The position numbers and the translations under genes were made by a program. A stretch of 62,743 bases of DNA, the filler included, from Porpidia crustulata (Eukaryota), in assembly GCA_964255105.1 (NCBI GenBank). It is 6 parts of 6 records of this genome, joined end to end, with 100 filler letters (N's around TTAATTAATTAA, not from the genome) between each part and the next. Parts side by side here need not be neighbours in the genome. Positions count along the whole stretch, not along the records: positions 52,383 to 62,743 come from CAXUWE010000785.1; 5 more parts are not named here. The stretch is one strand, 5' to 3'. How positions within the stretch are numbered: position 1 is the stretch's first letter; each line of letters opens with the position of its first letter. Below the pieces are notes generated by a model. The model did no database searches. It had not been told where the DNA came from and saw only the letters and a program-made list of their open reading frames with translations. Below are positions 1 through 62,743 of the stretch, piece by piece.

Positions 1-295
1 ACCCCCACACATCCAAACCCCAAACACCTCCTCTCTAAACCAACCTGAGAAAACCCCCCCAATAAAAGAACAGGAAAACTCAAAATGAAAAGACTCCAAG
101 GAAAAAAGGAACAGACTCAAAACCAAAAAAAATCTAACCGCGGCAACGACACCGAATAACATGCAGCCGATTTCTTCGCCTCTTCGCCTCCGCCTCTTTG
201 ATTTGCCGCTGGCGCCGCCGTAAACTCCAGATGCGTTGCCCGCGTCCGCTTTTCACATTTCCTCTGTGCTCGCGCGGGATGAAAGATCGAGACGG

Positions 296-2530
296 TCAGC
301 CATGCCCGTTCCTTACTACAGGCACATTCTCCTTCCTGTCGCGCACCTGCCCAGCCTGCTCACCCTGCCTTTCCCCATCACCATCACCGCTACCACCACC
401 GCCGCCACCAAGCGTGATCTTCTCCATAAACCCCACATAATCATACTTATCTAGATGCCGATCCTCGGCCAAATCCGGCCCGCGATGCGCCGGCATGCTC
501 GCCAGCAGACCCTCGACCAGCTCGTCCGGGATCAGCGAGTGCCGCAGGTCGAGCTCGGTGACGTACGGCTTGCCGTCGGCGACCTCGCGGAAGGACTGGA
601 AGACCTGCTCCGCTGTGTGCTGGTCCTCGGTCACGTCGACCATGAAGCGGATGAAGGCCTCGAAGGTGACGGCGTCGGCCCGGCCGCCGGTGGCGGTGGT
701 GGAGGCGGCGGCGCGCGAAAAATGCGCGTGCATCTCGGCGTCGTCGTAGACGAGGCCGAGGCTGGCGAGGGCGGCGGAGAATTCGATTTCCTGCAGGGCG
801 TTGCGGAGGTCGCGGTCGAAGTGGCGGAAGACAGATTCGAACTCCTCGAGCTGGATGGGGGTGAGGTTGGTCATGTTGCGGGCGACGAGCTGGTTTTCGA
901 GGAAGACAAGTTTCTTGGCGACGGAGGATTTGACGAGGCCGAGTTCGTAGGCGAGCTCGTCGTAGGTGTAGGTTGTGAAGTCGTTCTCTTCAATGTTGGC
1001 TTCTTGGCACTTAGTGTCGAGGTGGGCGAGGGATTCGAGGAAGGCGTCAAGAGGGGGAAGGTTCGAGTGCAGACGTTGGACGTGGGCGCATTGGTCGTCA
1101 ATGTCGCCTTCGAGGCCGGAGATGGCGAGGGAGAGAGTGTTGAGAGTGAGAGAGAAATCGTTGGCTTTATCGGCAAAAGACCGGCGAAGGTGATTTTTAA
1201 TGCTGGAGGATGGTTAGTGGAAGGGAGAAGTGAAGGGAAGGAGACGGACTCTCGGATGGTTTCGTTGATGATTTGGCTTCTATCTCTCTCTGATCCAAGG
1301 AGGGTGATCCATTCTTGATCCAAAACTTCTAGACGTAAATCTGCTGGAGGTTCGTACGGTCTTAATCTGTATGTGCTCATCTTCGTCTTGATGTTTCCCA
1401 GCAAAGCCGCCAGCTCTGACTTCTCTGCGACCCATTTCCGCTTCTGCTTTCTCTTGTATTCTGCAAACTGAGTCGACTGTTCCTTCGCATCAACATAGGT
1501 CCCGGTGAACGTCGCAGCCTGCCATTTTTGTAGCTGGGCGCGAATCTCCCTGAGAAGATCTCTCATCCGCTGCTCGAAGGCGTTCTGCATCCCCCACGCG
1601 CCTTGCATATTCTGAACAAACTTTTCCACTCTTCTGCCTGCATTCTCCACTCGTTCCATCTGCGAAAAGGCATGAAACCAATACGCTATGTATGTCATCA
1701 GAGATCGCTCATCGGGTTTGGCGACATCGCAGACGTCCTCCACATCTAATAGGTCAGGTATACCAATTTCCTTTGAAGCAATGTCAAAAGCCAATTGCAT
1801 GTTTCCACGATGATCATTCTTATCTAGCTTCTCGTAGTCTATGAGATCAGGCCGGTGGATGTCGAGAAGGGCGCAACTATCATTTGTGTTAGCGAGAAGA
1901 TCAATACAACGCCTTCATCATGACATACAATGCCAGTCCGTCGTTCCAGCTGGCCGAGAAGTCTCGAACTTCAACCTCATCGTAGCAAGCGGTCTTCCTT
2001 TGACACCACAGTAACAGCCCCTCCTTGGCGGTCATCCCCTCTTCATTAATATCACTTATGGTGAACCTCAGAATCAATGTCCATATTAGCCCAAGAATGA
2101 TCTTTCTATTGCCGTCGACTACATCTTCTGCGCCGATATTCGTCATTTGGATGCCGCGTCCCTTGATAAAATCCAAAGCTTTATTGACATTCTCGAATCT
2201 TTGAACTCGCAGTTTTGGCTTCGAGGCGTAGCGACCGAGGGACTCATTGCCAAGGATCTCAAGGAGATGGATGAGTATCACCTAGATTTACAAATAAGTA
2301 AAGGAGGTACCCCGCGACTCAACTGCCCCCCAGGCAAAAGGGGGATTGTGTACCCCATCGGATAGGTCCGTGACCAGATCTTTGACAGCCACATCGCGGC
2401 AGCTCACTTTGGAGTTCAGCCTAAGTTGGGTCAGCTTGTAAGCTTATCGTCCAGTCCCAAGAGAAAGGCTTTACCATTTAGTAAATGTCTTCTGCTGGAC
2501 TGCAACCCATTGCTGCTCGAGCAAACCCAT
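296..2530 (-). CDS. ain1: Alpha-actinin (two CH domains, spectrin repeats, EF-hand C-terminus), multi-exon
   Basis: Spliced start MGLLEQQWVAVQQKTFTKW|LNSKVSCRDVAVKDLVTDLSDG (ATG at 2530, GT-AG introns). CH1/CH2 signatures IGAEDVVDGNRKIILGLIWTLILRFTI, LLLWCQRKT and KPDERSLMTYIAYWFHAF. EF-hand region EEFESVFRHFDRD and GKPYVTELDLRHSL. Confidence 0.95.
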
Positions 2531-3255
2531 TTCGTCGAGGAGGCATAAGCAGTGTAGCGGAGTCAATTCAGATGGGAGGATCCAAGCGTGCACGCTATTC
2601 AAGAAGTCAAACCAAGCTTTGCGACAGTCGATGAGCAATGCTATGTGAAGTATGAGTGATTTGGATTTGTATGATTCTTTGAATCTATCGGATTGGTTAT
2701 CAACAAAGCGGCAAATTCCGCCCTAGCAACCGAGCGCTTCAACTGCGTCATAGGGGTAATGGGAACCACACATTATTATACAAACAGCGATGGGTGCCAG
2801 CTCGATACCTAGACGACTTGACTAATTGGAAGGACAATTGTGATGCTAAGTATAAATATATATAATATATTGCAATTGCCGACTTCTATATCTACACTCC
2901 ATCCGTCTTTGAGAAATCTCGTCGAGGACGCTTAGTATCTAAATACGCGTACAGGTCTGTGATGACTCAAGTACTATATGTTATACAGAAGTTTAGTACA
3001 AAAAGTGTGCGCTACTCTTGTAGATCTCTAAATGTCAACGACCTTTTCCAGCAAGGCCGTGAATCATATTGACATCATTAATCGTGAATCCCTTTGAACG
3101 AAGGAGGAGGTTCGGGTGTCAGACGGTTTGATGGCGATGAGCCAAGATTTGGTCGCGGACTCTCGACGTCGAGTGACGGGATTGTGTGGGCGACCCATAG
3201 TGAAGGTGATGACGAAAAGGAGCAGAAGAGCTCCAGTCACGGCAATGTTTTATGC

Positions 3256-5822
3256 TCAGAAAGCTGTCCGACTTTGGACAAGCGGAAACAGTGTGTAGGA
3301 TGCTCTGCTGTTTCTTTGCGAAGAGCCTGATAAGGTGCTGCCAGAGCTAGCCGAGCGATTCCTCGCCAATTTCGTCTCCGAGGGTTGCGAGGCGTTGAGG
3401 ATTCGCGCTGCAGCGTCTGAGTGCGCTCGAGAGCGTCGCCTGGTCAAGGGTAAGCTAAGCGAAGGCGAAGCATCCTCATCTTCTGCGTAGAAGCTGCTGT
3501 AGCTGGTAGCCTTTTGAAGGATCGACTGACGAGCTATGTCCGTAGCGAGGCTTTGACTCCGTCGGTGCTTGACATGCTGGGCATCAGCAATGGCATCCCC
3601 GCCGTCCGCAGGAACGACAGGATTCGAAGGGGGATCGGTCGATTTGTCTTTATTGCCTTTGCTATGCACTAGCTCTGGCAGGCTGCCGACAGAGTCTGCT
3701 TCACGGGCACGGCGCATAGCTAAAACTGACGAGTACATCATACTCTCCTGCGAGTTGCACTTGCTGATCGGGGAACCACTACTACGTGGCGAGTCATCGC
3801 GGCTTGATGACGCATCGAAGCGAAGATCGTTAACCGGATAGGGATTCTCGTGAATTTGCCCGCCCTCCAGGAGATTCTCGTACATATCCTCTTGGAGCAT
3901 CTGAGACTCGTAGTCCTTTGGCATCAGAAGGGAAGGACTGAAGTCAAAGTCGCTTGTACTCTTGCGGGGCAGGCTAATTGATTGTGGAGAGGGGAGCAGT
4001 TGAGCTGGGGTCAAGGCTCCCGGAATACTGCTATTGGGGGACTTGGCGGAGTTTGCGGATGAGTACACCAAGCCAGGCATTAGTGTTTGAAGTGGTGGGA
4101 GATGGTGTGGTGAGGTCGCGTCCGTCGGTGAAAGTTGAGATTGTACGTCGTCCCCATCAGCCTTCGACAAGCAAATATTTTCGTACTCATCGATGAGGTC
4201 ATCGAGGGTTGAATCCACGTTGAAACTTGGAGTATGCTCTCTTTGGAATTCTTTTAGCTTGTGTTCTTCAGTGGCTATACGTTCCCAGTCGAAGTCACAG
4301 TCAGCCTCCGCTGCGTGTTCATAGCAGTAGTCGATATCCTCTTCCCAAGAGGCATCAATTCCGTTGGGCCCGACAGAGATCTGTCGTGATACTCTAGGCC
4401 GAATGGGTACCTGGTCAAATGGCTGGTCAATACAGGGCACTTCACTCTCGTGGAGACTAGGTCCTTCGAAGTGCGTCCCGCTGTTCGAACTAGCAGTAGG
4501 AGAGGTAGGGTTTTGAGAACGTCGACGGCTAATGGATCGAGTGCTTGGGAAAGACTTCGAATGACGCAATCCCGATCCGGAGCTCAACCTTTTGGTGCTG
4601 TGTTCGTCTTCTTCGGGTACGTCGGCTAATTCCGTTCCCGATGACCCAAACGGGAACGACCGCAGGGTTAATGCGGTGTCATCCGGCGTTGTAACAGCGT
4701 GTGGAACGCTGCTGAAATCGTAGATATCCCCAGAGGCAGTCATGGTAACTACTGGGGACAAGACCTTAGGTGATGGAGTTGTCTTGTCCTCAGGGACCGA
4801 CGTTTCTGAATGGTAGGTTGAAAGGTCATGTTTGAACTGTCTCGAAGAACTTCGAGGAGGTGGTCCGGTTGGGGAAACAGGAACCTTGTACGCCCCTGGG
4901 CTTGGCTGCGAGAAATTCTCAATAGATCGCGAGTACTTTAGGCTCCCCGAAGTGCTGAACGAACCCTTACTCTGGTGATATTGTGTCCTTGTCGGACTTT
5001 TCGACGGTGGGGTGATGGGATCCGATAGGGTTTGTGATGAGAATTCTATCTGGCATGATTTCTCGCCGAGGCTTTCCGCTTTAATGCCTTTCAATTCCTG
5101 CTGAGGTGCCTGGGAGGCACGTATGGCGAAGAATCCTGTCACTAATTCATTGTGGCTTGCCCGTTTCAGCTCTTGAACTTCCTTTGCATGAGTGTGTGTA
5201 AGGTGTTGGAAATTGTATGGGCTCGAGATGTCGTGCTTGATGCCAACTTGAGTCACGGTCAGCTACGTTCGAGCTCTCATCCACCAAGTGCTAACATACC
5301 ACTATCTGTTGATTGCCACCTGCTGTGCCTCGGAGGTTTTCGTGAGGCATTTCCAGTACTCGACTGCTCCTTCCAGTCCATTGTGCGTAATGAGGTCAAG
5401 TCTGACTTGCTATTTTGTCGTCTTAGTAGACGGTACCCCTTAGATACGAGGGTCTTGGTCAAGCTTTCTGGTCGCTCTGTTCGCGAGACAATGTTTTCTG
5501 ATACTGATCGCATATCATGCAGGTACGGACGAGACAATGTGCGAACAGACGAGGTTGGTGAGAGTTTGGGTTCATTGGAAGAGTAATGAGCCATGGCAGT
5601 GTTACTCCGCTGCCGCGTGCTCGACATCGAAGCAGGCCTGGAGCTCATGGTGGATGGTCTATGGTTATTCGTCGTTGATTGTTGAGTAGACGTATATGGC
5701 CGATCCCGATCCTGCCAGCGTCTGTCTCGACCTGGGGCAGGCAATTGCCACTGGTAGTCACCGGATCTTTGAAGGTATAGAGTGGGCTGGTGGTAAACCA
5801 GTAAGTCGGCAGAGTTGGACAT
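3256..5822 (-). CDS. Ser-rich, largely disordered CRIB/PBD-motif protein (putative Cdc42/Rac effector); start codon uncertain
   Basis: 666-aa ORF begins with CRIB-like ISSPYNFQHLTHT. It joins the upstream ORF via an intron with a GTATGT donor at 5299 and a GCTGAC branch site. Conserved-looking island SWEEDIDYCYEHAAEADCDFDW. Confidence 0.7.
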
Positions 5823-8762
5823 TGATGAGGCAGATAAACGAGGTTTTCGGTAGGGGGTGTTGGAGTTCCTCAAGCGAACCCAGTACGATTGTGGCCAAGT
5901 GCGGGAGCAATCTAGAAAAAAGCCATTGCAAGCGAAGCTCACGGCGGGATATCTTGTAGATGTCTTTGTTTTGATAAGGGTTGTGCCGTCTTTTTCGAAC
6001 TTCAGCACAGCTTCATCTGGGCAATCGAAGTATGTGGTTTGACGACAATCACGCACGGCCGGGGTGGGTCGAAGCACCTGTCCAGTCTTCCAGGAGAGTA
6101 ACAGCAGCAGTAGTAAATAGTTGCAATCACGCACGAGGGAGTGATAGTAGCCGTTCGGCGTGGCTTTCCGGGGAACTGGATTTTCTGATCGAGGGACCAA
6201 TCCTGTGGGCTTCACTAGTTCTCTTAAGGAGTAGATCAGCGGAGCTACCGGGTTGTTGCCAGTATGCCGTTGACAGTAGTAGGGGAATGAAGAGCCAAAG
6301 AGCAGGGGCTGTAGATAAAGTAAATAATTAGGTTATGGGATAATGATAAAGGAGCAGAACGGTGACGGTGGTTATTTCAAAGTTCGAAGGGCAGGTAGTG
6401 ACAATAGCTTGTGGATGAGGATCATAAGCTTCAGTAACATGCGATTGATGAATAATGACCATCCGACTAATAATAAGATAAAAGGAACATACCTATTTGG
6501 CTCAACCGTTCACCGTCCACGACCTAAGCACTTAGGCCCTTGTAAACAAAACGTCAGGAATTGACCAACAATTGACCAGGAGAGCACTCGGTAACTGGGC
6601 TTGCAGTGGTGCGGCAGGTCGGGCTAGGTACCCGACTAGTGGTTGAGAGCCGGGGTTGGTCTGGTGCTTGGGAAGTCAAGTACAGTAGTGCGGAGTAAGT
6701 GATAAGTAGTGTCAAAGTGTGGGCGTCGAGACTAAGGGGAGAGAACGTTTGGGCCTTGGTGGTTTATTCCCTTGTTTGAGAAGTGGTTGAGTGCCAGAAC
6801 AGATGAGTAATGTTGTGCTCAATTTCCCTCCTTTTGCCGCGACTTTTCACCAATTTGTTTCATAGCTTCCAATGATAGAACGTGAACTTGTCTCCCACAG
6901 TGAGAACAACCTGAAGACTCCAGGCGTGAGAGGATTTGCGTGGTTCCTGGGGTTTCCCCAGTGCCGATCAAGTAGTGTGACTGGAACGATATTGCCGCAG
7001 CGGAAGAAAAGAGCCAATGCCGCTAATTCTGTGATTTTTGGCGATCCAAGGCGAGAGGCCGACGGATTGTAAGAGAAACGCCAGGACGCCCCTGCAAATC
7101 GTAGTTGAATCGTAGGCTATGTACACAAGAATAAGATCGCAAAGAGCGAGCAAGAAAGGGGCATGAGAGCTATTTGTTTTCCTTTGCCTCCAGTTTGATG
7201 CGAATTTTATGATTTATTGTCTTCTCGTACTCGATAGCGTAGATGATCCCCCCACAACAAACATACTTTGCTTCCCATGTAATCGTGCATTGTCATCTCC
7301 GAATCCGGCTGGAGTCGCAGAGGGTCCGGAAGTACTGCATGGCCAAGGCTGCTTTCCCCAGTGCCTGCATTATTTTTCTCTATCGGGTCGCCATTCTGGG
7401 ATGTGTCCTGCATCCATCATCACATATAGTGCTTGCAACGCGGAACCGAAAGGCGCGATCGCATAAGGAGCATCCAGAGGCAGGGTTCTTCGAATAGCTG
7501 GGAGTCTGGGTCAAGAGATCCGGCTTTAGCTAAGAAATCATAGGATCCCCGGTCTACGCGGGCGCAATAGTGGTCACTCACTAGAGCACCACCCACCGCA
7601 CGCAACTCTACATACATCCATGGCCTGGACAAGAGCACCCTGGAGAAGAGCACCGACAGTCTGGTTCTCCACTACCGAATAACCTCACAATGATAGGATC
7701 CTTGGAAGCGCATAACGGCTGCGAACTTCCTGTTAAAGAATTGCCAAAGCCGTCTCTCGACATCTTCCCCAACCCTTGGTCAGCACCAACACCGACCACA
7801 CAATGATTACCGTGGTCCGGGTGCATCTAGCTTGACAGGTATGCGCACCGCACAGTCCCGAGGATTCATGTGAGGACCCATGAGTTCGCAGTCACTTGAA
7901 GTCGTGAAGGAGATGTGCAATCGCGTCATTCGTGCTTGGGCGATAGGCAAGCATAACCAACCAATCTCTTAGACACATACGAGAGCTCACGCTGCTCCAT
8001 GTACAGTTCCATGCTTGCGCTATATATACTTGGCCGCTATGCAGCAATTATCAGCTAAAACGATGCATGTAGGCATCGCGAGGTTTAAGTTGAAAGTTTG
8101 TCTTCCAAGCTTCGATCACGCTCTCACTTTTCTCTCACAAAATCTTCTTTGTGGCCACGATTGCGACGCACTGATGTACATCTCTTGCCCAGGATTACGC
8201 TTTGCATTGTATCTTTTCTTTGGAGTCTCTGAGCCCATTACTTGTCTTCTACGTACAGCAATGTTGCAGGACGCTCTTGATCAGGTCCTACGCTGCAAGA
8301 TCCTACATAAATTTCACCCATCTACGGGGCTTGCATGAGCACTTATCCCAATATCTACGTCGCTGTGTGCACAGGTCAAGCTTTGGGGAATGAAAGCACC
8401 ACGAGACAGGGTCCACGACCCACAGCGCGTGCCGCATTTTCTCGGTGAAATCTACAGATCTTGCAGCTACTTCCCAAGGCCTCCCACGCCTACAGTAGGC
8501 CACATATATTTCCCAAATAGAATTTGGAGTGCGTCCTTAGCTACAAATTCTAGCATTGGCGAAGCTTCTCACTCCGTGACTCCAGTACTATGTCATGGTC
8601 TCTTGGCTTTCTTGGATCGCGCTGCACATTTCCTCTTGCGTCTTCTCATGCGCTCCTATGTATGAGTGGGAACCCCGAATCGGGAGCTTTGGCGATAATG
8701 CATTACCTTATACATCCTGACAAAGTGATTGGGGGTTTGATCTAGACCCTATTCCAGCTGGT

Positions 8763-8801
8763 ACCCTACCACCCTATCACCCTATCACCCTATCACCCTA
8801 C
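8763..8801. repeat. Tandem 8-mer (ACCCTATC) x~5
   Basis: accctacc accctatc accctatc accctatc accctac. Confidence 0.85.
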
Positions 8802-10180
8802 GACAGCCTCAGTAAAACGTTTTCGTGCAGCTATCGAAAAAGGTACAAGCCACAAGCCACCCGCTCGTTTGGGCAACCAAAGGGCTGATGATAGACAGCC
8901 ACCACCTAATGTGGCTCGCGAATAATTTCCTTTTGTTGCCAACTCCGTCATCTGCTCTACTTCCTTCTACGACAGGATTCTGTATTGTTGTTGAGTATCC
9001 TCCAGCTTTCTCGCCGCCTGACGCAAGTAGAATGTGGAGTGGCTAACGGAATAGAAGATGGAACACGGCGGCATTCTCTTGAATGCCGGAATACCCAACG
9101 AGTCTCTGCACCACTGCAGTAGCACTTTCTGACGCACCTCTTCCCCAAAGTTCGCGAAGACTACAGCCTACCAACATACCCCTCGAGGCAGGAACCCGTG
9201 TTGTCTTTCACTTGCAGACGCAGTAGACGTGAAACAATGCACATCATGTCACCGTCAGAAAGAACCGGAGGCTTGAAGCCAGTGATCCAGCAATGATAGC
9301 GAAGGTGCAGACACATGTTCAGAGTGGAACGATTTCTTTGCCGAAAAGATCCCATTTCCAGCCAGTCAAGCACCGAATGCGCAGTCAACCCATTTGAGAG
9401 ACTAGTTGATACCACATGCGGCAACGGTTTCGACGAATTTGTACGAAACCTTTTCAAAACCAGCAACTCCGAGTTCCACGAGTCTAGCCCCAAGAAACTC
9501 AAAACCAAACTCAAACACGGGCAACACGAATAAAATCAGCATCATGGTGAACATGGAAAAAGCATACGACATCCTAAATGAAACAAGAAATGCGAGATAT
9601 CCATCAAACATGGTACATTACTTCTCAGGTGGGTCGTTCCAGGTTCTAGTGTGATTATAATTGTGACCTCGTCTAGGATCACCCACCCTGATGCCGGGAT
9701 GTTTACTCCCCGCTCTTCATCATCAACGAATACAAAGCCCGTGTCGCTCACCGCACGGCATACATCTTGAGAAACTGGTAATCCTCCAGCCTGCGTGCCT
9801 TGCTTGTAACGAATTACTCTTCAACGGTACGCAAGAAGCCATTGCCGCGAAGCCAATTAGAACATCCAATGCGCACAGTAGCACGGCTGATCGTGGAGAT
9901 AGCCGTTAGACGGTAGGGTGCGACCACAAGACCACCCCTAGCTGATAGCTTGCCAATCCTCTATCACGCCAAAAGACCAAGATGTTGAGTTCGCTCCCTC
10001 GAACTTCTGATCGTCAAGGTCGTCGGTACACCGCCAATCCTTTAAGAAATACCCGTCATAGACCCCACTACCAACAACCCCACCGTTGATCCCAGCCCAA
10101 GGATCGAGAAACATCCAACTGGCAGGCACGTCAAGGTCGGATCTAATCTTTGAAAATTAGAGAACCGAACGTCCTACCTA

Positions 10181-10317
10181 CTATGGTAGGTCCCCTAATC
10201 ATTGTTAGTACGCTCTCGGGAGCAGGGGGCGGGACTAGGATGCTGACCAATCAAGCTCCCTGCTTCCGCCCCTGTCGTACTCCGCCGTACTAACAGTGAT
10301 TAGGGGACCGACCAAAG
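10181..10317. mobile_element. 137-bp MITE-like element, 32-bp TIRs, TA target-site duplication (Tc1/mariner-type)
   Basis: Left end TA|CTATGGTAGGTCCCCTAATCATTGTTAGTACG matches the reverse complement of the right end, TA|CTTTGGTCGGTCCCCTAATCACTGTTAGTACG, with 3 mismatches. TA on both flanks. No coding capacity. Confidence 0.8.
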
Positions 10318-10385
10318 TACAACTACTACGGTATCCGGGCGAAATGTTGTTAGTACATGGCGTTTAGCCATACCATATTAGTTAT

Positions 10386-10485
10386 NNNNNNNNNNNNNNN
10401 NNNNNNNNNNNNNNNNNNNNNNNNNNNNNTTAATTAATTAANNNNNNNNNNNNNNNNNNNNNNNNNNNNNNNNNNNNNNNNNNNN
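10386..10485. other. Artificial contig spacer (N44-TTAATTAATTAA-N44)
   Basis: Six-frame stop linker inside an N run; identical at five positions. Confidence 0.98.
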
Positions 10486-11160
10486 GTGATGTGGTGTCGC
10501 AGGGTTTTGGTGGGTAGTGGGTTTATTGATCTAGGATACGAGGGTGTGTGTCGGTGGCTGGAAAAAGATGGTCGATATTTATTGTGATGATGGATTTGTA
10601 TAGATACATGTTGGATAGCAATGGAAGAATGAAATAGGGAGGAAAGTTTAGGGTCAGATGATGGGTCTTGAGAAAGCGGAAAAGAACAATCATAGATTAA
10701 TGATATAAAAAGAAGTTGATCCTACTTCGCCGAGCCATCGATGACATCTAAAACTCCCTGTTGTATCGTCTGTACTTCTGATTTTCGCATCAGTATTGTT
10801 TATCGCAAGCACGCGCTATCGAAGGAAGCGGTTTTTGACAATCAAACGACGAGAGGGGAGGAGATAGGTGAGAGACGCTAGGTATCTAGTCCTTCTCAGT
10901 CTTGTCGAATGCCAAATAGATAGATATACTACAGGCATCGAGGAATTTCGGGGAATAGAAAATGGTAGACAAGATTTTGTTTTTTGCTCTGTGTTCACGA
11001 TCTTTCATGAAGGTCTGTGTTCGATGTAGAAATTCGTAAAAGCAACGTTTTCGTTTCTATAGATAGTCTTTCAACTCGACACTGGTCTTGGGAAGCTTCG
11101 GTCTCGGTTGCGGTAGGTTCAGATACTGAAGATCGAGTGATGTGGCGTAGCTTTGAATAT

Positions 11161-11288
11161 GGAGCGAGTGCAAAGGCTGCCAGGACGATATAGTTGAAGT
11201 TTGGGGGTTTTGTATAGGGTCTTTGGAGCGAATGCAAAGGCTGATGGGACGATAAGGTTGAAGTTCGGGGGTTTTGTATCGGGTCTCG
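11161..11288. repeat. Imperfect 64-bp tandem duplication
   Basis: ggagcgagtgcaaaggctg...gttgaagtttgggggttttgtatagggtc at 11161 is repeated as ggagcgaatgcaaaggctg...gttgaagttcgggggttttgtatcgggtc at 11225. Confidence 0.8.
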
Positions 11289-11795
11289 GTTAACAGGGAA
11301 AGACTTCGTGTTGGCCGACGTTCCAAGGTTTCGCGTCTAGAGTAGCACAGTGGTTTGTTCAAGGAATGAATTATGTGTGGGGTAAAGATAGCATATAAGA
11401 TAATGAAGTATAGAGTTGGAAGAGTAGGAGTCCCATTAAAGGTGTTACTTGCTGGAATGATGCCTCATTGGTGAACTTGTCGTGGTCTTGTCAGTCCTTC
11501 GTCTCCTCAGCGCAAGTCGGGATTCCCATCTTTACTCGATCATCTCTCTATTGCTCCAGATCTTGATCTTTGATAGATCCGAGATCCAAACGCTACGCCT
11601 CACATCGCTCAGTATCGATGTTTTAATTTCGTAGTCTCATGTTAGACATGTCTCTTCTGCGCTTCGATTTCCTTCCAATTCCCGAGTCTCAAAACTGATC
11701 AAGCCATCTCAAATTCAATGGAAGATTGGTATAAGACTCGTCCAAATCGTCATCCTACATACATATTAGCAATGTGCAATCTGTTTCGATGCGCA

Positions 11796-14700
11796 CTACT
11801 TTGCCAATGCCTGAAAGCTTACATCGTTTGCAGCTAGCTGCGACTCGCTATTAGCGTTCTCTCTCGAAGAGGAATTTGCATCATATTTCGAAAGGAGGTC
11901 GATAATTTTTTCTTTTATGATAAGATCGTCGTGGTTGAGCCAGTCTGGGTGCGCCCAAACAATATTCCAGACTTCTGCACCAACGTGAGCTCCATGCTGC
12001 AGTAGCATATCTACGATTTCTTCATGAAGAAACTTGACAGCAAATTCCAGGGGAGTGGATACGGGATGGTGCCTATACTCCATGATGTGGCTGCGATGGT
12101 TTACATTGGCCTTGTGCTCAAGCAGTAGGCTCACAATTTTCGGGTTTCCTCCAGACACTGCGTGCTGCAATGCCGTCCCAACTTCGCCTTCGATATCGAC
12201 CTCAGCGCCATGGTGAAGCAAGAGGTTCACTATTTCTTCATCATTGGAGCGGACTGCCGATGTCAGTGGAGGGAGGAAGCTTCGGGGATCACCCACTGCG
12301 GAGACAAGGCTGTAAAGGTTTACATCGGCTTTGTGTTCAAGCAGTAGGCTCACAATTTTTAGGTCGCCTTTCAAGACTGCTTGCCGTATTGCTGTCCCAG
12401 CATCGGTTTTGGAATCAACATCAGCGCCATGCCGAAGCAGTAGATCCACGACCACTGGTTGCGTTTATCAATCGCGATCATTAATGGGGTGATTCCGCGC
12501 TGGGAGAAGTTGACTGAAGCGCCACTTCGTAGCAGTAACTCCACGATGGCCTCATGATTCTGTCGAACCGCCTCGACCAATGCGCTAATGCCAAATAACA
12601 AGTCAATTGTGCTATTTATTTGCGCACCGTTGTCGAGTAGCTTCTGGACTAACAATAGATGGCCGCCCCATGAAGCTGACGACAAAGCGGTACTATGATC
12701 TGACGATGAGCTATTGATATGTGCCCCATTCTTGAGTAAGTGGAGAACTTCTTTGACATGACCAATAGCTGCGGCGGCAGAACGAGGATGACTCTCATCC
12801 TCGTATTTGGCCGACTGCATCATATACTCTACCATGCAATCAATACCACCGGGTATTAATATCTCCAGTGACGTAGGGTAACATATAAACGTGTTCAGCT
12901 CAAGGGCATTTTTTAATAGCATTCTAACGGCAGGCTCTTACCCGTGAGAAGCCGCCGATTTGACCGCCGGATAGTCAACTAGCTCAACAGCTTCCCCAGC
13001 TGCGTCCAGAAGAATCTGCGATGTTTCGGCATGGCCGCTCTTTGCTGCAAGGTCAATTAGAGTGACTGCGCTAGGTGTAAGTTTATTCTTGTTCTGGGTG
13101 TTGTGGTCTAGTAATAGTTTCACGATCCTAGTATGACTTCGTGATGAAGCAATCTTTAGAGCGTCACTGCTATCCGCTACACGGCGGTTGGATTTATCTT
13201 TGATTCCAATATTCACATTGGCACCCATTTGTATGATCAGTTTCGCCATCTCCTCTTCATTATTTTCTGCAATATAATGAATTGCTGCCATCCCTTTTTC
13301 GTCACGAAATTCAAGATCTTTTATACTTCCCATGGTTGTTTGAAGACCTTTCAGCGCTTCAAGATTTCTTTTCTTGACGGCTCGCAAGAGGAAGCCATTG
13401 TGTCTACGCGGAAACACCGACAGATCATTTGAAAGGTTTCTGACAGACACAAAATCGTCAAGATCAATAGCCTCTTCAAGAGCTTCAGTTAAAGACGCAC
13501 GCTGTATTTTGGGGAAGTTGATTCCTGGCTGTCGTAAGTCATAATCAGCCAGATGCGTGGCTAAAGCCTGCCTAGTTGGGAAGCCAAGGATTGCATAATC
13601 GCATCCTCGGTGTTCGCAACGTAATCGGCTTCGATGTCTTTTCTGATGCTCGTCCCTTGCTTTTTTGCTTGTGAACCCGTGCATATATCGAGGACAAGCT
13701 ATGACCGAGCACTTATAAACGTCAGAGCCGTAAGCTTCGATCAACAAGCATGACTGTTGATCTTTCGCCGTCGACAATCTCTCAATTATGATTCGGACAT
13801 TTGTGAGACTTCGCAACAAGTATGGTAAGGAATCTTGACTGAGAATCAGCACTCCGCTGATTAGCTTTCATAAGAGACCAACAGCTTACCTTGATGCTCT
13901 TCTTCGTTAGACAGGGAATAGACGGTTTCGTAGCTCTTCTTCACAAGAGTAAGGTCTGGCTGAGACTCCTGATGATGACCTATTCGACCATGTATTCGAC
14001 TCGAAACTCCCTCTCGGTATGAAGACAATTCAGCGTGTAGCGAAGCCAGAAGCCAACAAGATTTATTTAGAGAAGCAATTTCCGCATTTTCGTCACTCAT
14101 GCCCAGGTTCCTCGAGCAGTTAGAATGATCGAGCCAATGGAGCGTCGCATATTCTTGGAATGCAAAAGCGCCCGCGCTGACAAGATCTCTGAGGTCTTCA
14201 TCCTTCATGACAGTGCTGAACATCTCAAAGGTCAGATAGGTGGCGCATAGATTTGCCATCCGAAGTTCTGCAGTAAGCATGTCAATATATGGGCCACTAT
14301 GATATTGGATCAAATATCTGCGGCACATTAGCTTATGACTATAATTAGGAGAAGAAGTCTATTCACTGCTTAGCAGTTGGATGGACCAAGCTGACAATGT
14401 CATCGTCATGTACTTCCACCAAAGGTCCACAAAGCTCACTAAAAGGCGTTAGTGACTTTCGCTTCGCGAAGTCTACACTCTTGTCACGGAGTTGTATAGA
14501 AAGCGCCCCTTGGATCTCGTGGACTTTCAATGGTCTTCGGGTCGTTATAATAATTTCCAAGACCCGCAATATTCGCTGTTGACTTTTTCCGGCTCGGGTT
14601 TTGCGAAGGCGCCCAAGAATTCGGCCGTAACTAGAGGTGTTAGGGTTCATTAGATTTAACCGGGGAGACCGTATCAATCAGCTTACGCCTCATCAATGCC

Positions 14701-16472
14701 CGTCGGGAGGGTATCAGTATCGAGCTCTTCCTCCAAGTCTTCAACGCTATCTTGATCCATAAGATTATCCATGATCAATCGGGTCAGAAGGAACATTCCT
14801 GATAACATCAGCGGCTTTCTAGTCTCACGCCATAAGTGTGAACACACCATCTGGTTTGCTCAATATGCCACTTGTGAGAATTGTCTGCTTCTCAGGACCA
14901 TATCCAAATTTTCTGCACAGATCGGATGACCTGGTATGAACATAGTTCTGTATATCTTGACTAACATGAGAGTGTTTGATATCGAAGCGAACGGCGGATC
15001 TGAGTGACTCATTAATATCGTTCATTCTTTGGCTTGTCAGAAAGACCTTAACATTTGCTGTTGAACTAGAAGCTTTCAATATTTTGTGCATCAAGTTTAA
15101 TATCAACTGCCTGTCTACTCCTTCACACTCGTCCAGACCATCGATACCAATAAAAAGCAGGTTGTGTGTTGTGGCTAAATTCTCCAAAATGTCATGATAA
15201 GTTTTGAAAATGGTCGGGTGGCGTTCGCCACTTCCAACAGCCACTTCATGAAGATAGTCGAGAGATACCGGATTTAGATGCAGAAGTTGTGCGATCAAAC
15301 TTCTAGCCATCTGATCAAACGATCTTCTGGCAGGGTCACGACTTTTGCAGTAAAAGTAGATTACTTGAGACTGAGGTCTCAATACACTAATCTCATCCAC
15401 AATGGAACTAAAAAGAACTGTTTTTCCTGCACCAGGAATGCCACAGACCCAGAATATGGTTTTCGTGCAGTCGTCACCATGTAGCTATTTGAGTAAGCAG
15501 ACTTCCTTGTATATCCACCGCGTAATGCGAGGAAATTGGATCCGCTTTCTTTGAAGTTCTTCATGGTCAGTTGAACATGAAGTTGGCGACAGCCAATCAA
15601 AGACCGTTAGCGTTCGATCTTTCTTGATCTGCTCTGACAGCGCTTGGAACTCCATTGTAAATAGATGTCGAGCCTGCTGAGCTTCGTGAAAGTGTGCAAT
15701 GTTCGCTGACTGTAGCAGTAGTTCCTTCGATCTCTCTAGTTTTTTTAAAACGTCCCCAAATAAATCTCCAAATGGATGGAGTGTGACTTTGAATGTCAAT
15801 CTCCACGCTGAGCGAAACAAGTAGGCACCTTCGTCAGCACAAACAAGCTTCGTGGATTATCACTTGGGAAACTGACTGCCCTGTTTAAAGAAGATGATAG
15901 CACGCTTGTGAAATTCCAAGACATCTTCGTATACATTGACGAGGACTTGCTGCACATGAGCGTTGTCGGAGAATAATTGGTCAATCATTACGACCGATGG
16001 GAAAGATTTTCCTATTTTCTCGTGTGCATCGAGAAGGGCGTCAAATGCTTCCGTAACCTTTGACGCAATCTAGAATACTCAAAATTGTTAAAATATCCCG
16101 GGTACACCAATATGGTCCTGAGGGGAAGTTTTCTACGTGGAGGCATAATTTGATTGGACCCTTTGATAGTCTATGTCAGCGATAAGTTCAGACACCATGA
16201 GTAGGGTCACGAACCCAGATACAGGCCAGAATATCCGGTTTTGCGGCAACGAATACTTCAATAACTTTAGCATATTGTGCAAGGCCATTCAGAAATGGTC
16301 GGATCTTGGTGAGATTCTGAGAACCACGTCGCCTGGCTTGCTCTTTTTGGATTTCCGTGATATCTTGCTTGAGATCATCGAACGTTGTCAAGCTAAAGGC
16401 ATCAATGTCCTGCGATGAGAGACGAGTCCGAAAGGAGGCTACTACGCGGGAAAACCCCGAATGATCATTCAT
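11796..16472 (-). pseudogene. NLR-like gene: helical N-terminal domain, NACHT NTPase, winged helix, C2H2 zinc fingers, ankyrin repeats; disrupted
   Basis: Walker A WVCGIPGAGKT and Walker B IGIDGLDEC. Post-NACHT LCGPLVEV..SLVHPTAKQYL. C2H2-like CSVIAC..F..K..RDEHQKRH and CEHRGC..F....L..H. Many ankyrin repeats (TALQHAVSGGNPKIVSLLLEHKANVN). Lesions: in-frame TAG at 15485-15487, in-frame TAA at 12938-12940, frameshift near 12455. Confidence 0.85.
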
Positions 16473-17195
16473 ATTCGACAGCTGAGGTGCGCTGTAGTGT
16501 GGATCTGATGTCTTCCGAAATGTGTAGATGAGATACGAAGAAAGTCTCCTCGATTGCGATCTTCTCTAGGATTGTTTCGACATAAGCAATATGTGAGCGA
16601 CTCCAATCGCTGGTCCTAGGATTCCAGCTCGTTTGAGGGCCAGCGCTGCTACGAGCTCATCTCATTGATAGGCCTGCGCACTTGCGAATGAGGGAGATGA
16701 CCTGTCGTCCGTGGCTGTGTATACCTATTAGTTGTGCGCAGCCTTGCCGGTGTAGACATAGGCGGGCCTAGCTCGGAAGGGTTCGGAATTTGTGCTCGCA
16801 TGCTGGAAACACAGAAAATACAGATTATACATACAATATCTTGTTATGATGAAGTAAAACCAAGCGCACGAATATTTTTGACACACATTCTCTGCACATG
16901 CTGTGTAGATTCTGTTTGTATTCTGTGTATTCGACTCTAGACTAGACGAGATATAGATGTGTTTCGACTCTTGTTCGTCTTGTGCCGAGAGGTCAAGCTC
17001 AGCCGAGCTGTGACCCCAGACATAGCCTGCACATATTGTCGATACTGTAGCTTAGCCACGACCTTTCGTGTGTTCACCGACTGAAAGAAGAAGCAAATGT
17101 GGCAGACTGAGGCTGAGCACTGAGGCCACAGCACCTTTATAGCTCCTCATAGCTGCCGACTTTGCGTATGAGCTGCTCACCCTCCTCGACCGACA

Positions 17196-20100
17196 ATGGA
17201 TGCCGCATTGGGACTTCCTGAAGCTTCTAACCACAATCGCCCCGCTAAGCGAAGGAAATTGTTGGCCGTCTCACCCACGATACAAAGGTCAGACCACCTT
17301 GAGAATGAGATAAGTCCTCGTCAGCTCGATCACCATAGGTATGAAAGCAATGATGACACAGGCGATGGGGGGATAGTTGAAGATGTTTTGAAGTTTGGAT
17401 GTCATTCTAGTTCAATCGCTACTCCAAGCGCATCGGACCGAGCCGACAGCGGACTCCTTGAAGTGGTCAAAGCTGGTCCTGGGAAATCAAGCCCACAATC
17501 AGAGCGCTGTTTCGGTATGGTGCGTTCATCGATATGAGTATCTGTTCTCGAAAACTAAGATGACACGGTCCATAGATTGTAGATGCCAGTGTCGCGCCTT
17601 TGGCGAAATCAAAACTACCAAAGGACATTGGGTTGAGAGTCGCTCTGCGCTTGAGAATTAGAGCGGATGCGGTCACCTTACTGTCATCCCAGTCTAGAGA
17701 GATTGGTGTGCTTGACTTAAGAACAGCTAAAGCATTGTCTATACTACTGAAAGATAATCCATCGCTTGAATTTGAAGCCTTTGTGGATCAAGACCAGCCG
17801 CAACGACCGATGTCTAAAGAGAAAGCCATGGAAGTCATTCCACTTTGTATAAATGTATATGGTCCAATCGTCTGTTTTGAAAAAGTGAGATCTGCTTTGT
17901 CCGAGATTTCGGTTTACTTACAAGAGCCGTTTTATGTTCGTCCAACGTCTATATATCATAATCCTCACTTCCTCAATTTCGACGATACAATAACGCCTCG
18001 ATTCCTGAATTTCAACTCATCTTCACAACTGGATTTTACCACCGAGGTCGATGCCATATTTGAGCGTTCAGGGGCATTGGTTCCATCAGATACCGTACCG
18101 CAAGATCAGAGGATTCGGACACAACTCCAAGAGTATGATCTTAGCAATTTTTCCAGTTATTAAAATCTAATATCTGCTTGGAACCTTAGGCAACAGCTGT
18201 CCGCGTTACAATTCTTGGTTGCTCGGGAAGAGGAGTACAGTTGTAATGGACAAATTTCACTTTGGAAGCAAGAGTGTCAATATGGTAGAGACGTGTCAGT
18301 GGCCAGTTGGATTGCCTCCCCCAGAGAAGATCTCACTTTTCTAATTGTGTCCACATAGCTTCACTCATATGATAACACAGGAAATAAGGCACGAAAAGCC
18401 GTGCGAAGCTCGTGGCGGATTATTAGCAGATAAGATGGGGGCTGGCAAATCCCTCATAGCACTCGCAGTCATGATGCACACGTTAGACGAGGCTCGTTCC
18501 ACGTCCTGTGACTCTCGACAGCTCGCTTTCGATAGCCAGCGAAGACCATGGTCAAGAACTACACTCATCATCGCCCCTAAGTCAAGTAATTTCCTCATCA
18601 AATCCTTGGGAATTACCAAGCGCTTGCTTACGTTTTTCGTTAGCATTGTATAATTGGGGTATGGAGATAAAGAAGTAAGTCTATGAACGAAGTCTCAACC
18701 AGAGCCACTTCTTCTAACTTCTAGACATATAATCCCAGGTACTTTGAAGGTGCATGTCTTCCATGGAGCAGGGACCGCTGTAGACCATCACTTCCTCAAA
18801 GGAAACGACGTAGTGCTGACTACTTATGAAACTGCAATGCTTGATCATTCTAGAGGCGGGCTTCTTCGAGACATATCATGGTTCCGAGTGGTGCTGGACG
18901 AAGGTGATGAAAATTGTCAATTTTAAGTAAAAAACCCTGGCTCACTTAGATGTTGATAGCGCACCAAATCCGGAATCGATCCACGAAGACTTTCCGAGCA
19001 ATCATGGCTTTACAAACCCAGAGACGATGGTGCCTGACGGGGACGCCAGTGCAAAATAAGCTTGATGATCTATTTTCTTTGACGGAGTTCTTACGGGTTT
19101 ACCCTATTGACAATGACTCGAATGCGCGGCAATATATACTTGGCCCCCTCGGAAACAAAGACCCGCATGTTTTAAGTCATCTCCGCTCTATCATGACCAC
19201 TATGGCGTTGAGGAGAACAAAAGTACTCGTACAAGGTCAATGCCGGCTTGAACGCGTGGAGACCGTGATATTATCGCCAGAAGAACGCGAAAAATATTGC
19301 GAGGTCCTTTCTCAGGCTAATGAGATGCTTGGTCATGTCTCCCAAATAGTATCCAGTAATTTACTGGGGTATCTACTCAAGCTGAGGCAAATCTGCAGTC
19401 GTGGGCTTCATAATAGTTCATGGGGTCATACAGTCAATTTATCTACTTGCACGCAGTGTGGCGATGCGTTATCCAAATCAGTACACAAAGAGGTGCAAAC
19501 GGTCTTGCAAGACCAATTGTGCTACGATTGTGAACTTGCTGCCAGCGGTACGATATTAACTTTAGGTCGATCTCGCGGCACTCTATCAGGCCGTAAAATA
19601 AAATACTCAGCGACAGGGACCAGTACCGACACAGACACAATATCACCAAGCAATGATAGCTTGAACGACGATTACCTAATTCGAGAGGAGCCAACTTTTA
19701 GAACGCGCGAAAAGTCCTCTAAGCTAGAGAAAGTTCTGTCAAACCTGAGGGAGCTCCAGCAAAACTCTAAAGACAGTCATGATCCCATAAAGAGGTAAGC
19801 TCAGAATGCCATACTTGTTAGACTTTGCTGATACATGCTTAGCCTTGTCTTTTCATGTTGGACTACAACACTGGACTGCTTAGAAAGTGCTCTCGCCAAC
19901 CACAATATGAACTTCGTCCGTATCGATGGTAGTCACTCGTTGGAAGAAAGAGCAAGAAATATAGACAGATTCCAATCTCACCCAGCAACCAGGATTATGT
20001 TGCTTTCAACGGGATGCGGTTCCACAGGGTATTAATACTCCATAAGCCCAAGTCCCAGGCAAAAACAACTCGACTAACTCGCGGTAGCCTGAACCTGACA

Positions 20101-20480
20101 GCCGCAACATACGTGCACATTATCGAGCCCCAATGGAACCCCATGGTCGAAGCCCAAGCGGCCGCACGCATCGACCGTCTCGATCAGACCAAAGACATTG
20201 TCATCATTAGATATATAGTCGAGCATTCAATTGAGGAGGTTCGTCGTCGACACAAATATCATTTATGATGGGAGATTGAACAGAATTGACGTGTCCGTAT
20301 CCAGAGAATCCGAGCAAGACAACGTAATAAGATCCTGATCGCAGAGCTTTCCGTGTCGCAAATGTCCGCCGATCCTGTCGTTGAGGATATCTTGAGCGAG
20401 ATTAAAGTAGGTGTCTTTCACGTGTGGAAGATGGGGCTAAGTCGCTGACTCGATCTTAGGGGATGGAGGGGTTGATATGA
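17196..20480 (+). CDS. SNF2-family helicase/ATPase, Rad5/Rad16-like subfamily, multi-exon
   Basis: Motif I GGLLADKMGAGKS; Ia TLIIAPKS; II WFRVVLDE|AHQIRN (split by an intron); III RWCLTGTPVQN; ALRRTK; KSSKL; LVFSCWTTTLD; FVRIDGS; GSTG|LNLTAATYVHIIEPQWNPMVEAQA. Short GT-AG introns appear to restore the frame. Confidence 0.9.
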
Positions 20481-20869
20481 ACAAGTCCGATCCGAGGCCT
20501 ATTTGAATCGCTGTATGTCTTGGTATTCTTGTTTAGCGAAGCTCTGTTATCAATGACTTTTGAGGCAAGTCACAGCGAGACTTCCACTTTTGTCCTATTG
20601 ACTGATTTGCTAACCGGGCCCCAGCGAATTATAGGAGACGTATAAAGCCACAGTCCCGACTTATGCATTTACGACATGGGTGTGGCAAGACTATATATAC
20701 GAGTCGAATTTCCATCAATGTATTACAAAATCACATAAAGAACCACCAAACAACAAAATCCCATATTGAAAACCCCAGGATATAACCCTCGCAGTAATTC
20801 AGCCCACACGATCCTCCTTACACTCCGACCCGAATCGTCCAACCCCAGTCCCCTTCCCCGTCCAAAAGC

Positions 20870-20969
20870 NNNNNNNNNNNNNNNNNNNNNNNNNNNNNNN
20901 NNNNNNNNNNNNNTTAATTAATTAANNNNNNNNNNNNNNNNNNNNNNNNNNNNNNNNNNNNNNNNNNNN
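20870..20969. other. Artificial contig spacer
   Basis: N44-TTAATTAATTAA-N44. Confidence 0.98.
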
Positions 20970-21061
20970 GGTGGAGGTGGTGTGCTGGCGAAGCGCCGAA
21001 TCGAGGATATGGAGGATGGGGAATGGTGGGTTGGTGAAGTGCCTGGAGAGACGGCGACGGA

Positions 21062-24000
21062 TCATTGCGTTGGAGGTCTGGACCAAAAGTCAAGGCTTGC
21101 CACGACGTCTTGACCGTCGTCTTCTTCGTAGGCGTATAGGATCTAAGCTCAATCGTCAGATGCTGCTACATAATGCTACCACGTCTGTAGGGGGAACGAA
21201 TACCTCTCTCGTCGACGAATGCAGCATGCGGATATTCTTCCCCGTGATGATATGCACCAAAACACTCGTCTCCAAATGCCTGATCTCGATGAAACTCTGA
21301 TCGAACGCGAGTAGGTACGGATGGGACAGTGCAAAAGTCTGCGGTTTGCCTTCCCACGCGATGAGCCAGTCCGGTCGAGCTCGCCATCCATTCCGATTGA
21401 CGAAGAAAGAAAATTCCGAGTAGTGCAAGAGGAATTCCCCGTTGAGCCGTTCGATGGAAATGGGCATGTTGTCCTTGCGGGTGACGAAATCCAAAGAGGT
21501 ATCCGCGAGGTCCAGGAGAGGTTGTGTTTCTAGAGTTTCTAGGCTAACGACTTCAAAGCCCCGAGCGCATGCGACGCAGAGTTTGGATTTCAGATAGTTC
21601 ACGGCAGTGGCTTCTGCCGGGACGTAGAACTCCTACGACCAGATCAGCTTGTCCTTGGAACTACGATAGAGAACAAACCTTGAACGGTTTCAAAGCATCC
21701 TGACCGCCCTGGAAAATCCTTGGAATCGCTCCTTTCCTATTACCCTTTGACACAGTATCCATTGGCTCATACACTTTGATGGTGGTTGAAATTCCCGACA
21801 TCTTGGCTGTGCATACCAGATGCCTACCCATACATACCCCAGCAGTGAAGAATTGAGAATGATTCTGAATCTTTCTAGGTCTCTTTGCGAGTGGTGATTG
21901 ACTTTCATTAGGATCCAACACTTCCAAGGGATATGAGATCAGCGACTTGCTAGCAAGTATAAGAAGAAGTTGATACTCTTCCAAAACATCAATTTGGGTC
22001 ACATTGCCGATTTCTATCATACGCCTTGGTCTGGCATCTGGTGTCTTTGGCCGACGATCTGAAATCCAAACACCGTGATCCGTCCCGAAAACAAGCTTAC
22101 GTCCTCCGTCTAGATTGCAAGTCAGTCGATAGGCATATTCAAATTCCAGGGTAATCTCACCAATGGGTACGAGGCAGTTAACGCCATGTGCGCTTGTGAA
22201 GAAGTTGTCAGACAGCACAGTTTTTGTGTAAAAAGTTCCGCGATCTCGAAGCTTGCTCTGTTGCCCTTCAATATTTTCCATCCATTTCCGTCTTTGAACT
22301 TGCGAAAGGGCATAGAGTGTGATCTCATACCCTCCTTTACCGATGTGTTTGATAGTTATGGGATAGCCTTCTTTCGTGCCCGCCATAGGTTTTGGGCCAG
22401 TCATGGCTGCCTTGGCTGCTCCGGGAATGAGACTTGAAGATGGTCTCTTGGCTATGCCTAGCTTAGGGATCACCTCATCCATCTGGGTTATAACCAAAAG
22501 CTCGAGAGGAATCGGCTTCCTGTATACTCTCTGCTCATCTGTCTTGTTGACAGTCTTGATCCTCACTAATAAAAGAGCGTGATTGAATAAATACACAAAA
22601 ACCTCGCTAGAGTCCGTGGGCCCTTTCTTCAAAGGTCCTTTGTATACAAGTTCTCGGCCTTCCTCAAGAAGCTTCAAATCGAACTTCTCCCCCGGATTCC
22701 ATTTCAGTTGTTGTGAAAGCTGTCTTAAGTTATGTTGGTTCTCTGCCTTACCTGACTCGGCATTGACCTTTGTCAAAATCTCCTTGATGATGGCAATAAC
22801 TTTTGGAATATCCTGAATATCCGGATTATCCTCGGCCGTGTACTTGAGAACGTTTTCTAGGAGTAATGGGTAACGTGCCAATCTGGTTGTGGGCTTCGTT
22901 AGATAACCGTTGAGTTCCAATTTACGGGATTCTTTTAGGCGCTCTGTTTCGTCAACAAATCGAGAGAATGCAACATTTGATTGCCGCTCCTTCTCAAATT
23001 CGTATTTACCGTTTAATTGGTTGGCTCCGTATTGTATGAACGGATCGAAGCGAGGGACAAAGCTGAGGAATATGTCTCCCACATTCTTCACTACAGGATT
23101 TTCTTGTTGTCTCCTTGTCAATTGATCCGCCAGTTTTGAGTTTACGGCATGCACCTCCATACAATTGGAAAACACCTCCCGGATAAACTTTTCCCGACGC
23201 TGCTCGGGGATTGGAGATGGGTTGGCTGGGTTTGAGGAGCGTAATGGTTTCATCCAAAAGTCCCTAAGATACTCCAAATCCTTCACAAAATCACGTTCCG
23301 TATACATGAGCTCGGAAATCACCTCCTGTCGCTTCTTCTCACGATCTCCGACGCTGTCAGCGATTTCTTTCGATACCGTATTGATCCAAAGTTTCTGTTC
23401 ATCATTCTCATCGGCGTGCAAACTCGATGAAGATTGCTGTCGTCTCAAGCCAGGCTGAGGCTTCAGATTTAGGCGCGATTGTTGCTCCATACGTCGAGGG
23501 CAGGCAATTGAGTAGCAAAGCCGATCTTTTGTGCAAGTTGGTGAATAGCATTCAGTCAATAGTGTGAAAACCCCGTTGACGTTTGTAGACGTATCCTCCA
23601 TCAATGACTCGCGAAATTGATATATCTCAGTCGAAGAATCTCGAAGTCGATGATCATATGTGACGTCGTGAAAGAACTTTTGCGCATCAAGTGCACGTCC
23701 AAGCAGCAAAGCCAAATTTCGATCTGTGGTTTTGATAATGTAGGCGATAAGGTCTACGGCCTCGGCACCTGTGAAGGCAAACTTGTAAGAGAGATCGTTC
23801 TTATTACGATCTCCAGCTGCTATCCGTTCCCGGAACACGTCTGCCACTCGAGATAGAAGAGCAGGGTACACTAAAGGTGCCCTTGTTTGTGCAGTAACGG
23901 TACTATTACTAGATGATGATACACCATTTTTCATAGAAGGTCTATGCTGTAGCGAATTATTACGCTCGGACGGCGCGATTGTAGAAGCCATGGACATGGT

Positions 24001-24933
24001 ACGTGATTGAGTATTTCCTTGTAGACTTGTTGTCCTGTCCGTCGGAGTACGTGTGTCCGCAGGGTACCCATTTGACGATGAATGGCTGTAGGGCGCGGCT
24101 GAGGCTGGCAGCTCCGCTATTGAACCATCCTGTCCTGACTCGCGCCTTCTGTTCGGTATCACCCTTCCACTCATAGTCTGGTTGTGGTCCCTCTCCGTTG
24201 AAAACGAATTCATCGACATAGCCCTCTCATCATGCCGCTCAGGAACAATGCGGCCTTGTGCGGTGGTCCTAGAGCCCATCGATTGGTAGGGCTGCTGTCG
24301 AAAGGAATTCGCAGAAGCTTGATTGTATGTGGCTGTCTGGGGGCTGTAAGATGACGGTCCTGACATAGCTGCCATGGACCGCGTCCGGTATGGGTCTGAA
24401 TTGAGAGCCGGATCCGTAGGATAGCCACGATTAGGGATCGGCTTGTAGGAGTCTACTAGGTTTGGAGGGTACCCACGGTTGGGTGGAGGTCGATTGTACT
24501 GCGGCTGAGCAGGTTGTCGCGAGTCAATACGCTGCGGTTGAGGATAGGGACGGCGATCTGGGTTTAATGGTTGTGGGAGATGTTGCGGGTGTGGCTGCTG
24601 TTGTACAAGACTGTTGTTTTGCCGTTGGCTCTGATAGTATCCATTTGCTGTGGGAGGAGGATAGCCGCTCTGCTGTTGCCCTATCGGCCCTACCGGTGAC
24701 TGCCTTCGCATAGATGCTGCTATGGAAGCCTGAGGTATCGCGGAGCTCTGCAAATTCATTGTCGACGATCTTTCAGAAAGAAGAGGGGTTGTATCCGATG
24801 TCATCGTCTGAGTTCTTCCAGGTGGCGGAGCGGCGCCAAATATGTTCGAGAAAGCAGCATCTCTCTGATACGGAGAAGCGTGACCATAGTTGTTTGGCCG
24901 AGTGTTCCTGCCCTGTTGGACATAGTCTGCCAT
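21062..24933 (-). CDS. ROM2: Rho1 guanine nucleotide exchange factor (DEP, DH, PH, CNH domains)
   Basis: DEP AFTGAEAVD..DRNLALLLGRALDAQKFFHDV; DH KRQEVISELMYTERDFVKDLEYL and YLTKPTTRLARYPLLL; CNH LCVACARGFEVVSLETL and PYLLAFDQSFIEIRH. Last exon ILYAYEEDDGQDVVASLDFWSRPPTQ* ends at 21062. Confidence 0.95.
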
Positions 24934-25599
24934 TCTTGCTGAAGTGCTTGTGCCTAGTGATTTCTAATATACAATTCCTACGTCTTCGGCAATCGGCAAT
25001 TCCAAGACAGCCAAGTATGAGACAACCTGGCAAAGTTAGCAGTCAGATTCCAACAGCCGTAACCCAGACGTTGTGAAAGATCAGAAAAAGGCTTTGCTCG
25101 GGAATATCCCCGGCGCAGAGAGCACTGTATTTACAACATGCCAAGCCCGTCAGGGTGTTATCCCACAATCTGGGCTCACGGTCTAGAGAAGGCGCAGGGT
25201 TTTCCTCAAGGAGAGAGCAAACCTTGTGGGTTATGTAGAGATCATGTCAATAGTGCCTGTATCATAAAGCACATCATGTGGGGTAGATTGGCAACCTTAC
25301 CTACACGCTTATAGTGGATAGGAATTGAATGGTCAAAGGCGATCAAAAACGGCAAGCGGATCTTCTTGGGGGAACCCTGCAGTGACGTTTCTATTGTACG
25401 CCCATCAATCGATCTTCCACCAAACATTGTGTCTTCAACAGCTTCACCTCCTCTTAGTGGCAACCGTTTACGATCCCGAAGCTTCAGGCAAATTGTCATA
25501 CGGAGCAGGTAACGCTCTGCGACCAGTCCAATATACACGGTCAGGCAGTAGCCACGACCATTTGCCTTCGTTGAATTAATCGAAGTATCACATCCCACC

Positions 25600-26489
25600 A
25601 TGGCAGACTCTGAGACAGCTCCCAATTTTGCGCCATTCTTCAGCATGGTACCTCCATCATCAAACAGTCCTCTACATGAATATTTACTAACTCTTCACCC
25701 AGGGTGGGATTGCTTTCGCTGTGGGTCCATGGTTATAACATCTCTCTCTAAAACCCCACTAACTCCTTGCAGATGATATTTGGTTGTGAGTAGCAACTCG
25801 AAAGGTCATTTGCTCAAGCACAGCCTAATGTCAACATACTCAGGCGCTGGCGCAGCCTATGGCACTGCCAAATCAGGCATAGGAATTGCGGGCGTGGGAA
25901 CCTTCAGGCCAGATCTGATAATGAAGGTACGGGATTGAAGCAAGATATCTATATGAACGGAGGCTAATGGTTGGTCACGAAGTCGCTGATTCCAGTGGTT
26001 ATGGCTGGAATTATTGCTGTATACTCCCTCGTGATAGCGGTCCTGATAGCTGGGGACATGGAGCCACCGCCGACGAAGCATACAAGCCTATTTGAGTGCG
26101 GCATACTTACCGTGATCTGCGATTGGGACGAGCTTTGCTGATGCAATTTACGGTAGTGGGTTTATGCATCTAGCAGCTGGATTATCGGTCGGTCTGACTG
26201 GACTCGCCGCGGGTTACGCCATCGGCGTAGTAGGCGATGCTGTAAGTTTCCTGTCTGTTGTAGGGTCTACCGAGAAGATTTACGATGGTGCTGACCAGAT
26301 CTAGGGAGTTCGGTCATACATGCTGCAGTCAAGAATATTCGTTGGGATGGTACTGATCCTGATTTTTGGAGAGGTCCTGGGACTTTACGGGCAAGTCATG
26401 ATATCTATCCAAACTGTCCCTGCGAAACTAATTCACTAATTAATGGTAGTCTCATCGTGGCCCTCATCCTTAATACAAACACCAATTAA
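25600..26489 (+). CDS. VMA11: V-ATPase proteolipid subunit c' (8 exons, missed by the ORF track)
   Basis: Spliced product [76 protein letters not shown]...[69 protein letters not shown], with the essential Glu in IFGEVLG. Confidence 0.93.
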
Positions 26490-27350
26490 GATAAATGTTT
26501 TCTTTCTGTCATCATAATTCTGTTGGGGGGTTGCATGGTGGTCTATCTGGCATTTGAGCATGAAGCAGCATCTATTTCGGAGATTGGCCTCGTAATTGAG
26601 TTGACACATGCCGGTCTCGCCGGCCTGCGCCGCTTATCTTCGATTATCCCCGATGGACATTGTGATGAATATTATACTACGGTGCCCGTTGACAACTCAA
26701 AAAAGACATGAGTAAGTGATTTTCGAAGTATGAAACGGTGAAGTATCATGACATTCATCAAAATGCATCTCTAAATGCCTTGTGATTTAGAGGGATAAAC
26801 TATACAGGGTTGAGCTGCAAGGAACGAACTGCTACTGCGTCTTGGCAGCATGCAGATTGCAGAGCTTCAAAAAATCTTATTCAATTTGTTCCATTCAATC
26901 GGTGGATGAATGGCTGTTATTGGCCGGAGTAAGCAAAAAACAATTGAATTAAATCCCGCATTTTCCGGGGAATAATCGCACCAAAGATTCGTCATTATTG
27001 GCTACTGTACCTTATTCTTTGCCGTGAGATGCGTGGAGTACTTTGGTAGTAGTGTGGCACTGCGAGCTGCGAGCGTGAGTTGGCTGGATCACCCCTCAAC
27101 CCCCCCATCGTTCATGCGCGGCTCTGGAATTCTGGAACTGGTCTTGGTCCCATGGTCCCCTCGGCCCTTTCTATCTTCTAGTGAATTTCTTCCCACATTG
27201 TCGTCACTCCAACACACAAACACACAAATACACTCAAACATTTCCGTCGTAGTCACATGCACCAATTCACGACTCGCTCATTGAGCGCCTCCAATTGTTT
27301 AAGGCTTTATAAGGACCGCCGAGAAGAGGCATGAATTTCAGAACGCAAAC

Positions 27351-28875
27351 ATGGCAGCAGCCGCGATAAAGAATCTCGCTCACGGCCACGGTCCAAAACT
27401 CCTCCGCAGCAATAGCAAGTTTGGTCAGCCCAAGCCAATCGACCCAGAAGAGCAGGAGAAGGAGAAGAATTTTATAGAACGCTTCACGGAAAATCCAAGG
27501 CCTCTGTCCCCACATCAGATTTCTCAAGATCCCAGGAATAAGGAGCTGGGTTGCGCCTCGCGGCAGCTGAGAGTACAAGACTTCAAACTGTTGAAGACAA
27601 TTGGCACTGGTTGGGCTGTCTACAGCCGCTAAGCATGACAAAGACTGAATCGTGGACCCGCAGGTACCTTCGCTCGAGTATGGCTGACGTGCTTGGCCGG
27701 CTCCTCAAAAGAGGGCCGTGACAAGGTATTTGCCTTGAAGATACTTCGAAAAGTAGACAGTGAGTCCCTTCCTAAGATCTACAGACCTATCACCAATAGA
27801 GCCTAACCCAAAGATCATATAGTTATTCGGTTGAAGCAGGTAGAGCACATTCGAAATGAAAGGAATACTCTAGCTGCCGTCGCTGGCCACCCCTTTATCA
27901 CTACCATGATCACCAGCTTCTCGGACCGAGACTCTTTGTATATGCTAGTTCGCGAGCCTGAAGTGAAACGTTTTCACTATGTTTGCTAACCAGCTGCAGC
28001 TCGATTATTGCCCTGGTGGCGAGGTCTTCACATATTTACGGAGAGCAAAGAAATTCGATGAGGATACCTCTCGGTTTTACGCTGCTGAAATAGTACTCAT
28101 CCTTGACTTCTTACATAATGTCAAAGGCATTGCCTATCGGGACTTGAAGCCGGAAAATATACTCATTGACGCCGAGGGACATCTCAAGCTCGTCGATTTT
28201 GGGTTCGCAAAAAATATAGGGAACAGTCAGTTCTGGCCCTTTCCTACCCCTAAATCTCGCGCTGATAGGTATTCAAGGGGAAACGTACACATTATGCGGT
28301 ACGCCAGAGTATCTAGCCCCAGAAGTAATCAGGAATTCAGGTAGGCTCTGGGCAGCCATTCGGAACAGTCCTCTTTTGACGCCCTTATTCCCAGGGCATG
28401 GTACCGCAGTGGATTGGTGGGCCTTTGGTATATTGGTATACGAATTCCTCGTTGGACAGCCGCCATTCTGGAATCAGAATCCTATGAAAATCTACGAGTT
28501 GTACGAAGACCAACCCGCAACCCTTCCGGACGAAGACACTAACATCCTAATAGAATCGTGGAGGGTAAGGTCCGCTATCCCCAAGGTATATCGCCAGAAG
28601 CCAAGAATCTAATTGGCGGACTGTGTACGGTGAACCCATCGAACCGGCTTGGTAATATATCTGGCGGCATTGAGCGCGTTAAATCCCATCCCTTTTTCAA
28701 GGGCATTGACTGGGAAGCACTATATTATCGGCAAATAAAAGGTCCCATCATTCCTGAAATACGACACCCTGCAGACGCCAGCAACTTTGACAACTATGAT
28801 CCCGCCCCAGACAGCAAGAGCGTGTACACTTCTGAAATGGCATCCAAATATGACAAAGAGTTCAAGGACTTTTGA
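27351..28875 (+). CDS. cAMP-dependent protein kinase catalytic subunit, secondary (PkaB/PRKX-like) type
   Basis: [76 protein letters not shown]-type C-terminus [15 protein letters not shown]. Confidence 0.92.
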
Positions 28876-29468
28876 GTGAATACAGGCGACCCGACGTTTC
28901 AATTGCACATACGACACGGCTAGACGACGCTGGGCTAGATGGGCGTTGGTGGAGCGAGTGCGCCATATGATTCCCACCTTGATTTTCTGTTGGCGCAAGA
29001 AACAGTCTGCAAATATCACGAATACGAGTGTACTTTCATATGTTGCTTCTTTTGTTTCAAGGACTCCAGTAGAATAATAGCGATAATGTTACATGCGCAA
29101 AGGATCCGTTCAGCCTTTCTCTTACCACATAACACCCCGAGGGTTTGACTATGATAAAATAGTATTATCCCAAGATGAAAATTATCTCCGTATTTGGTGA
29201 AGAGTGTTGAGGTCTGGTGTAGTTGATACATCGAGTATCTGAATGAACATACCTTGTGTGCTTGTCTCTTATAGCAAATGTTTGCGGCTCTGGCACCCGC
29301 GCTAACCCGAGGCCGGTCGGAGTAAAGCCTAGCGCTGTATTCCAGAGTAGCCCGACAGACCCTCGAACCCTCCTGTCACAATGTGCGCCGCGACAACTTT
29401 GGAACATTCAGACCCTCAATGAATCCAAGTCTACTCCATCACGATCAGAGATCACAGGTTTTTACGAG

Positions 29469-31346
29469 ATGTCGGATTACGACAAGCTTACCGTCGTCAA
29501 ACTTCGAGATGAACTTGTGAAGCGCGGGCTCCCAAAGAGCGGTCTCAAAGCGGTACTGGTGAATCGATTGATCGAGGCCGATGCCAGTTCAGAAAGTGCA
29601 CCGGTGGCTCCGCATGGGCAAGGCGCAAATGAGAGCGCGCAAAGCGACAATAAGGACACGATAGCAACGCGCTCTCCGCCTGAGGCGCAAGGCCAGACTA
29701 ATGTTGAAGGAGATGTATCCATTGTCAATGACGCGCCACCAGTTCCAATCGCAGAGGTGGACCGCATCGTGAATCATGCCGTCAGCAATGGCGCTGTGGA
29801 GACTACTATTGAGCCAGAGCAAATCGTTCAGCAGGAATTGAAGACAGTGGATATAATGGCGCAAGACAATGACTCAGCTTCGCAGGTTCCGAACAAGCAG
29901 GAGGTAGAAAATAATACAGTCTCATATCTACCGGTGGAAATACCCTTAGAGGTGCCTCGACCTACCAAAGACCTTGCTTCTCAAATGGAGGGTGTTGAGC
30001 AGCAAAATAATGGCTCATCATTGCATCAGGCGAGTCTTGAAGTATCGAACAATGCGGCCGAACCTCCCCAGGCAGTCTCGGTCGTATTTACTCAAGGCTC
30101 TTTGAGTAGGCAAGAATTGCTAGAAGACACAAACAAAAGGAAGCGGAGGAGCCAGAGCCCTCCACCTTCGTCTGTCGAAACTTCACAAAAGAGGGCCAAG
30201 GCAGATGACGGCAGACCTCATGTAAAATTGCCAGAAGACGCCGAAACAAGCAATACATCGTTTGGCAATGTCAGTCAGTCTGGTGGGAACGACGATATCG
30301 CAGGTGTACCTACCACACCAGTAATCGAAGATACGGCGGTGAATGGCCACGCTCCTTTGGATGCGATCAACACAAAGAAAGAAGAGAATCTAACGGCTGA
30401 TGGAGTCCAAACCGAGCCTAAGTTCGATCAGAAAGAGACGCCATCGCTACTAGCTGTGACCGAGTCGCCAACAAAACCTTCACCATCAGATACAAGGTTC
30501 AAGAATCTGTTCACCGCACCATCTAAGCGTGAAGGGTCACCTTTACGTCACGCGCCTGACTTAGATAATGACGATCGGGCTATCACGCCTGCCATACATC
30601 CAGCAACGTCTGCGTTGTACATTCGAGATCTGCTGCGGCCTCTTCAACCCGGTAATCTCAAAGACCATTTGATCGCTCTCGCAACGCCCCCTGGCTCTGA
30701 TCCGGATTCAAAGATTATAACAGAATTTCATCTTGACTCCATCCGAACGCACTGTCTCATTGGCTTCGCCAATACCTCCGCCGCTGCAAGAGTCAGATCG
30801 AGCTTACACGATCGGGTATGGCCAGACGAACGGACGAGGAAACCGTTGTGGGTAGATTTCATTCCTGAAGAAAAGCTTAAGAAATGGATCGAAGTCGAAT
30901 CCGATACATCGGCCAGGAAGAGTCAAGCTGCCAAGCGGTGGGAAGTGGTCTATGAAGAGGAGACAGATGGATTGAAGGCATATCTGCAAGAGGCTGGATC
31001 TAATAGTAACGCCCCACGACCAGGGCCACCACTGCCGTCCAGAACAGAAGCTGGAAAAGGGGTGCAAGGAGCACCGTCAGGTCCTCGGATCCGTGACGTT
31101 GAGCCACGTAGCTCGCAGCAGGGCGCAGTGCCGAGACTGGACAGTGGAAAGGGGTTTCAAGCATTAGATGACCTGTTCAAGTCTACTGCTGCGAAGCCCA
31201 AGCTATACTACCTTCCAGTGAAAACAAGTCTCGCGGATAGAAGATTAGATATGCTAGCAGCTGGCCGTGGAGGCGGCAGAAGTGATGAGATGCGAAGATT
31301 CACTTTTGAGGAAAACACTATTGTGGACCGAGGGCCTGAATTTGGA
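29469..31346 (+). CDS. SAP-domain protein, Acinus-like (SAP, RRM-like, RSB motif); 3' end cut by contig end
   Basis: SAP MSDYDKLTVVKLRDELVKRGLPKSGLKAVLVNRL; Acinus-type RRM ALYIRDLLRPL..FHLDSIRTHCLI..LHDRVWP; RSB-like LDDLFKSTAAKPKLYYLP. Confidence 0.85.
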
Positions 31347-31446
31347 NNNNNNNNNNNNNNNNNNNNNNNNNNNNNNNNNNNNNNNNNNNNTTAATTAATT
31401 AANNNNNNNNNNNNNNNNNNNNNNNNNNNNNNNNNNNNNNNNNNNN
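31347..31446. other. Artificial contig spacer
   Basis: N44-TTAATTAATTAA-N44. Confidence 0.98.
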
Positions 31447-31498
31447 TTTCATAAGCCTAGCTTGCATAAGGACAATAAACCTGACATAACAAACAAAA

Positions 31499-31723
31499 AC
31501 GGATGTAACCAGCGTCTCACCTTTCTTCGCAAACTACGGGTTCGAACCAGAAACTCTAAAGGAACCGCGAAGTTTTGCCCAATTGGCACAAAAAGCAACA
31601 GTACAGGTTGGACAGATACATTTGTTGCAACAAGAACTACAAAAAGACATACAATTCTTAATTAAGCGCTCTGCACTGTATGCAAATAAAAGAAGAGATA
31701 GGGAACCTACTCTTAAAGAGGGG
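31499..31723 (+). mobile_element. Ty3/Gypsy LTR-retrotransposon integrase C-terminal fragment
   Basis: Reads TDVTSVSPFFANYGFEPETLKEP...LQQELQKDIQFLIKRSALYANKRRDREPTLKEG. SPFFANYGFEP and YANKRR..PTLKEG are typical of fungal Gypsy integrase tails. Confidence 0.75.
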
Positions 31724-32094
31724 TCGGGCCTAACTTCCGACCCTCCTAAATAGACCACCCACCACCCCTTTGCTTCCTTTCTTCTTTAGCTTTTAGATCT
31801 TTGTTTATTAGCCCCATATCTAGCTAATTCCATCAGCCTATGGCATTATCAATAGGGCCGGGCCACCTCATGTGCACCCTTAACATTTTTTTTTTTAACT
31901 TTTAAATTTTTGTTTATTAAATCTTTTAGTTAAATAATCTTATAAATCTTTGACATTATTATAGAACTGAGTCATTTCAAATGCATTTTTAACAAATTCG
32001 AAGAAGTTTAGAATAAAGCGTTAATTCGAAAAATCTTAACGAATCGATTAACTCGAAGAAACTTAATCGGATTTGACATCGTCTGAGAACTGAG

Positions 32095-33520
32095 GCAAGA
32101 TATTCAGGACCTCAACGACTTCTATTGAACATGCCACACCCCTCAGCTCTCAACGCACCGGAACTACTCACCGCAGACCTTCAAAAACAGGTCCTCCATG
32201 ATCGTCTCACCAAGATCAACGGTCCCCCCGAACCCCTATTCATTTCATCCCCCCTAGGACTCGTCCAAAAACATGACGGTGGATGGAGAAGAATACATGA
32301 TCTATCTTATCCTCATGGCCGATCAGTCAATAACGGGATACCGCAAGAGCATGAGGCACTGGAACACGTCACATTCGACGACGGGATAGCTGCCCAACTT
32401 ACTCAGGGCCCTGAAGCAATCCTGGTTAGAAGAGACCTCTCAGACGCTTTCCGCCATGTGCCGGTAGCCACATCGGATTTCTGGCTCTTAGGCTTCTTCT
32501 GCAACGACAGCTACTGAATCGATAGGTTCCTCCCATTCGACCTGCGCACCGCACCGTACATATTCGACCCATTCGCTAAGGGACTTCATTGGATCTTGGC
32601 TGCCCTACTAGACTGATACATCATCCTTTATTACCTAGATAGCTTCTTCGCTATCCTCTCACCGTATACCGACGTAGAGCTTTACTGCCGGCAGTTCAAC
32701 AAGGTATGTAGTCAATTAGGCGTTACTGTTAATCATAAGAAGGATATCCAAGCTACGACAGCTGAGCTTTTGGGAATTGAACTGGACAGCATCAAGATGC
32801 AGGCTAAACTCCTACCGGATAAACTTGAACGCGGGAGAGAAGCAGTCAAAACACTACTAAGCAAGCCTGTTTTCTCCTACCGGGAATTCGAATCCCTGGT
32901 CGGCTTCCTATTATTTGCTGCAAAAGTCATCACCCCAGGAAGAACCTTCCTGCGGCGTCAGAACAAGCTGATCCGCATAAACCGACATATCAGGGCGGAC
33001 CTCACATGGTGGCAAGCCTTCCTACAGGACTGGAACGGTATTAGACTCCTACGTCTCACCAAAGCTAAGGAAGCTCTGCATATCTGGACCGACGCCTCCG
33101 GTAAATATGATATAGGCGGGTTTTTACTCAAAGACCCGACCCAATTAAGGAACGTGCGGCACGTCTTCAGCTCGCGATTCCCATCAAGGCTGATAAGAAT
33201 GGATATCTAATACAAAGAAATAAGAGTAATACTCCAAGTCATTTATACATGGCTTCGCTACCTCCCGGGTAGACACCTAACTATTCACTGCGATAATGAC
33301 GCCATCGTTCAGGGGATCCGCAGATCCACCATAAGAGGACCGGCAATATACCCACTGCGGTCAATTGTTTTACTGCTCGCGCGTTATGACATCGCGACTA
33401 AGATTGAATGGATACCGACAGCGCAATTCTACCTGGCGGACGATTTATCTCGTTTCAAATTCATCAAGATCGCTAATGAATTGCCGCAGTTAGCTCATCT
33501 ACTGAGGGAGTCGGTAAACT
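32095..33520 (+). pseudogene. Reverse transcriptase-RNase H of the YR retroelement
   Basis: ISSPLGLVQKHDGGWRRIHDLSYPHGRSVNNGI; RDLSDAFRHVPV; LPFDLRTAPYIF; YLDS replacing YLDD at 32632-32643; LGIELDS. RNase H IWTDASG, HCDNDAIV, LADDLSR. In-frame stops at 32515, 32614 and 33208. Confidence 0.88.
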
Positions 33521-33528
33521 AGAACCGG

Positions 33529-34597
33529 ATGTATCCTGATATACAAATATCGCCCTCAGCCGACATGCAGCCAGGTTTCTATGGTGGGGACTCTCAGCAA
33601 GGATACGTGCTTCTTATAGCACAGCAACAAGCTCATATATGCTCCACTACGCCATAAACCGCATTCAACCTCCATTCCCAGTTACAATTCAGTCCCTGAC
33701 TAGCTGGGTAGCTGAGCTTGGTATCAAAAAGCTACTCGCAAGCTACTCGCAAAGACGATCAAGGCATATCTTTCGGGCGTCAGATCCGCACAGGTAGATA
33801 TGGGGTTCGCAGACCTCGAGATCTTCCATCATCCCCTACTAGAACGCATTCTAGCCGGGATACGCAGACTCCGCGGCGAGGCTGACACCAAAGAACGACG
33901 CCCTATCACCCGCGACGTCCTCCTGAAGGTGCTGACCCGGTTTAATACTACAACCCGCTATGGGATAATGCTACACGCCGTATTCTGCCTAGCATTTGCA
34001 GGTTTTTTACGAATAGGCGAATTCACCTGGTCCCAAGAAGACTACGCACAATCAGATTTTGTCAACTGGTTCCTAACAAGACGTTCAGTGGAGCTTCACG
34101 AGGACTATGCATTCCTTAAGCTATCAGCATCCAAAACAGACCCTTTTAGAAGGGGCGTAACCCTCACAGTTGCAGCTACCGGCGATCAAGCCTGCGCAGT
34201 CAGCTCCCTGCGGCGACTACTCAGCCAATATCCCGCACCTCCTACAGCACCTCTATTTCACACCGCCAGCGGTATCACTTTTACGAGACGCCTCGTGACC
34301 GACGTCCTCCGTCAGAGCCTAACCAGCCTTGGGCATACAGGCCACTACTCAGGTCATTCCTTCAGAAGGGGCGCAGCGACCTCCGCGCGGAACGCTGGCC
34401 TAACCGACGAAGAGATCATGATATTAGGGCGATGGAAATCTGACAGTTACCGACTGTACATCGACATCGACCCCAACCGCATCCTCAACGCCTCACTACG
34501 TCACCAATCATCCAGATTATTAGTGAGGCAGATCCCTTACGGTACCCGCCGCGGTGCCTGCGGCACCGCATCTCTCTTGGGGTGGTGGAGTTCTTAG
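33529..34597 (+). pseudogene. Tyrosine recombinase of the YR retroelement; N-terminal frameshift, catalytic domain open
   Basis: LAFAGFLRIGEF; SKTDPFRRG; HSFRRGAAT; LGRWKSDSYRLY (R-K-H-R-W-Y set present). An 11-bp tandem duplication AAGCTACTCGC at 33729-33750 shifts the frame between ..WVAELGIKKLLA and KTIKAYLSGVRS. Confidence 0.88.
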
Positions 34598-37352
34598 TAG
34601 CTAGGGGCCAAGCATTGCAGGCAGACAACCGCAGTTGCTGCTTAGTGCTTATGGCCCCCTAGTGCTAGACTAGGGAAACCACTAGGAAACAAGTTTCAAA
34701 AGCATTGTTCGCATTTTTGGAGTTTTCAGGCCTTGGTGCAGTTCAGTAGAACATCAGTTGAAAGCGAAAAGCTGACACTAACGGCCAGTCAACGGTAGGA
34801 AGCACTGTGAACTCACCAACACCAACGAATTTCATACTGTGGTAAGCGTGAATATGGGATTACGCCCCCACATATTGTTTCATGACATAGTGTGATATCG
34901 AGACACGACCCGCTCTGAGCCAATAGTCCCAGCGGACCCCCGGGCGTGGCGGACTGAATATACGATCCGACATATTTATCGCACGGCTAAGTACGCGCGC
35001 AACATTCTTCTATTTACCAATGTCTTCTACCAGTATGAATGGCGCAATAAGCCGGTGCACATACAGGCAGCTAATCTGAAGTTCCCATTTTAAGACAATA
35101 GCTGACTCTTCGAAGTCCACCATCGTCTATAACTTCAGATTCTGTACAGCTTAGTAATTTCTTCGATAATGCATCTTCTTACACGAACATCCATCATCCT
35201 CAGCAGTATTCTTTTATCCCCCTCCAATACCGTTGTCGTCGCTTCAGACTTGGTATTAACTAAACGCCCATCCATCCTTTACAATCTAGACACCTTATCC
35301 GTCTGTCTAGGCTGCTACCCAGGGCCTCTTCAACGTGTCAGTTCTTGATCTTGCACCGCACCAACAAACCGCCGAAACACAATACTCTGATCCAACGAAC
35401 GGTAGCACCATCGTCAGATTCATGATCGGCGACATAAATTACCAGTATGGTTTTCTGGAGAGTCTGGTAACCGAAGCGCTCCACCATCACATGCCTCCAA
35501 AGCTGTTTCCGAATACCAATGCCATCCTATTCGCCTTCAGCCAGAGGACAAGATTTTATGAGATCGTATTGGGGGGTTCGATTGACTATGATGCGGATGG
35601 TCCACCACAGAGATTACAGGAAGCGCAGGCATCTGTGCTATCTGTTCCTCTAACGATTTCCTCTAGGGATAAGATCCGACGACGGACCTATTCCATCCAC
35701 AAGAAAGAGGTGAAAGCCTTGCCTTCCCGCAACGACGGGACATCGGCAAAAGTTCTTAACCCTCTATAGGCGCTATAGTCGCTCATGAGCCGGATAAGTC
35801 AAAAGATTTTATGTCCTGCCTTACGGGCTTCCTGGGCGCCCATGAGCAAGTCGCTTGTGTCATGGGTCAGCACAAAGCACCCTCGGAATCGTTCCGAGCC
35901 GCGAGAAGCAGGCGATCTAGGATGTTTGGTCGCTGCTCGCTGATTCAGCCGGACCCATATTGTGTCGTGGAGGCTACTCGATGAGTACTGCGATCATCCT
36001 CTATACCTTTCACGACACCAGTAGCCACTCAGCCCTTAGCGGTTTTAAATTCGACCCATATCGAGCGCAAGCTCCAATTTGCTGCAGTACGGTCCCCGAA
36101 GCTGCCTCCGTTGCGAATGTTATGAGGATCAGGGACTGAAGGGCAGGCGCTGCTTGATTGAAGGGTTTGGCTCGCTAATTAGACTGATGTTAGAGTGTAG
36201 CTGGTTGTGACGTATGGGAGCTACAGCGAAACGGCGAGCTACTTGAATGGCGCAGCCGATGCGTACCATGTGTTAGAAAGTCTCGATAATTATAGACGGG
36301 AAATTGTTCCAAACGGCCCCTTGTTATGGTTCCTGAATTATGTGATTTCGTGTTGGAATACTGCTTCGGAGCCCCGACCACGATCTGTATCAGAATTCTG
36401 CTTTGACCATGAGATCTCTAGTGACCTCGGTGGATCGAACATATGTCTACCTCTTATACTGCAAGGTCCAAGCTTGTTTCGGTGGTTATGAGCACCATTC
36501 TGGTACAATTGCATCAATATCACTACCATAGCCACAATATATTGCTATACTTAGGGATGTATTATATTTATGTTTCATTGTGTGTCCGACGTCAATCATT
36601 TCTTGAAGTATTTTTCTACCTGCATATCAACAGAAAACCCACGAAATAACCTCATCAAAGTGAATGGAGTATGACTTCGATGATTCCTCAAAAATTACTA
36701 CTTTGTGGAGTGGATCGAAGGCTGTCTGGGAGCGAGAATTATCCAGTACTGTTGCGATGTGTGCCCTCCGAAATCAGCTGTGCAACCAATTGTGGTACCA
36801 GCGAAGAATGTCTCATGGAGCGCACGCTTCCTGTAAGATACGATGCCCGATCTGCATATCGAAGCGACTTCTAATGTGCTGAAAGTATCACATACTTTTG
36901 CTTTTTGACACATGATTATTGAGCTACTTCACCAGCGTTTCTACACTGGTAGCGGATCAAGTACACGCTTTTGGCTTCAAAATCAGGATCCCTCTCGGAA
37001 GACTTCATTTACCTGATCCACTAAGCTGTTGTACCTACTCACATTATGGAATAAATTGGTATGTCGATTATGCACATGATTTACCTACTCGATCCCGCTC
37101 TTGATATTTCCGTACGCGTAGACGCAAAGTCTAGCGACCGTAATTTCCGTTAGACATCTATTTTTCCAGAGCGTCTAGAGACTGAATGTAGGACGTACTC
37201 GTTCTCGAGATACAAAATAAAAGCATAATATAACATACTCATAAAGTATTTCTAATGTGTCGTGAGATTGAAGAGACGAACTTCCGCAGAACATCGGCGG
37301 AAAAATCGATAACAACATTCTGATCTTCTCTCTTACCGAGCGACGTAAATCA

Positions 37353-38309
37353 ATGTTCAGCGAGTCTTCTCAGCCTCGAACTTATGATCGATATCATCAT
37401 AGCTCGAACATCATCAGAAGCTGAAATGAATGTCATGCTGACTTGCAAAATTGTTCCGTAGGCATACAAAGCATAGCTGACAATTGCATTATCGATCTGC
37501 AAGAATCATGATAGAAATCTATCACGCGGACACGGAAGGATGATAGAGTAGTTATTGAGGGCAGTGAAGGCAGGAACCCAGTACCTCCTCGGTCTTGCAT
37601 CTCTCATATCAACGTTTACAGTGTGGATCTCGAATAGAATAGAGCGGCAGAGTACGTTCAGGAGTGTAACTAGTGGGCTAATCCCAACCCACAATACCAC
37701 GTTGGCTTTGACGGGACATGCAAATACTGCAATCCCATATCTAGTGATCTGGTAGACTTCATACCAGACCCCAACTCCGACTCCGACTGTGATGAGGCTC
37801 GCGGCACATACTTGCAACTTGCTATTTTGCCACCACAGACGAGGCCTCCGGGACTTAGCCATCAAGTCTTTCAATATCGATAGAGCTGTTTGAATACGAG
37901 CACGACCTTCTCTTTGCTCTTCCAATAAGGTATCAGACAAGCGCTTAGATCGGTCTCCGAATCTCGAGTTGAAAGCCGTGGTAGAAGCTATGGACAAGGT
38001 GATGGCCAGAATGACAGATTCATCGGCTATAGATGTGACCTCGTTGATGCTATTCGACATCAGTCCGACAATGGTGGGGATGAACGCTGAGACGGAGCTC
38101 CCGGCAGACCAGCGTGCTGTGTACTCGCTAGGAATATTGTCCATGACGCAGCGGAGTAGGGTGTAGCATTGAGCTCGTTCGTTGGGCGTTTTGGTACGAC
38201 ATGCATCGACGATGGAATTTACCAGGGAATCTCGGCTATCAAATAGGTGGTAGCACAAACATGGGCTGACAAAGAGGAGAGCAAGACACAGGAGCAGAAC
38301 GTACATCTC
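37353..38309 (-). pseudogene. Fungal multi-TM protein of unknown function with signal peptide; premature stop
   Basis: MYVLLLCLALLFVSPCLC signal peptide and several hydrophobic helices. After the TGA at 37506-37508 the frame continues with hydrophobic FLQIDNAIVSYALYAYGTILQVSMTFISAS. Confidence 0.6.
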
Positions 38310-39999
38310 GCCAGGCTCTTGCCTTGAAGCACTCAAGGAGCGGTGCGATTAACCCACAGTATGAGAGATGCAACGGACAAGAGCTCCCACATCAATATAT
38401 AGTAAGCAGATGCTGCACGTCGACATCTTGACCCAATCGGAACCTCCACACTGGCATTTCCAGGAACCGTGGCCCCACGACCAGTAGTGACTGTCTCGAT
38501 AACTTTTCATGAGTATCCATGCGGCTTACCTCCTCGAGACTCCTCTAGATGATCTATCAATTCCGTGGTCTCAGGATTGCAAGCTAGGTGCTAATGCTTT
38601 CTTGTGCGAATCTCTTCAAAACGACATTATCCCAAGCTGCCAGCAGACGCAGCGATCAGAATCCTTTCAGGATTGATGGCTAGTAGTCAATTTCTTCTTA
38701 GACATCCCTATTCGATTAAGGTAAACAAAATTCAAGTGTAGAAAATCATGTCTACACACAAAGATATGCGCAATTTGGGGCCTTGGGAAGAAGACCATTC
38801 GCTGCTGAAAGGACAAGATTGGACATAATTCACGCCATCGGGTATAGATTAGTACGCCCTTCATCGTCGCAGACATATAGTATAGGTCATTGCGTTCAAT
38901 ACCGCCAGGTGAGATATTGCAACAGACTCGTCTATCCTCACCTGGTCGCTAGCTGTCAGTTCACTCAAAGGACCACCGCTAGAAGGGCTACCATCTGGGG
39001 CATCACTTGGAGGACAACACTATAATTTCTAAACCCTCTTTCAATCACATCAGGTGTTCGCTTTATTTCGATTGGGCGACATGCGACTTTCACGAATTTG
39101 AACTTCGGAAGATTCATTACTTCGTGTCATCCTTCATTCAATGTGGAAGCTATCCTCTATTCCAGCCTTATCCTGACGATGCCACCGCGCTCGAACATGA
39201 TATGAGTTGTTGCTTGCCAGGAATTCAAACGGCCGCGTCTCAATTATTTATAGTGGACCGGCATTAGTTGAGCACATGTCCCTAGTCACACCCGGCGTTC
39301 GTGCTACAAAATGATGCGATAGGGAAGGTGAGCAGGCTAATGTTGTAGTCCGCTAATTTGAGGATTTCCCCTTAATTCGAAGTGAGCATATGCTATCAAA
39401 CACTCCCTATTGCCTGTCCTGTGGCGGAGGAAGGAAGGAAACATTCATCAGTGTGTTACGTAAACGCAAAGGGTAAAATTCGGACAATCTTAGAAAGAGC
39501 ACTTCCATGGTACCATTTGATATACGCAATACCTACTTAAGAGATGGTGCGTTTGCTGCAATCGAAGAAATAAATAGACTCTGCATGCTGTTGAGTTTTG
39601 AAAAAGGCTGGCCTTCATGCCGAGATGGCGGCGTTTGCATTACTTGATGTACACAATAGAATCTTCATGATGCTCATGAACGAATGTGAAGTGTCACATT
39701 CACGATTATCATATGTCACACAATGCCGGTCGGAATGAATGCGACCTGCGACTGTGCGGTGTCCTGAACGACGCGTAATATTTAAGAAATGACTTAAGAG
39801 ATGACGATCAAGGCACCCAACTATTGGTGTAGTGGTCATACAAATAATACTCGCCATGAACACATGTCTACCTTCTTTTGCATACCGCATATTCAATGAG
39901 AGAGCTGAAACCGCGACTCAGTTGCCATCAAAGCCACCAACGCTATGGCCTCATGATGGACTTACTAATCTACAGCCCCACTGTTGCGAATCCTTGCCT

Positions 40000-40874
40000 T
40001 CAGAACGCCTGGATTGAAAAAGGTTTCACATTCGATCCCGAAACTTTCCCCGCGGCTTGCAGAACATTGGTCGCGTTTGTAAGAGATGCCTCATGGAATG
40101 AGGCGTGATCTGCAACACGTATTGCGATCATCAGTTACCTCTACTGAAACAAGCCTCATTGCATTATCATTTGAAGGCCAGGCATGAACACATACCTGTC
40201 GGATGTCCTATGGAGCACGCATACACACTCCACGTGATAGCCGTCTCGTACTGGAAGATGGACTCGCTCTGCAACGTGACCCAGTGGGCGGAGGAGGAGC
40301 CTTTGGCCGTTTTGAATGGGGTGATTAGTTCGAACTTCTCGATGAAAGAGCCGCTCGGATAGGACCCGAATTCTGTCAACTGATTTTTCATAATTTATTA
40401 GATCATAGCTAGTACGAATTGGATGCCTTTACTGAAGGGAAGAAAAATTGCGACCAGGGATGATGTCTCGTGCTGGAAAATGTGAATACGAGGCTTACCT
40501 CTTCTGTAAAATTGTAGGTACCTCCACTGGCACTGCGGGTCGAGCCGGGTTTGTTGTCGGGACCGTGGGTAGCGAAGGGGAGACCGCCTTCCCAGGCGGT
40601 ATTAAAGACTATGAGACAAATGTGAGCTTTCGTCTTCTCTCCCACGAAAACCTTTTCGTAGGTAACAAGTGTTTGTGGTACACCAACAGTCTGAAATCAG
40701 AGCTCTGACATCGGTAGCCGCGGCACCGATGACGGCGAAGGTGACCGACTGTTCATACGAATAGCCGGAGGGACAGCTGCAGGGCGTGGGGGAGGTCGAT
40801 GAGCAGGCTGGTAAGGATGCGAGTGCGGTTGGAGCCAAAAGAGCTGCTTTGATGAGATGGGTTGAGAGCTTCAT
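40000..40874 (-). CDS. Secreted Cys-containing protein, possibly SRPBCC/Bet v1-like fold, 4 exons
   Basis: Signal peptide MKLSTHLIKAALLAPTALA; CSSTSPTPCSCPSG; later exons FNTAWEGGLPFATHGPDNKPGSTRS, LTEFGSYPSGSFIEKFE..ITWSVYAC and DHASFHEASLTNATNVL..PFSIQAF*. Confidence 0.7.
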
Positions 40875-41591
40875 AGTGATTTAGATTGGAGGTTGAAGAT
40901 GGTGCTAGGATAGAATACTAGATGTAAATAAAAGAATTGTGATTGGCAAGGACAGAGGGTGCAGGGTATACTTTATATGAGATGCATTGCGATAGGAATG
41001 CCTTGGATGGCAAGTTCGTGTGGCATAATAGCTAAGTGTGGTTACAGCCAGGCTGGATGTCTGACTAAGACGGAAGGGCAGCGGCAGTATTGCTGAATTC
41101 AGCAGACGTGATGTCAGCCTCACATTCAGTCAGCGAGTGCCATCATCTAGCACCGGCCGAAGATGATGTGGGACTCGGCGGAACATAGGATTGAGGCGGT
41201 CATTGTCATCTTTGGTTCTGCTGTGCACAGTCTTAGCAGCGTGGTACACGGCGGACGAAAGCTGACTGGCTCAATATTCTTTATAAACCCCACGTGTTAT
41301 TCAGGTATCGGAAAGTCACGGTTCCCCCGAAGTAGGATCCGATCTGATTGAACATACATTGAATATAGGAAATGAGATACAGGGTCCATAAAGTGTGATT
41401 CGAGGAGTGGATCTCGAAAGTAAGATGTTTTAACCGAGCTGCTAACAATAGTGTCCGCACTTGACAGCTAGAACACCCTTATTTAGCGTGAGCAAAACCG
41501 ATGCGAAAAACTCAGTAGCGCCGTTCCTTATCTTTTTCACTTAAATTTAATAATAAATATTCAAGAGCTTTAATTATTTAATTAATTTTTT

Positions 41592-41645
41592 AAGGGTCCC
41601 ACTAACCGTACACCCCCTTTGCCTACTCGTACACCCCCCCCAAAT
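41592..41645. repeat. Probable DNA-transposon terminus with internal direct repeat CGTACACCCCC x2, next to an AT-rich tract
   Basis: cgtacaccccc at 41607 and 41628. The partner end is not in the contig. Confidence 0.35.
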
Positions 41646-41815
41646 GAGGTTTAGTGATATCCTAGTACTAGGGTTATAAGCCTTTCACTTATCAAATCGC
41701 TTCTTCGTCATTTGCTTGCGAGTAATCTAATTCGATCAAAAAACACCCATTTCAAAATTGAAGTGTCATTCAAAGGCCCTCCGCCTACCGCCTGGAAGGT
41801 GTGATTGCCTGCCCG

Positions 41816-41915
41816 NNNNNNNNNNNNNNNNNNNNNNNNNNNNNNNNNNNNNNNNNNNNTTAATTAATTAANNNNNNNNNNNNNNNNNNNNNNNNNNNNN
41901 NNNNNNNNNNNNNNN
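41816..41915. other. Artificial contig spacer
   Basis: N44-TTAATTAATTAA-N44. Confidence 0.98.
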
Positions 41916-42157
41916 ACGTCGTTTGCTTGCTTTCCTTCACGGAGGCGGTTATACCCCTATGTCGTCGCGATAGCGTGCTTCGATTGATATTGAATTTCTT
42001 TGCAGTTGCAGTGTAATTAGATGACTCTTGCAAAGCTAGATCTGCAAGCGCTGCCGCAATTGAAGCCATATTGAATTTGTAATTGATTTTTGAAGAAAGA
42101 TGAAAGTAGTAAAGTGGGGTGTGCAGGGGACCGGAACGTGCACGGGCCCGGGAATAC
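41916..42157 (-). mobile_element. Fot1/pogo-like DNA transposon 5' end: TIR plus transposase N-terminal HTH, cut by contig start
   Basis: MASIAAALADLALQESSNYTATAKKFNINRSTLSRRHRG (psq-type HTH). Upstream TIR-like segment with internal direct repeats gtgcaggggaccggaac/gtgcacgggcccggga at ~42121-42153. Confidence 0.8.
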
Positions 42158-43507
42158 TCCTAGGATCGTGAGTTGAAAAGTGAGTTCTCATAGTTGGTTG
42201 AGCTGGATAGGAGGTTAAATAGGTGGGGATGATGAGTGAGGGTCAATGACTTTAGTAGTAGGTAGAATAGATATCAAATTTTTTTTTAAATAATAGCAGT
42301 GCAAGAAGTTAAATATATCCTTCTTTCATCACCCCATTAACTCTCAACTCCAATGGCGACATCCCAACGCCCTTTCCAATCATAACCCATCTCTCAATCC
42401 ACAGCCCACCCATAAAAAACTCCAAATCTCAAACCCTTTACCAGATCTGCACAGAATCACATCATACACCATCACTTCCCCAACAGAAAAAATCCCCATC
42501 CAATCTATCCAATTCGCGTCAAGACAGCTTCTCAGAACTTCGCTCGTTCCATCAATCTCCCGCTCCAATTTTTTCGAAAATACGAAAGGTCTTATATTAG
42601 TGGTGATGCATTTAATACGAAATCTACACAATCAATGATTGTTGGCATTGTGATGTAAACCCAGAAAGCAACTCTCGTCAGGTTATGAAAGTTTTGTAAG
42701 CCTTGTTTACAATTCCACTTCCAATGATTGAGGACTTGAAGACATCTCAGTATAAGAGATGGGTAACATGATGCTGTACTACGTTGACCATACCTACTCG
42801 TTGTTGCGCAATGTTGTCGGAAGTACTGTTCTGTTTCTATGTCCATGGAGGCACACTATCTCGTGTTTACTAACAAGAATGCTGCTATTGGCATGTCTTG
42901 TGATGGTCGGAAACCGTTTCGAAGCAATTGCTGAGCTCCTCTGCTTTCGTACCAACGAAACCCCTTTCTTATTGACATAGCTCCGTTAACGCCGTTTCGA
43001 TGGTTTTCCCAATTCAATCTTCCCGCATTGACATGTCGGATTGGAGAGCTTTGTATGCTGCATACTTGTATTCCTGCTTTGTTGTGGTAAATTCATCGGT
43101 TAGCGGTGGAGATGGGAGATTGTGAAGATGTGGGATCGAGGGAGGTTTTCAATCGTTAGCAGAACGCGACAGTGCACAATGGATGGGGAAGAGATGATCA
43201 GGGGTAGTAGAAGATGGACATGTCACTATGTGAATGGGTCGAGCTGGGGCCATGACAACAAAATTTGGTGGAAGCTTAGGGATGGTAGAATGGTCGTTAA
43301 TTGAAGCAGCTTGAGGCTACAGAAGAGTCCTGCATATCTGGAGGATCGAAAGCTAATGATCAGAATCCACGATTGATTCGGACACGCCGTCCTTGTGTGG
43401 GGTATCGTTGAGCACTATTACAGCTGAATCATTCATAATCATCTGCTTGACAACTTCAGGCATATGCTGCCGCTATATCTGCTAGCTTTTCCTATATCGT
43501 AGCTCTC

Positions 43508-44150
43508 TCACGCGTAACTCGCTCCTCCACTGGGTACTTTGCTCGCGCGTTCTGATAGGAAGACCAAGACCGTAGAGAGGAAAAATCCGACACTTTGGGT
43601 GGAAATGCAGTCAGCATATTGAACGCTGCCTGATGGCACGGAAGAAACTTACATTTCCACAAATGTAAAGGCAATCGCTATATCCCAGCTTATTATCGGT
43701 TGGTCACTGTACCTGATCCGTTTGCTGCCGTGGCCATCGGAACAGGCGTCGAAACCAGCACCACCTTCGCGCTCTTCACAACCACTCTTGTGCCTAAGCA
43801 TCAACGTCGCCGTTGCCACCCATAGAAGTAAGAGAAAGACCTCGCCAGCAAGTCGCGCGATTGTGTGAATCTTGCTGCCGCCTGAGAATGGGTTACTGCG
43901 GTGTTGGATCCAGATAGTGGCGAAGCCTAGGACGAGAGTGAAAATGCATGTAATGACTATGAAAAGGTTAGAAGTGTTTGTTCTTGGCCGATTTCGAGTT
44001 CTCACCTCCTACAGCTAGAGCGCCATTGATATTGCCCCACCAACTTCGATGCACTCCAGCGTAACAGACGAGCACCAATGTCGCGGAAGCAAGACAGATT
44101 TGTAGTAATCGAACAAAGTAGAGAACCTTGGGATTGCTCAAGAAGCTCAT
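43508..44150 (-). CDS. Small four-TM membrane protein, MARVEL-like, 3 exons
   Basis: YFVRLLQICLASATLVLVCY; ITCIFTLVLGFATIW; EVFLLLLWVATATLML; WDIAIAFTFVE|..GFFLSTVLVFLSE..SYA*. Confidence 0.7.
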
Positions 44151-44963
44151 GATGAGAATGTTTGAGAAGTGTCGCTACAATAATGCAAATCTTGGAATGG
44201 TGAGTCCTTATAGACCCCGGAAAATGTTATGTCTGCGAATGAACTTTCGATTGTCGACTGATCAAGCTTGAGGGAAAGGTGTGTATGGTGTCGGGTATGA
44301 AAATAGGAAGGTAAGTGCAAAAGATGTAATTGATATAAACTTGAAGGCTCGAGCTCAGCCTCGAAGGACAGGCCTCAGAGCATTGGCGTGGGTATAATTA
44401 GTTACTTCATGGGCAATGCTGGGCCACTTACTCTATGCATGTGCTTTTCGTTCACACAGCGTCTTAAGCGTCAATTAGGGTCAATTGAGCGACGTTCGCC
44501 TTGTTCTTGCCCTGGTAGTTATGTATTCGTGAGTTCTTTCATTGGGTGAGAATCCCGTAGGATCACAGTGGCCGCCCAAGAAAAACGTCGCAGCACAGCC
44601 CGCACAGCCCTGCAGGATTCTGGTGTTTCAGAACGATCCCGCATTGGCGATTGTGCCAACCACCGACACTTGATTGGTTTTATGACTGCGACTCACTTAT
44701 CCTTGTGATACATAGCTGCGGTAGAGCTGCAGACCGACAATAGTGTAGACATGAGGATGCTGCAGCGATGATGATCGGTGTCGAGTACTGCTTAGTTCTG
44801 TTCGCTAGCGAAGCCGAAAGTTACTTCCATAGTATCCCAGAATCTATAGGGCTGAGTGGAAAGGCTGGGCTATCATTTGCACGTCCCAATTCGGACTCGA
44901 CGTGATGATTACAATAATGCTATCGAATATTTTTAGATATGTAGCTACCCCGTTCTACTGAAT

Positions 44964-47900
44964 CTACACCGCCAAAGTCCGATTCCTTCCAGTCGAAATC
45001 CTCGGTCCTGTTCTCCGCCAAACCTGCCCACCGAGGGGGCTATAATATGGAGCTCTTTCAATCCCTACATGGAGCTTGTGGTCCAACCCTACAAATCTGC
45101 CGTACCCATATAGGTAGTTCTTGAGCTTCAGGGCCGCTTCCTTTTCGTCCGGAGTGGATTTGGGGTCCATGTTCCTTAGATCCTCGATGATCGAACTGGA
45201 GGCAAAATATGCCATTTGAGACGCAATCGACGTGGGGACACGAGGTAGGTATCGACGTGGCCGCCAAGTAAAGACGGCTGTGGTGGTAACGAGCATAAGG
45301 ATTAAAATGATGACCGCCATGATGAACATAAGGTTAGAAACAACCCTCCTGTCAACCGTTACCGGAATGGTGCCTTGCATTGCGCTGGACCCGTTTATTA
45401 CTTGCTTGGAGTCTGCGAGCTTGAACGTCGCATTTTGATTGAGACTTAAAGCAGTGGTGAAGAGCCTTCGAAAGATATCTTCGATTATGGGACTGATCTT
45501 GCTCGGATCTGGAAGGGGTTTGAGAGGATCGGTGATGTCCGAGGAATTAGTCTTGAGCTTTATGAAGTAATTGAGCCAGTCATACGCGGCGGTACCACTA
45601 TGCCAAAATTCTTGGTCGCCAATTGTTCCGTGAAGCAAGGCGATTGTTTCGGTTACAGCTCGTGGTACTGGGCCCTCGTAATAGGCAGAAGTGTCCGTAA
45701 CAAAGGGCCCGTCTTGAGTATAACTCAGGACACAACCACTGAAGTCAACGGAGACTCGGAAAGGAGCTATTTTGAGTCGAGGATAGCACATAAGGAGTAA
45801 TGACTTCTCGTTGCTCATTGATGCCATGAATGAAGGCGCTAGCTGTGTAGCTTGATCTTGGGAGGTCTCTGTGAAATCTGCTCGAAGCCAAGCCACTGCG
45901 AGCTCCTGAGCGCATGTCACAGCTTATTCAGTAATAGTAGCCGTCATTCCGATCACGAGCTCCCCAGCGTAAGGTCCTGGTACTTGTGGAGGATTCAACG
46001 GGAGAAAGGCAGGATTTGCTTCTACTTGGAACCTTAATGTGTCACTACAAGTATCATCACATAATGAGTATCGAGAATAATAGTTGTACTGAGAACCATT
46101 GCTCATTACATGTGTTGTTGTCAAATTTGTCTGTGCGTTAGTGCCCTCACCAACTTTGAGGCTGACATTTCCATGGCCAGATATCTGGCCCGAGCTGAAA
46201 CAAGGTACATCAATTCCGAAACCTTGCATAACACCTGAGCGAGACCCGTCCAAATCTTCTGGAGGATCGCTGACGTCGAAGGATGCAAAATAGTACTCCG
46301 ATGTCGTCCAAGATGGGAAAGAGAGACCTCTTGTGATGCTAGCATCAACAACATAGAAAGGATTGACATAATCCCAATGAGTATTGAGATTGATGAAGTT
46401 TGGGGCAGGGCCGTTATAGCCGATGTTGGGGCCGTTAAGACTTTGCTGGAAGCCTGCATTCTTCAAGAATGGTAATTAGGACTGGATCATTGGGACCTGG
46501 ATGTCCTCAACGAGAGTGACCCGCTCGAATAAGCCACTAAATGCAATAGCGAGCAGACTCGATAGGACAGCCATCAGACAGGTCAAGGATTGAAGGAAGT
46601 GCCGTGAGCGGAGCGCCCGTAAAAAAAGAAGCTGAGGCGGCAGCGAAACAGGTAGCAATCGTAGTTGGTAGGTAATTGAAAAGTAGCTGCTGTGCAGTCT
46701 TATTAGTGGAGGGTGGGATGAACCCTTGGTACCTGTCGCTAAAACTCTTCAAAACCGAGAGCGCCAAAATCAATGCTACCAGGAAAACAATGAAGGGAAT
46801 GCCAAAGCTTAGATGCAGCTGTTCCATGTACGTTTCCCTTGCGGCATGGGTCGCTGTGGGTCCACAAGGATCATTTGACGCATCTCGGGCATCCGTAGTA
46901 GGTTGACTCGGAGCGTTCGAGAGCAGTGATATACATCTCGTAGAGGGTTGATCTCCTTCCTTCAAGATAAACTTGAGTCTGCCGTAGGCATCGTCGAGCT
47001 GAGATGCGCTAGCCGTCTCATGCATTGAGAGGCTTTGCATGAATGACTGGCTTGCCGTTGAGGATGAAAGCGCTATTGAATACGCTAGAGAGTGATGGTC
47101 TGACAGGAGCTTATTGGCACGTCCTGCATTCAATGCCAATACCAAAACCGCGATTCCAGCAACAACACCCAACAGCACTTCGATGACAATGGCAAAAGCC
47201 CTAACCATCACAACAGCATCAACCGTCTCATCCCGTTCGATTGAACAGTTGGTAGTCGCCATATTGTAGGTCATCTACGTCTGGGTAGCCAATGAGAACA
47301 TGAGCTTATAGGCATTCTCGATGACTTTCGCAAAATTGTCCTGCCGAGGGAGCTGCGAGTGTTGTACCCGGGTCAGAGCGAGGCCAATACCGATGACTGT
47401 CGGTACGCTCCCAAAAACTACGTATTCCAAGCCGGCCGTCGAGACCCTGGGAGCCTGATCGATCTCAGTCTCTGCAACCATACCCTCGAATTCGCTATAA
47501 TTAAAGACCTCCAAGTCCAGAGTAGCTTTTACTCCGCTACGAATGACTGACTTGATGGACTGATTCTGTTGAAAGATCGTGACATCGGCTGGCTGGGAAT
47601 AATACGCGGGCTTGCAGAAAGCTCCGAGAAGTCGACCGGTCTCATCATATCCGCTGTTCTGATCGTTTTGCCAAAGTGCGAGAAAAGTAAAAGACGCGCT
47701 TTCTGACTCGCAAGAGGGACCTATTTCTAGAGATTTTAGGATTGGATCCGATGAATCGGCATTGCAATACCCAAGAAAGTGGCCAGTAGAGGAATTGCCA
47801 GTAAAGGCATTGCCTCGAAACCTGCACCTACCTGTAGATTGAATCCTTGCGAGTTGGTGATGTTGTACATCTTAGTAGCACCAGCCGAGGACCTAAATGA

Positions 47901-49150
47901 TGGCACAACATTTGCTGGCTGGCAAAGTATGTCTGTTTCGTGTAGTAGTGTGCTTGTAGTCAAAGTCTCATCCGGGGCGTAAGTTGCGCGATCTGCATTG
48001 TCTACGGTAAAAGGTGCCACTGAGTATTTTGCGGTAGTAGAGGCTGGTAAGCTTTCGTTCAGCCAAGCGACACGATTTACCCTGTTCAGAAAATTGTGCA
48101 ATACACCGTAGGAAGACGGATGTACTGAAGTAACATAGTCTGGTTGGCCCCATGAAATTTTCGTTGTCGCATTGGAGGTAGTGCCTGACGTTAATCCGGT
48201 TGATCGAGTTCCGGACACAGAGTTCGACCTGTTCACCTGCTCAGTGCCGAAAATTGCTGCCTAGACGTACTTGAAGCGTTAGCCCAGATAGCTCTGCATT
48301 GGATTACTGCATGAAGTTTACGTAAGTTTTTCATATCAGATGTAGGAGAACTCAGGTTGAATACATAAGATATGTATCCATATACCTGTAATGGAGTGAT
48401 GGCCCAAAATATCAGCAACATTGCAGATCCCGCAGCGACAACGGACCAGTGCCTACACGATTAGCTCCGGCAAAGCAGACATTGATGATCACTGACCTTC
48501 GTTTCGCAGCCCTTGGTGGTACTAATGGTAAGAACTCCACTGGGTAAGATAGCAAGACTGACTCAGAGCCCAGTGGACCTCCATTCGTTGATAGCTGGAA
48601 GTAGCCCTCAAGACGCTTGACATCTAGATCAATCCAACTCCACGTCATGCTTACGAAAGCAGCAATTATGGTAGGAAGATAGAGATATGTGAAAGTTTGA
48701 CCCAAACTAAGTTTCTGCCCACTTGCTGCAAACATTATGCCTCCTTCCCTTGCATCCTTGTGTGATAGTACCTCCAAAAGCACGAGAAGGCTCACACAGA
48801 GAGCTGCAAGAGAAATGAGTAGTGGTGCTCGAAGAGTGACGGGCAGGTACGCTTTTGAGGCTGTCCAATAATTAGATGTCAGGATCCTGTCTGGGTTGAG
48901 ATATCGTACGTTCTTTCGGCTTCTTGAGGCCATCAATCGTGAGACCCCATCTACCCTTCTCAGAAGGAATTGTGGTAGGCCCTCTTTGGCCTGATTGGTC
49001 CCTAAGCTGTACGGCTCTGGGCTTGGACGCATCAATCGTCGTGTAAGCCACCTCGCTGTCCGGTTTAAAGGAGCTTTTCAGCACACCACTTGTCCGGCTT
49101 GGCAATCGAGAGCTTAGTACAGGATTCCTATCTTTTTCTTGGATGTTCAC
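44964..49150 (-). pseudogene. Large DUF3433-like multi-TM protein; multiple stops and frameshifts; start approximate
   Basis: LYLPTIIAAFVSMTWSWIDLDVKRLEGYFQLS..SVLLSYP; second repeat FNYLPTTIAT..SLPPQL..RALRSRHF; C-terminal LPRVPTSIASQMAYFASS..YGYGRFVGLDHKLHVGIER. In-frame stops at 47275, 46476 and 45924; frame breaks near 46660, 47760 and 48240. Confidence 0.75.
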
Positions 49151-50201
49151 ATTTGTATATCGCGTGCGGTTGAGGGCATTATTGCGTATCCATGCTAAAA
49201 ACTTGTTTGGAAAGGCATGGTGTCCAGAACCCCAAAATCACAACAGATCTGACGGCCTCGTTAATGCCATTCCATGCTGAAAACCCTCAGATACGCGAGA
49301 AAGTACTAGTGACACGACGGAGAATCATATGGGAGCCGCCCAGCGACTTTAAGATTGTCTTTAGAGGCCATGATGCGAACTGTATTTAAAAACATCCCGA
49401 GGGCACAGCATGATCGTTTTGTCCCGTTACACTTCCGAGTTTTAACGGCACAGCATTCCTTACCAGGTTTACGATCCTGCGCTCACTGCCACAGTGTTGA
49501 CTTGCAGACGGATGAAACACTGAAGATTATCAATAGCGCAGGATGTGAGAAGTAAGGCAGGAAACACAAGTCGTGACTCCGCTTTATTCCATGCTTGACG
49601 CCCGATCTACCAGGACTTCCATAACCCTTGGGCCTGGAGTTCGCGCATTTGGCGCCCCATAAAATCGCCTTAGCGGTTGATTTTGGGGCTGTGTGAGATA
49701 GATGGTAGGCATCTTGATCAATGCAGCCCGTTGAATCCAAGCCGTTGGCTACTGAGCCTTGAAAATATCTGACGTTTGCATTGTTCCTACAACAAGTCTA
49801 GACGTGATCGACTATCTCTTTCTCATTTTCATTGGTCTTGTGTCATCTAATCCGCTGTGCTCTAGATGTTGATATCGCAAGCCTGCCGAAATGACATTGT
49901 CTGTCTGCAGGAAGCAGAACAGTTGCTTGATCTCCGAGATTCCTGTCTCCGTAAGTCCCGTAATGGAAGTCGCGACAGTTCACCGGGCCAGATGCAAATA
50001 AAAACATAATTAATACTGAACATGTTTTTCGCTCTGCCTGAGATACATTAATATCTTGAACGTGACTTCATGTTTATTTACATTAGATCCTGAGACGTTG
50101 TGTGACTATCATTGGTACTTGGCACTTTGGCACCTCAAGCATGGAAGCGCAAGCCATTAGATTGGATTATAAATTATTTAGCGGCCATCATCATCAATTC
50201 A

Positions 50202-50290
50202 GGGCATTTGGTCTAGGGGTATGATTTTCGCTTCGCATACATTCGTGCGAGATCTGTGAAAGGTCCAGGGTTCAAATCCCTGAATGTCCA
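50202..50290 (+). tRNA. tRNA-Ala(CGC) with 17-nt intron (50238-50254)
   Basis: Acceptor stem GGGCATT/AATGTCC with the G3:U70 Ala identity pair and discriminator A. Anticodon arm TTCGC-TT-CGC-A[intron]T-GTGAA. T-arm CAGGG-TTCAAAT-CCCTG. T-runs downstream. Confidence 0.92.
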
Positions 50291-50581
50291 TGTCGCTTTT
50301 GTTTTGCCATTTCGTTGCAGCTCACGAGAGTTTGGGCTGCCCAGAATTGTTCTAGATTTATGTTTACCATATTCACTTTAAAACTAAGATTCGTTTTAAC
50401 CACAGCTATTTACGAAAAAGAGCAGGATCGCTTTGGAGGAAGTTTGAGAGCGAGAAAGCATATTTATTACTCATCTAACATCAGATTCTAAAAATCATAT
50501 TCCCATCAAGAATGATGGTCTAGTATTGAACAAGTGGTTTTACCAATACCTCAAGGCTTATTAAGTATAAGAAGCTAGAAG

Positions 50582-51714
50582 TCAAGAGCCTGGAGTAACA
50601 TGCTTGTCCCGGACCATCTGCACAAGCGCGCGATTGAGCCTGCAATCAATGCCCTGCTCAGCGCCACGCTTAACGATGTAACCATTGATATATTCAATCT
50701 CAGTCAGTCTTCCAGCGCGTATATCCTGCAGCATTGAGCTGATGTTCTGCGCAGTCCTCACCGCGGCATCCTCGACAGTCTTTTCAAGCCCTTGGGAAGA
50801 AAATCTCGCCTCAACCGCGGGGTCGATTACTGGTGCCGTAGTCGACGGCGCAATAATAGACCGAAGAACAGACGAGATTTCCGCCAGGAGCCCCCGGATC
50901 TGCGCGCGGATAGGCGGACGGTCGAAGAGCTCTCCGTTGAAGCAATCATATATCACCGTCAGGGGATTTATGACGGCGTTGATCGCGAGCTTTTCAAGCT
51001 GTACCTGGAGTAAGTCGGCCGGCCGGACAACGGAAGCGGATAAGACTGGCGCTGCTGAGAGACAGTGTAGCAGATATTCGGAAGGTCCTACTGCGCTCCA
51101 TGTCCCTGCTGAAGCGTCGTCTGGCCCGTGTAATGGGTGAACTGCTCCAAGAGTGATATTTCCCATGCCAGCATGGACGATTGAAAACGGACCGCTTTTG
51201 TAAACGCCATGGCTGATGATGCCGGCGAGGAAGTGTGGTCGTGCTGACGGGCTGGCGAACAGGGCTTCAGCGACCTCCTCGATGGTGCCTAAGATATTGT
51301 CTTCAATCAGCTTGAATAGATTTGTTTGGGAAGCGTCAGCATAGAGCGGACTGACATACCCATGCCATTCTGTAAAAATAGCATAGTCGACTCATCCCTC
51401 AAGCGGTGTCTGAGTGGTTTTAATGCTGGAATAGTAGCGTACGCCTTAGTAGCCACAATTAGATGTCTGATCAAGCTGCTTTCCTCGCCAGAAGTCTCCT
51501 CGATCTGGAAGCCGCCCCGACGGTCAGACACGCCATTGGTTACCACATCGATGTAATGTCCGGCCTTGTCCCACTGGGAGTATAGCTCAGGGCGATGGAG
51601 CAGCAGTGTGACCTGCGGCGGCGCCGGATGGCTTGAGGCAAGTGCATGCGCGACCAGCTTGCCCAAGTTTCCGAGCCCCAAGATGTGGATTGGTGACTGG
51701 GCGAAGGCTGGCAT
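50582..51714 (-). CDS. 2-dehydropantoate 2-reductase (ketopantoate reductase, PanE/ApbA family), one intron
   Basis: IHILGLGNLG Rossmann motif; LIVATKAY; LFLQNGMG|TIEEV; QLEKLAINAVINPLT; SSMLQDIRAGRLTEIEYING. Confidence 0.92.
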
Positions 51715-52282
51715 AGCGAAGGATCGCTACCGCAGGATGCAAGTTCCCGCTCTTCATGTCCAATTCGATAAAGGCTGAGATTATGCCATTGCAAAGACGC
51801 TGTGGGACGCACGCATCAGACCTCGTAATGTCGTGCGCTTCCTCTTATTCACCCCTCACTTGGTCAAACCCCTCAATCGACCACGCTAAGCTTTAGACTT
51901 AGGTGATAGTCAATTACCTGTCTTCTGGTGTTTTTCATTCATCACATTGTCATGACTATCTCATTATTGAACAGACTCAAACGCAGCCACTTGTCTTGCA
52001 CAGCATCTACGAGATGCTGCAGATCAGTGCTAATTGCTCAAAAATCCATCAGCTGTGAACAATGCCCACGAGTTACACAATATCATGAACGCAGTCAATG
52101 ATATCAGTTTCAGGATTACAGCAATGTAAGCTCTTATTGTATTCTTCAGAGGGTTTGAAACTAATATTTATAGGTAGCGAAGTGAAAATGATGTCAGGGC
52201 CAAATACCCGGTATATCTAGTAGCACATGGACTAAGTCTAACGACTTAGTATTTCGTCTTTTGGGTGGTGCAGTTGGGGGAG

Positions 52283-52382
52283 NNNNNNNNNNNNNNNNNN
52301 NNNNNNNNNNNNNNNNNNNNNNNNNNTTAATTAATTAANNNNNNNNNNNNNNNNNNNNNNNNNNNNNNNNNNNNNNNNNNNN
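52283..52382. other. Artificial contig spacer
   Basis: N44-TTAATTAATTAA-N44. Confidence 0.98.
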
Positions 52383-53683
52383 GAGCCAAGGTGTAGAAAA
52401 CGAACGTCGCCGTAAAATAAAAAAAAAACCAAGTCAAGCAGATATTGTGTAGGCCTGAGCATGGTGAGAGCTTTGGTGCTGCTCAAGCGTATGATGAGTT
52501 AATGGCACCATTTTTCCCTCCTTCGAATCTGTTGCTGTCAGATCCGCCTTTCCATGGACCGATGAAGGAAACCTGGGGTAGGAGGATGCAAGGCTTACCG
52601 GAAAGAAGTCGTGGCTTCATACAAAGCTGCACGCACTCCCACTTTCGGAATATAGAATCTGGGTCAACAGTGGACCTTTACGAGTCTATGAAGAAACTGT
52701 CATGGAAAGTCTTACTTGGCGTCTTCTTGTCATCATCGGATGAAAATGATGTTACGGAGTCAGAGCTCGTGGAGATCGAGTCGTTGCAAGAAGTCCTTCT
52801 ACGTGGCCAATTCTCGCTGTTCCCCGTAAGCATCAACACCAGGTTTTGGCAATCTCCTCGGGCAAAAGGGCTAGAGGCTAGAAAGAAGCTTCAAGAATTG
52901 TTGAAAGCTCGATTAAGGAGTGGTGAAGCCAAATGTCCATTTGCCATAAATGATGAAGTAGCAAAAACTGACGTAGCATCTCACTTGTTACTGTTTACAT
53001 CTTCTCTGGCGGTGAAAGCATCCGCGTCCATACTGACGGCCTTTTTGCTGAATCTATATGTTGCTCCAAGAAGTGACAGCGATGATGGTACTTCTTTGGC
53101 TAGAAGATTGAGGTCTATTGAGAACGACGAGGATCGCAATATGCTGCTCTATAGTACCCTTCTTGAAACCGAACGCCTATCCCCTCCAGTTGTTGGAATC
53201 ATGCGAAGAAGCTTAAAAGAAGTAATTCTGACATCCTCACAACCAGGTACAATGGATACCTTCATCCCGAAGGCCTGGGATGTTTGGATGTACTTTGTTG
53301 GGGCAGCACGCGATCCAGTCATCTTTGGATCAACAGCTGAGAAATTCTTGCCAACTAGATATTATCATTCTGATTCAATAGACGGAAAAATGGAAGGCTT
53401 TGCTTTCGGGGATGGTCCTAAAGCCTGTCTCGGGGGTAGTATGATGAGAGAGATCATGACGACGGTTGCTAAAACTTGTATTGGTATATTGCCGGCTGGA
53501 TCCGAGGCAAACATGAGATTGGATATACAAGCAGACGCAGGAAGTATTCCCCGTGGTGTACAGGGTTGGCTGGGCTGGCAGACAAATGTGCTCCCAGAGG
53601 AATGGGCGAAAGATATGAAACAGCTGCCAACACAGCGACCTGTGAAAGCGATAGATGTCAAGATTGTGCATGACATTCATTAG
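52383..53683 (+). CDS. Cytochrome P450 with atypical I-helix; 5' end cut by contig start
   Basis: K-helix ETERLSPPVVGIMRR; RDPVIFG..AEKFLPTRY meander; heme motif FAFGDGPKACLG. Confidence 0.88.
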
Positions 53684-53736
53684 AAACTCTTCTAGATCGT
53701 TCCCTTATCAAGAAATTCTCAAATCTAGATCACAGA

Positions 53737-54240
53737 TCATAACGCAGTTTTGCCCGGCGATGACAGTACACCTTTTTCTCTCAACACAGTCACAAACTTC
53801 TCTGGATCCCCAGCACAACCTGCCAGCTCCGAGCTTTCCACGACAACCGTGAGATCTCCCTCCTTGTCGCCAGAAAGCACCACCGGGAAACGCAAATGAT
53901 TCGACTCGACGTATTTTTTCGTCTGATCGGAATGAAAAACTCAATTTCACAGCCCATTACGAGCATTTTATCATCTGTAATAAAAACGAAAGTTACGCAC
54001 CTGCTCATCCAATTCATCCCGATGCAGCTGCTTAATCTCTAATCCCCCCTCCTCAGCAACCTGCCGCTTCGCCTTCTTCCATCCAGCCGTCTCGTCCAGA
54101 TGCAGCCCGCCGTGCGTGATATCGCAGGCGGCGCATACGGGGCCGTCCTTGGTGCTGGAGGTGAGCTTCTTGTAGCCGTAGGAGAGTTTACCCATGACGG
54201 AGGCGTCAGCGTTGTAGAGGATGTAGAGGGTTGAGGTCAT
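53737..54240 (-). CDS. Small thioredoxin-fold-like protein with CxxC, 2 exons, ~140 aa
   Basis: Exon 1 MTSTLYILYNADASVMGKLSYGYKKL..VCAACDITHGG..LHRDELDEQ; GTGCGT...CAG intron; exon 2 TKKYVESNHLRFPVVLSG..ELAGCAGDPEKFVTVLREKG..TAL*. Confidence 0.7.
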
Positions 54241-54519
54241 TTTTTTTGGGCTGGAGCAGGTAACTTGGGGGAAGGGGAGTTAACAATTTTTAGACCGTGG
54301 ATAATGGAAGGTGAATGCGATGGTTGATCAGAGGATATGTTTAGTATTGAGCGATTGTGGTGGATGTTGAGAAGGTTTTTTAGATGTTGACAGCGGGAGC
54401 GGGTCAGAAGGCGTCAGCTGCCCAATCCAAATTCTCTCCAAATGCATCGTAATCGTTTTCAAGGCGCTCTATTCGAAGAAACCAATGCATCTCGTGTTCA
54501 ACAGATTATCTAGTCAAGA

Positions 54520-56716
54520 ATGCGGCGTCCTATTAATCTTGACGTCGTAGTCATTGGATCAGGTGAGTTGCAGTCTGATCTAAGATTTCACTAGCGATGC
54601 TGATGCAAAACGAAAGGCCTTTACGGAATCCAGGCAGCGCGATACTATTTGGATATTCATCCGGAAGCAAACCTTCTTATTCTAGAATCTGATGATGTGG
54701 TGGGGGGAGTGTGGAGTTCAAGTAATGCAATTTCGATTTCATCTCGATTCTTTTGCTCTTCGTAGTTGGAAAACAATTATGGAATTATGATATTTTGGTT
54801 TGATAGAAGTCAAAGTTTCCTTCTCGTTGGTACTCACATCCTGTAAATGTTTGGCGTTTATGTTTGCCTTGCCAGTATTGTGACTCATTTCCCCTGTAAT
54901 GCTACACTGCATTATAAGGTCGAGAGCTGCTGAACATCCCGCTTTACGTCCACTTACATATACTCACTACGCCATCAAGAAAGAGTATACGATGCCTTCT
55001 GGACACAGACCCCAACCTCAATGGCTGAATTCTCCGACCGCCCTCTCCCACCAATCCCAGAATCAGAACAATACTACAATTTCTTTCCAGCAAGGTACAT
55101 CACGGCATATCTAGAGTCATACATCGATTCCCATATCTACAACGGACAAAGCCTTCGCTCTCGAATTCTTCTCAATACCAGTGTCACCAATATCGCTAGA
55201 CTTCCGGACAGAGCATGGCAAATCACCTGCAACCTATCTTCCCGAATCTTCACAACTCCTCGCCTCATCGACGCAACAGGCTTGACATCTCTTCCTCACA
55301 TCCCCCAAATCCCAGGTCAAGACGTATTCCAGGGCCTTGCCCTTCACCACAGATCCTTCGGCCAATCTACCTTCCTCCAAGACCCACATTTACAGCACAT
55401 TGCCATTCTGGGTGGTGCCAAATCAGCAGCAGACGTTACCTACACGGCAGCAAAAGCAGGCAAGACGGTCTCGTGGATTATTCGAGACGACGGAAATGGC
55501 CCCGCCGCGTTCTTGGGTGCGGAGGGGAAAGGACCGTATAGGAATTCCAACGAAAGGTTTTACACCAGATTCGTCGCTGCATTGCTGCCGAATCCTTTCG
55601 CTGATGGGCGGCCAAAATTGGTAGAGCGTGTGTTGCATCAAACGAGGGTGGGGAGGTGGATGTTTAAGAAAATTTGGGACCGTGTTGATAGGGAGAGTAG
55701 GAGAAAGGCAGATTATAGGAGGGATGAAGGCAGAGGTATGGGATTTAAGGAATTGGAGCCAGATACACCGTAGGCCGCATGGTATTTCGTTTCGTAAGAT
55801 GCCGAGAGCTAATTTTCATGATTAAAGGGTATTTTGGCAGAACGACAGTTCAGGCGTGAACCAGCGACCAGATTTCTTCGAGACGATCGCGACTAAAGTC
55901 CATATATACCGCCAATCTATCGACCATCTATCATCTAATTCTATAGCACTCCGATCCGGGAAAGATTCTGATGAGAACCCATTCTGCACTATACCTGTGG
56001 ACGTTCTAGTCTACTGCACTGGCTGGACTCTGAATAGCCCTATATATTCGCAGTCCATGGCTTATGAATTAGGTCTCCCGGTACCGCTCTCGGACGCTAA
56101 CGCCAAAATAGAATTGCGGTGGAAGGAGCTTGACGCATCTGTGGATGCCGAAGTACTTCTGCGGTTTCCCGGTCTGACTGAACCTCCAACTTACCGAAAG
56201 TCGACGCCGACCCTTACACCCTTTCGCCTTTATAAAGCCATGGCCCCAATTAGCGATATCGAAGATCATTCAATTGTCTTCCTCGGCAAAACGGTCGTCG
56301 GTAATAATTTTCGTGCTGCTGAGGTTCAAGCGTTATGGGCTGTTGCATATCTTGATGGAAACTTAGAAAGCTTGATGGATGATTTCCATGCAGGATCTAG
56401 AGACGACAAAGCGAGACGAATCCAAAGAGATGTTGCCATGACCGTAGCTTGGTGTGGGAGACGATATCTGAACAAGGGAGAACTGGGTAATTGGTACTAC
56501 TTCGACATGATCAGTTACACTGATATGCTTCTGGCGGAGCTGGGCCTGTCTAGTCACAAACGGAGGGGATGGCTAAGGATTCTCTTCACACCATGCCGAG
56601 CCGTGGATCTGAATAACCTGGTACATGAGTATATAGCTCGGTGCAAGTCGGTGACAAAACCCATCCGACTTCAAGGCCCGGCGGTCTCACCGAAATGTAG
56701 CGAGGAGGCAGGATAA
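54520..56716 (+). CDS. Class B flavin-containing monooxygenase (FMO/BVMO-like), 4 exons
   Basis: DVVVIGSG|LYGIQAA FAD motif; VGGVWS; ATGLTSLPHIP; FMO fingerprint FQGLALHHRSF; NADPH motif ILGGAKSAAD; DVLVYCTGW. Confidence 0.92.
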
Positions 56717-56742
56717 GTCAATGTCTCCGAGGATCGTCCAGC

Positions 56743-57720
56743 TCAGCATGTCTTCGAGTCCAACGCTTGATACTGGCTCCTAGCGACCCATTCAAAAGCA
56801 GTGTCCCACCAAGTAAAGAACGGTGCGTAGTATCTCGTGCCAGTCTGATGGTGTTGGCTATGCCTCCTGCTCCCAGCCGCCCACCCTTGTGGCAGCAGCT
56901 TGTCATAGCCCCATACCAAATCCATACCCGAATGTATGTCAACCAATAGCCATACAAATATTGGAATGAAGAACGTGCGAGTGAGAACATGCGAGCCAAT
57001 GATGTTGAGGGAGAAGTTGGCCAGCAACACCAATCCAAGTCTTTCGATGATATCCAGCTGGTTCGTAACCTGTGGGTTGATCTCGGCATGACCGTGGTGT
57101 ATCTTGTGGATCTTCCGGAGCATGGGCAGCTTATGTAAAGCTAAATGGAAGAGGAAAAACACGCCGTCGTATATGAAGAAGCTCAGGGCGAGTTCTAAGA
57201 CCAGTTGCCTACTTGTAGGAGGTAGTCGGGGCAAGGCACGCTGTGTCTGTAATGGAGATTTGAAAGTGAATCGATGCAGCGTTGGCGCAAGGAAATTGCC
57301 CCGCATGGCCACAGTATCTGGATCATAGTTGCCGGAAACGGCCATGTCTGATACAGACACACCGCCGAATTTCTTGATCATGGTGAGATCGAGAAGCAGC
57401 AATGGTGCCATATAATTTATTCCTTCTCTTATGCGATTGGATGGCCGCTGCAGCTTAGGAAGATTGCGATTAGCCGGAGTTGCGTTGCCTTGAACGGCGA
57501 AGCGTAGCTGAGGGTTATGGGCAAATCTGTATGTGTAGAGAGGCTCGATGACTGCATAGCATATGACCGTCCATATCGTCTCGAATGTGGAAGACTTGAA
57601 GAGAGAAGTAGTGCAGACATAGCCATAGAGATGGTCAAGGTATGGTTGGTAGATGGTTGGACGTAGTAGGGCGCTTCCTAAAAGGACAAGGAGACACACG
57701 CGTGGAAAGAAAGCCGTCAT
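56743..57720 (-). CDS. Fatty acid hydroxylase/sterol desaturase superfamily di-iron enzyme (cholesterol 25-hydroxylase-like)
   Basis: His boxes FHLALH, IHKIHH, DIHSG and HSQHH, followed by YYAPFFTWWD; hydrophobic segments. Confidence 0.88.
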   Translation of the reverse strand: MTAFFPRVCLLVLLGSALLRPTIYQPYLDHLYGYVCTTSLFKSSTFETIWTVICYAVIEPLYTYRFAHNPQLRFAVQGNATPANRNLPKLQRPSNRIREGINYMAPLLLLDLTMIKKFGGVSVSDMAVSGNYDPDTVAMRGNFLAPTLHRFTFKSPLQTQRALPRLPPTSRQLVLELALSFFIYDGVFFLFHLALHKLPMLRKIHKIHHGHAEINPQVTNQLDIIERLGLVLLANFSLNIIGSHVLTRTFFIPIFVWLLVDIHSGMDLVWGYDKLLPQGWAAGSRRHSQHHQTGTRYYAPFFTWWDTAFEWVARSQYQALDSKTC

Positions 57721-58048
57721 GGGGGAGCTTAGTAGAGACTGAGGGAGTCCACGATGCCAGTAGAAGCGAAAGCTCGAGTCTACTGGTATGCTTCAGTTGG
57801 ATGCTGGAGGAAAGCCTCTCCCGCAGGTTGCCAGGCGGAAATAAAAAATTGCCCCGCCAAGTTCATCTATGATCGATAGCGGGGAATGTCATCGTCATTG
57901 CGAAACAAGCTTGTGTCGAAACGCAGACAGTAGCCGGTTTCCTAATGTAGCGTACTTGGAGCCGTATAGATTTGGAAACCCGTCTCTGCTAGTTTGTTAC
58001 TTGAGACTATGAATGCGCAAGATCTTTTCGTTCCTGCTTTCTATAAAT

Positions 58049-58666
58049 ATGTTTGACATCCGCTTACGAGTTCTCAAGGATGGTATCTTTCAACCTTTAT
58101 GCCGATATATACCAAGCTACATTGCTCCGGTCCACATAACCTTCGCCGCTTTTGTTGCTGGTATTCTTGCATGCTATTCAGCCAGTCAAAAGAGAATCAG
58201 TATTTCCTTATTCCTCTGGGGGCTGAACCGAGTCCTTGACTGCTTAGACGGTACACTGGCCCGTCATCTTGGCATTGCGTCTGACCTAGGTGGATTCCTG
58301 GATCTCCTTGGAGACTTGATTGTTTACTCCTTGATACCGCCTGCAATCGCAGCAGGATGGAAGAGTACAGCCGGCGGTTGGAGAGCAGTCGCAATCCTCG
58401 AAGCATCCTTTCACATTAACAATTTCGTGCTGTTCTACATTGCTGCTGTCGCAGAGAAATGGGGAGCTAAAGGCGGAAATAAATCACAAGAGTTGACGAG
58501 CGTGACGATGAAACCTGCACTGATTGAAGGTATGGAGAGCGGGTTGCTCTTCACGACTATGCTGGTATGGCCCAGCATGATCGAGCAGTGGTGTTGGATC
58601 ATGGCTTGCCTTGTGGCCGTAGGTACTACTCAGAGGATAGCTTGGGTTGTGCCAGCGTTGAGTTGA
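58049..58666 (+). CDS. CDP-alcohol phosphatidyltransferase family protein (stand-alone, ~205 aa)
   Basis: Signature DCLDGTLARHLGIASDLGGFLDLLGD (DxxDGxxAR...GxxxDxxxD); PVHIT N-terminal motif; several TM segments. Alternative ATG at 58013. Confidence 0.9.
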   Translation: MFDIRLRVLKDGIFQPLCRYIPSYIAPVHITFAAFVAGILACYSASQKRISISLFLWGLNRVLDCLDGTLARHLGIASDLGGFLDLLGDLIVYSLIPPAIAAGWKSTAGGWRAVAILEASFHINNFVLFYIAAVAEKWGAKGGNKSQELTSVTMKPALIEGMESGLLFTTMLVWPSMIEQWCWIMACLVAVGTTQRIAWVVPALS

Positions 58667-58969
58667 TCTTCTCATTCTTCCTTTCCACCCAGTTGCTTCC
58701 CAAGCTTGAGAAGCTCAACGAAAAAGGAACTTGCAATGGAAAGGAGGAAAATTACGGTACACGCCACAGAAGCTGGTAACTTTCATCTGGCTTGCCCCAC
58801 CAAAGTCAATGTTTTCATTTAAAAGGGTTTGAACAATTGCAGTAAACCAGCAGCACACATTTGGAGACATTGGAGAACTACATGACCAGGCGCCATTCAC
58901 TGCAGCACTGAGCAACCCAAGGATTATATTGGTGAGTCCTATTTACGATAGAGCAAAGGTGAACGTCAG

Positions 58970-60582
58970 ATGGATAAGTCATCGAGAGAGAAAGATCAAG
59001 ACATCAACGAGCAGCTGGAAGTAGTGGAAACAAGACATGCGCAGGGCGAGTTGGTAGCAAGGCCCGTGATACCAGCATGGAGGGTCGCAATCTCACTCGT
59101 GCTTCTCTTCTTGAACTACTTCCTCGCTCAGTATGACAAATTTATTCTATCTTACTTCCAGGATGAGGTCATTAAATCCTTGAACCTGTCGACATCATCC
59201 TATGGAGTCCTATCAGGCTATGCCACAGGCATTGCTTATGCTTTGCTCGCAATTCCTACTGCTTACATCGCCGATTATACTGGCAGGAGAGTGTGGGTTC
59301 TTACCATTACCGCAATATGGTGGAGCCTGTGTGCAATTTTTCAAGGCCTCAGTCGAAACTTCTGGCAGATACTACTGGCACGGATTGGGATGGGAATCGG
59401 TCAGGCACCTGTAGAAGCACTTAGCGTGAGTCTCATTAGTGACATGATGGGTAAAGAGTATGTTTTTATTGGGGAAAGGTACGTTGATAGGGCCTGGGAA
59501 AACTTAGTAACATTCGGATTTTCGCTGATCCAAGAATTAGTATACTATATGTAGGTGTGTACATCGGAGAAGCTGTCAGTGGTCAGATTGCTGTGGCTTT
59601 TGCCGAAACAAATACCCCATGGAATACTGCCCTAATCGCAATCGGGATTGTAGGCATCGTTGTGGCGGTTTTGATCCGACTTCTGGTTAGAGAGCCTCTG
59701 CGCCAGACGTCTTTGGTCGACTCTAGAGCTCTCAATCATTTGGGAGAGCACCCGCATATAATCTCCACCAGTACGATGCTTGCTTTCGCACGCAGCGATT
59801 TGGCGGCTACCATCAGCTATCTCGCACACCTGCGGTCTTTCTGGTTGCTCACACTCTCGGCCTCCTTTCGCCAGCTTTCTGGCAACGTGTTTGGCTTCTA
59901 CATGCCCACGTATCTCTCGAGTCTCTACCCATCTCACACCGAACTTCTCTCTCGATATGGGATCATTGTTGGTGTAGTCGGATCCGTCGCCGTTCTTCTT
60001 GGTGGCTTGTTGACCTCATTCTTCTGGGGCAGGACAAAACTCCTGTCCATTTATCTGACCGGAGTGGGTGGTATGGTTTCATCCGTTTTTGTTCTGCTCA
60101 TGGTATTCTCTCGATCAATTGCTGGCGGTAGCGAAGACAAAGGTGTGACGATTCTTTATGGCACCATGAGTGCTGCCTACCTTACCGCGGAGCTCTGGCT
60201 AGGCGCACTGAATAGTCTGATCGCGCTACTGCTGCCTCCGCGATACAAGACCTTTGGATTGGCTATATGGGCGGCAGTCCAAGTCTTGGTGTATTCGGCA
60301 GGGCCAGAGATAATCGGCTTGGCTCTAAGGAACGTTCCCACAGATAGCCAAGCTTATAGCGTCAGTACAGAGGTTGCCTTGGCAGTCATCATTCCTGTTG
60401 GCTACTGGATCGCGGGCCTGGGGTTTTTACTTGCAATACCTTTACTGAGACGAGACCTGGATGACGACTTTGTTCGTGGTAGCTTAAGGTTAGGAAGGAA
60501 GGCTGGGTACGGAATCTTTTCTATAATTCTTGGAGGATTGGTGATTGGTCTATTTGCGACGAGTCTTGTTTATCGAGTTTGA
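58970..60582 (+). CDS. MFS transporter, Spinster-like, one intron
   Basis: LLFLNYFLAQYDKFILSY; AYIADYTGRRVWVL (motif A-like); ILLARIGMGIGQA..SVSLISD; about 12 hydrophobic segments. Confidence 0.85.
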
Positions 60583-61076
60583 AAGTTCCTCGGCGTGACG
60601 GTTTAGAAAACAATCTACCTCTTATTCCCGACAGCCATTGTGATAACGTAAACGCACATAAGATACTCTTAATTGTGTGTCCATTCATCCTTCTATCACT
60701 CCTCGTACAGCGTACCGCTATGCATTCCCATATTTAACCATCGAGCAGGAAGAAGCAACGGAAACAGTAATCTGTTACAACTTATCAGTAGTATTTCATA
60801 TTTGAGGTATGATACGGAAATTTATTAGGATACCACCCAATTCATAAAGTCGTTCTCTGATATTATTTGACTGTTTCCGTGTAACCTAGACGATTTAAGC
60901 AACGCTCCTCCCATGTAGCAGCTGTCTACTGATATGGCTAGAATGAATTTCCTAAAAGCATGCCCTCCACTTTCACTATGACTGCTGTAACTGTGCCCTG
61001 GCAACTATATTTCATCATGCCAGCCCCAGTGCCTCGTTGTCATCCAAATGATTGACTTCCATCCTCTGCAATGCAC

Positions 61077-61891
61077 CTATGTACTTCTGACCCTTTTCCC
61101 CCCACACCTCCGCTGCTCGAGTGCTCTGTTGGCGCGCGCTTTCTCTTGGTCTTTCGACCACTTCCGCGGGCTTCCAATCTTTATCTCGCCTCTTTCTCCC
61201 CGGCGTCTCTTGGTAGGCGATCGCGAAGACGGGCTGAATGAGACCGAGCTACCATCTTCCTCTTCATCTTCTAATTCGTCATTGTCGATTGGCCCGCAAC
61301 GAGTTGACTCCGGCATGATTGGAACGAAGGGGACGCGCAGACGCTGCGGGCTCGAGCTCCAGAATGTTTCCGTGAAAAGCAGGGAAATCCAATCCATAGT
61401 GATTGCCATGTAGTAACTATTCCACGACTGGGACCGGACTGCTATTTCCAGTATTATTGAAAGGTTCCCCGGATCGTGGCAGATGGGCCATATTGTACCC
61501 CCAAAAACCCTTAGCTCCCATGCCGACCCTACTTCAGTACAAGTAGCGCCTGGAGATGAGGGGAATGGGAGCCCAGATGCCATACATTTGGCTTCTCTGA
61601 TGCATCTAAATTCAAGGACGTGGGATATTTCGTGACACAGCAGCACAGCGGTCATAAAGTATGCTGCATGTCTCCTGTACGCAGTGCTCCCGGGGTCGCT
61701 GATTGCCTTGACGAGTTGATAATCTCAGCGGCGAGATGAGCGCGCACAAAGACGAATTTGTGGACATGTTCAGCGAGATCCACGAAACAGGAACCTTCGA
61801 AGTTGCTATCATACCGGATGCCGGGCATTACATTACAGAGGAGAATCCGGTAGGATTTACAAGAGAGGTGTTGAAGTTTGTGCAAAGTCAT
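61077..61891 (-). CDS. Hypothetical protein with HExxH motif; apparent frameshift near 61720, possibly a pseudogene
   Basis: FMTAVLLCHEISHVLE and downstream EVGSAWELRVFGG. The upstream coding-like sequence is in a different frame. Confidence 0.45.
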
Positions 61892-62743
61892 ACCACCTCA
61901 TGATTGCTAGTATAGGGTATGCTGATGCCTAATCGGCAGCCAGTTACTCCTTGAGCATATTCTCGCAGGTGCAAACACCCAATCTTTCCCGGATTTCAGC
62001 AGCGAGATTCGCTCAACCGCTTTCTTCTGTTGATATCCACAATGAATCATCTAAGCAGTTGATCATGCGGCGACTCGTGCACGACAAAGCGTAGAGTTTC
62101 CTGTGCTCTGTGTCCCAAGCAGTTTACACTCCGTGGGCTTCTAGAAACCCCGAAGTGTGTTTTTGATAGATGTCTTTCCTTACTGCCATATAGATTTTAA
62201 CATCTTCAGTGTGCTTTCCACTCTTTAATGCACTTTCATCATTTACAGAGTGAGTGGAGAGCGCTTAAGCAGATAGATCACTCAGCGTTCTTTCTTGAAT
62301 GGAAAAAATTCTTTCTCGACGGATGAAACTATCATCGACAAGGACAGGACGCCAAAGCAATAGACTGTTTCATATTTTGCAGACTGAAGAGCCTTGGGGG
62401 GCATCAGTATATCACTTGTCTCCATGTTTCCTCGACTGAGGAAGTTCAAATGTACCGGGGTTTTTGAAAGGAAGAATAGATACGAAGAAATAGTCCTAGA
62501 ATTTATACGAGGGTCATCATCGCCATATTCACACAAATATTCAACAAAAAATCGGTGACACATACATTCACCCGCGAAGCCCTTTGTCCACGAGGAAGTA
62601 GACAACCGATGGTGTGACTCGAAACGTCGCTGTAACATGTAAGAGATTACGATGGGGTAGAAATTGGGAATGTCGCGGTGGATCAGATGACTGGACTTGT
62701 GGGAAAAGGAATGGGGCTGGAAAAGGGTTCGGGGCTAGCTGGG

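Follow-up and report, generated by a model that had tools for sequence, protein, structure and literature searches.

Coreless fungal glycolipid clusters, which have neither PKS nor NRPS, are known for ustilagic acid, mannosylerythritol lipid and sophorolipid. In insects, ceramide phosphoethanolamine synthase is a CDP-alcohol phosphotransferase that acts on ceramide. The inositol-lipid cluster of Bacteroides comprises, in the sections of the report that describe it, MIPS, the PIP synthase BT_1523, a PIP phosphatase and a PI-dihydroceramide synthase, and Bacteroides also has an "alternative" CDP-alcohol phosphatidyltransferase cluster (PMC9246714). TLC is a domain of the ceramide-synthase superfamily, and the relevant excerpts of a second report place ceramide-synthase (TLC) paralogues, namely FUM17/FUM18 and ALT7, in mycotoxin clusters (PMC13161914).

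Here we describe a gene set of Porpidia crustulata for which a literature search found no account, in agreement with the preliminary description of this DNA, which did not recognize it as a described pathway. With a probability of roughly 0.5, we read the contig as carrying all but one of the seven genes in a coreless fungal cluster acting on a lipid drawn from primary metabolism, which probably makes or remodels a phosphate-bearing lipid.

Gene content and layout

The window (the whole stretch analyzed, 62,743 nt) consists of six unrelated contigs, concatenated in descending order of length (10385, 10384, 10377, 10369, 10367 and 10361 nt) and separated by five identical artificial linkers of the N/stop type. 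The 52 kb to the left therefore say nothing about the neighbors of the cluster, which sits on the last piece, one whole low-coverage contig (word depth 7-12) that ends inside the P450 on one side and only 2.1 kb after the MFS gene on the other. All six genes of the preliminary description were recovered as reading frames of the families it had named, with Pfam matches for all except the CxxC protein, and its spacer lengths agree exactly with the sequence, including those rounded to about 330 and about 300 nt (Table 1). Its inventory was nonetheless incomplete, having overlooked the truncation of the P450 at the contig end, a seventh member (a TLC-domain protein) and the composite nature of the stretch. 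A protein of this stretch is itself recorded on a contig of 10361 nt. Judged by hand-made splice models, which give the exon/intron structures of the FMO, CxxC and MFS genes, the five genes besides the P450 are intact.

Table 1. Coordinates of the cluster genes, spacers and adjoining linker, counted along the window
Feature	Position	Strand	Remarks
Artificial joint	52283..52382		44 N + TTAATTAATTAA + 44 N; left end of cluster contig, between unrelated contigs
Cytochrome P450, 5'-truncated	52385..53683	+	open frame 52421-53683; Pfam p450 38.2 bits (cut-off 22.8)
P450/CxxC spacer, stop to stop	53684-53736		53 nt
Small CxxC protein, ~141 aa	53737..54240	-	two exons, 54001-54240 and 53737-53922; intron 53923-54000 (GTGCGT...CAG)
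CxxC/FMO divergent spacer	54241..54519		279 nt, read from sequence
Class-B flavin monooxygenase (FMO-like), ~608 aa	54520..56716	+	four exons, 54520-54562, 54617-54721, 54980-55769, 55828-56716
FMO/hydroxylase spacer, stop to stop	56717-56742		26 nt
Membrane di-iron hydroxylase/desaturase, FA_hydroxylase (sterol desaturase) superfamily, 325 aa	56743..57720	-	single exon; Pfam FA_hydroxylase 58.3 bits (cut-off 31)
Hydroxylase/transferase head-to-head spacer	57721..58048		328 nt, transferase start taken as conserved M13
CDP-alcohol phosphotransferase, 205 aa from conserved start	58049..58666	+	single exon; Pfam CDP-OH_P_transf 42.8 bits (cut-off 22)
Transferase/MFS spacer, up to MFS ATG	58667-58969		303 nt
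MFS transporter, ~518 aa, Spinster-like	58970..60582	+	two exons, 58970-59478 and 59535-60582; MFS_1 55.2 bits (cut-off 33.4)

Conservation across fungi

Metagenome contigs were scanned with the CDP-alcohol phosphotransferase as query, which is thus present in every locus by construction. The 79 loci recovered collapsed into 33 dereplicated groups (≥95% nucleotide identity), several of which may be close relatives, and 18 of the 33 had adequate flanks of at least 7 kb on both sides. Among these 18 groups, the MFS gene was found in 16, the CxxC and hydroxylase genes in 15 each, the P450 in 14, and the TLC and FMO genes in 10 each. As the preliminary description had expected of a cluster, the co-localization check found the orthologs together and not scattered: at least four partners in 15/18 groups, at least five in 13 and all six in 4, the three partner-poor groups retaining the MFS gene only (L034), the hydroxylase and MFS genes (L035) or none (L068).

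Membership persists through at least five gene orders, the most conserved adjacency being the head-to-head hydroxylase/transferase pair (18 of 19 representatives, the P. crustulata locus included). Named genomes add to this picture: merged gene models give the CxxC protein a different partner in each of Exophiala (transferase), Stemphylium (hydroxylase) and a Teloschistaceae genome (P450), so that these genes must be adjacent there. Among named organisms, the loci, placed at class level by best match only, are closest to Lecanoromycetes, Leotiomycetes (two loci, L065/L066, match the Cadophora malorum protein at 100%) and Cryomyces (73%). As a control, all ORF families found in at least 5 of 25 representative loci fell within the seven genes, and the widest family outside them reached 4/25. 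Conservation in other genomes shows that the gene set is beyond chance and that it persists through rearrangements in distantly related Ascomycota.

There is very little chance that the locus is a case of conserved microsynteny among genes without related functions, or that it is a remnant decaying in the P. crustulata genome. Microsynteny sits poorly with a membership that outlasts so many gene orders and with flanking families this narrowly distributed. Decay could account for the 5' edge of the P450. Aligned with the reading frame of the L019 ortholog, the protein covers residues 73-498 and lacks ~57 N-terminal residues; the first 38 nt of the gene are homologous, yet contain two in-frame stops (TAG at 52394-52396 and TAA at 52418-52420). 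These stops may stem from assembly error at the contig edge or from decay, which cannot be separated here because independent contigs from the same run do not cover those bases. However, they are confined to the very edge of a low-coverage contig, and the remaining genes, five in number, are undamaged and show no variation in their catalytic residues.

A canonical core enzyme just beyond the 10.4-kb contig, with the six genes as ordinary tailoring functions of a PKS, NRPS or terpene cluster, would be compatible with the contig alone, given where it ends. This reading is already largely refuted and we regard it as highly improbable: in 14 orthologous loci, covering as much as 10 kb to either side of the transferase, none of the 173 flank ORFs of at least 140 aa showed a PKS, NRPS or terpene-synthase domain, which bears out the preliminary remark that no core enzyme was in view. 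Flanks instead vary by lineage and are of housekeeping type, including adenylosuccinate synthetase, DNA primase, Rpb6 and Rad10, together with an acetolactate-synthase-type TPP enzyme, transporters and retroelements. Since the partners persist and the flanks of these 14 loci hold no core domain, the cluster is conserved, self-contained and without a canonical core enzyme.

Properties of the encoded proteins

The longest transferase ORF begins at 58013, upstream of the conserved start. The signature D76xxD79G80xxA83R84...G93/94xxxD97xxxD101 is invariant across 23 sequences, and the top ~30 structural matches of the model (pLDDT 82) are CDP-alcohol phosphotransferases throughout, the best being the PIP synthase of M. 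tuberculosis (TM 0.62/0.67). The protein scores far under the cut-off of every NCBIfam equivalog model; its best sequence match among solved structures is 4mnd (5e-6), and the archaetidylinositol-phosphate synthase model gives 38 bits. It belongs to a separate subfamily, and its modeled fold is nearest to inositol-phosphate-using enzymes (PIP synthase, DIPPS, AF2299). This subfamily comprises 148 representative clusters at E ≤ 1e-30, including fungi, a ciliate and Chloroflexota, and has a function outside the cluster, since relatives from a further bacterial phylum, seen in five genomes, lack hydroxylase, P450 or TLC neighbors. One bacterial relative adjoins Redoxin-type, Pyr_redox_2 and OYE genes, and a 572-aa protein fuses a subfamily member, 36% identical along its whole length, to an FMO-like domain. 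No cytidylyltransferase that could supply a special CDP-alcohol is encoded in the cluster.

Fungi have recruited terpene cyclases from among membrane proteins of the UbiA type, whose diphosphate sites are Asp-rich, and the transferase-like protein could by analogy be the core itself, a non-canonical terpene cyclase or prenyltransferase whose Asp-rich site takes a prenyl diphosphate. Its position as anchor of the cluster fits this idea, although presence in all loci follows from the query. We consider it extremely improbable, as the full CDP-alcohol signature is invariant, G80, A83 and R84 included, and no prenyltransferase rose above noise among the matches of the model.

Across 12 orthologs, there is no variation in the His boxes of the hydroxylase (H192xxxH196, H205xxH208H209 and H287xxH290H291) or in H244 and H263. 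Its Atlas neighbors bear the names "cholesterol 25-hydroxylase-like" and "Related to SUR2", and one source gives the former name to the Stemphylium model as well; these names serve as leads only. The protein looks SUR2/CH25H-like, and the CH25H-like label given earlier was a reasonable lead in view of these neighbors.

The ExxR motif and heme-Cys pocket of the P450 are invariant in 10 orthologs. Its best solved relatives in a profile search are CYP51 (7e-12) and CYP120A1 (1.7e-11), followed by further CYP51 sterol 14-demethylases (about 3e-8); these matches cover most of the profile length and are weak (≤48 bits). None of seven orthologs has a hydrophobic N-terminal anchor, and the acid-alcohol pair of the I-helix, a usual P450 motif, was absent by eye from the ortholog alignment. 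The protein thus looks like an atypical soluble form nearest to CYP51/CYP120, and, lacking that pair, may be something other than a hydroxylase.

The CxxC protein belongs to no Pfam family, and neither do its homologs of ~142 aa. Nine residues are invariant across 24 sequences (C38, C41, D42, T44, H45, G46, G47, H76 and D78), and its structure model (pLDDT 75) matches only thioredoxin folds (best Foldseek E 1.6e-3; best VIA Z 7.3, with 91 residues aligned at rmsd 3.0), from which a thioredoxin-type fold is predicted. The preliminary labels of CxxC protein and P450 hold, but this fold and the atypical soluble form of the P450 had been missed.

The FMO scores 37.3 bits for Pyr_redox_3 (cut-off 30) and 29.5 for FMO-like (22). 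Its GSGLYG motif crosses the exon 1/2 junction, FQGLALHHRSF and GGAKSA motifs occur in the translation, and the exon model is colinear with single-ORF orthologs (L045, L058). The MFS exon model is likewise colinear with orthologs (L028, L054). The best solved match of its N-half is 6e8j (2.2e-14), followed by human spinster homolog 1 (9boi, 4.9e-5) and DgoT (4e-5), and no PDB match was found for the C-half. The transporter looks Spinster-like, nearest to a Spinster-type chain and SPNS1, and the N-half matches make that earlier label, too, a sensible lead.

The seventh conserved member, the TLC-domain protein, adjoins the P450 in other genomes, and its gene would fall just off the contig end in P. 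crustulata. It has the HH pair (H140/H141); the motif that follows this pair in ceramide-synthase-type proteins was absent by eye. With their catalytic motifs intact, the transferase, hydroxylase, P450 and TLC protein would all be competent enzymes.

Proposed role

The preliminary description proposed a module that hydroxylates a lipid, caps the new hydroxyl with a phospho-headgroup and transports the product. Conserved co-localization and the lack of a core enzyme support the module, its enzyme labels were reasonable leads, and the scheme, which we infer as a whole, is plausible. The oxygenases, namely the SUR2/CH25H-like di-iron hydroxylase, the soluble CYP51/CYP120-like P450 and, in some lineages, the class-B FMO, would add hydroxyl or other oxygen functions to a hydrophobic substrate. 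The PIP-synthase/DIPPS-like transferase would link a CDP-activated partner to an alcohol through a phosphodiester, the TLC protein would transfer or handle an acyl chain, and the Spinster-like MFS would carry the resulting single-headgroup amphiphile over a membrane, with the thioredoxin-fold protein as putative redox support. Hints on the substrate conflict, the P450 being nearest to sterol 14-demethylases whereas the hydroxylase, TLC and MFS proteins point to sphingolipid-type chemistry. A sphingoid base or ceramide is a tentative suggestion, a glycerolipid or fatty-acyl substrate is rather unlikely, and a sterol or isoprenoid is less likely still.

That last substrate class underlies a distinct cluster model, already raised for sterols in the preliminary description and improbable in our view, in which the CYP51-like P450 and a CH25H/ERG-type di-iron oxidase modify a sterol-like scaffold before phospho-conjugation and transport. 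The structural relatives of the P450 and the "cholesterol 25-hydroxylase-like" names speak for it. Against it stand the weakness of those P450 matches, the soluble form and missing I-helix pair of this protein, and TLC and Spinster-like partners without a known sterol role. To our knowledge, no sterol-phosphodiester lipid is made by a member of the CDP-alcohol phosphotransferase family.

Alternatively, the genes could serve lipid salvage, repair or remodeling instead of making a product for release, an unlikely option to which we nonetheless give some weight. The MFS would bring a lysolipid or oxidized lipid through the membrane of an organelle, re-acylation would fall to the TLC protein, the transferase would rebuild a headgroup, and the oxygenases and thioredoxin-fold protein would handle oxidized chains in stress-tolerant fungi. 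SPNS1 is a lysosomal lysolipid exporter, the named carriers are mostly lichen-forming, rock-inhabiting or black-yeast fungi, and the redox-type neighbors of the bacterial transferase relative also fit. A CRE-like TGACGT site in the hydroxylase/transferase spacer of 10/18 representatives (2.0 vs 0.45 per kb in the loci) points the same way, but is absent from the spacer of P. crustulata and its closest relatives. Specialized metabolism is the more usual setting for a patchy distribution, for rearrangement and for accessory genes that vary.

Comparison with known systems

As covered by the sections of the report that describe it, the Bacteroides cluster resembles the fungal one in that headgroup genes surround a small CDP-alcohol phosphotransferase (DX2DGX2AR...GX3DX3D), products are of sphingolipid type and distribution does not track phylogeny (PMC9246714). 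The nearest solved and curated relatives of the fungal protein belong to the inositol-phosphate-using group of the Bacteroides enzyme. However, the partners given in those sections (inositol-phosphate synthase, phosphatase, HAD and NTP transferase) are absent from the fungal cluster, and the Bacteroides cluster is bacterial and, as described there, without oxygenases, TLC protein, thioredoxin-fold protein or Spinster-like MFS (PMC9246714). The mycobacterial/actinobacterial PgsA1/PIPS and the archaeal IPCT-DIPPS/AF2299 share fold and signature with the fungal transferase (TM 0.55-0.67, probability 1.00), but identity is only 16-23% and the fungal protein has no cytidylyltransferase domain.

The clusters around FUM17/FUM18 and ALT7 likewise hold a TLC-domain gene tied to sphingolipid chemistry, but in the excerpts that treat them they have a PKS core and TLC proteins that are close paralogs of the housekeeping Lag1/Lac1 (PMC13161914), whereas no solved ceramide synthase came up for the TLC protein of the Porpidia-type cluster at E ≤ 1.

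Insect ceramide phosphoethanolamine synthase offers a precedent for this family adding a phospho-headgroup to a sphingolipid hydroxyl, although it is larger than the fungal transferase and lies outside any gene cluster. Like this locus as we read it, the fungal glycolipid clusters take their scaffold from primary lipid metabolism and bring P450 and di-iron hydroxylases together with acyltransferases and a transporter; they, too, are missed by core-based cluster finders. They are, however, defined by glycosyltransferases and a glycolipid product, whereas the Porpidia cluster has no glycosyltransferase and its type is set apart by a CDP-alcohol phosphotransferase, a thioredoxin-fold protein and a TLC protein.

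Gene content of the last contig

The six genes claimed in the preliminary description, encoding a P450, a CxxC protein, an FMO, a di-iron hydroxylase, a CDP-alcohol phosphotransferase (hereafter, the transferase), and an MFS protein, are all present in the window, within its last piece (52383-62743). The spacers between them, described as 53, 279, 26, about 330, and about 300 nt, were measured at 53, 279, 26, 328, and 303 nt. The window itself is a string of size-sorted draft-assembly contigs, which fits the near-equal, descending sizes of its pieces (10385, 10384, 10377, 10369, 10367, and 10361 nt). The last piece agrees with the protein database, in which the transferase of the window is listed on a contig of exactly 10361 nt. 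A scan of the window for N runs located five identical 100-nt joints, each made of 44 N, TTAATTAATTAA, and 44 N, with the central 12-mer being its own reverse complement and placing a stop in all frames. As the contigs are joined, nothing can be concluded across a linker, and the genes of the other five pieces (actinin-like, RhoGEF, SNF2, NACHT-ankyrin, DUF3433, and ketopantoate-reductase genes), being on separate contigs, are not neighbors of the cluster. Two other features of these pieces, a typical fungal NLR-like gene and a same-strand ORF run that is possibly a tyrosine-recombinase (Crypton-like) element, are listed with the cluster genes.

Table. Positions of linkers, cluster genes, and other features along the window
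Feature	Position	Strand	Remarks
Linkers	10386-10485, 20870-20969, 31347-31446, 41816-41915, 52283-52382
P450	open frame 52421-53683, homology from 52385	+	5' end cut by contig edge
CxxC protein	exon 1 54001-54240, exon 2 53737-53922	-	~141 aa; 78-nt intron GTGCGT...CAG
FMO	54520-56716	+	four-exon manual model, ~608 aa
Di-iron hydroxylase	56743-57720	-	325 aa
CDP-alcohol phosphotransferase	58049-58666	+	205 aa; start conserved in 22 relatives
MFS	58970-60582	+	one 56-nt intron, ~518 aa
First ORF right of MFS	61077-61724	-	HEISH stretch, HExxH-like
Second ORF right of MFS	61712-61903	+	resembles alpha/beta hydrolase C-terminal end, by eye only
Third ORF right of MFS	62282-62734	-
Same-strand ORF run	32077-35769	+	ORF 33716-34597 with weak Phage_integrase match, E 1.2e-4, below cut-off
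NLR-like gene (different contig)	11057-15484	-	NPHP3_N/NACHT domain, then many ankyrin repeats

The P450 gene is truncated at the contig edge. The alignment covers residues 73-498 of the orthologous frame at L019 (L-numbers denote metagenome loci encoding transferase relatives), which leaves the window copy about 57 residues short. Colinearity with this orthologue includes the first 38 nt past the linker, although the first 12 P450 codons (52385-52420) contain two in-frame stops (TAG 52394-52396 and TAA 52418-52420) in an A-rich stretch at the edge. This DNA is listed only for its probable source run, and for no RNA run. Independent contigs from that run, with a word depth of 7-12, show no differences over 52433-62664 and do not lengthen the contig. 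Because these contigs begin at 52433, past both stops, the stops may equally be an assembly edge error or real decay.

Conservation of the gene neighborhood

Metagenome contigs were scanned with an alignment of 23 transferases, and flanks of 10 kb were taken. Among 576 pattern matches, 84 encode a transferase relative, and the best 80 of these 84 correspond to 79 loci. The same partners surround the transferase in most of the 79 loci (tblastn with window ORF pieces), and when 2306 ORFs from 25 representative loci were compared all against all, the six families emerged along with a seventh, a TLC-domain protein (PF03798) that always adjoins the P450. Given the gene arrangement in the window, the TLC gene would be expected just past the left end of the contig. 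As a control, we found that ORF families common to at least five of the 25 loci all map within the seven genes, whether in the true frame or in a shadow frame, with the widest flanking family being a SLAC1-type transporter present in four loci of one lineage. The three ORFs to the right of the MFS gene belong to no Pfam family and are not matched in any of the 79 loci, and were therefore placed outside the cluster.

Dereplication at 95% nucleotide identity yielded 33 groups, 18 of which extend at least 7 kb in each direction. Using extended queries, the MFS was detected in 16 of these 18 groups, the CxxC protein and hydroxylase in 15 each, the P450 in 14, and the TLC protein and FMO in 10 each. 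At least four partners occur near the transferase in 15/18 groups, at least five in 13/18, and all six in 4/18; the co-localization check suggested in the preliminary description, run here on metagenome contigs, thus came out in favor of a cluster. Three of the 18 groups run contrary to the pattern, with the MFS only (L034), the hydroxylase and MFS (L035), or no partner (L068). At least five gene orders were found among the loci, and the hydroxylase and transferase are head-to-head in 18/19 representatives.

Based on their closest named relatives, the loci derive from Lecanoromycetes (including the window), Leotiomycetes, and a Cryomyces-like form. The window shares 66%-73% identity with its nearest matches, the Cryomyces-like locus 73% with its closest named relative, and two loci (L065/L066) match a Cadophora malorum protein (Leotiomycetes) at 100%. 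Adjacency of the CxxC protein and a partner in further genomes follows from public gene models that merge it with the transferase (Exophiala, proteins P0269 and P0270), the hydroxylase (Stemphylium, P0240), or the P450 (the Teloschistaceae genome Loekoesia, P0237). In P0269 and P0270, a complete CxxC protein runs into a transferase missing its first residues, which looks like merged neighbors, not a proven fusion. A maximum-likelihood transferase tree (26 sequences, unrooted) comprised two fully supported clades discordant with the species tree: Lipomyces is nested in Pezizomycotina, Lineolata falls within a clade of Lecanoromycetes, and both clades contain members of this class. This pattern suggests old paralogy or cluster transfer; as the tree is unrooted, it demonstrates patchiness, not the direction of transfer.

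Some loci carry additional genes at the cluster edge or inside it, including an SDR beside the TLC gene in the L002 group (L002:2228-2863), a GNAT between the CxxC and FMO genes (L044:11439-12284), and, following the MFS in the L050, L054, and L059 groups, a carboxylesterase (L050:15422-17191). These lineage-specific genes may have accessory tailoring roles. One lineage has, after the transferase, genes for a GFO/IDH/MocA oxidoreductase, an O-methyltransferase, and a 3-dehydroquinate-synthase-like protein (L056:10830-15866), a set likened to mycosporine/cyclitol genes that may be a coincidence or a hint of a cyclitol headgroup. A GFO/IDH/MocA oxidoreductase also adjoins the transferase in L047 (L047:2741-3544). 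CRE-like sites, TGACGT(CA), occur in 10/18 representative hydroxylase/transferase spacers (L019, L024, L028, L032, L048, L050, L054, L058, L059, and L069), at 2.0 versus 0.45 per kb in the loci. The TGACGT site is absent from the hydroxylase/transferase spacer of the window, L002, and L014, and a shared promoter motif of this type was set aside for the window locus since its spacer lacks the site.

Absence of a core synthase from the flanks

The preliminary description reported no visible core enzyme, a claim for which the contig offers just 10.4 kb, its leftmost gene being truncated. In the flanks of related loci (up to 10 kb from the transferase), 220 ORFs of at least 140 aa were listed, and 173 of them, from 14 loci, were run against Pfam (122 from nine loci and 51 from five). 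The remainder comprised the 20 ORFs of L066, which nearly duplicates L065, and 27 ORFs inside the cluster-gene span. No PKS, NRPS, terpene-synthase, or DMATS/prenyltransferase domain was detected in these 173 flank ORFs, and the hallmark of canonical fungal secondary-metabolite clusters, a core synthase beside tailoring genes, is missing from this set. Flanking genes differ from lineage to lineage and are mostly of the housekeeping type; they encode adenylosuccinate synthetase, an SDR, DNA primase, Rpb6, Rad10, an acetolactate-synthase-type TPP enzyme, TspO, GH31, transporters, a carboxylesterase, and retroelements. The explanation that these are tailoring genes serving an unseen core synthase is largely excluded by the lack of any core domain within 10 kb on each side (ORFs of at least 140 aa) in 14 loci, and this character of the flanks also speaks against it.

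A distinct CDP-alcohol phosphotransferase

The transferase scored 42.8 bits against Pfam PF01066 (gathering cut-off 22), and the residues of the family signature, D-x2-D-G-x2-A-R...G-x3-D-x3-D as printed in PMC9246714, are invariant across 23 sequences (D76, D79, G80, A83, R84, G93/G94, D97, and D101). Its structural model (pLDDT 82) has eight helices in a multi-helix membrane fold, and every one of the top ~30 Foldseek matches is a CDP-alcohol phosphotransferase, with Mycobacterium tuberculosis PIP synthase, IPCT-DIPPS, AF2299, and further PIP synthases heading the list. The best solved match in a profile search, 4mnd (5e-6), is weak and agrees with the structure. Among NCBIfam equivalog models, which covered PIP/AIP synthase, DIPPS, PssA, PgsA, Pcs, and ClsA in a library without eukaryotic PIS1, CPT, and EPT, the best match was archaetidylinositol-phosphate synthase at 38.3 bits versus a cut-off of 180, and the others scored 15.7-35.9 bits versus cut-offs of 107-580. 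Since signature and fold are those of the family and the equivalog scores lie below their cut-offs, sequence and model together place the transferase within the CDP-alcohol phosphotransferases and outside all named bacterial and archaeal subfamilies. It is predicted to use a CDP-activated donor and to transfer the substituted phosphate of this donor to an alcohol.

The transferase subfamily comprises 148 representative clusters at E<=1e-30, with named members from the ciliate Ichthyophthirius and the Chloroflexota Ardenticatena and Caldilinea. One member (P0360, 572 aa) is a subfamily transferase, 36% identical to that of the window over its full length, fused to an FMO-like domain; this domain shares 28% identity with the cluster FMO over 148 residues, a generic relation only. 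Another protein (P0332, 1140 aa) fuses a subfamily transferase to a CarboxypepD_reg/TonB-type barrel. Bacterial genomes scanned with the fungal transferase profile yielded nine loci at 26%-39% identity, rising to 56% in a single 36-residue segment, and none of the cluster partner genes lay nearby. A closer subfamily member was found in five genomes of one bacterial phylum (301 genomes searched), where no hydroxylase, P450, or TLC gene is near the transferase. In two of the five, the transferase lies beside a CarboxypepD_reg/beta-barrel gene (L099:6514-9979 and L102:6299-14606), and in L102 it is also near Redoxin-type, Pyr_redox_2, and OYE genes. An Atlas search by the transferase returned generic bacterial CDP-alcohol phosphotransferase clusters only.

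Oxygenases and other partners

The di-iron site of the FA_hydroxylase superfamily is formed by three His boxes, HxxxH, HxxHH, and HxxHH. All three are invariant in 12 orthologues of the hydroxylase (H192/H196, H205/H208/H209, and H287/H290/H291), which scored 58.3 bits against PF04116 (cut-off 31). Its Atlas neighbors in language-model features (scores 0.93) are named CH25H-like and "Related to SUR2", labels taken here as leads, and a PDB sequence search found no solved relatives at E<=1. Class-B FMOs are recognized by two GxGxxG/A motifs and FxGxxxHxxxY/F, which in the cluster FMO read GSGLYG (across exons 1/2), GGAKSA, and FQGLALHHRSF; the Pfam matches were FMO-like (29.5 versus 22 bits) and Pyr_redox_3 (37.3 versus 30).

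P450s are defined by the heme-thiolate Cys pocket FxxGxxxCxG and ExxR, and typically have an A/G-G-x-D/E-T-T/S acid-alcohol pair in the I-helix. The cluster P450 (PF00067, 38.2 versus 22.8 bits) retains the first two elements, with E249-T-E-R252, G330, G332, K334, C336, and L337 invariant in 10 sequences. The I-helix, read by eye as F/M-T-S-S-L/I-A-V/A-K, is without the pair, and no N-terminal membrane anchor was found in 7/7 orthologues (Kyte-Doolittle 19-residue maximum <=0.90 in the first 120 aa). Both traits of a typical eukaryotic microsomal P450, the anchor and the I-helix pair, are thus lacking. Among solved structures, it is closest to CYP51 and CYP120A1.

The CxxC protein, which adjoins the FMO in the window and the transferase elsewhere, has no Pfam family. 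Its invariant residues are C38, C41, D42, T44, H45, G46, G47, H76, and D78. It models, at middling confidence, as a thioredoxin-type fold (pLDDT 75; CxxC region 50-62), with leading matches that are all thioredoxin-fold and weak (Foldseek E>=1.6e-3; VIA Z<=7.3). The thioredoxin core is beta-alpha-beta-alpha-beta-beta-alpha with CxxC; in the model, the motif follows the first helix, away from the classical position. The TLC protein scored 55.6-71 bits against PF03798 (cut-off 24.6) in L002, L050, and L058, and the long ORF of L056, a fourth copy, had no Pfam hit at E<=1e-4. Its HH pair, H140/H141, is invariant in six sequences, and the PDB sequence search returned no solved relatives.

For the N-terminal half of the MFS protein, the best PDB match was 6e8j (2.2e-14), titled only "Major facilitator family transporter", which we take to be a bacterial Spinster homologue. 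Other matches of this half were SPNS1 (9boi, 4.9e-5), DgoT (4e-5), and SPNS2 (0.03-0.1); the C-terminal half had no PDB match by sequence search. The best NCBIfam match was the 2.A.1.14 D-galactonate transporter subfamily (37 bits). Because DgoT scores the same as SPNS1, the Spinster label is used here as a lead.

A putative lipid pathway

The seven genes are kept together by selection, with catalytic residues intact and no canonical core. We give about even odds (roughly 50%) to a general scheme of lipid oxidation, phosphodiester formation, acyl handling, and transport. The substrate would be a lipid from primary metabolism, oxidized by the di-iron enzyme and the P450, which the FMO would join in about half of the lineages. 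The transferase, presumably sharing a promoter region with the hydroxylase, would then form a phosphodiester with a CDP-activated partner, and the lipid could be on either side of this reaction. The TLC protein may add or handle an acyl chain, the Spinster-like MFS would move the resulting amphiphile, and the thioredoxin-fold CxxC protein could supply or control reducing power.

By analogy, a sphingoid or ceramide-type substrate is provisionally ranked first, as three of the seven families (TLC, SUR2-like hydroxylase, and Spinster) have their best-known relatives in sphingolipid metabolism. A phospho-headgroup is placed on ceramide by insect CPE synthase, an enzyme of the transferase family. 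The Bacteroides inositol-lipid cluster, as described in PMC9246714, feeds inositol sphingolipids and is built around a related PIP synthase. The sterol-directed substrate proposed in the preliminary description is kept alive by the CYP51-like P450.

Within the general scheme of lipid oxidation and phosphodiester formation, a more detailed proposal, which we consider doubtful at present, is that of a hitherto undescribed Ascomycete pathway, wide yet patchy in distribution, with the transferase subfamily as its defining enzyme. Together with the TLC protein, SUR2-like hydroxylase, atypical soluble P450, FMO, and thioredoxin-fold protein, it would build a new phospho-headgroup lipid class, delivered by the Spinster-type MFS to the cell surface or an organelle. 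If so, one candidate product is a hydroxylated sphingoid or ceramide phospho-cyclitol or phospho-aminoalcohol, possibly serving as a stress or signaling lipid of lichen-forming and extremotolerant fungi.

Significance and relation to known systems

The cluster is invisible to core-based genome mining, yet its genes stay together across several Ascomycota classes, which marks a real pathway. It provides a testable function for three poorly understood groups, namely the transferase subfamily (also found in ciliates and bacteria), TLC proteins other than ceramide synthases, and fungal Spinster-like transporters, and culturable carriers such as Cadophora and Lipomyces open it to direct testing. 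To our knowledge, no earlier fungal metabolic gene cluster is organized around a CDP-alcohol phosphotransferase, and this would be the first.

We found no description of the gene set in the full-text literature, a scope outside of which lie subscription journals and supplementary tables, nor is it described in the available portions of PMC9942893, PMC13161914, and PMC9246714. The type of cluster, a coreless metabolic gene cluster, is already known, whereas this gene set is without description in the literature searched, and none of the three nearest described systems holds it. Mycotoxin clusters with ceramide-synthase paralogues are among these nearest systems and differ in gene set. Bacteroides inositol-lipid clusters have the anchor enzyme family in common with the fungal cluster, but their partners and kingdom differ. 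Fungal glycolipid clusters without PKS or NRPS follow the same logic as the window cluster, with a different conjugating enzyme.
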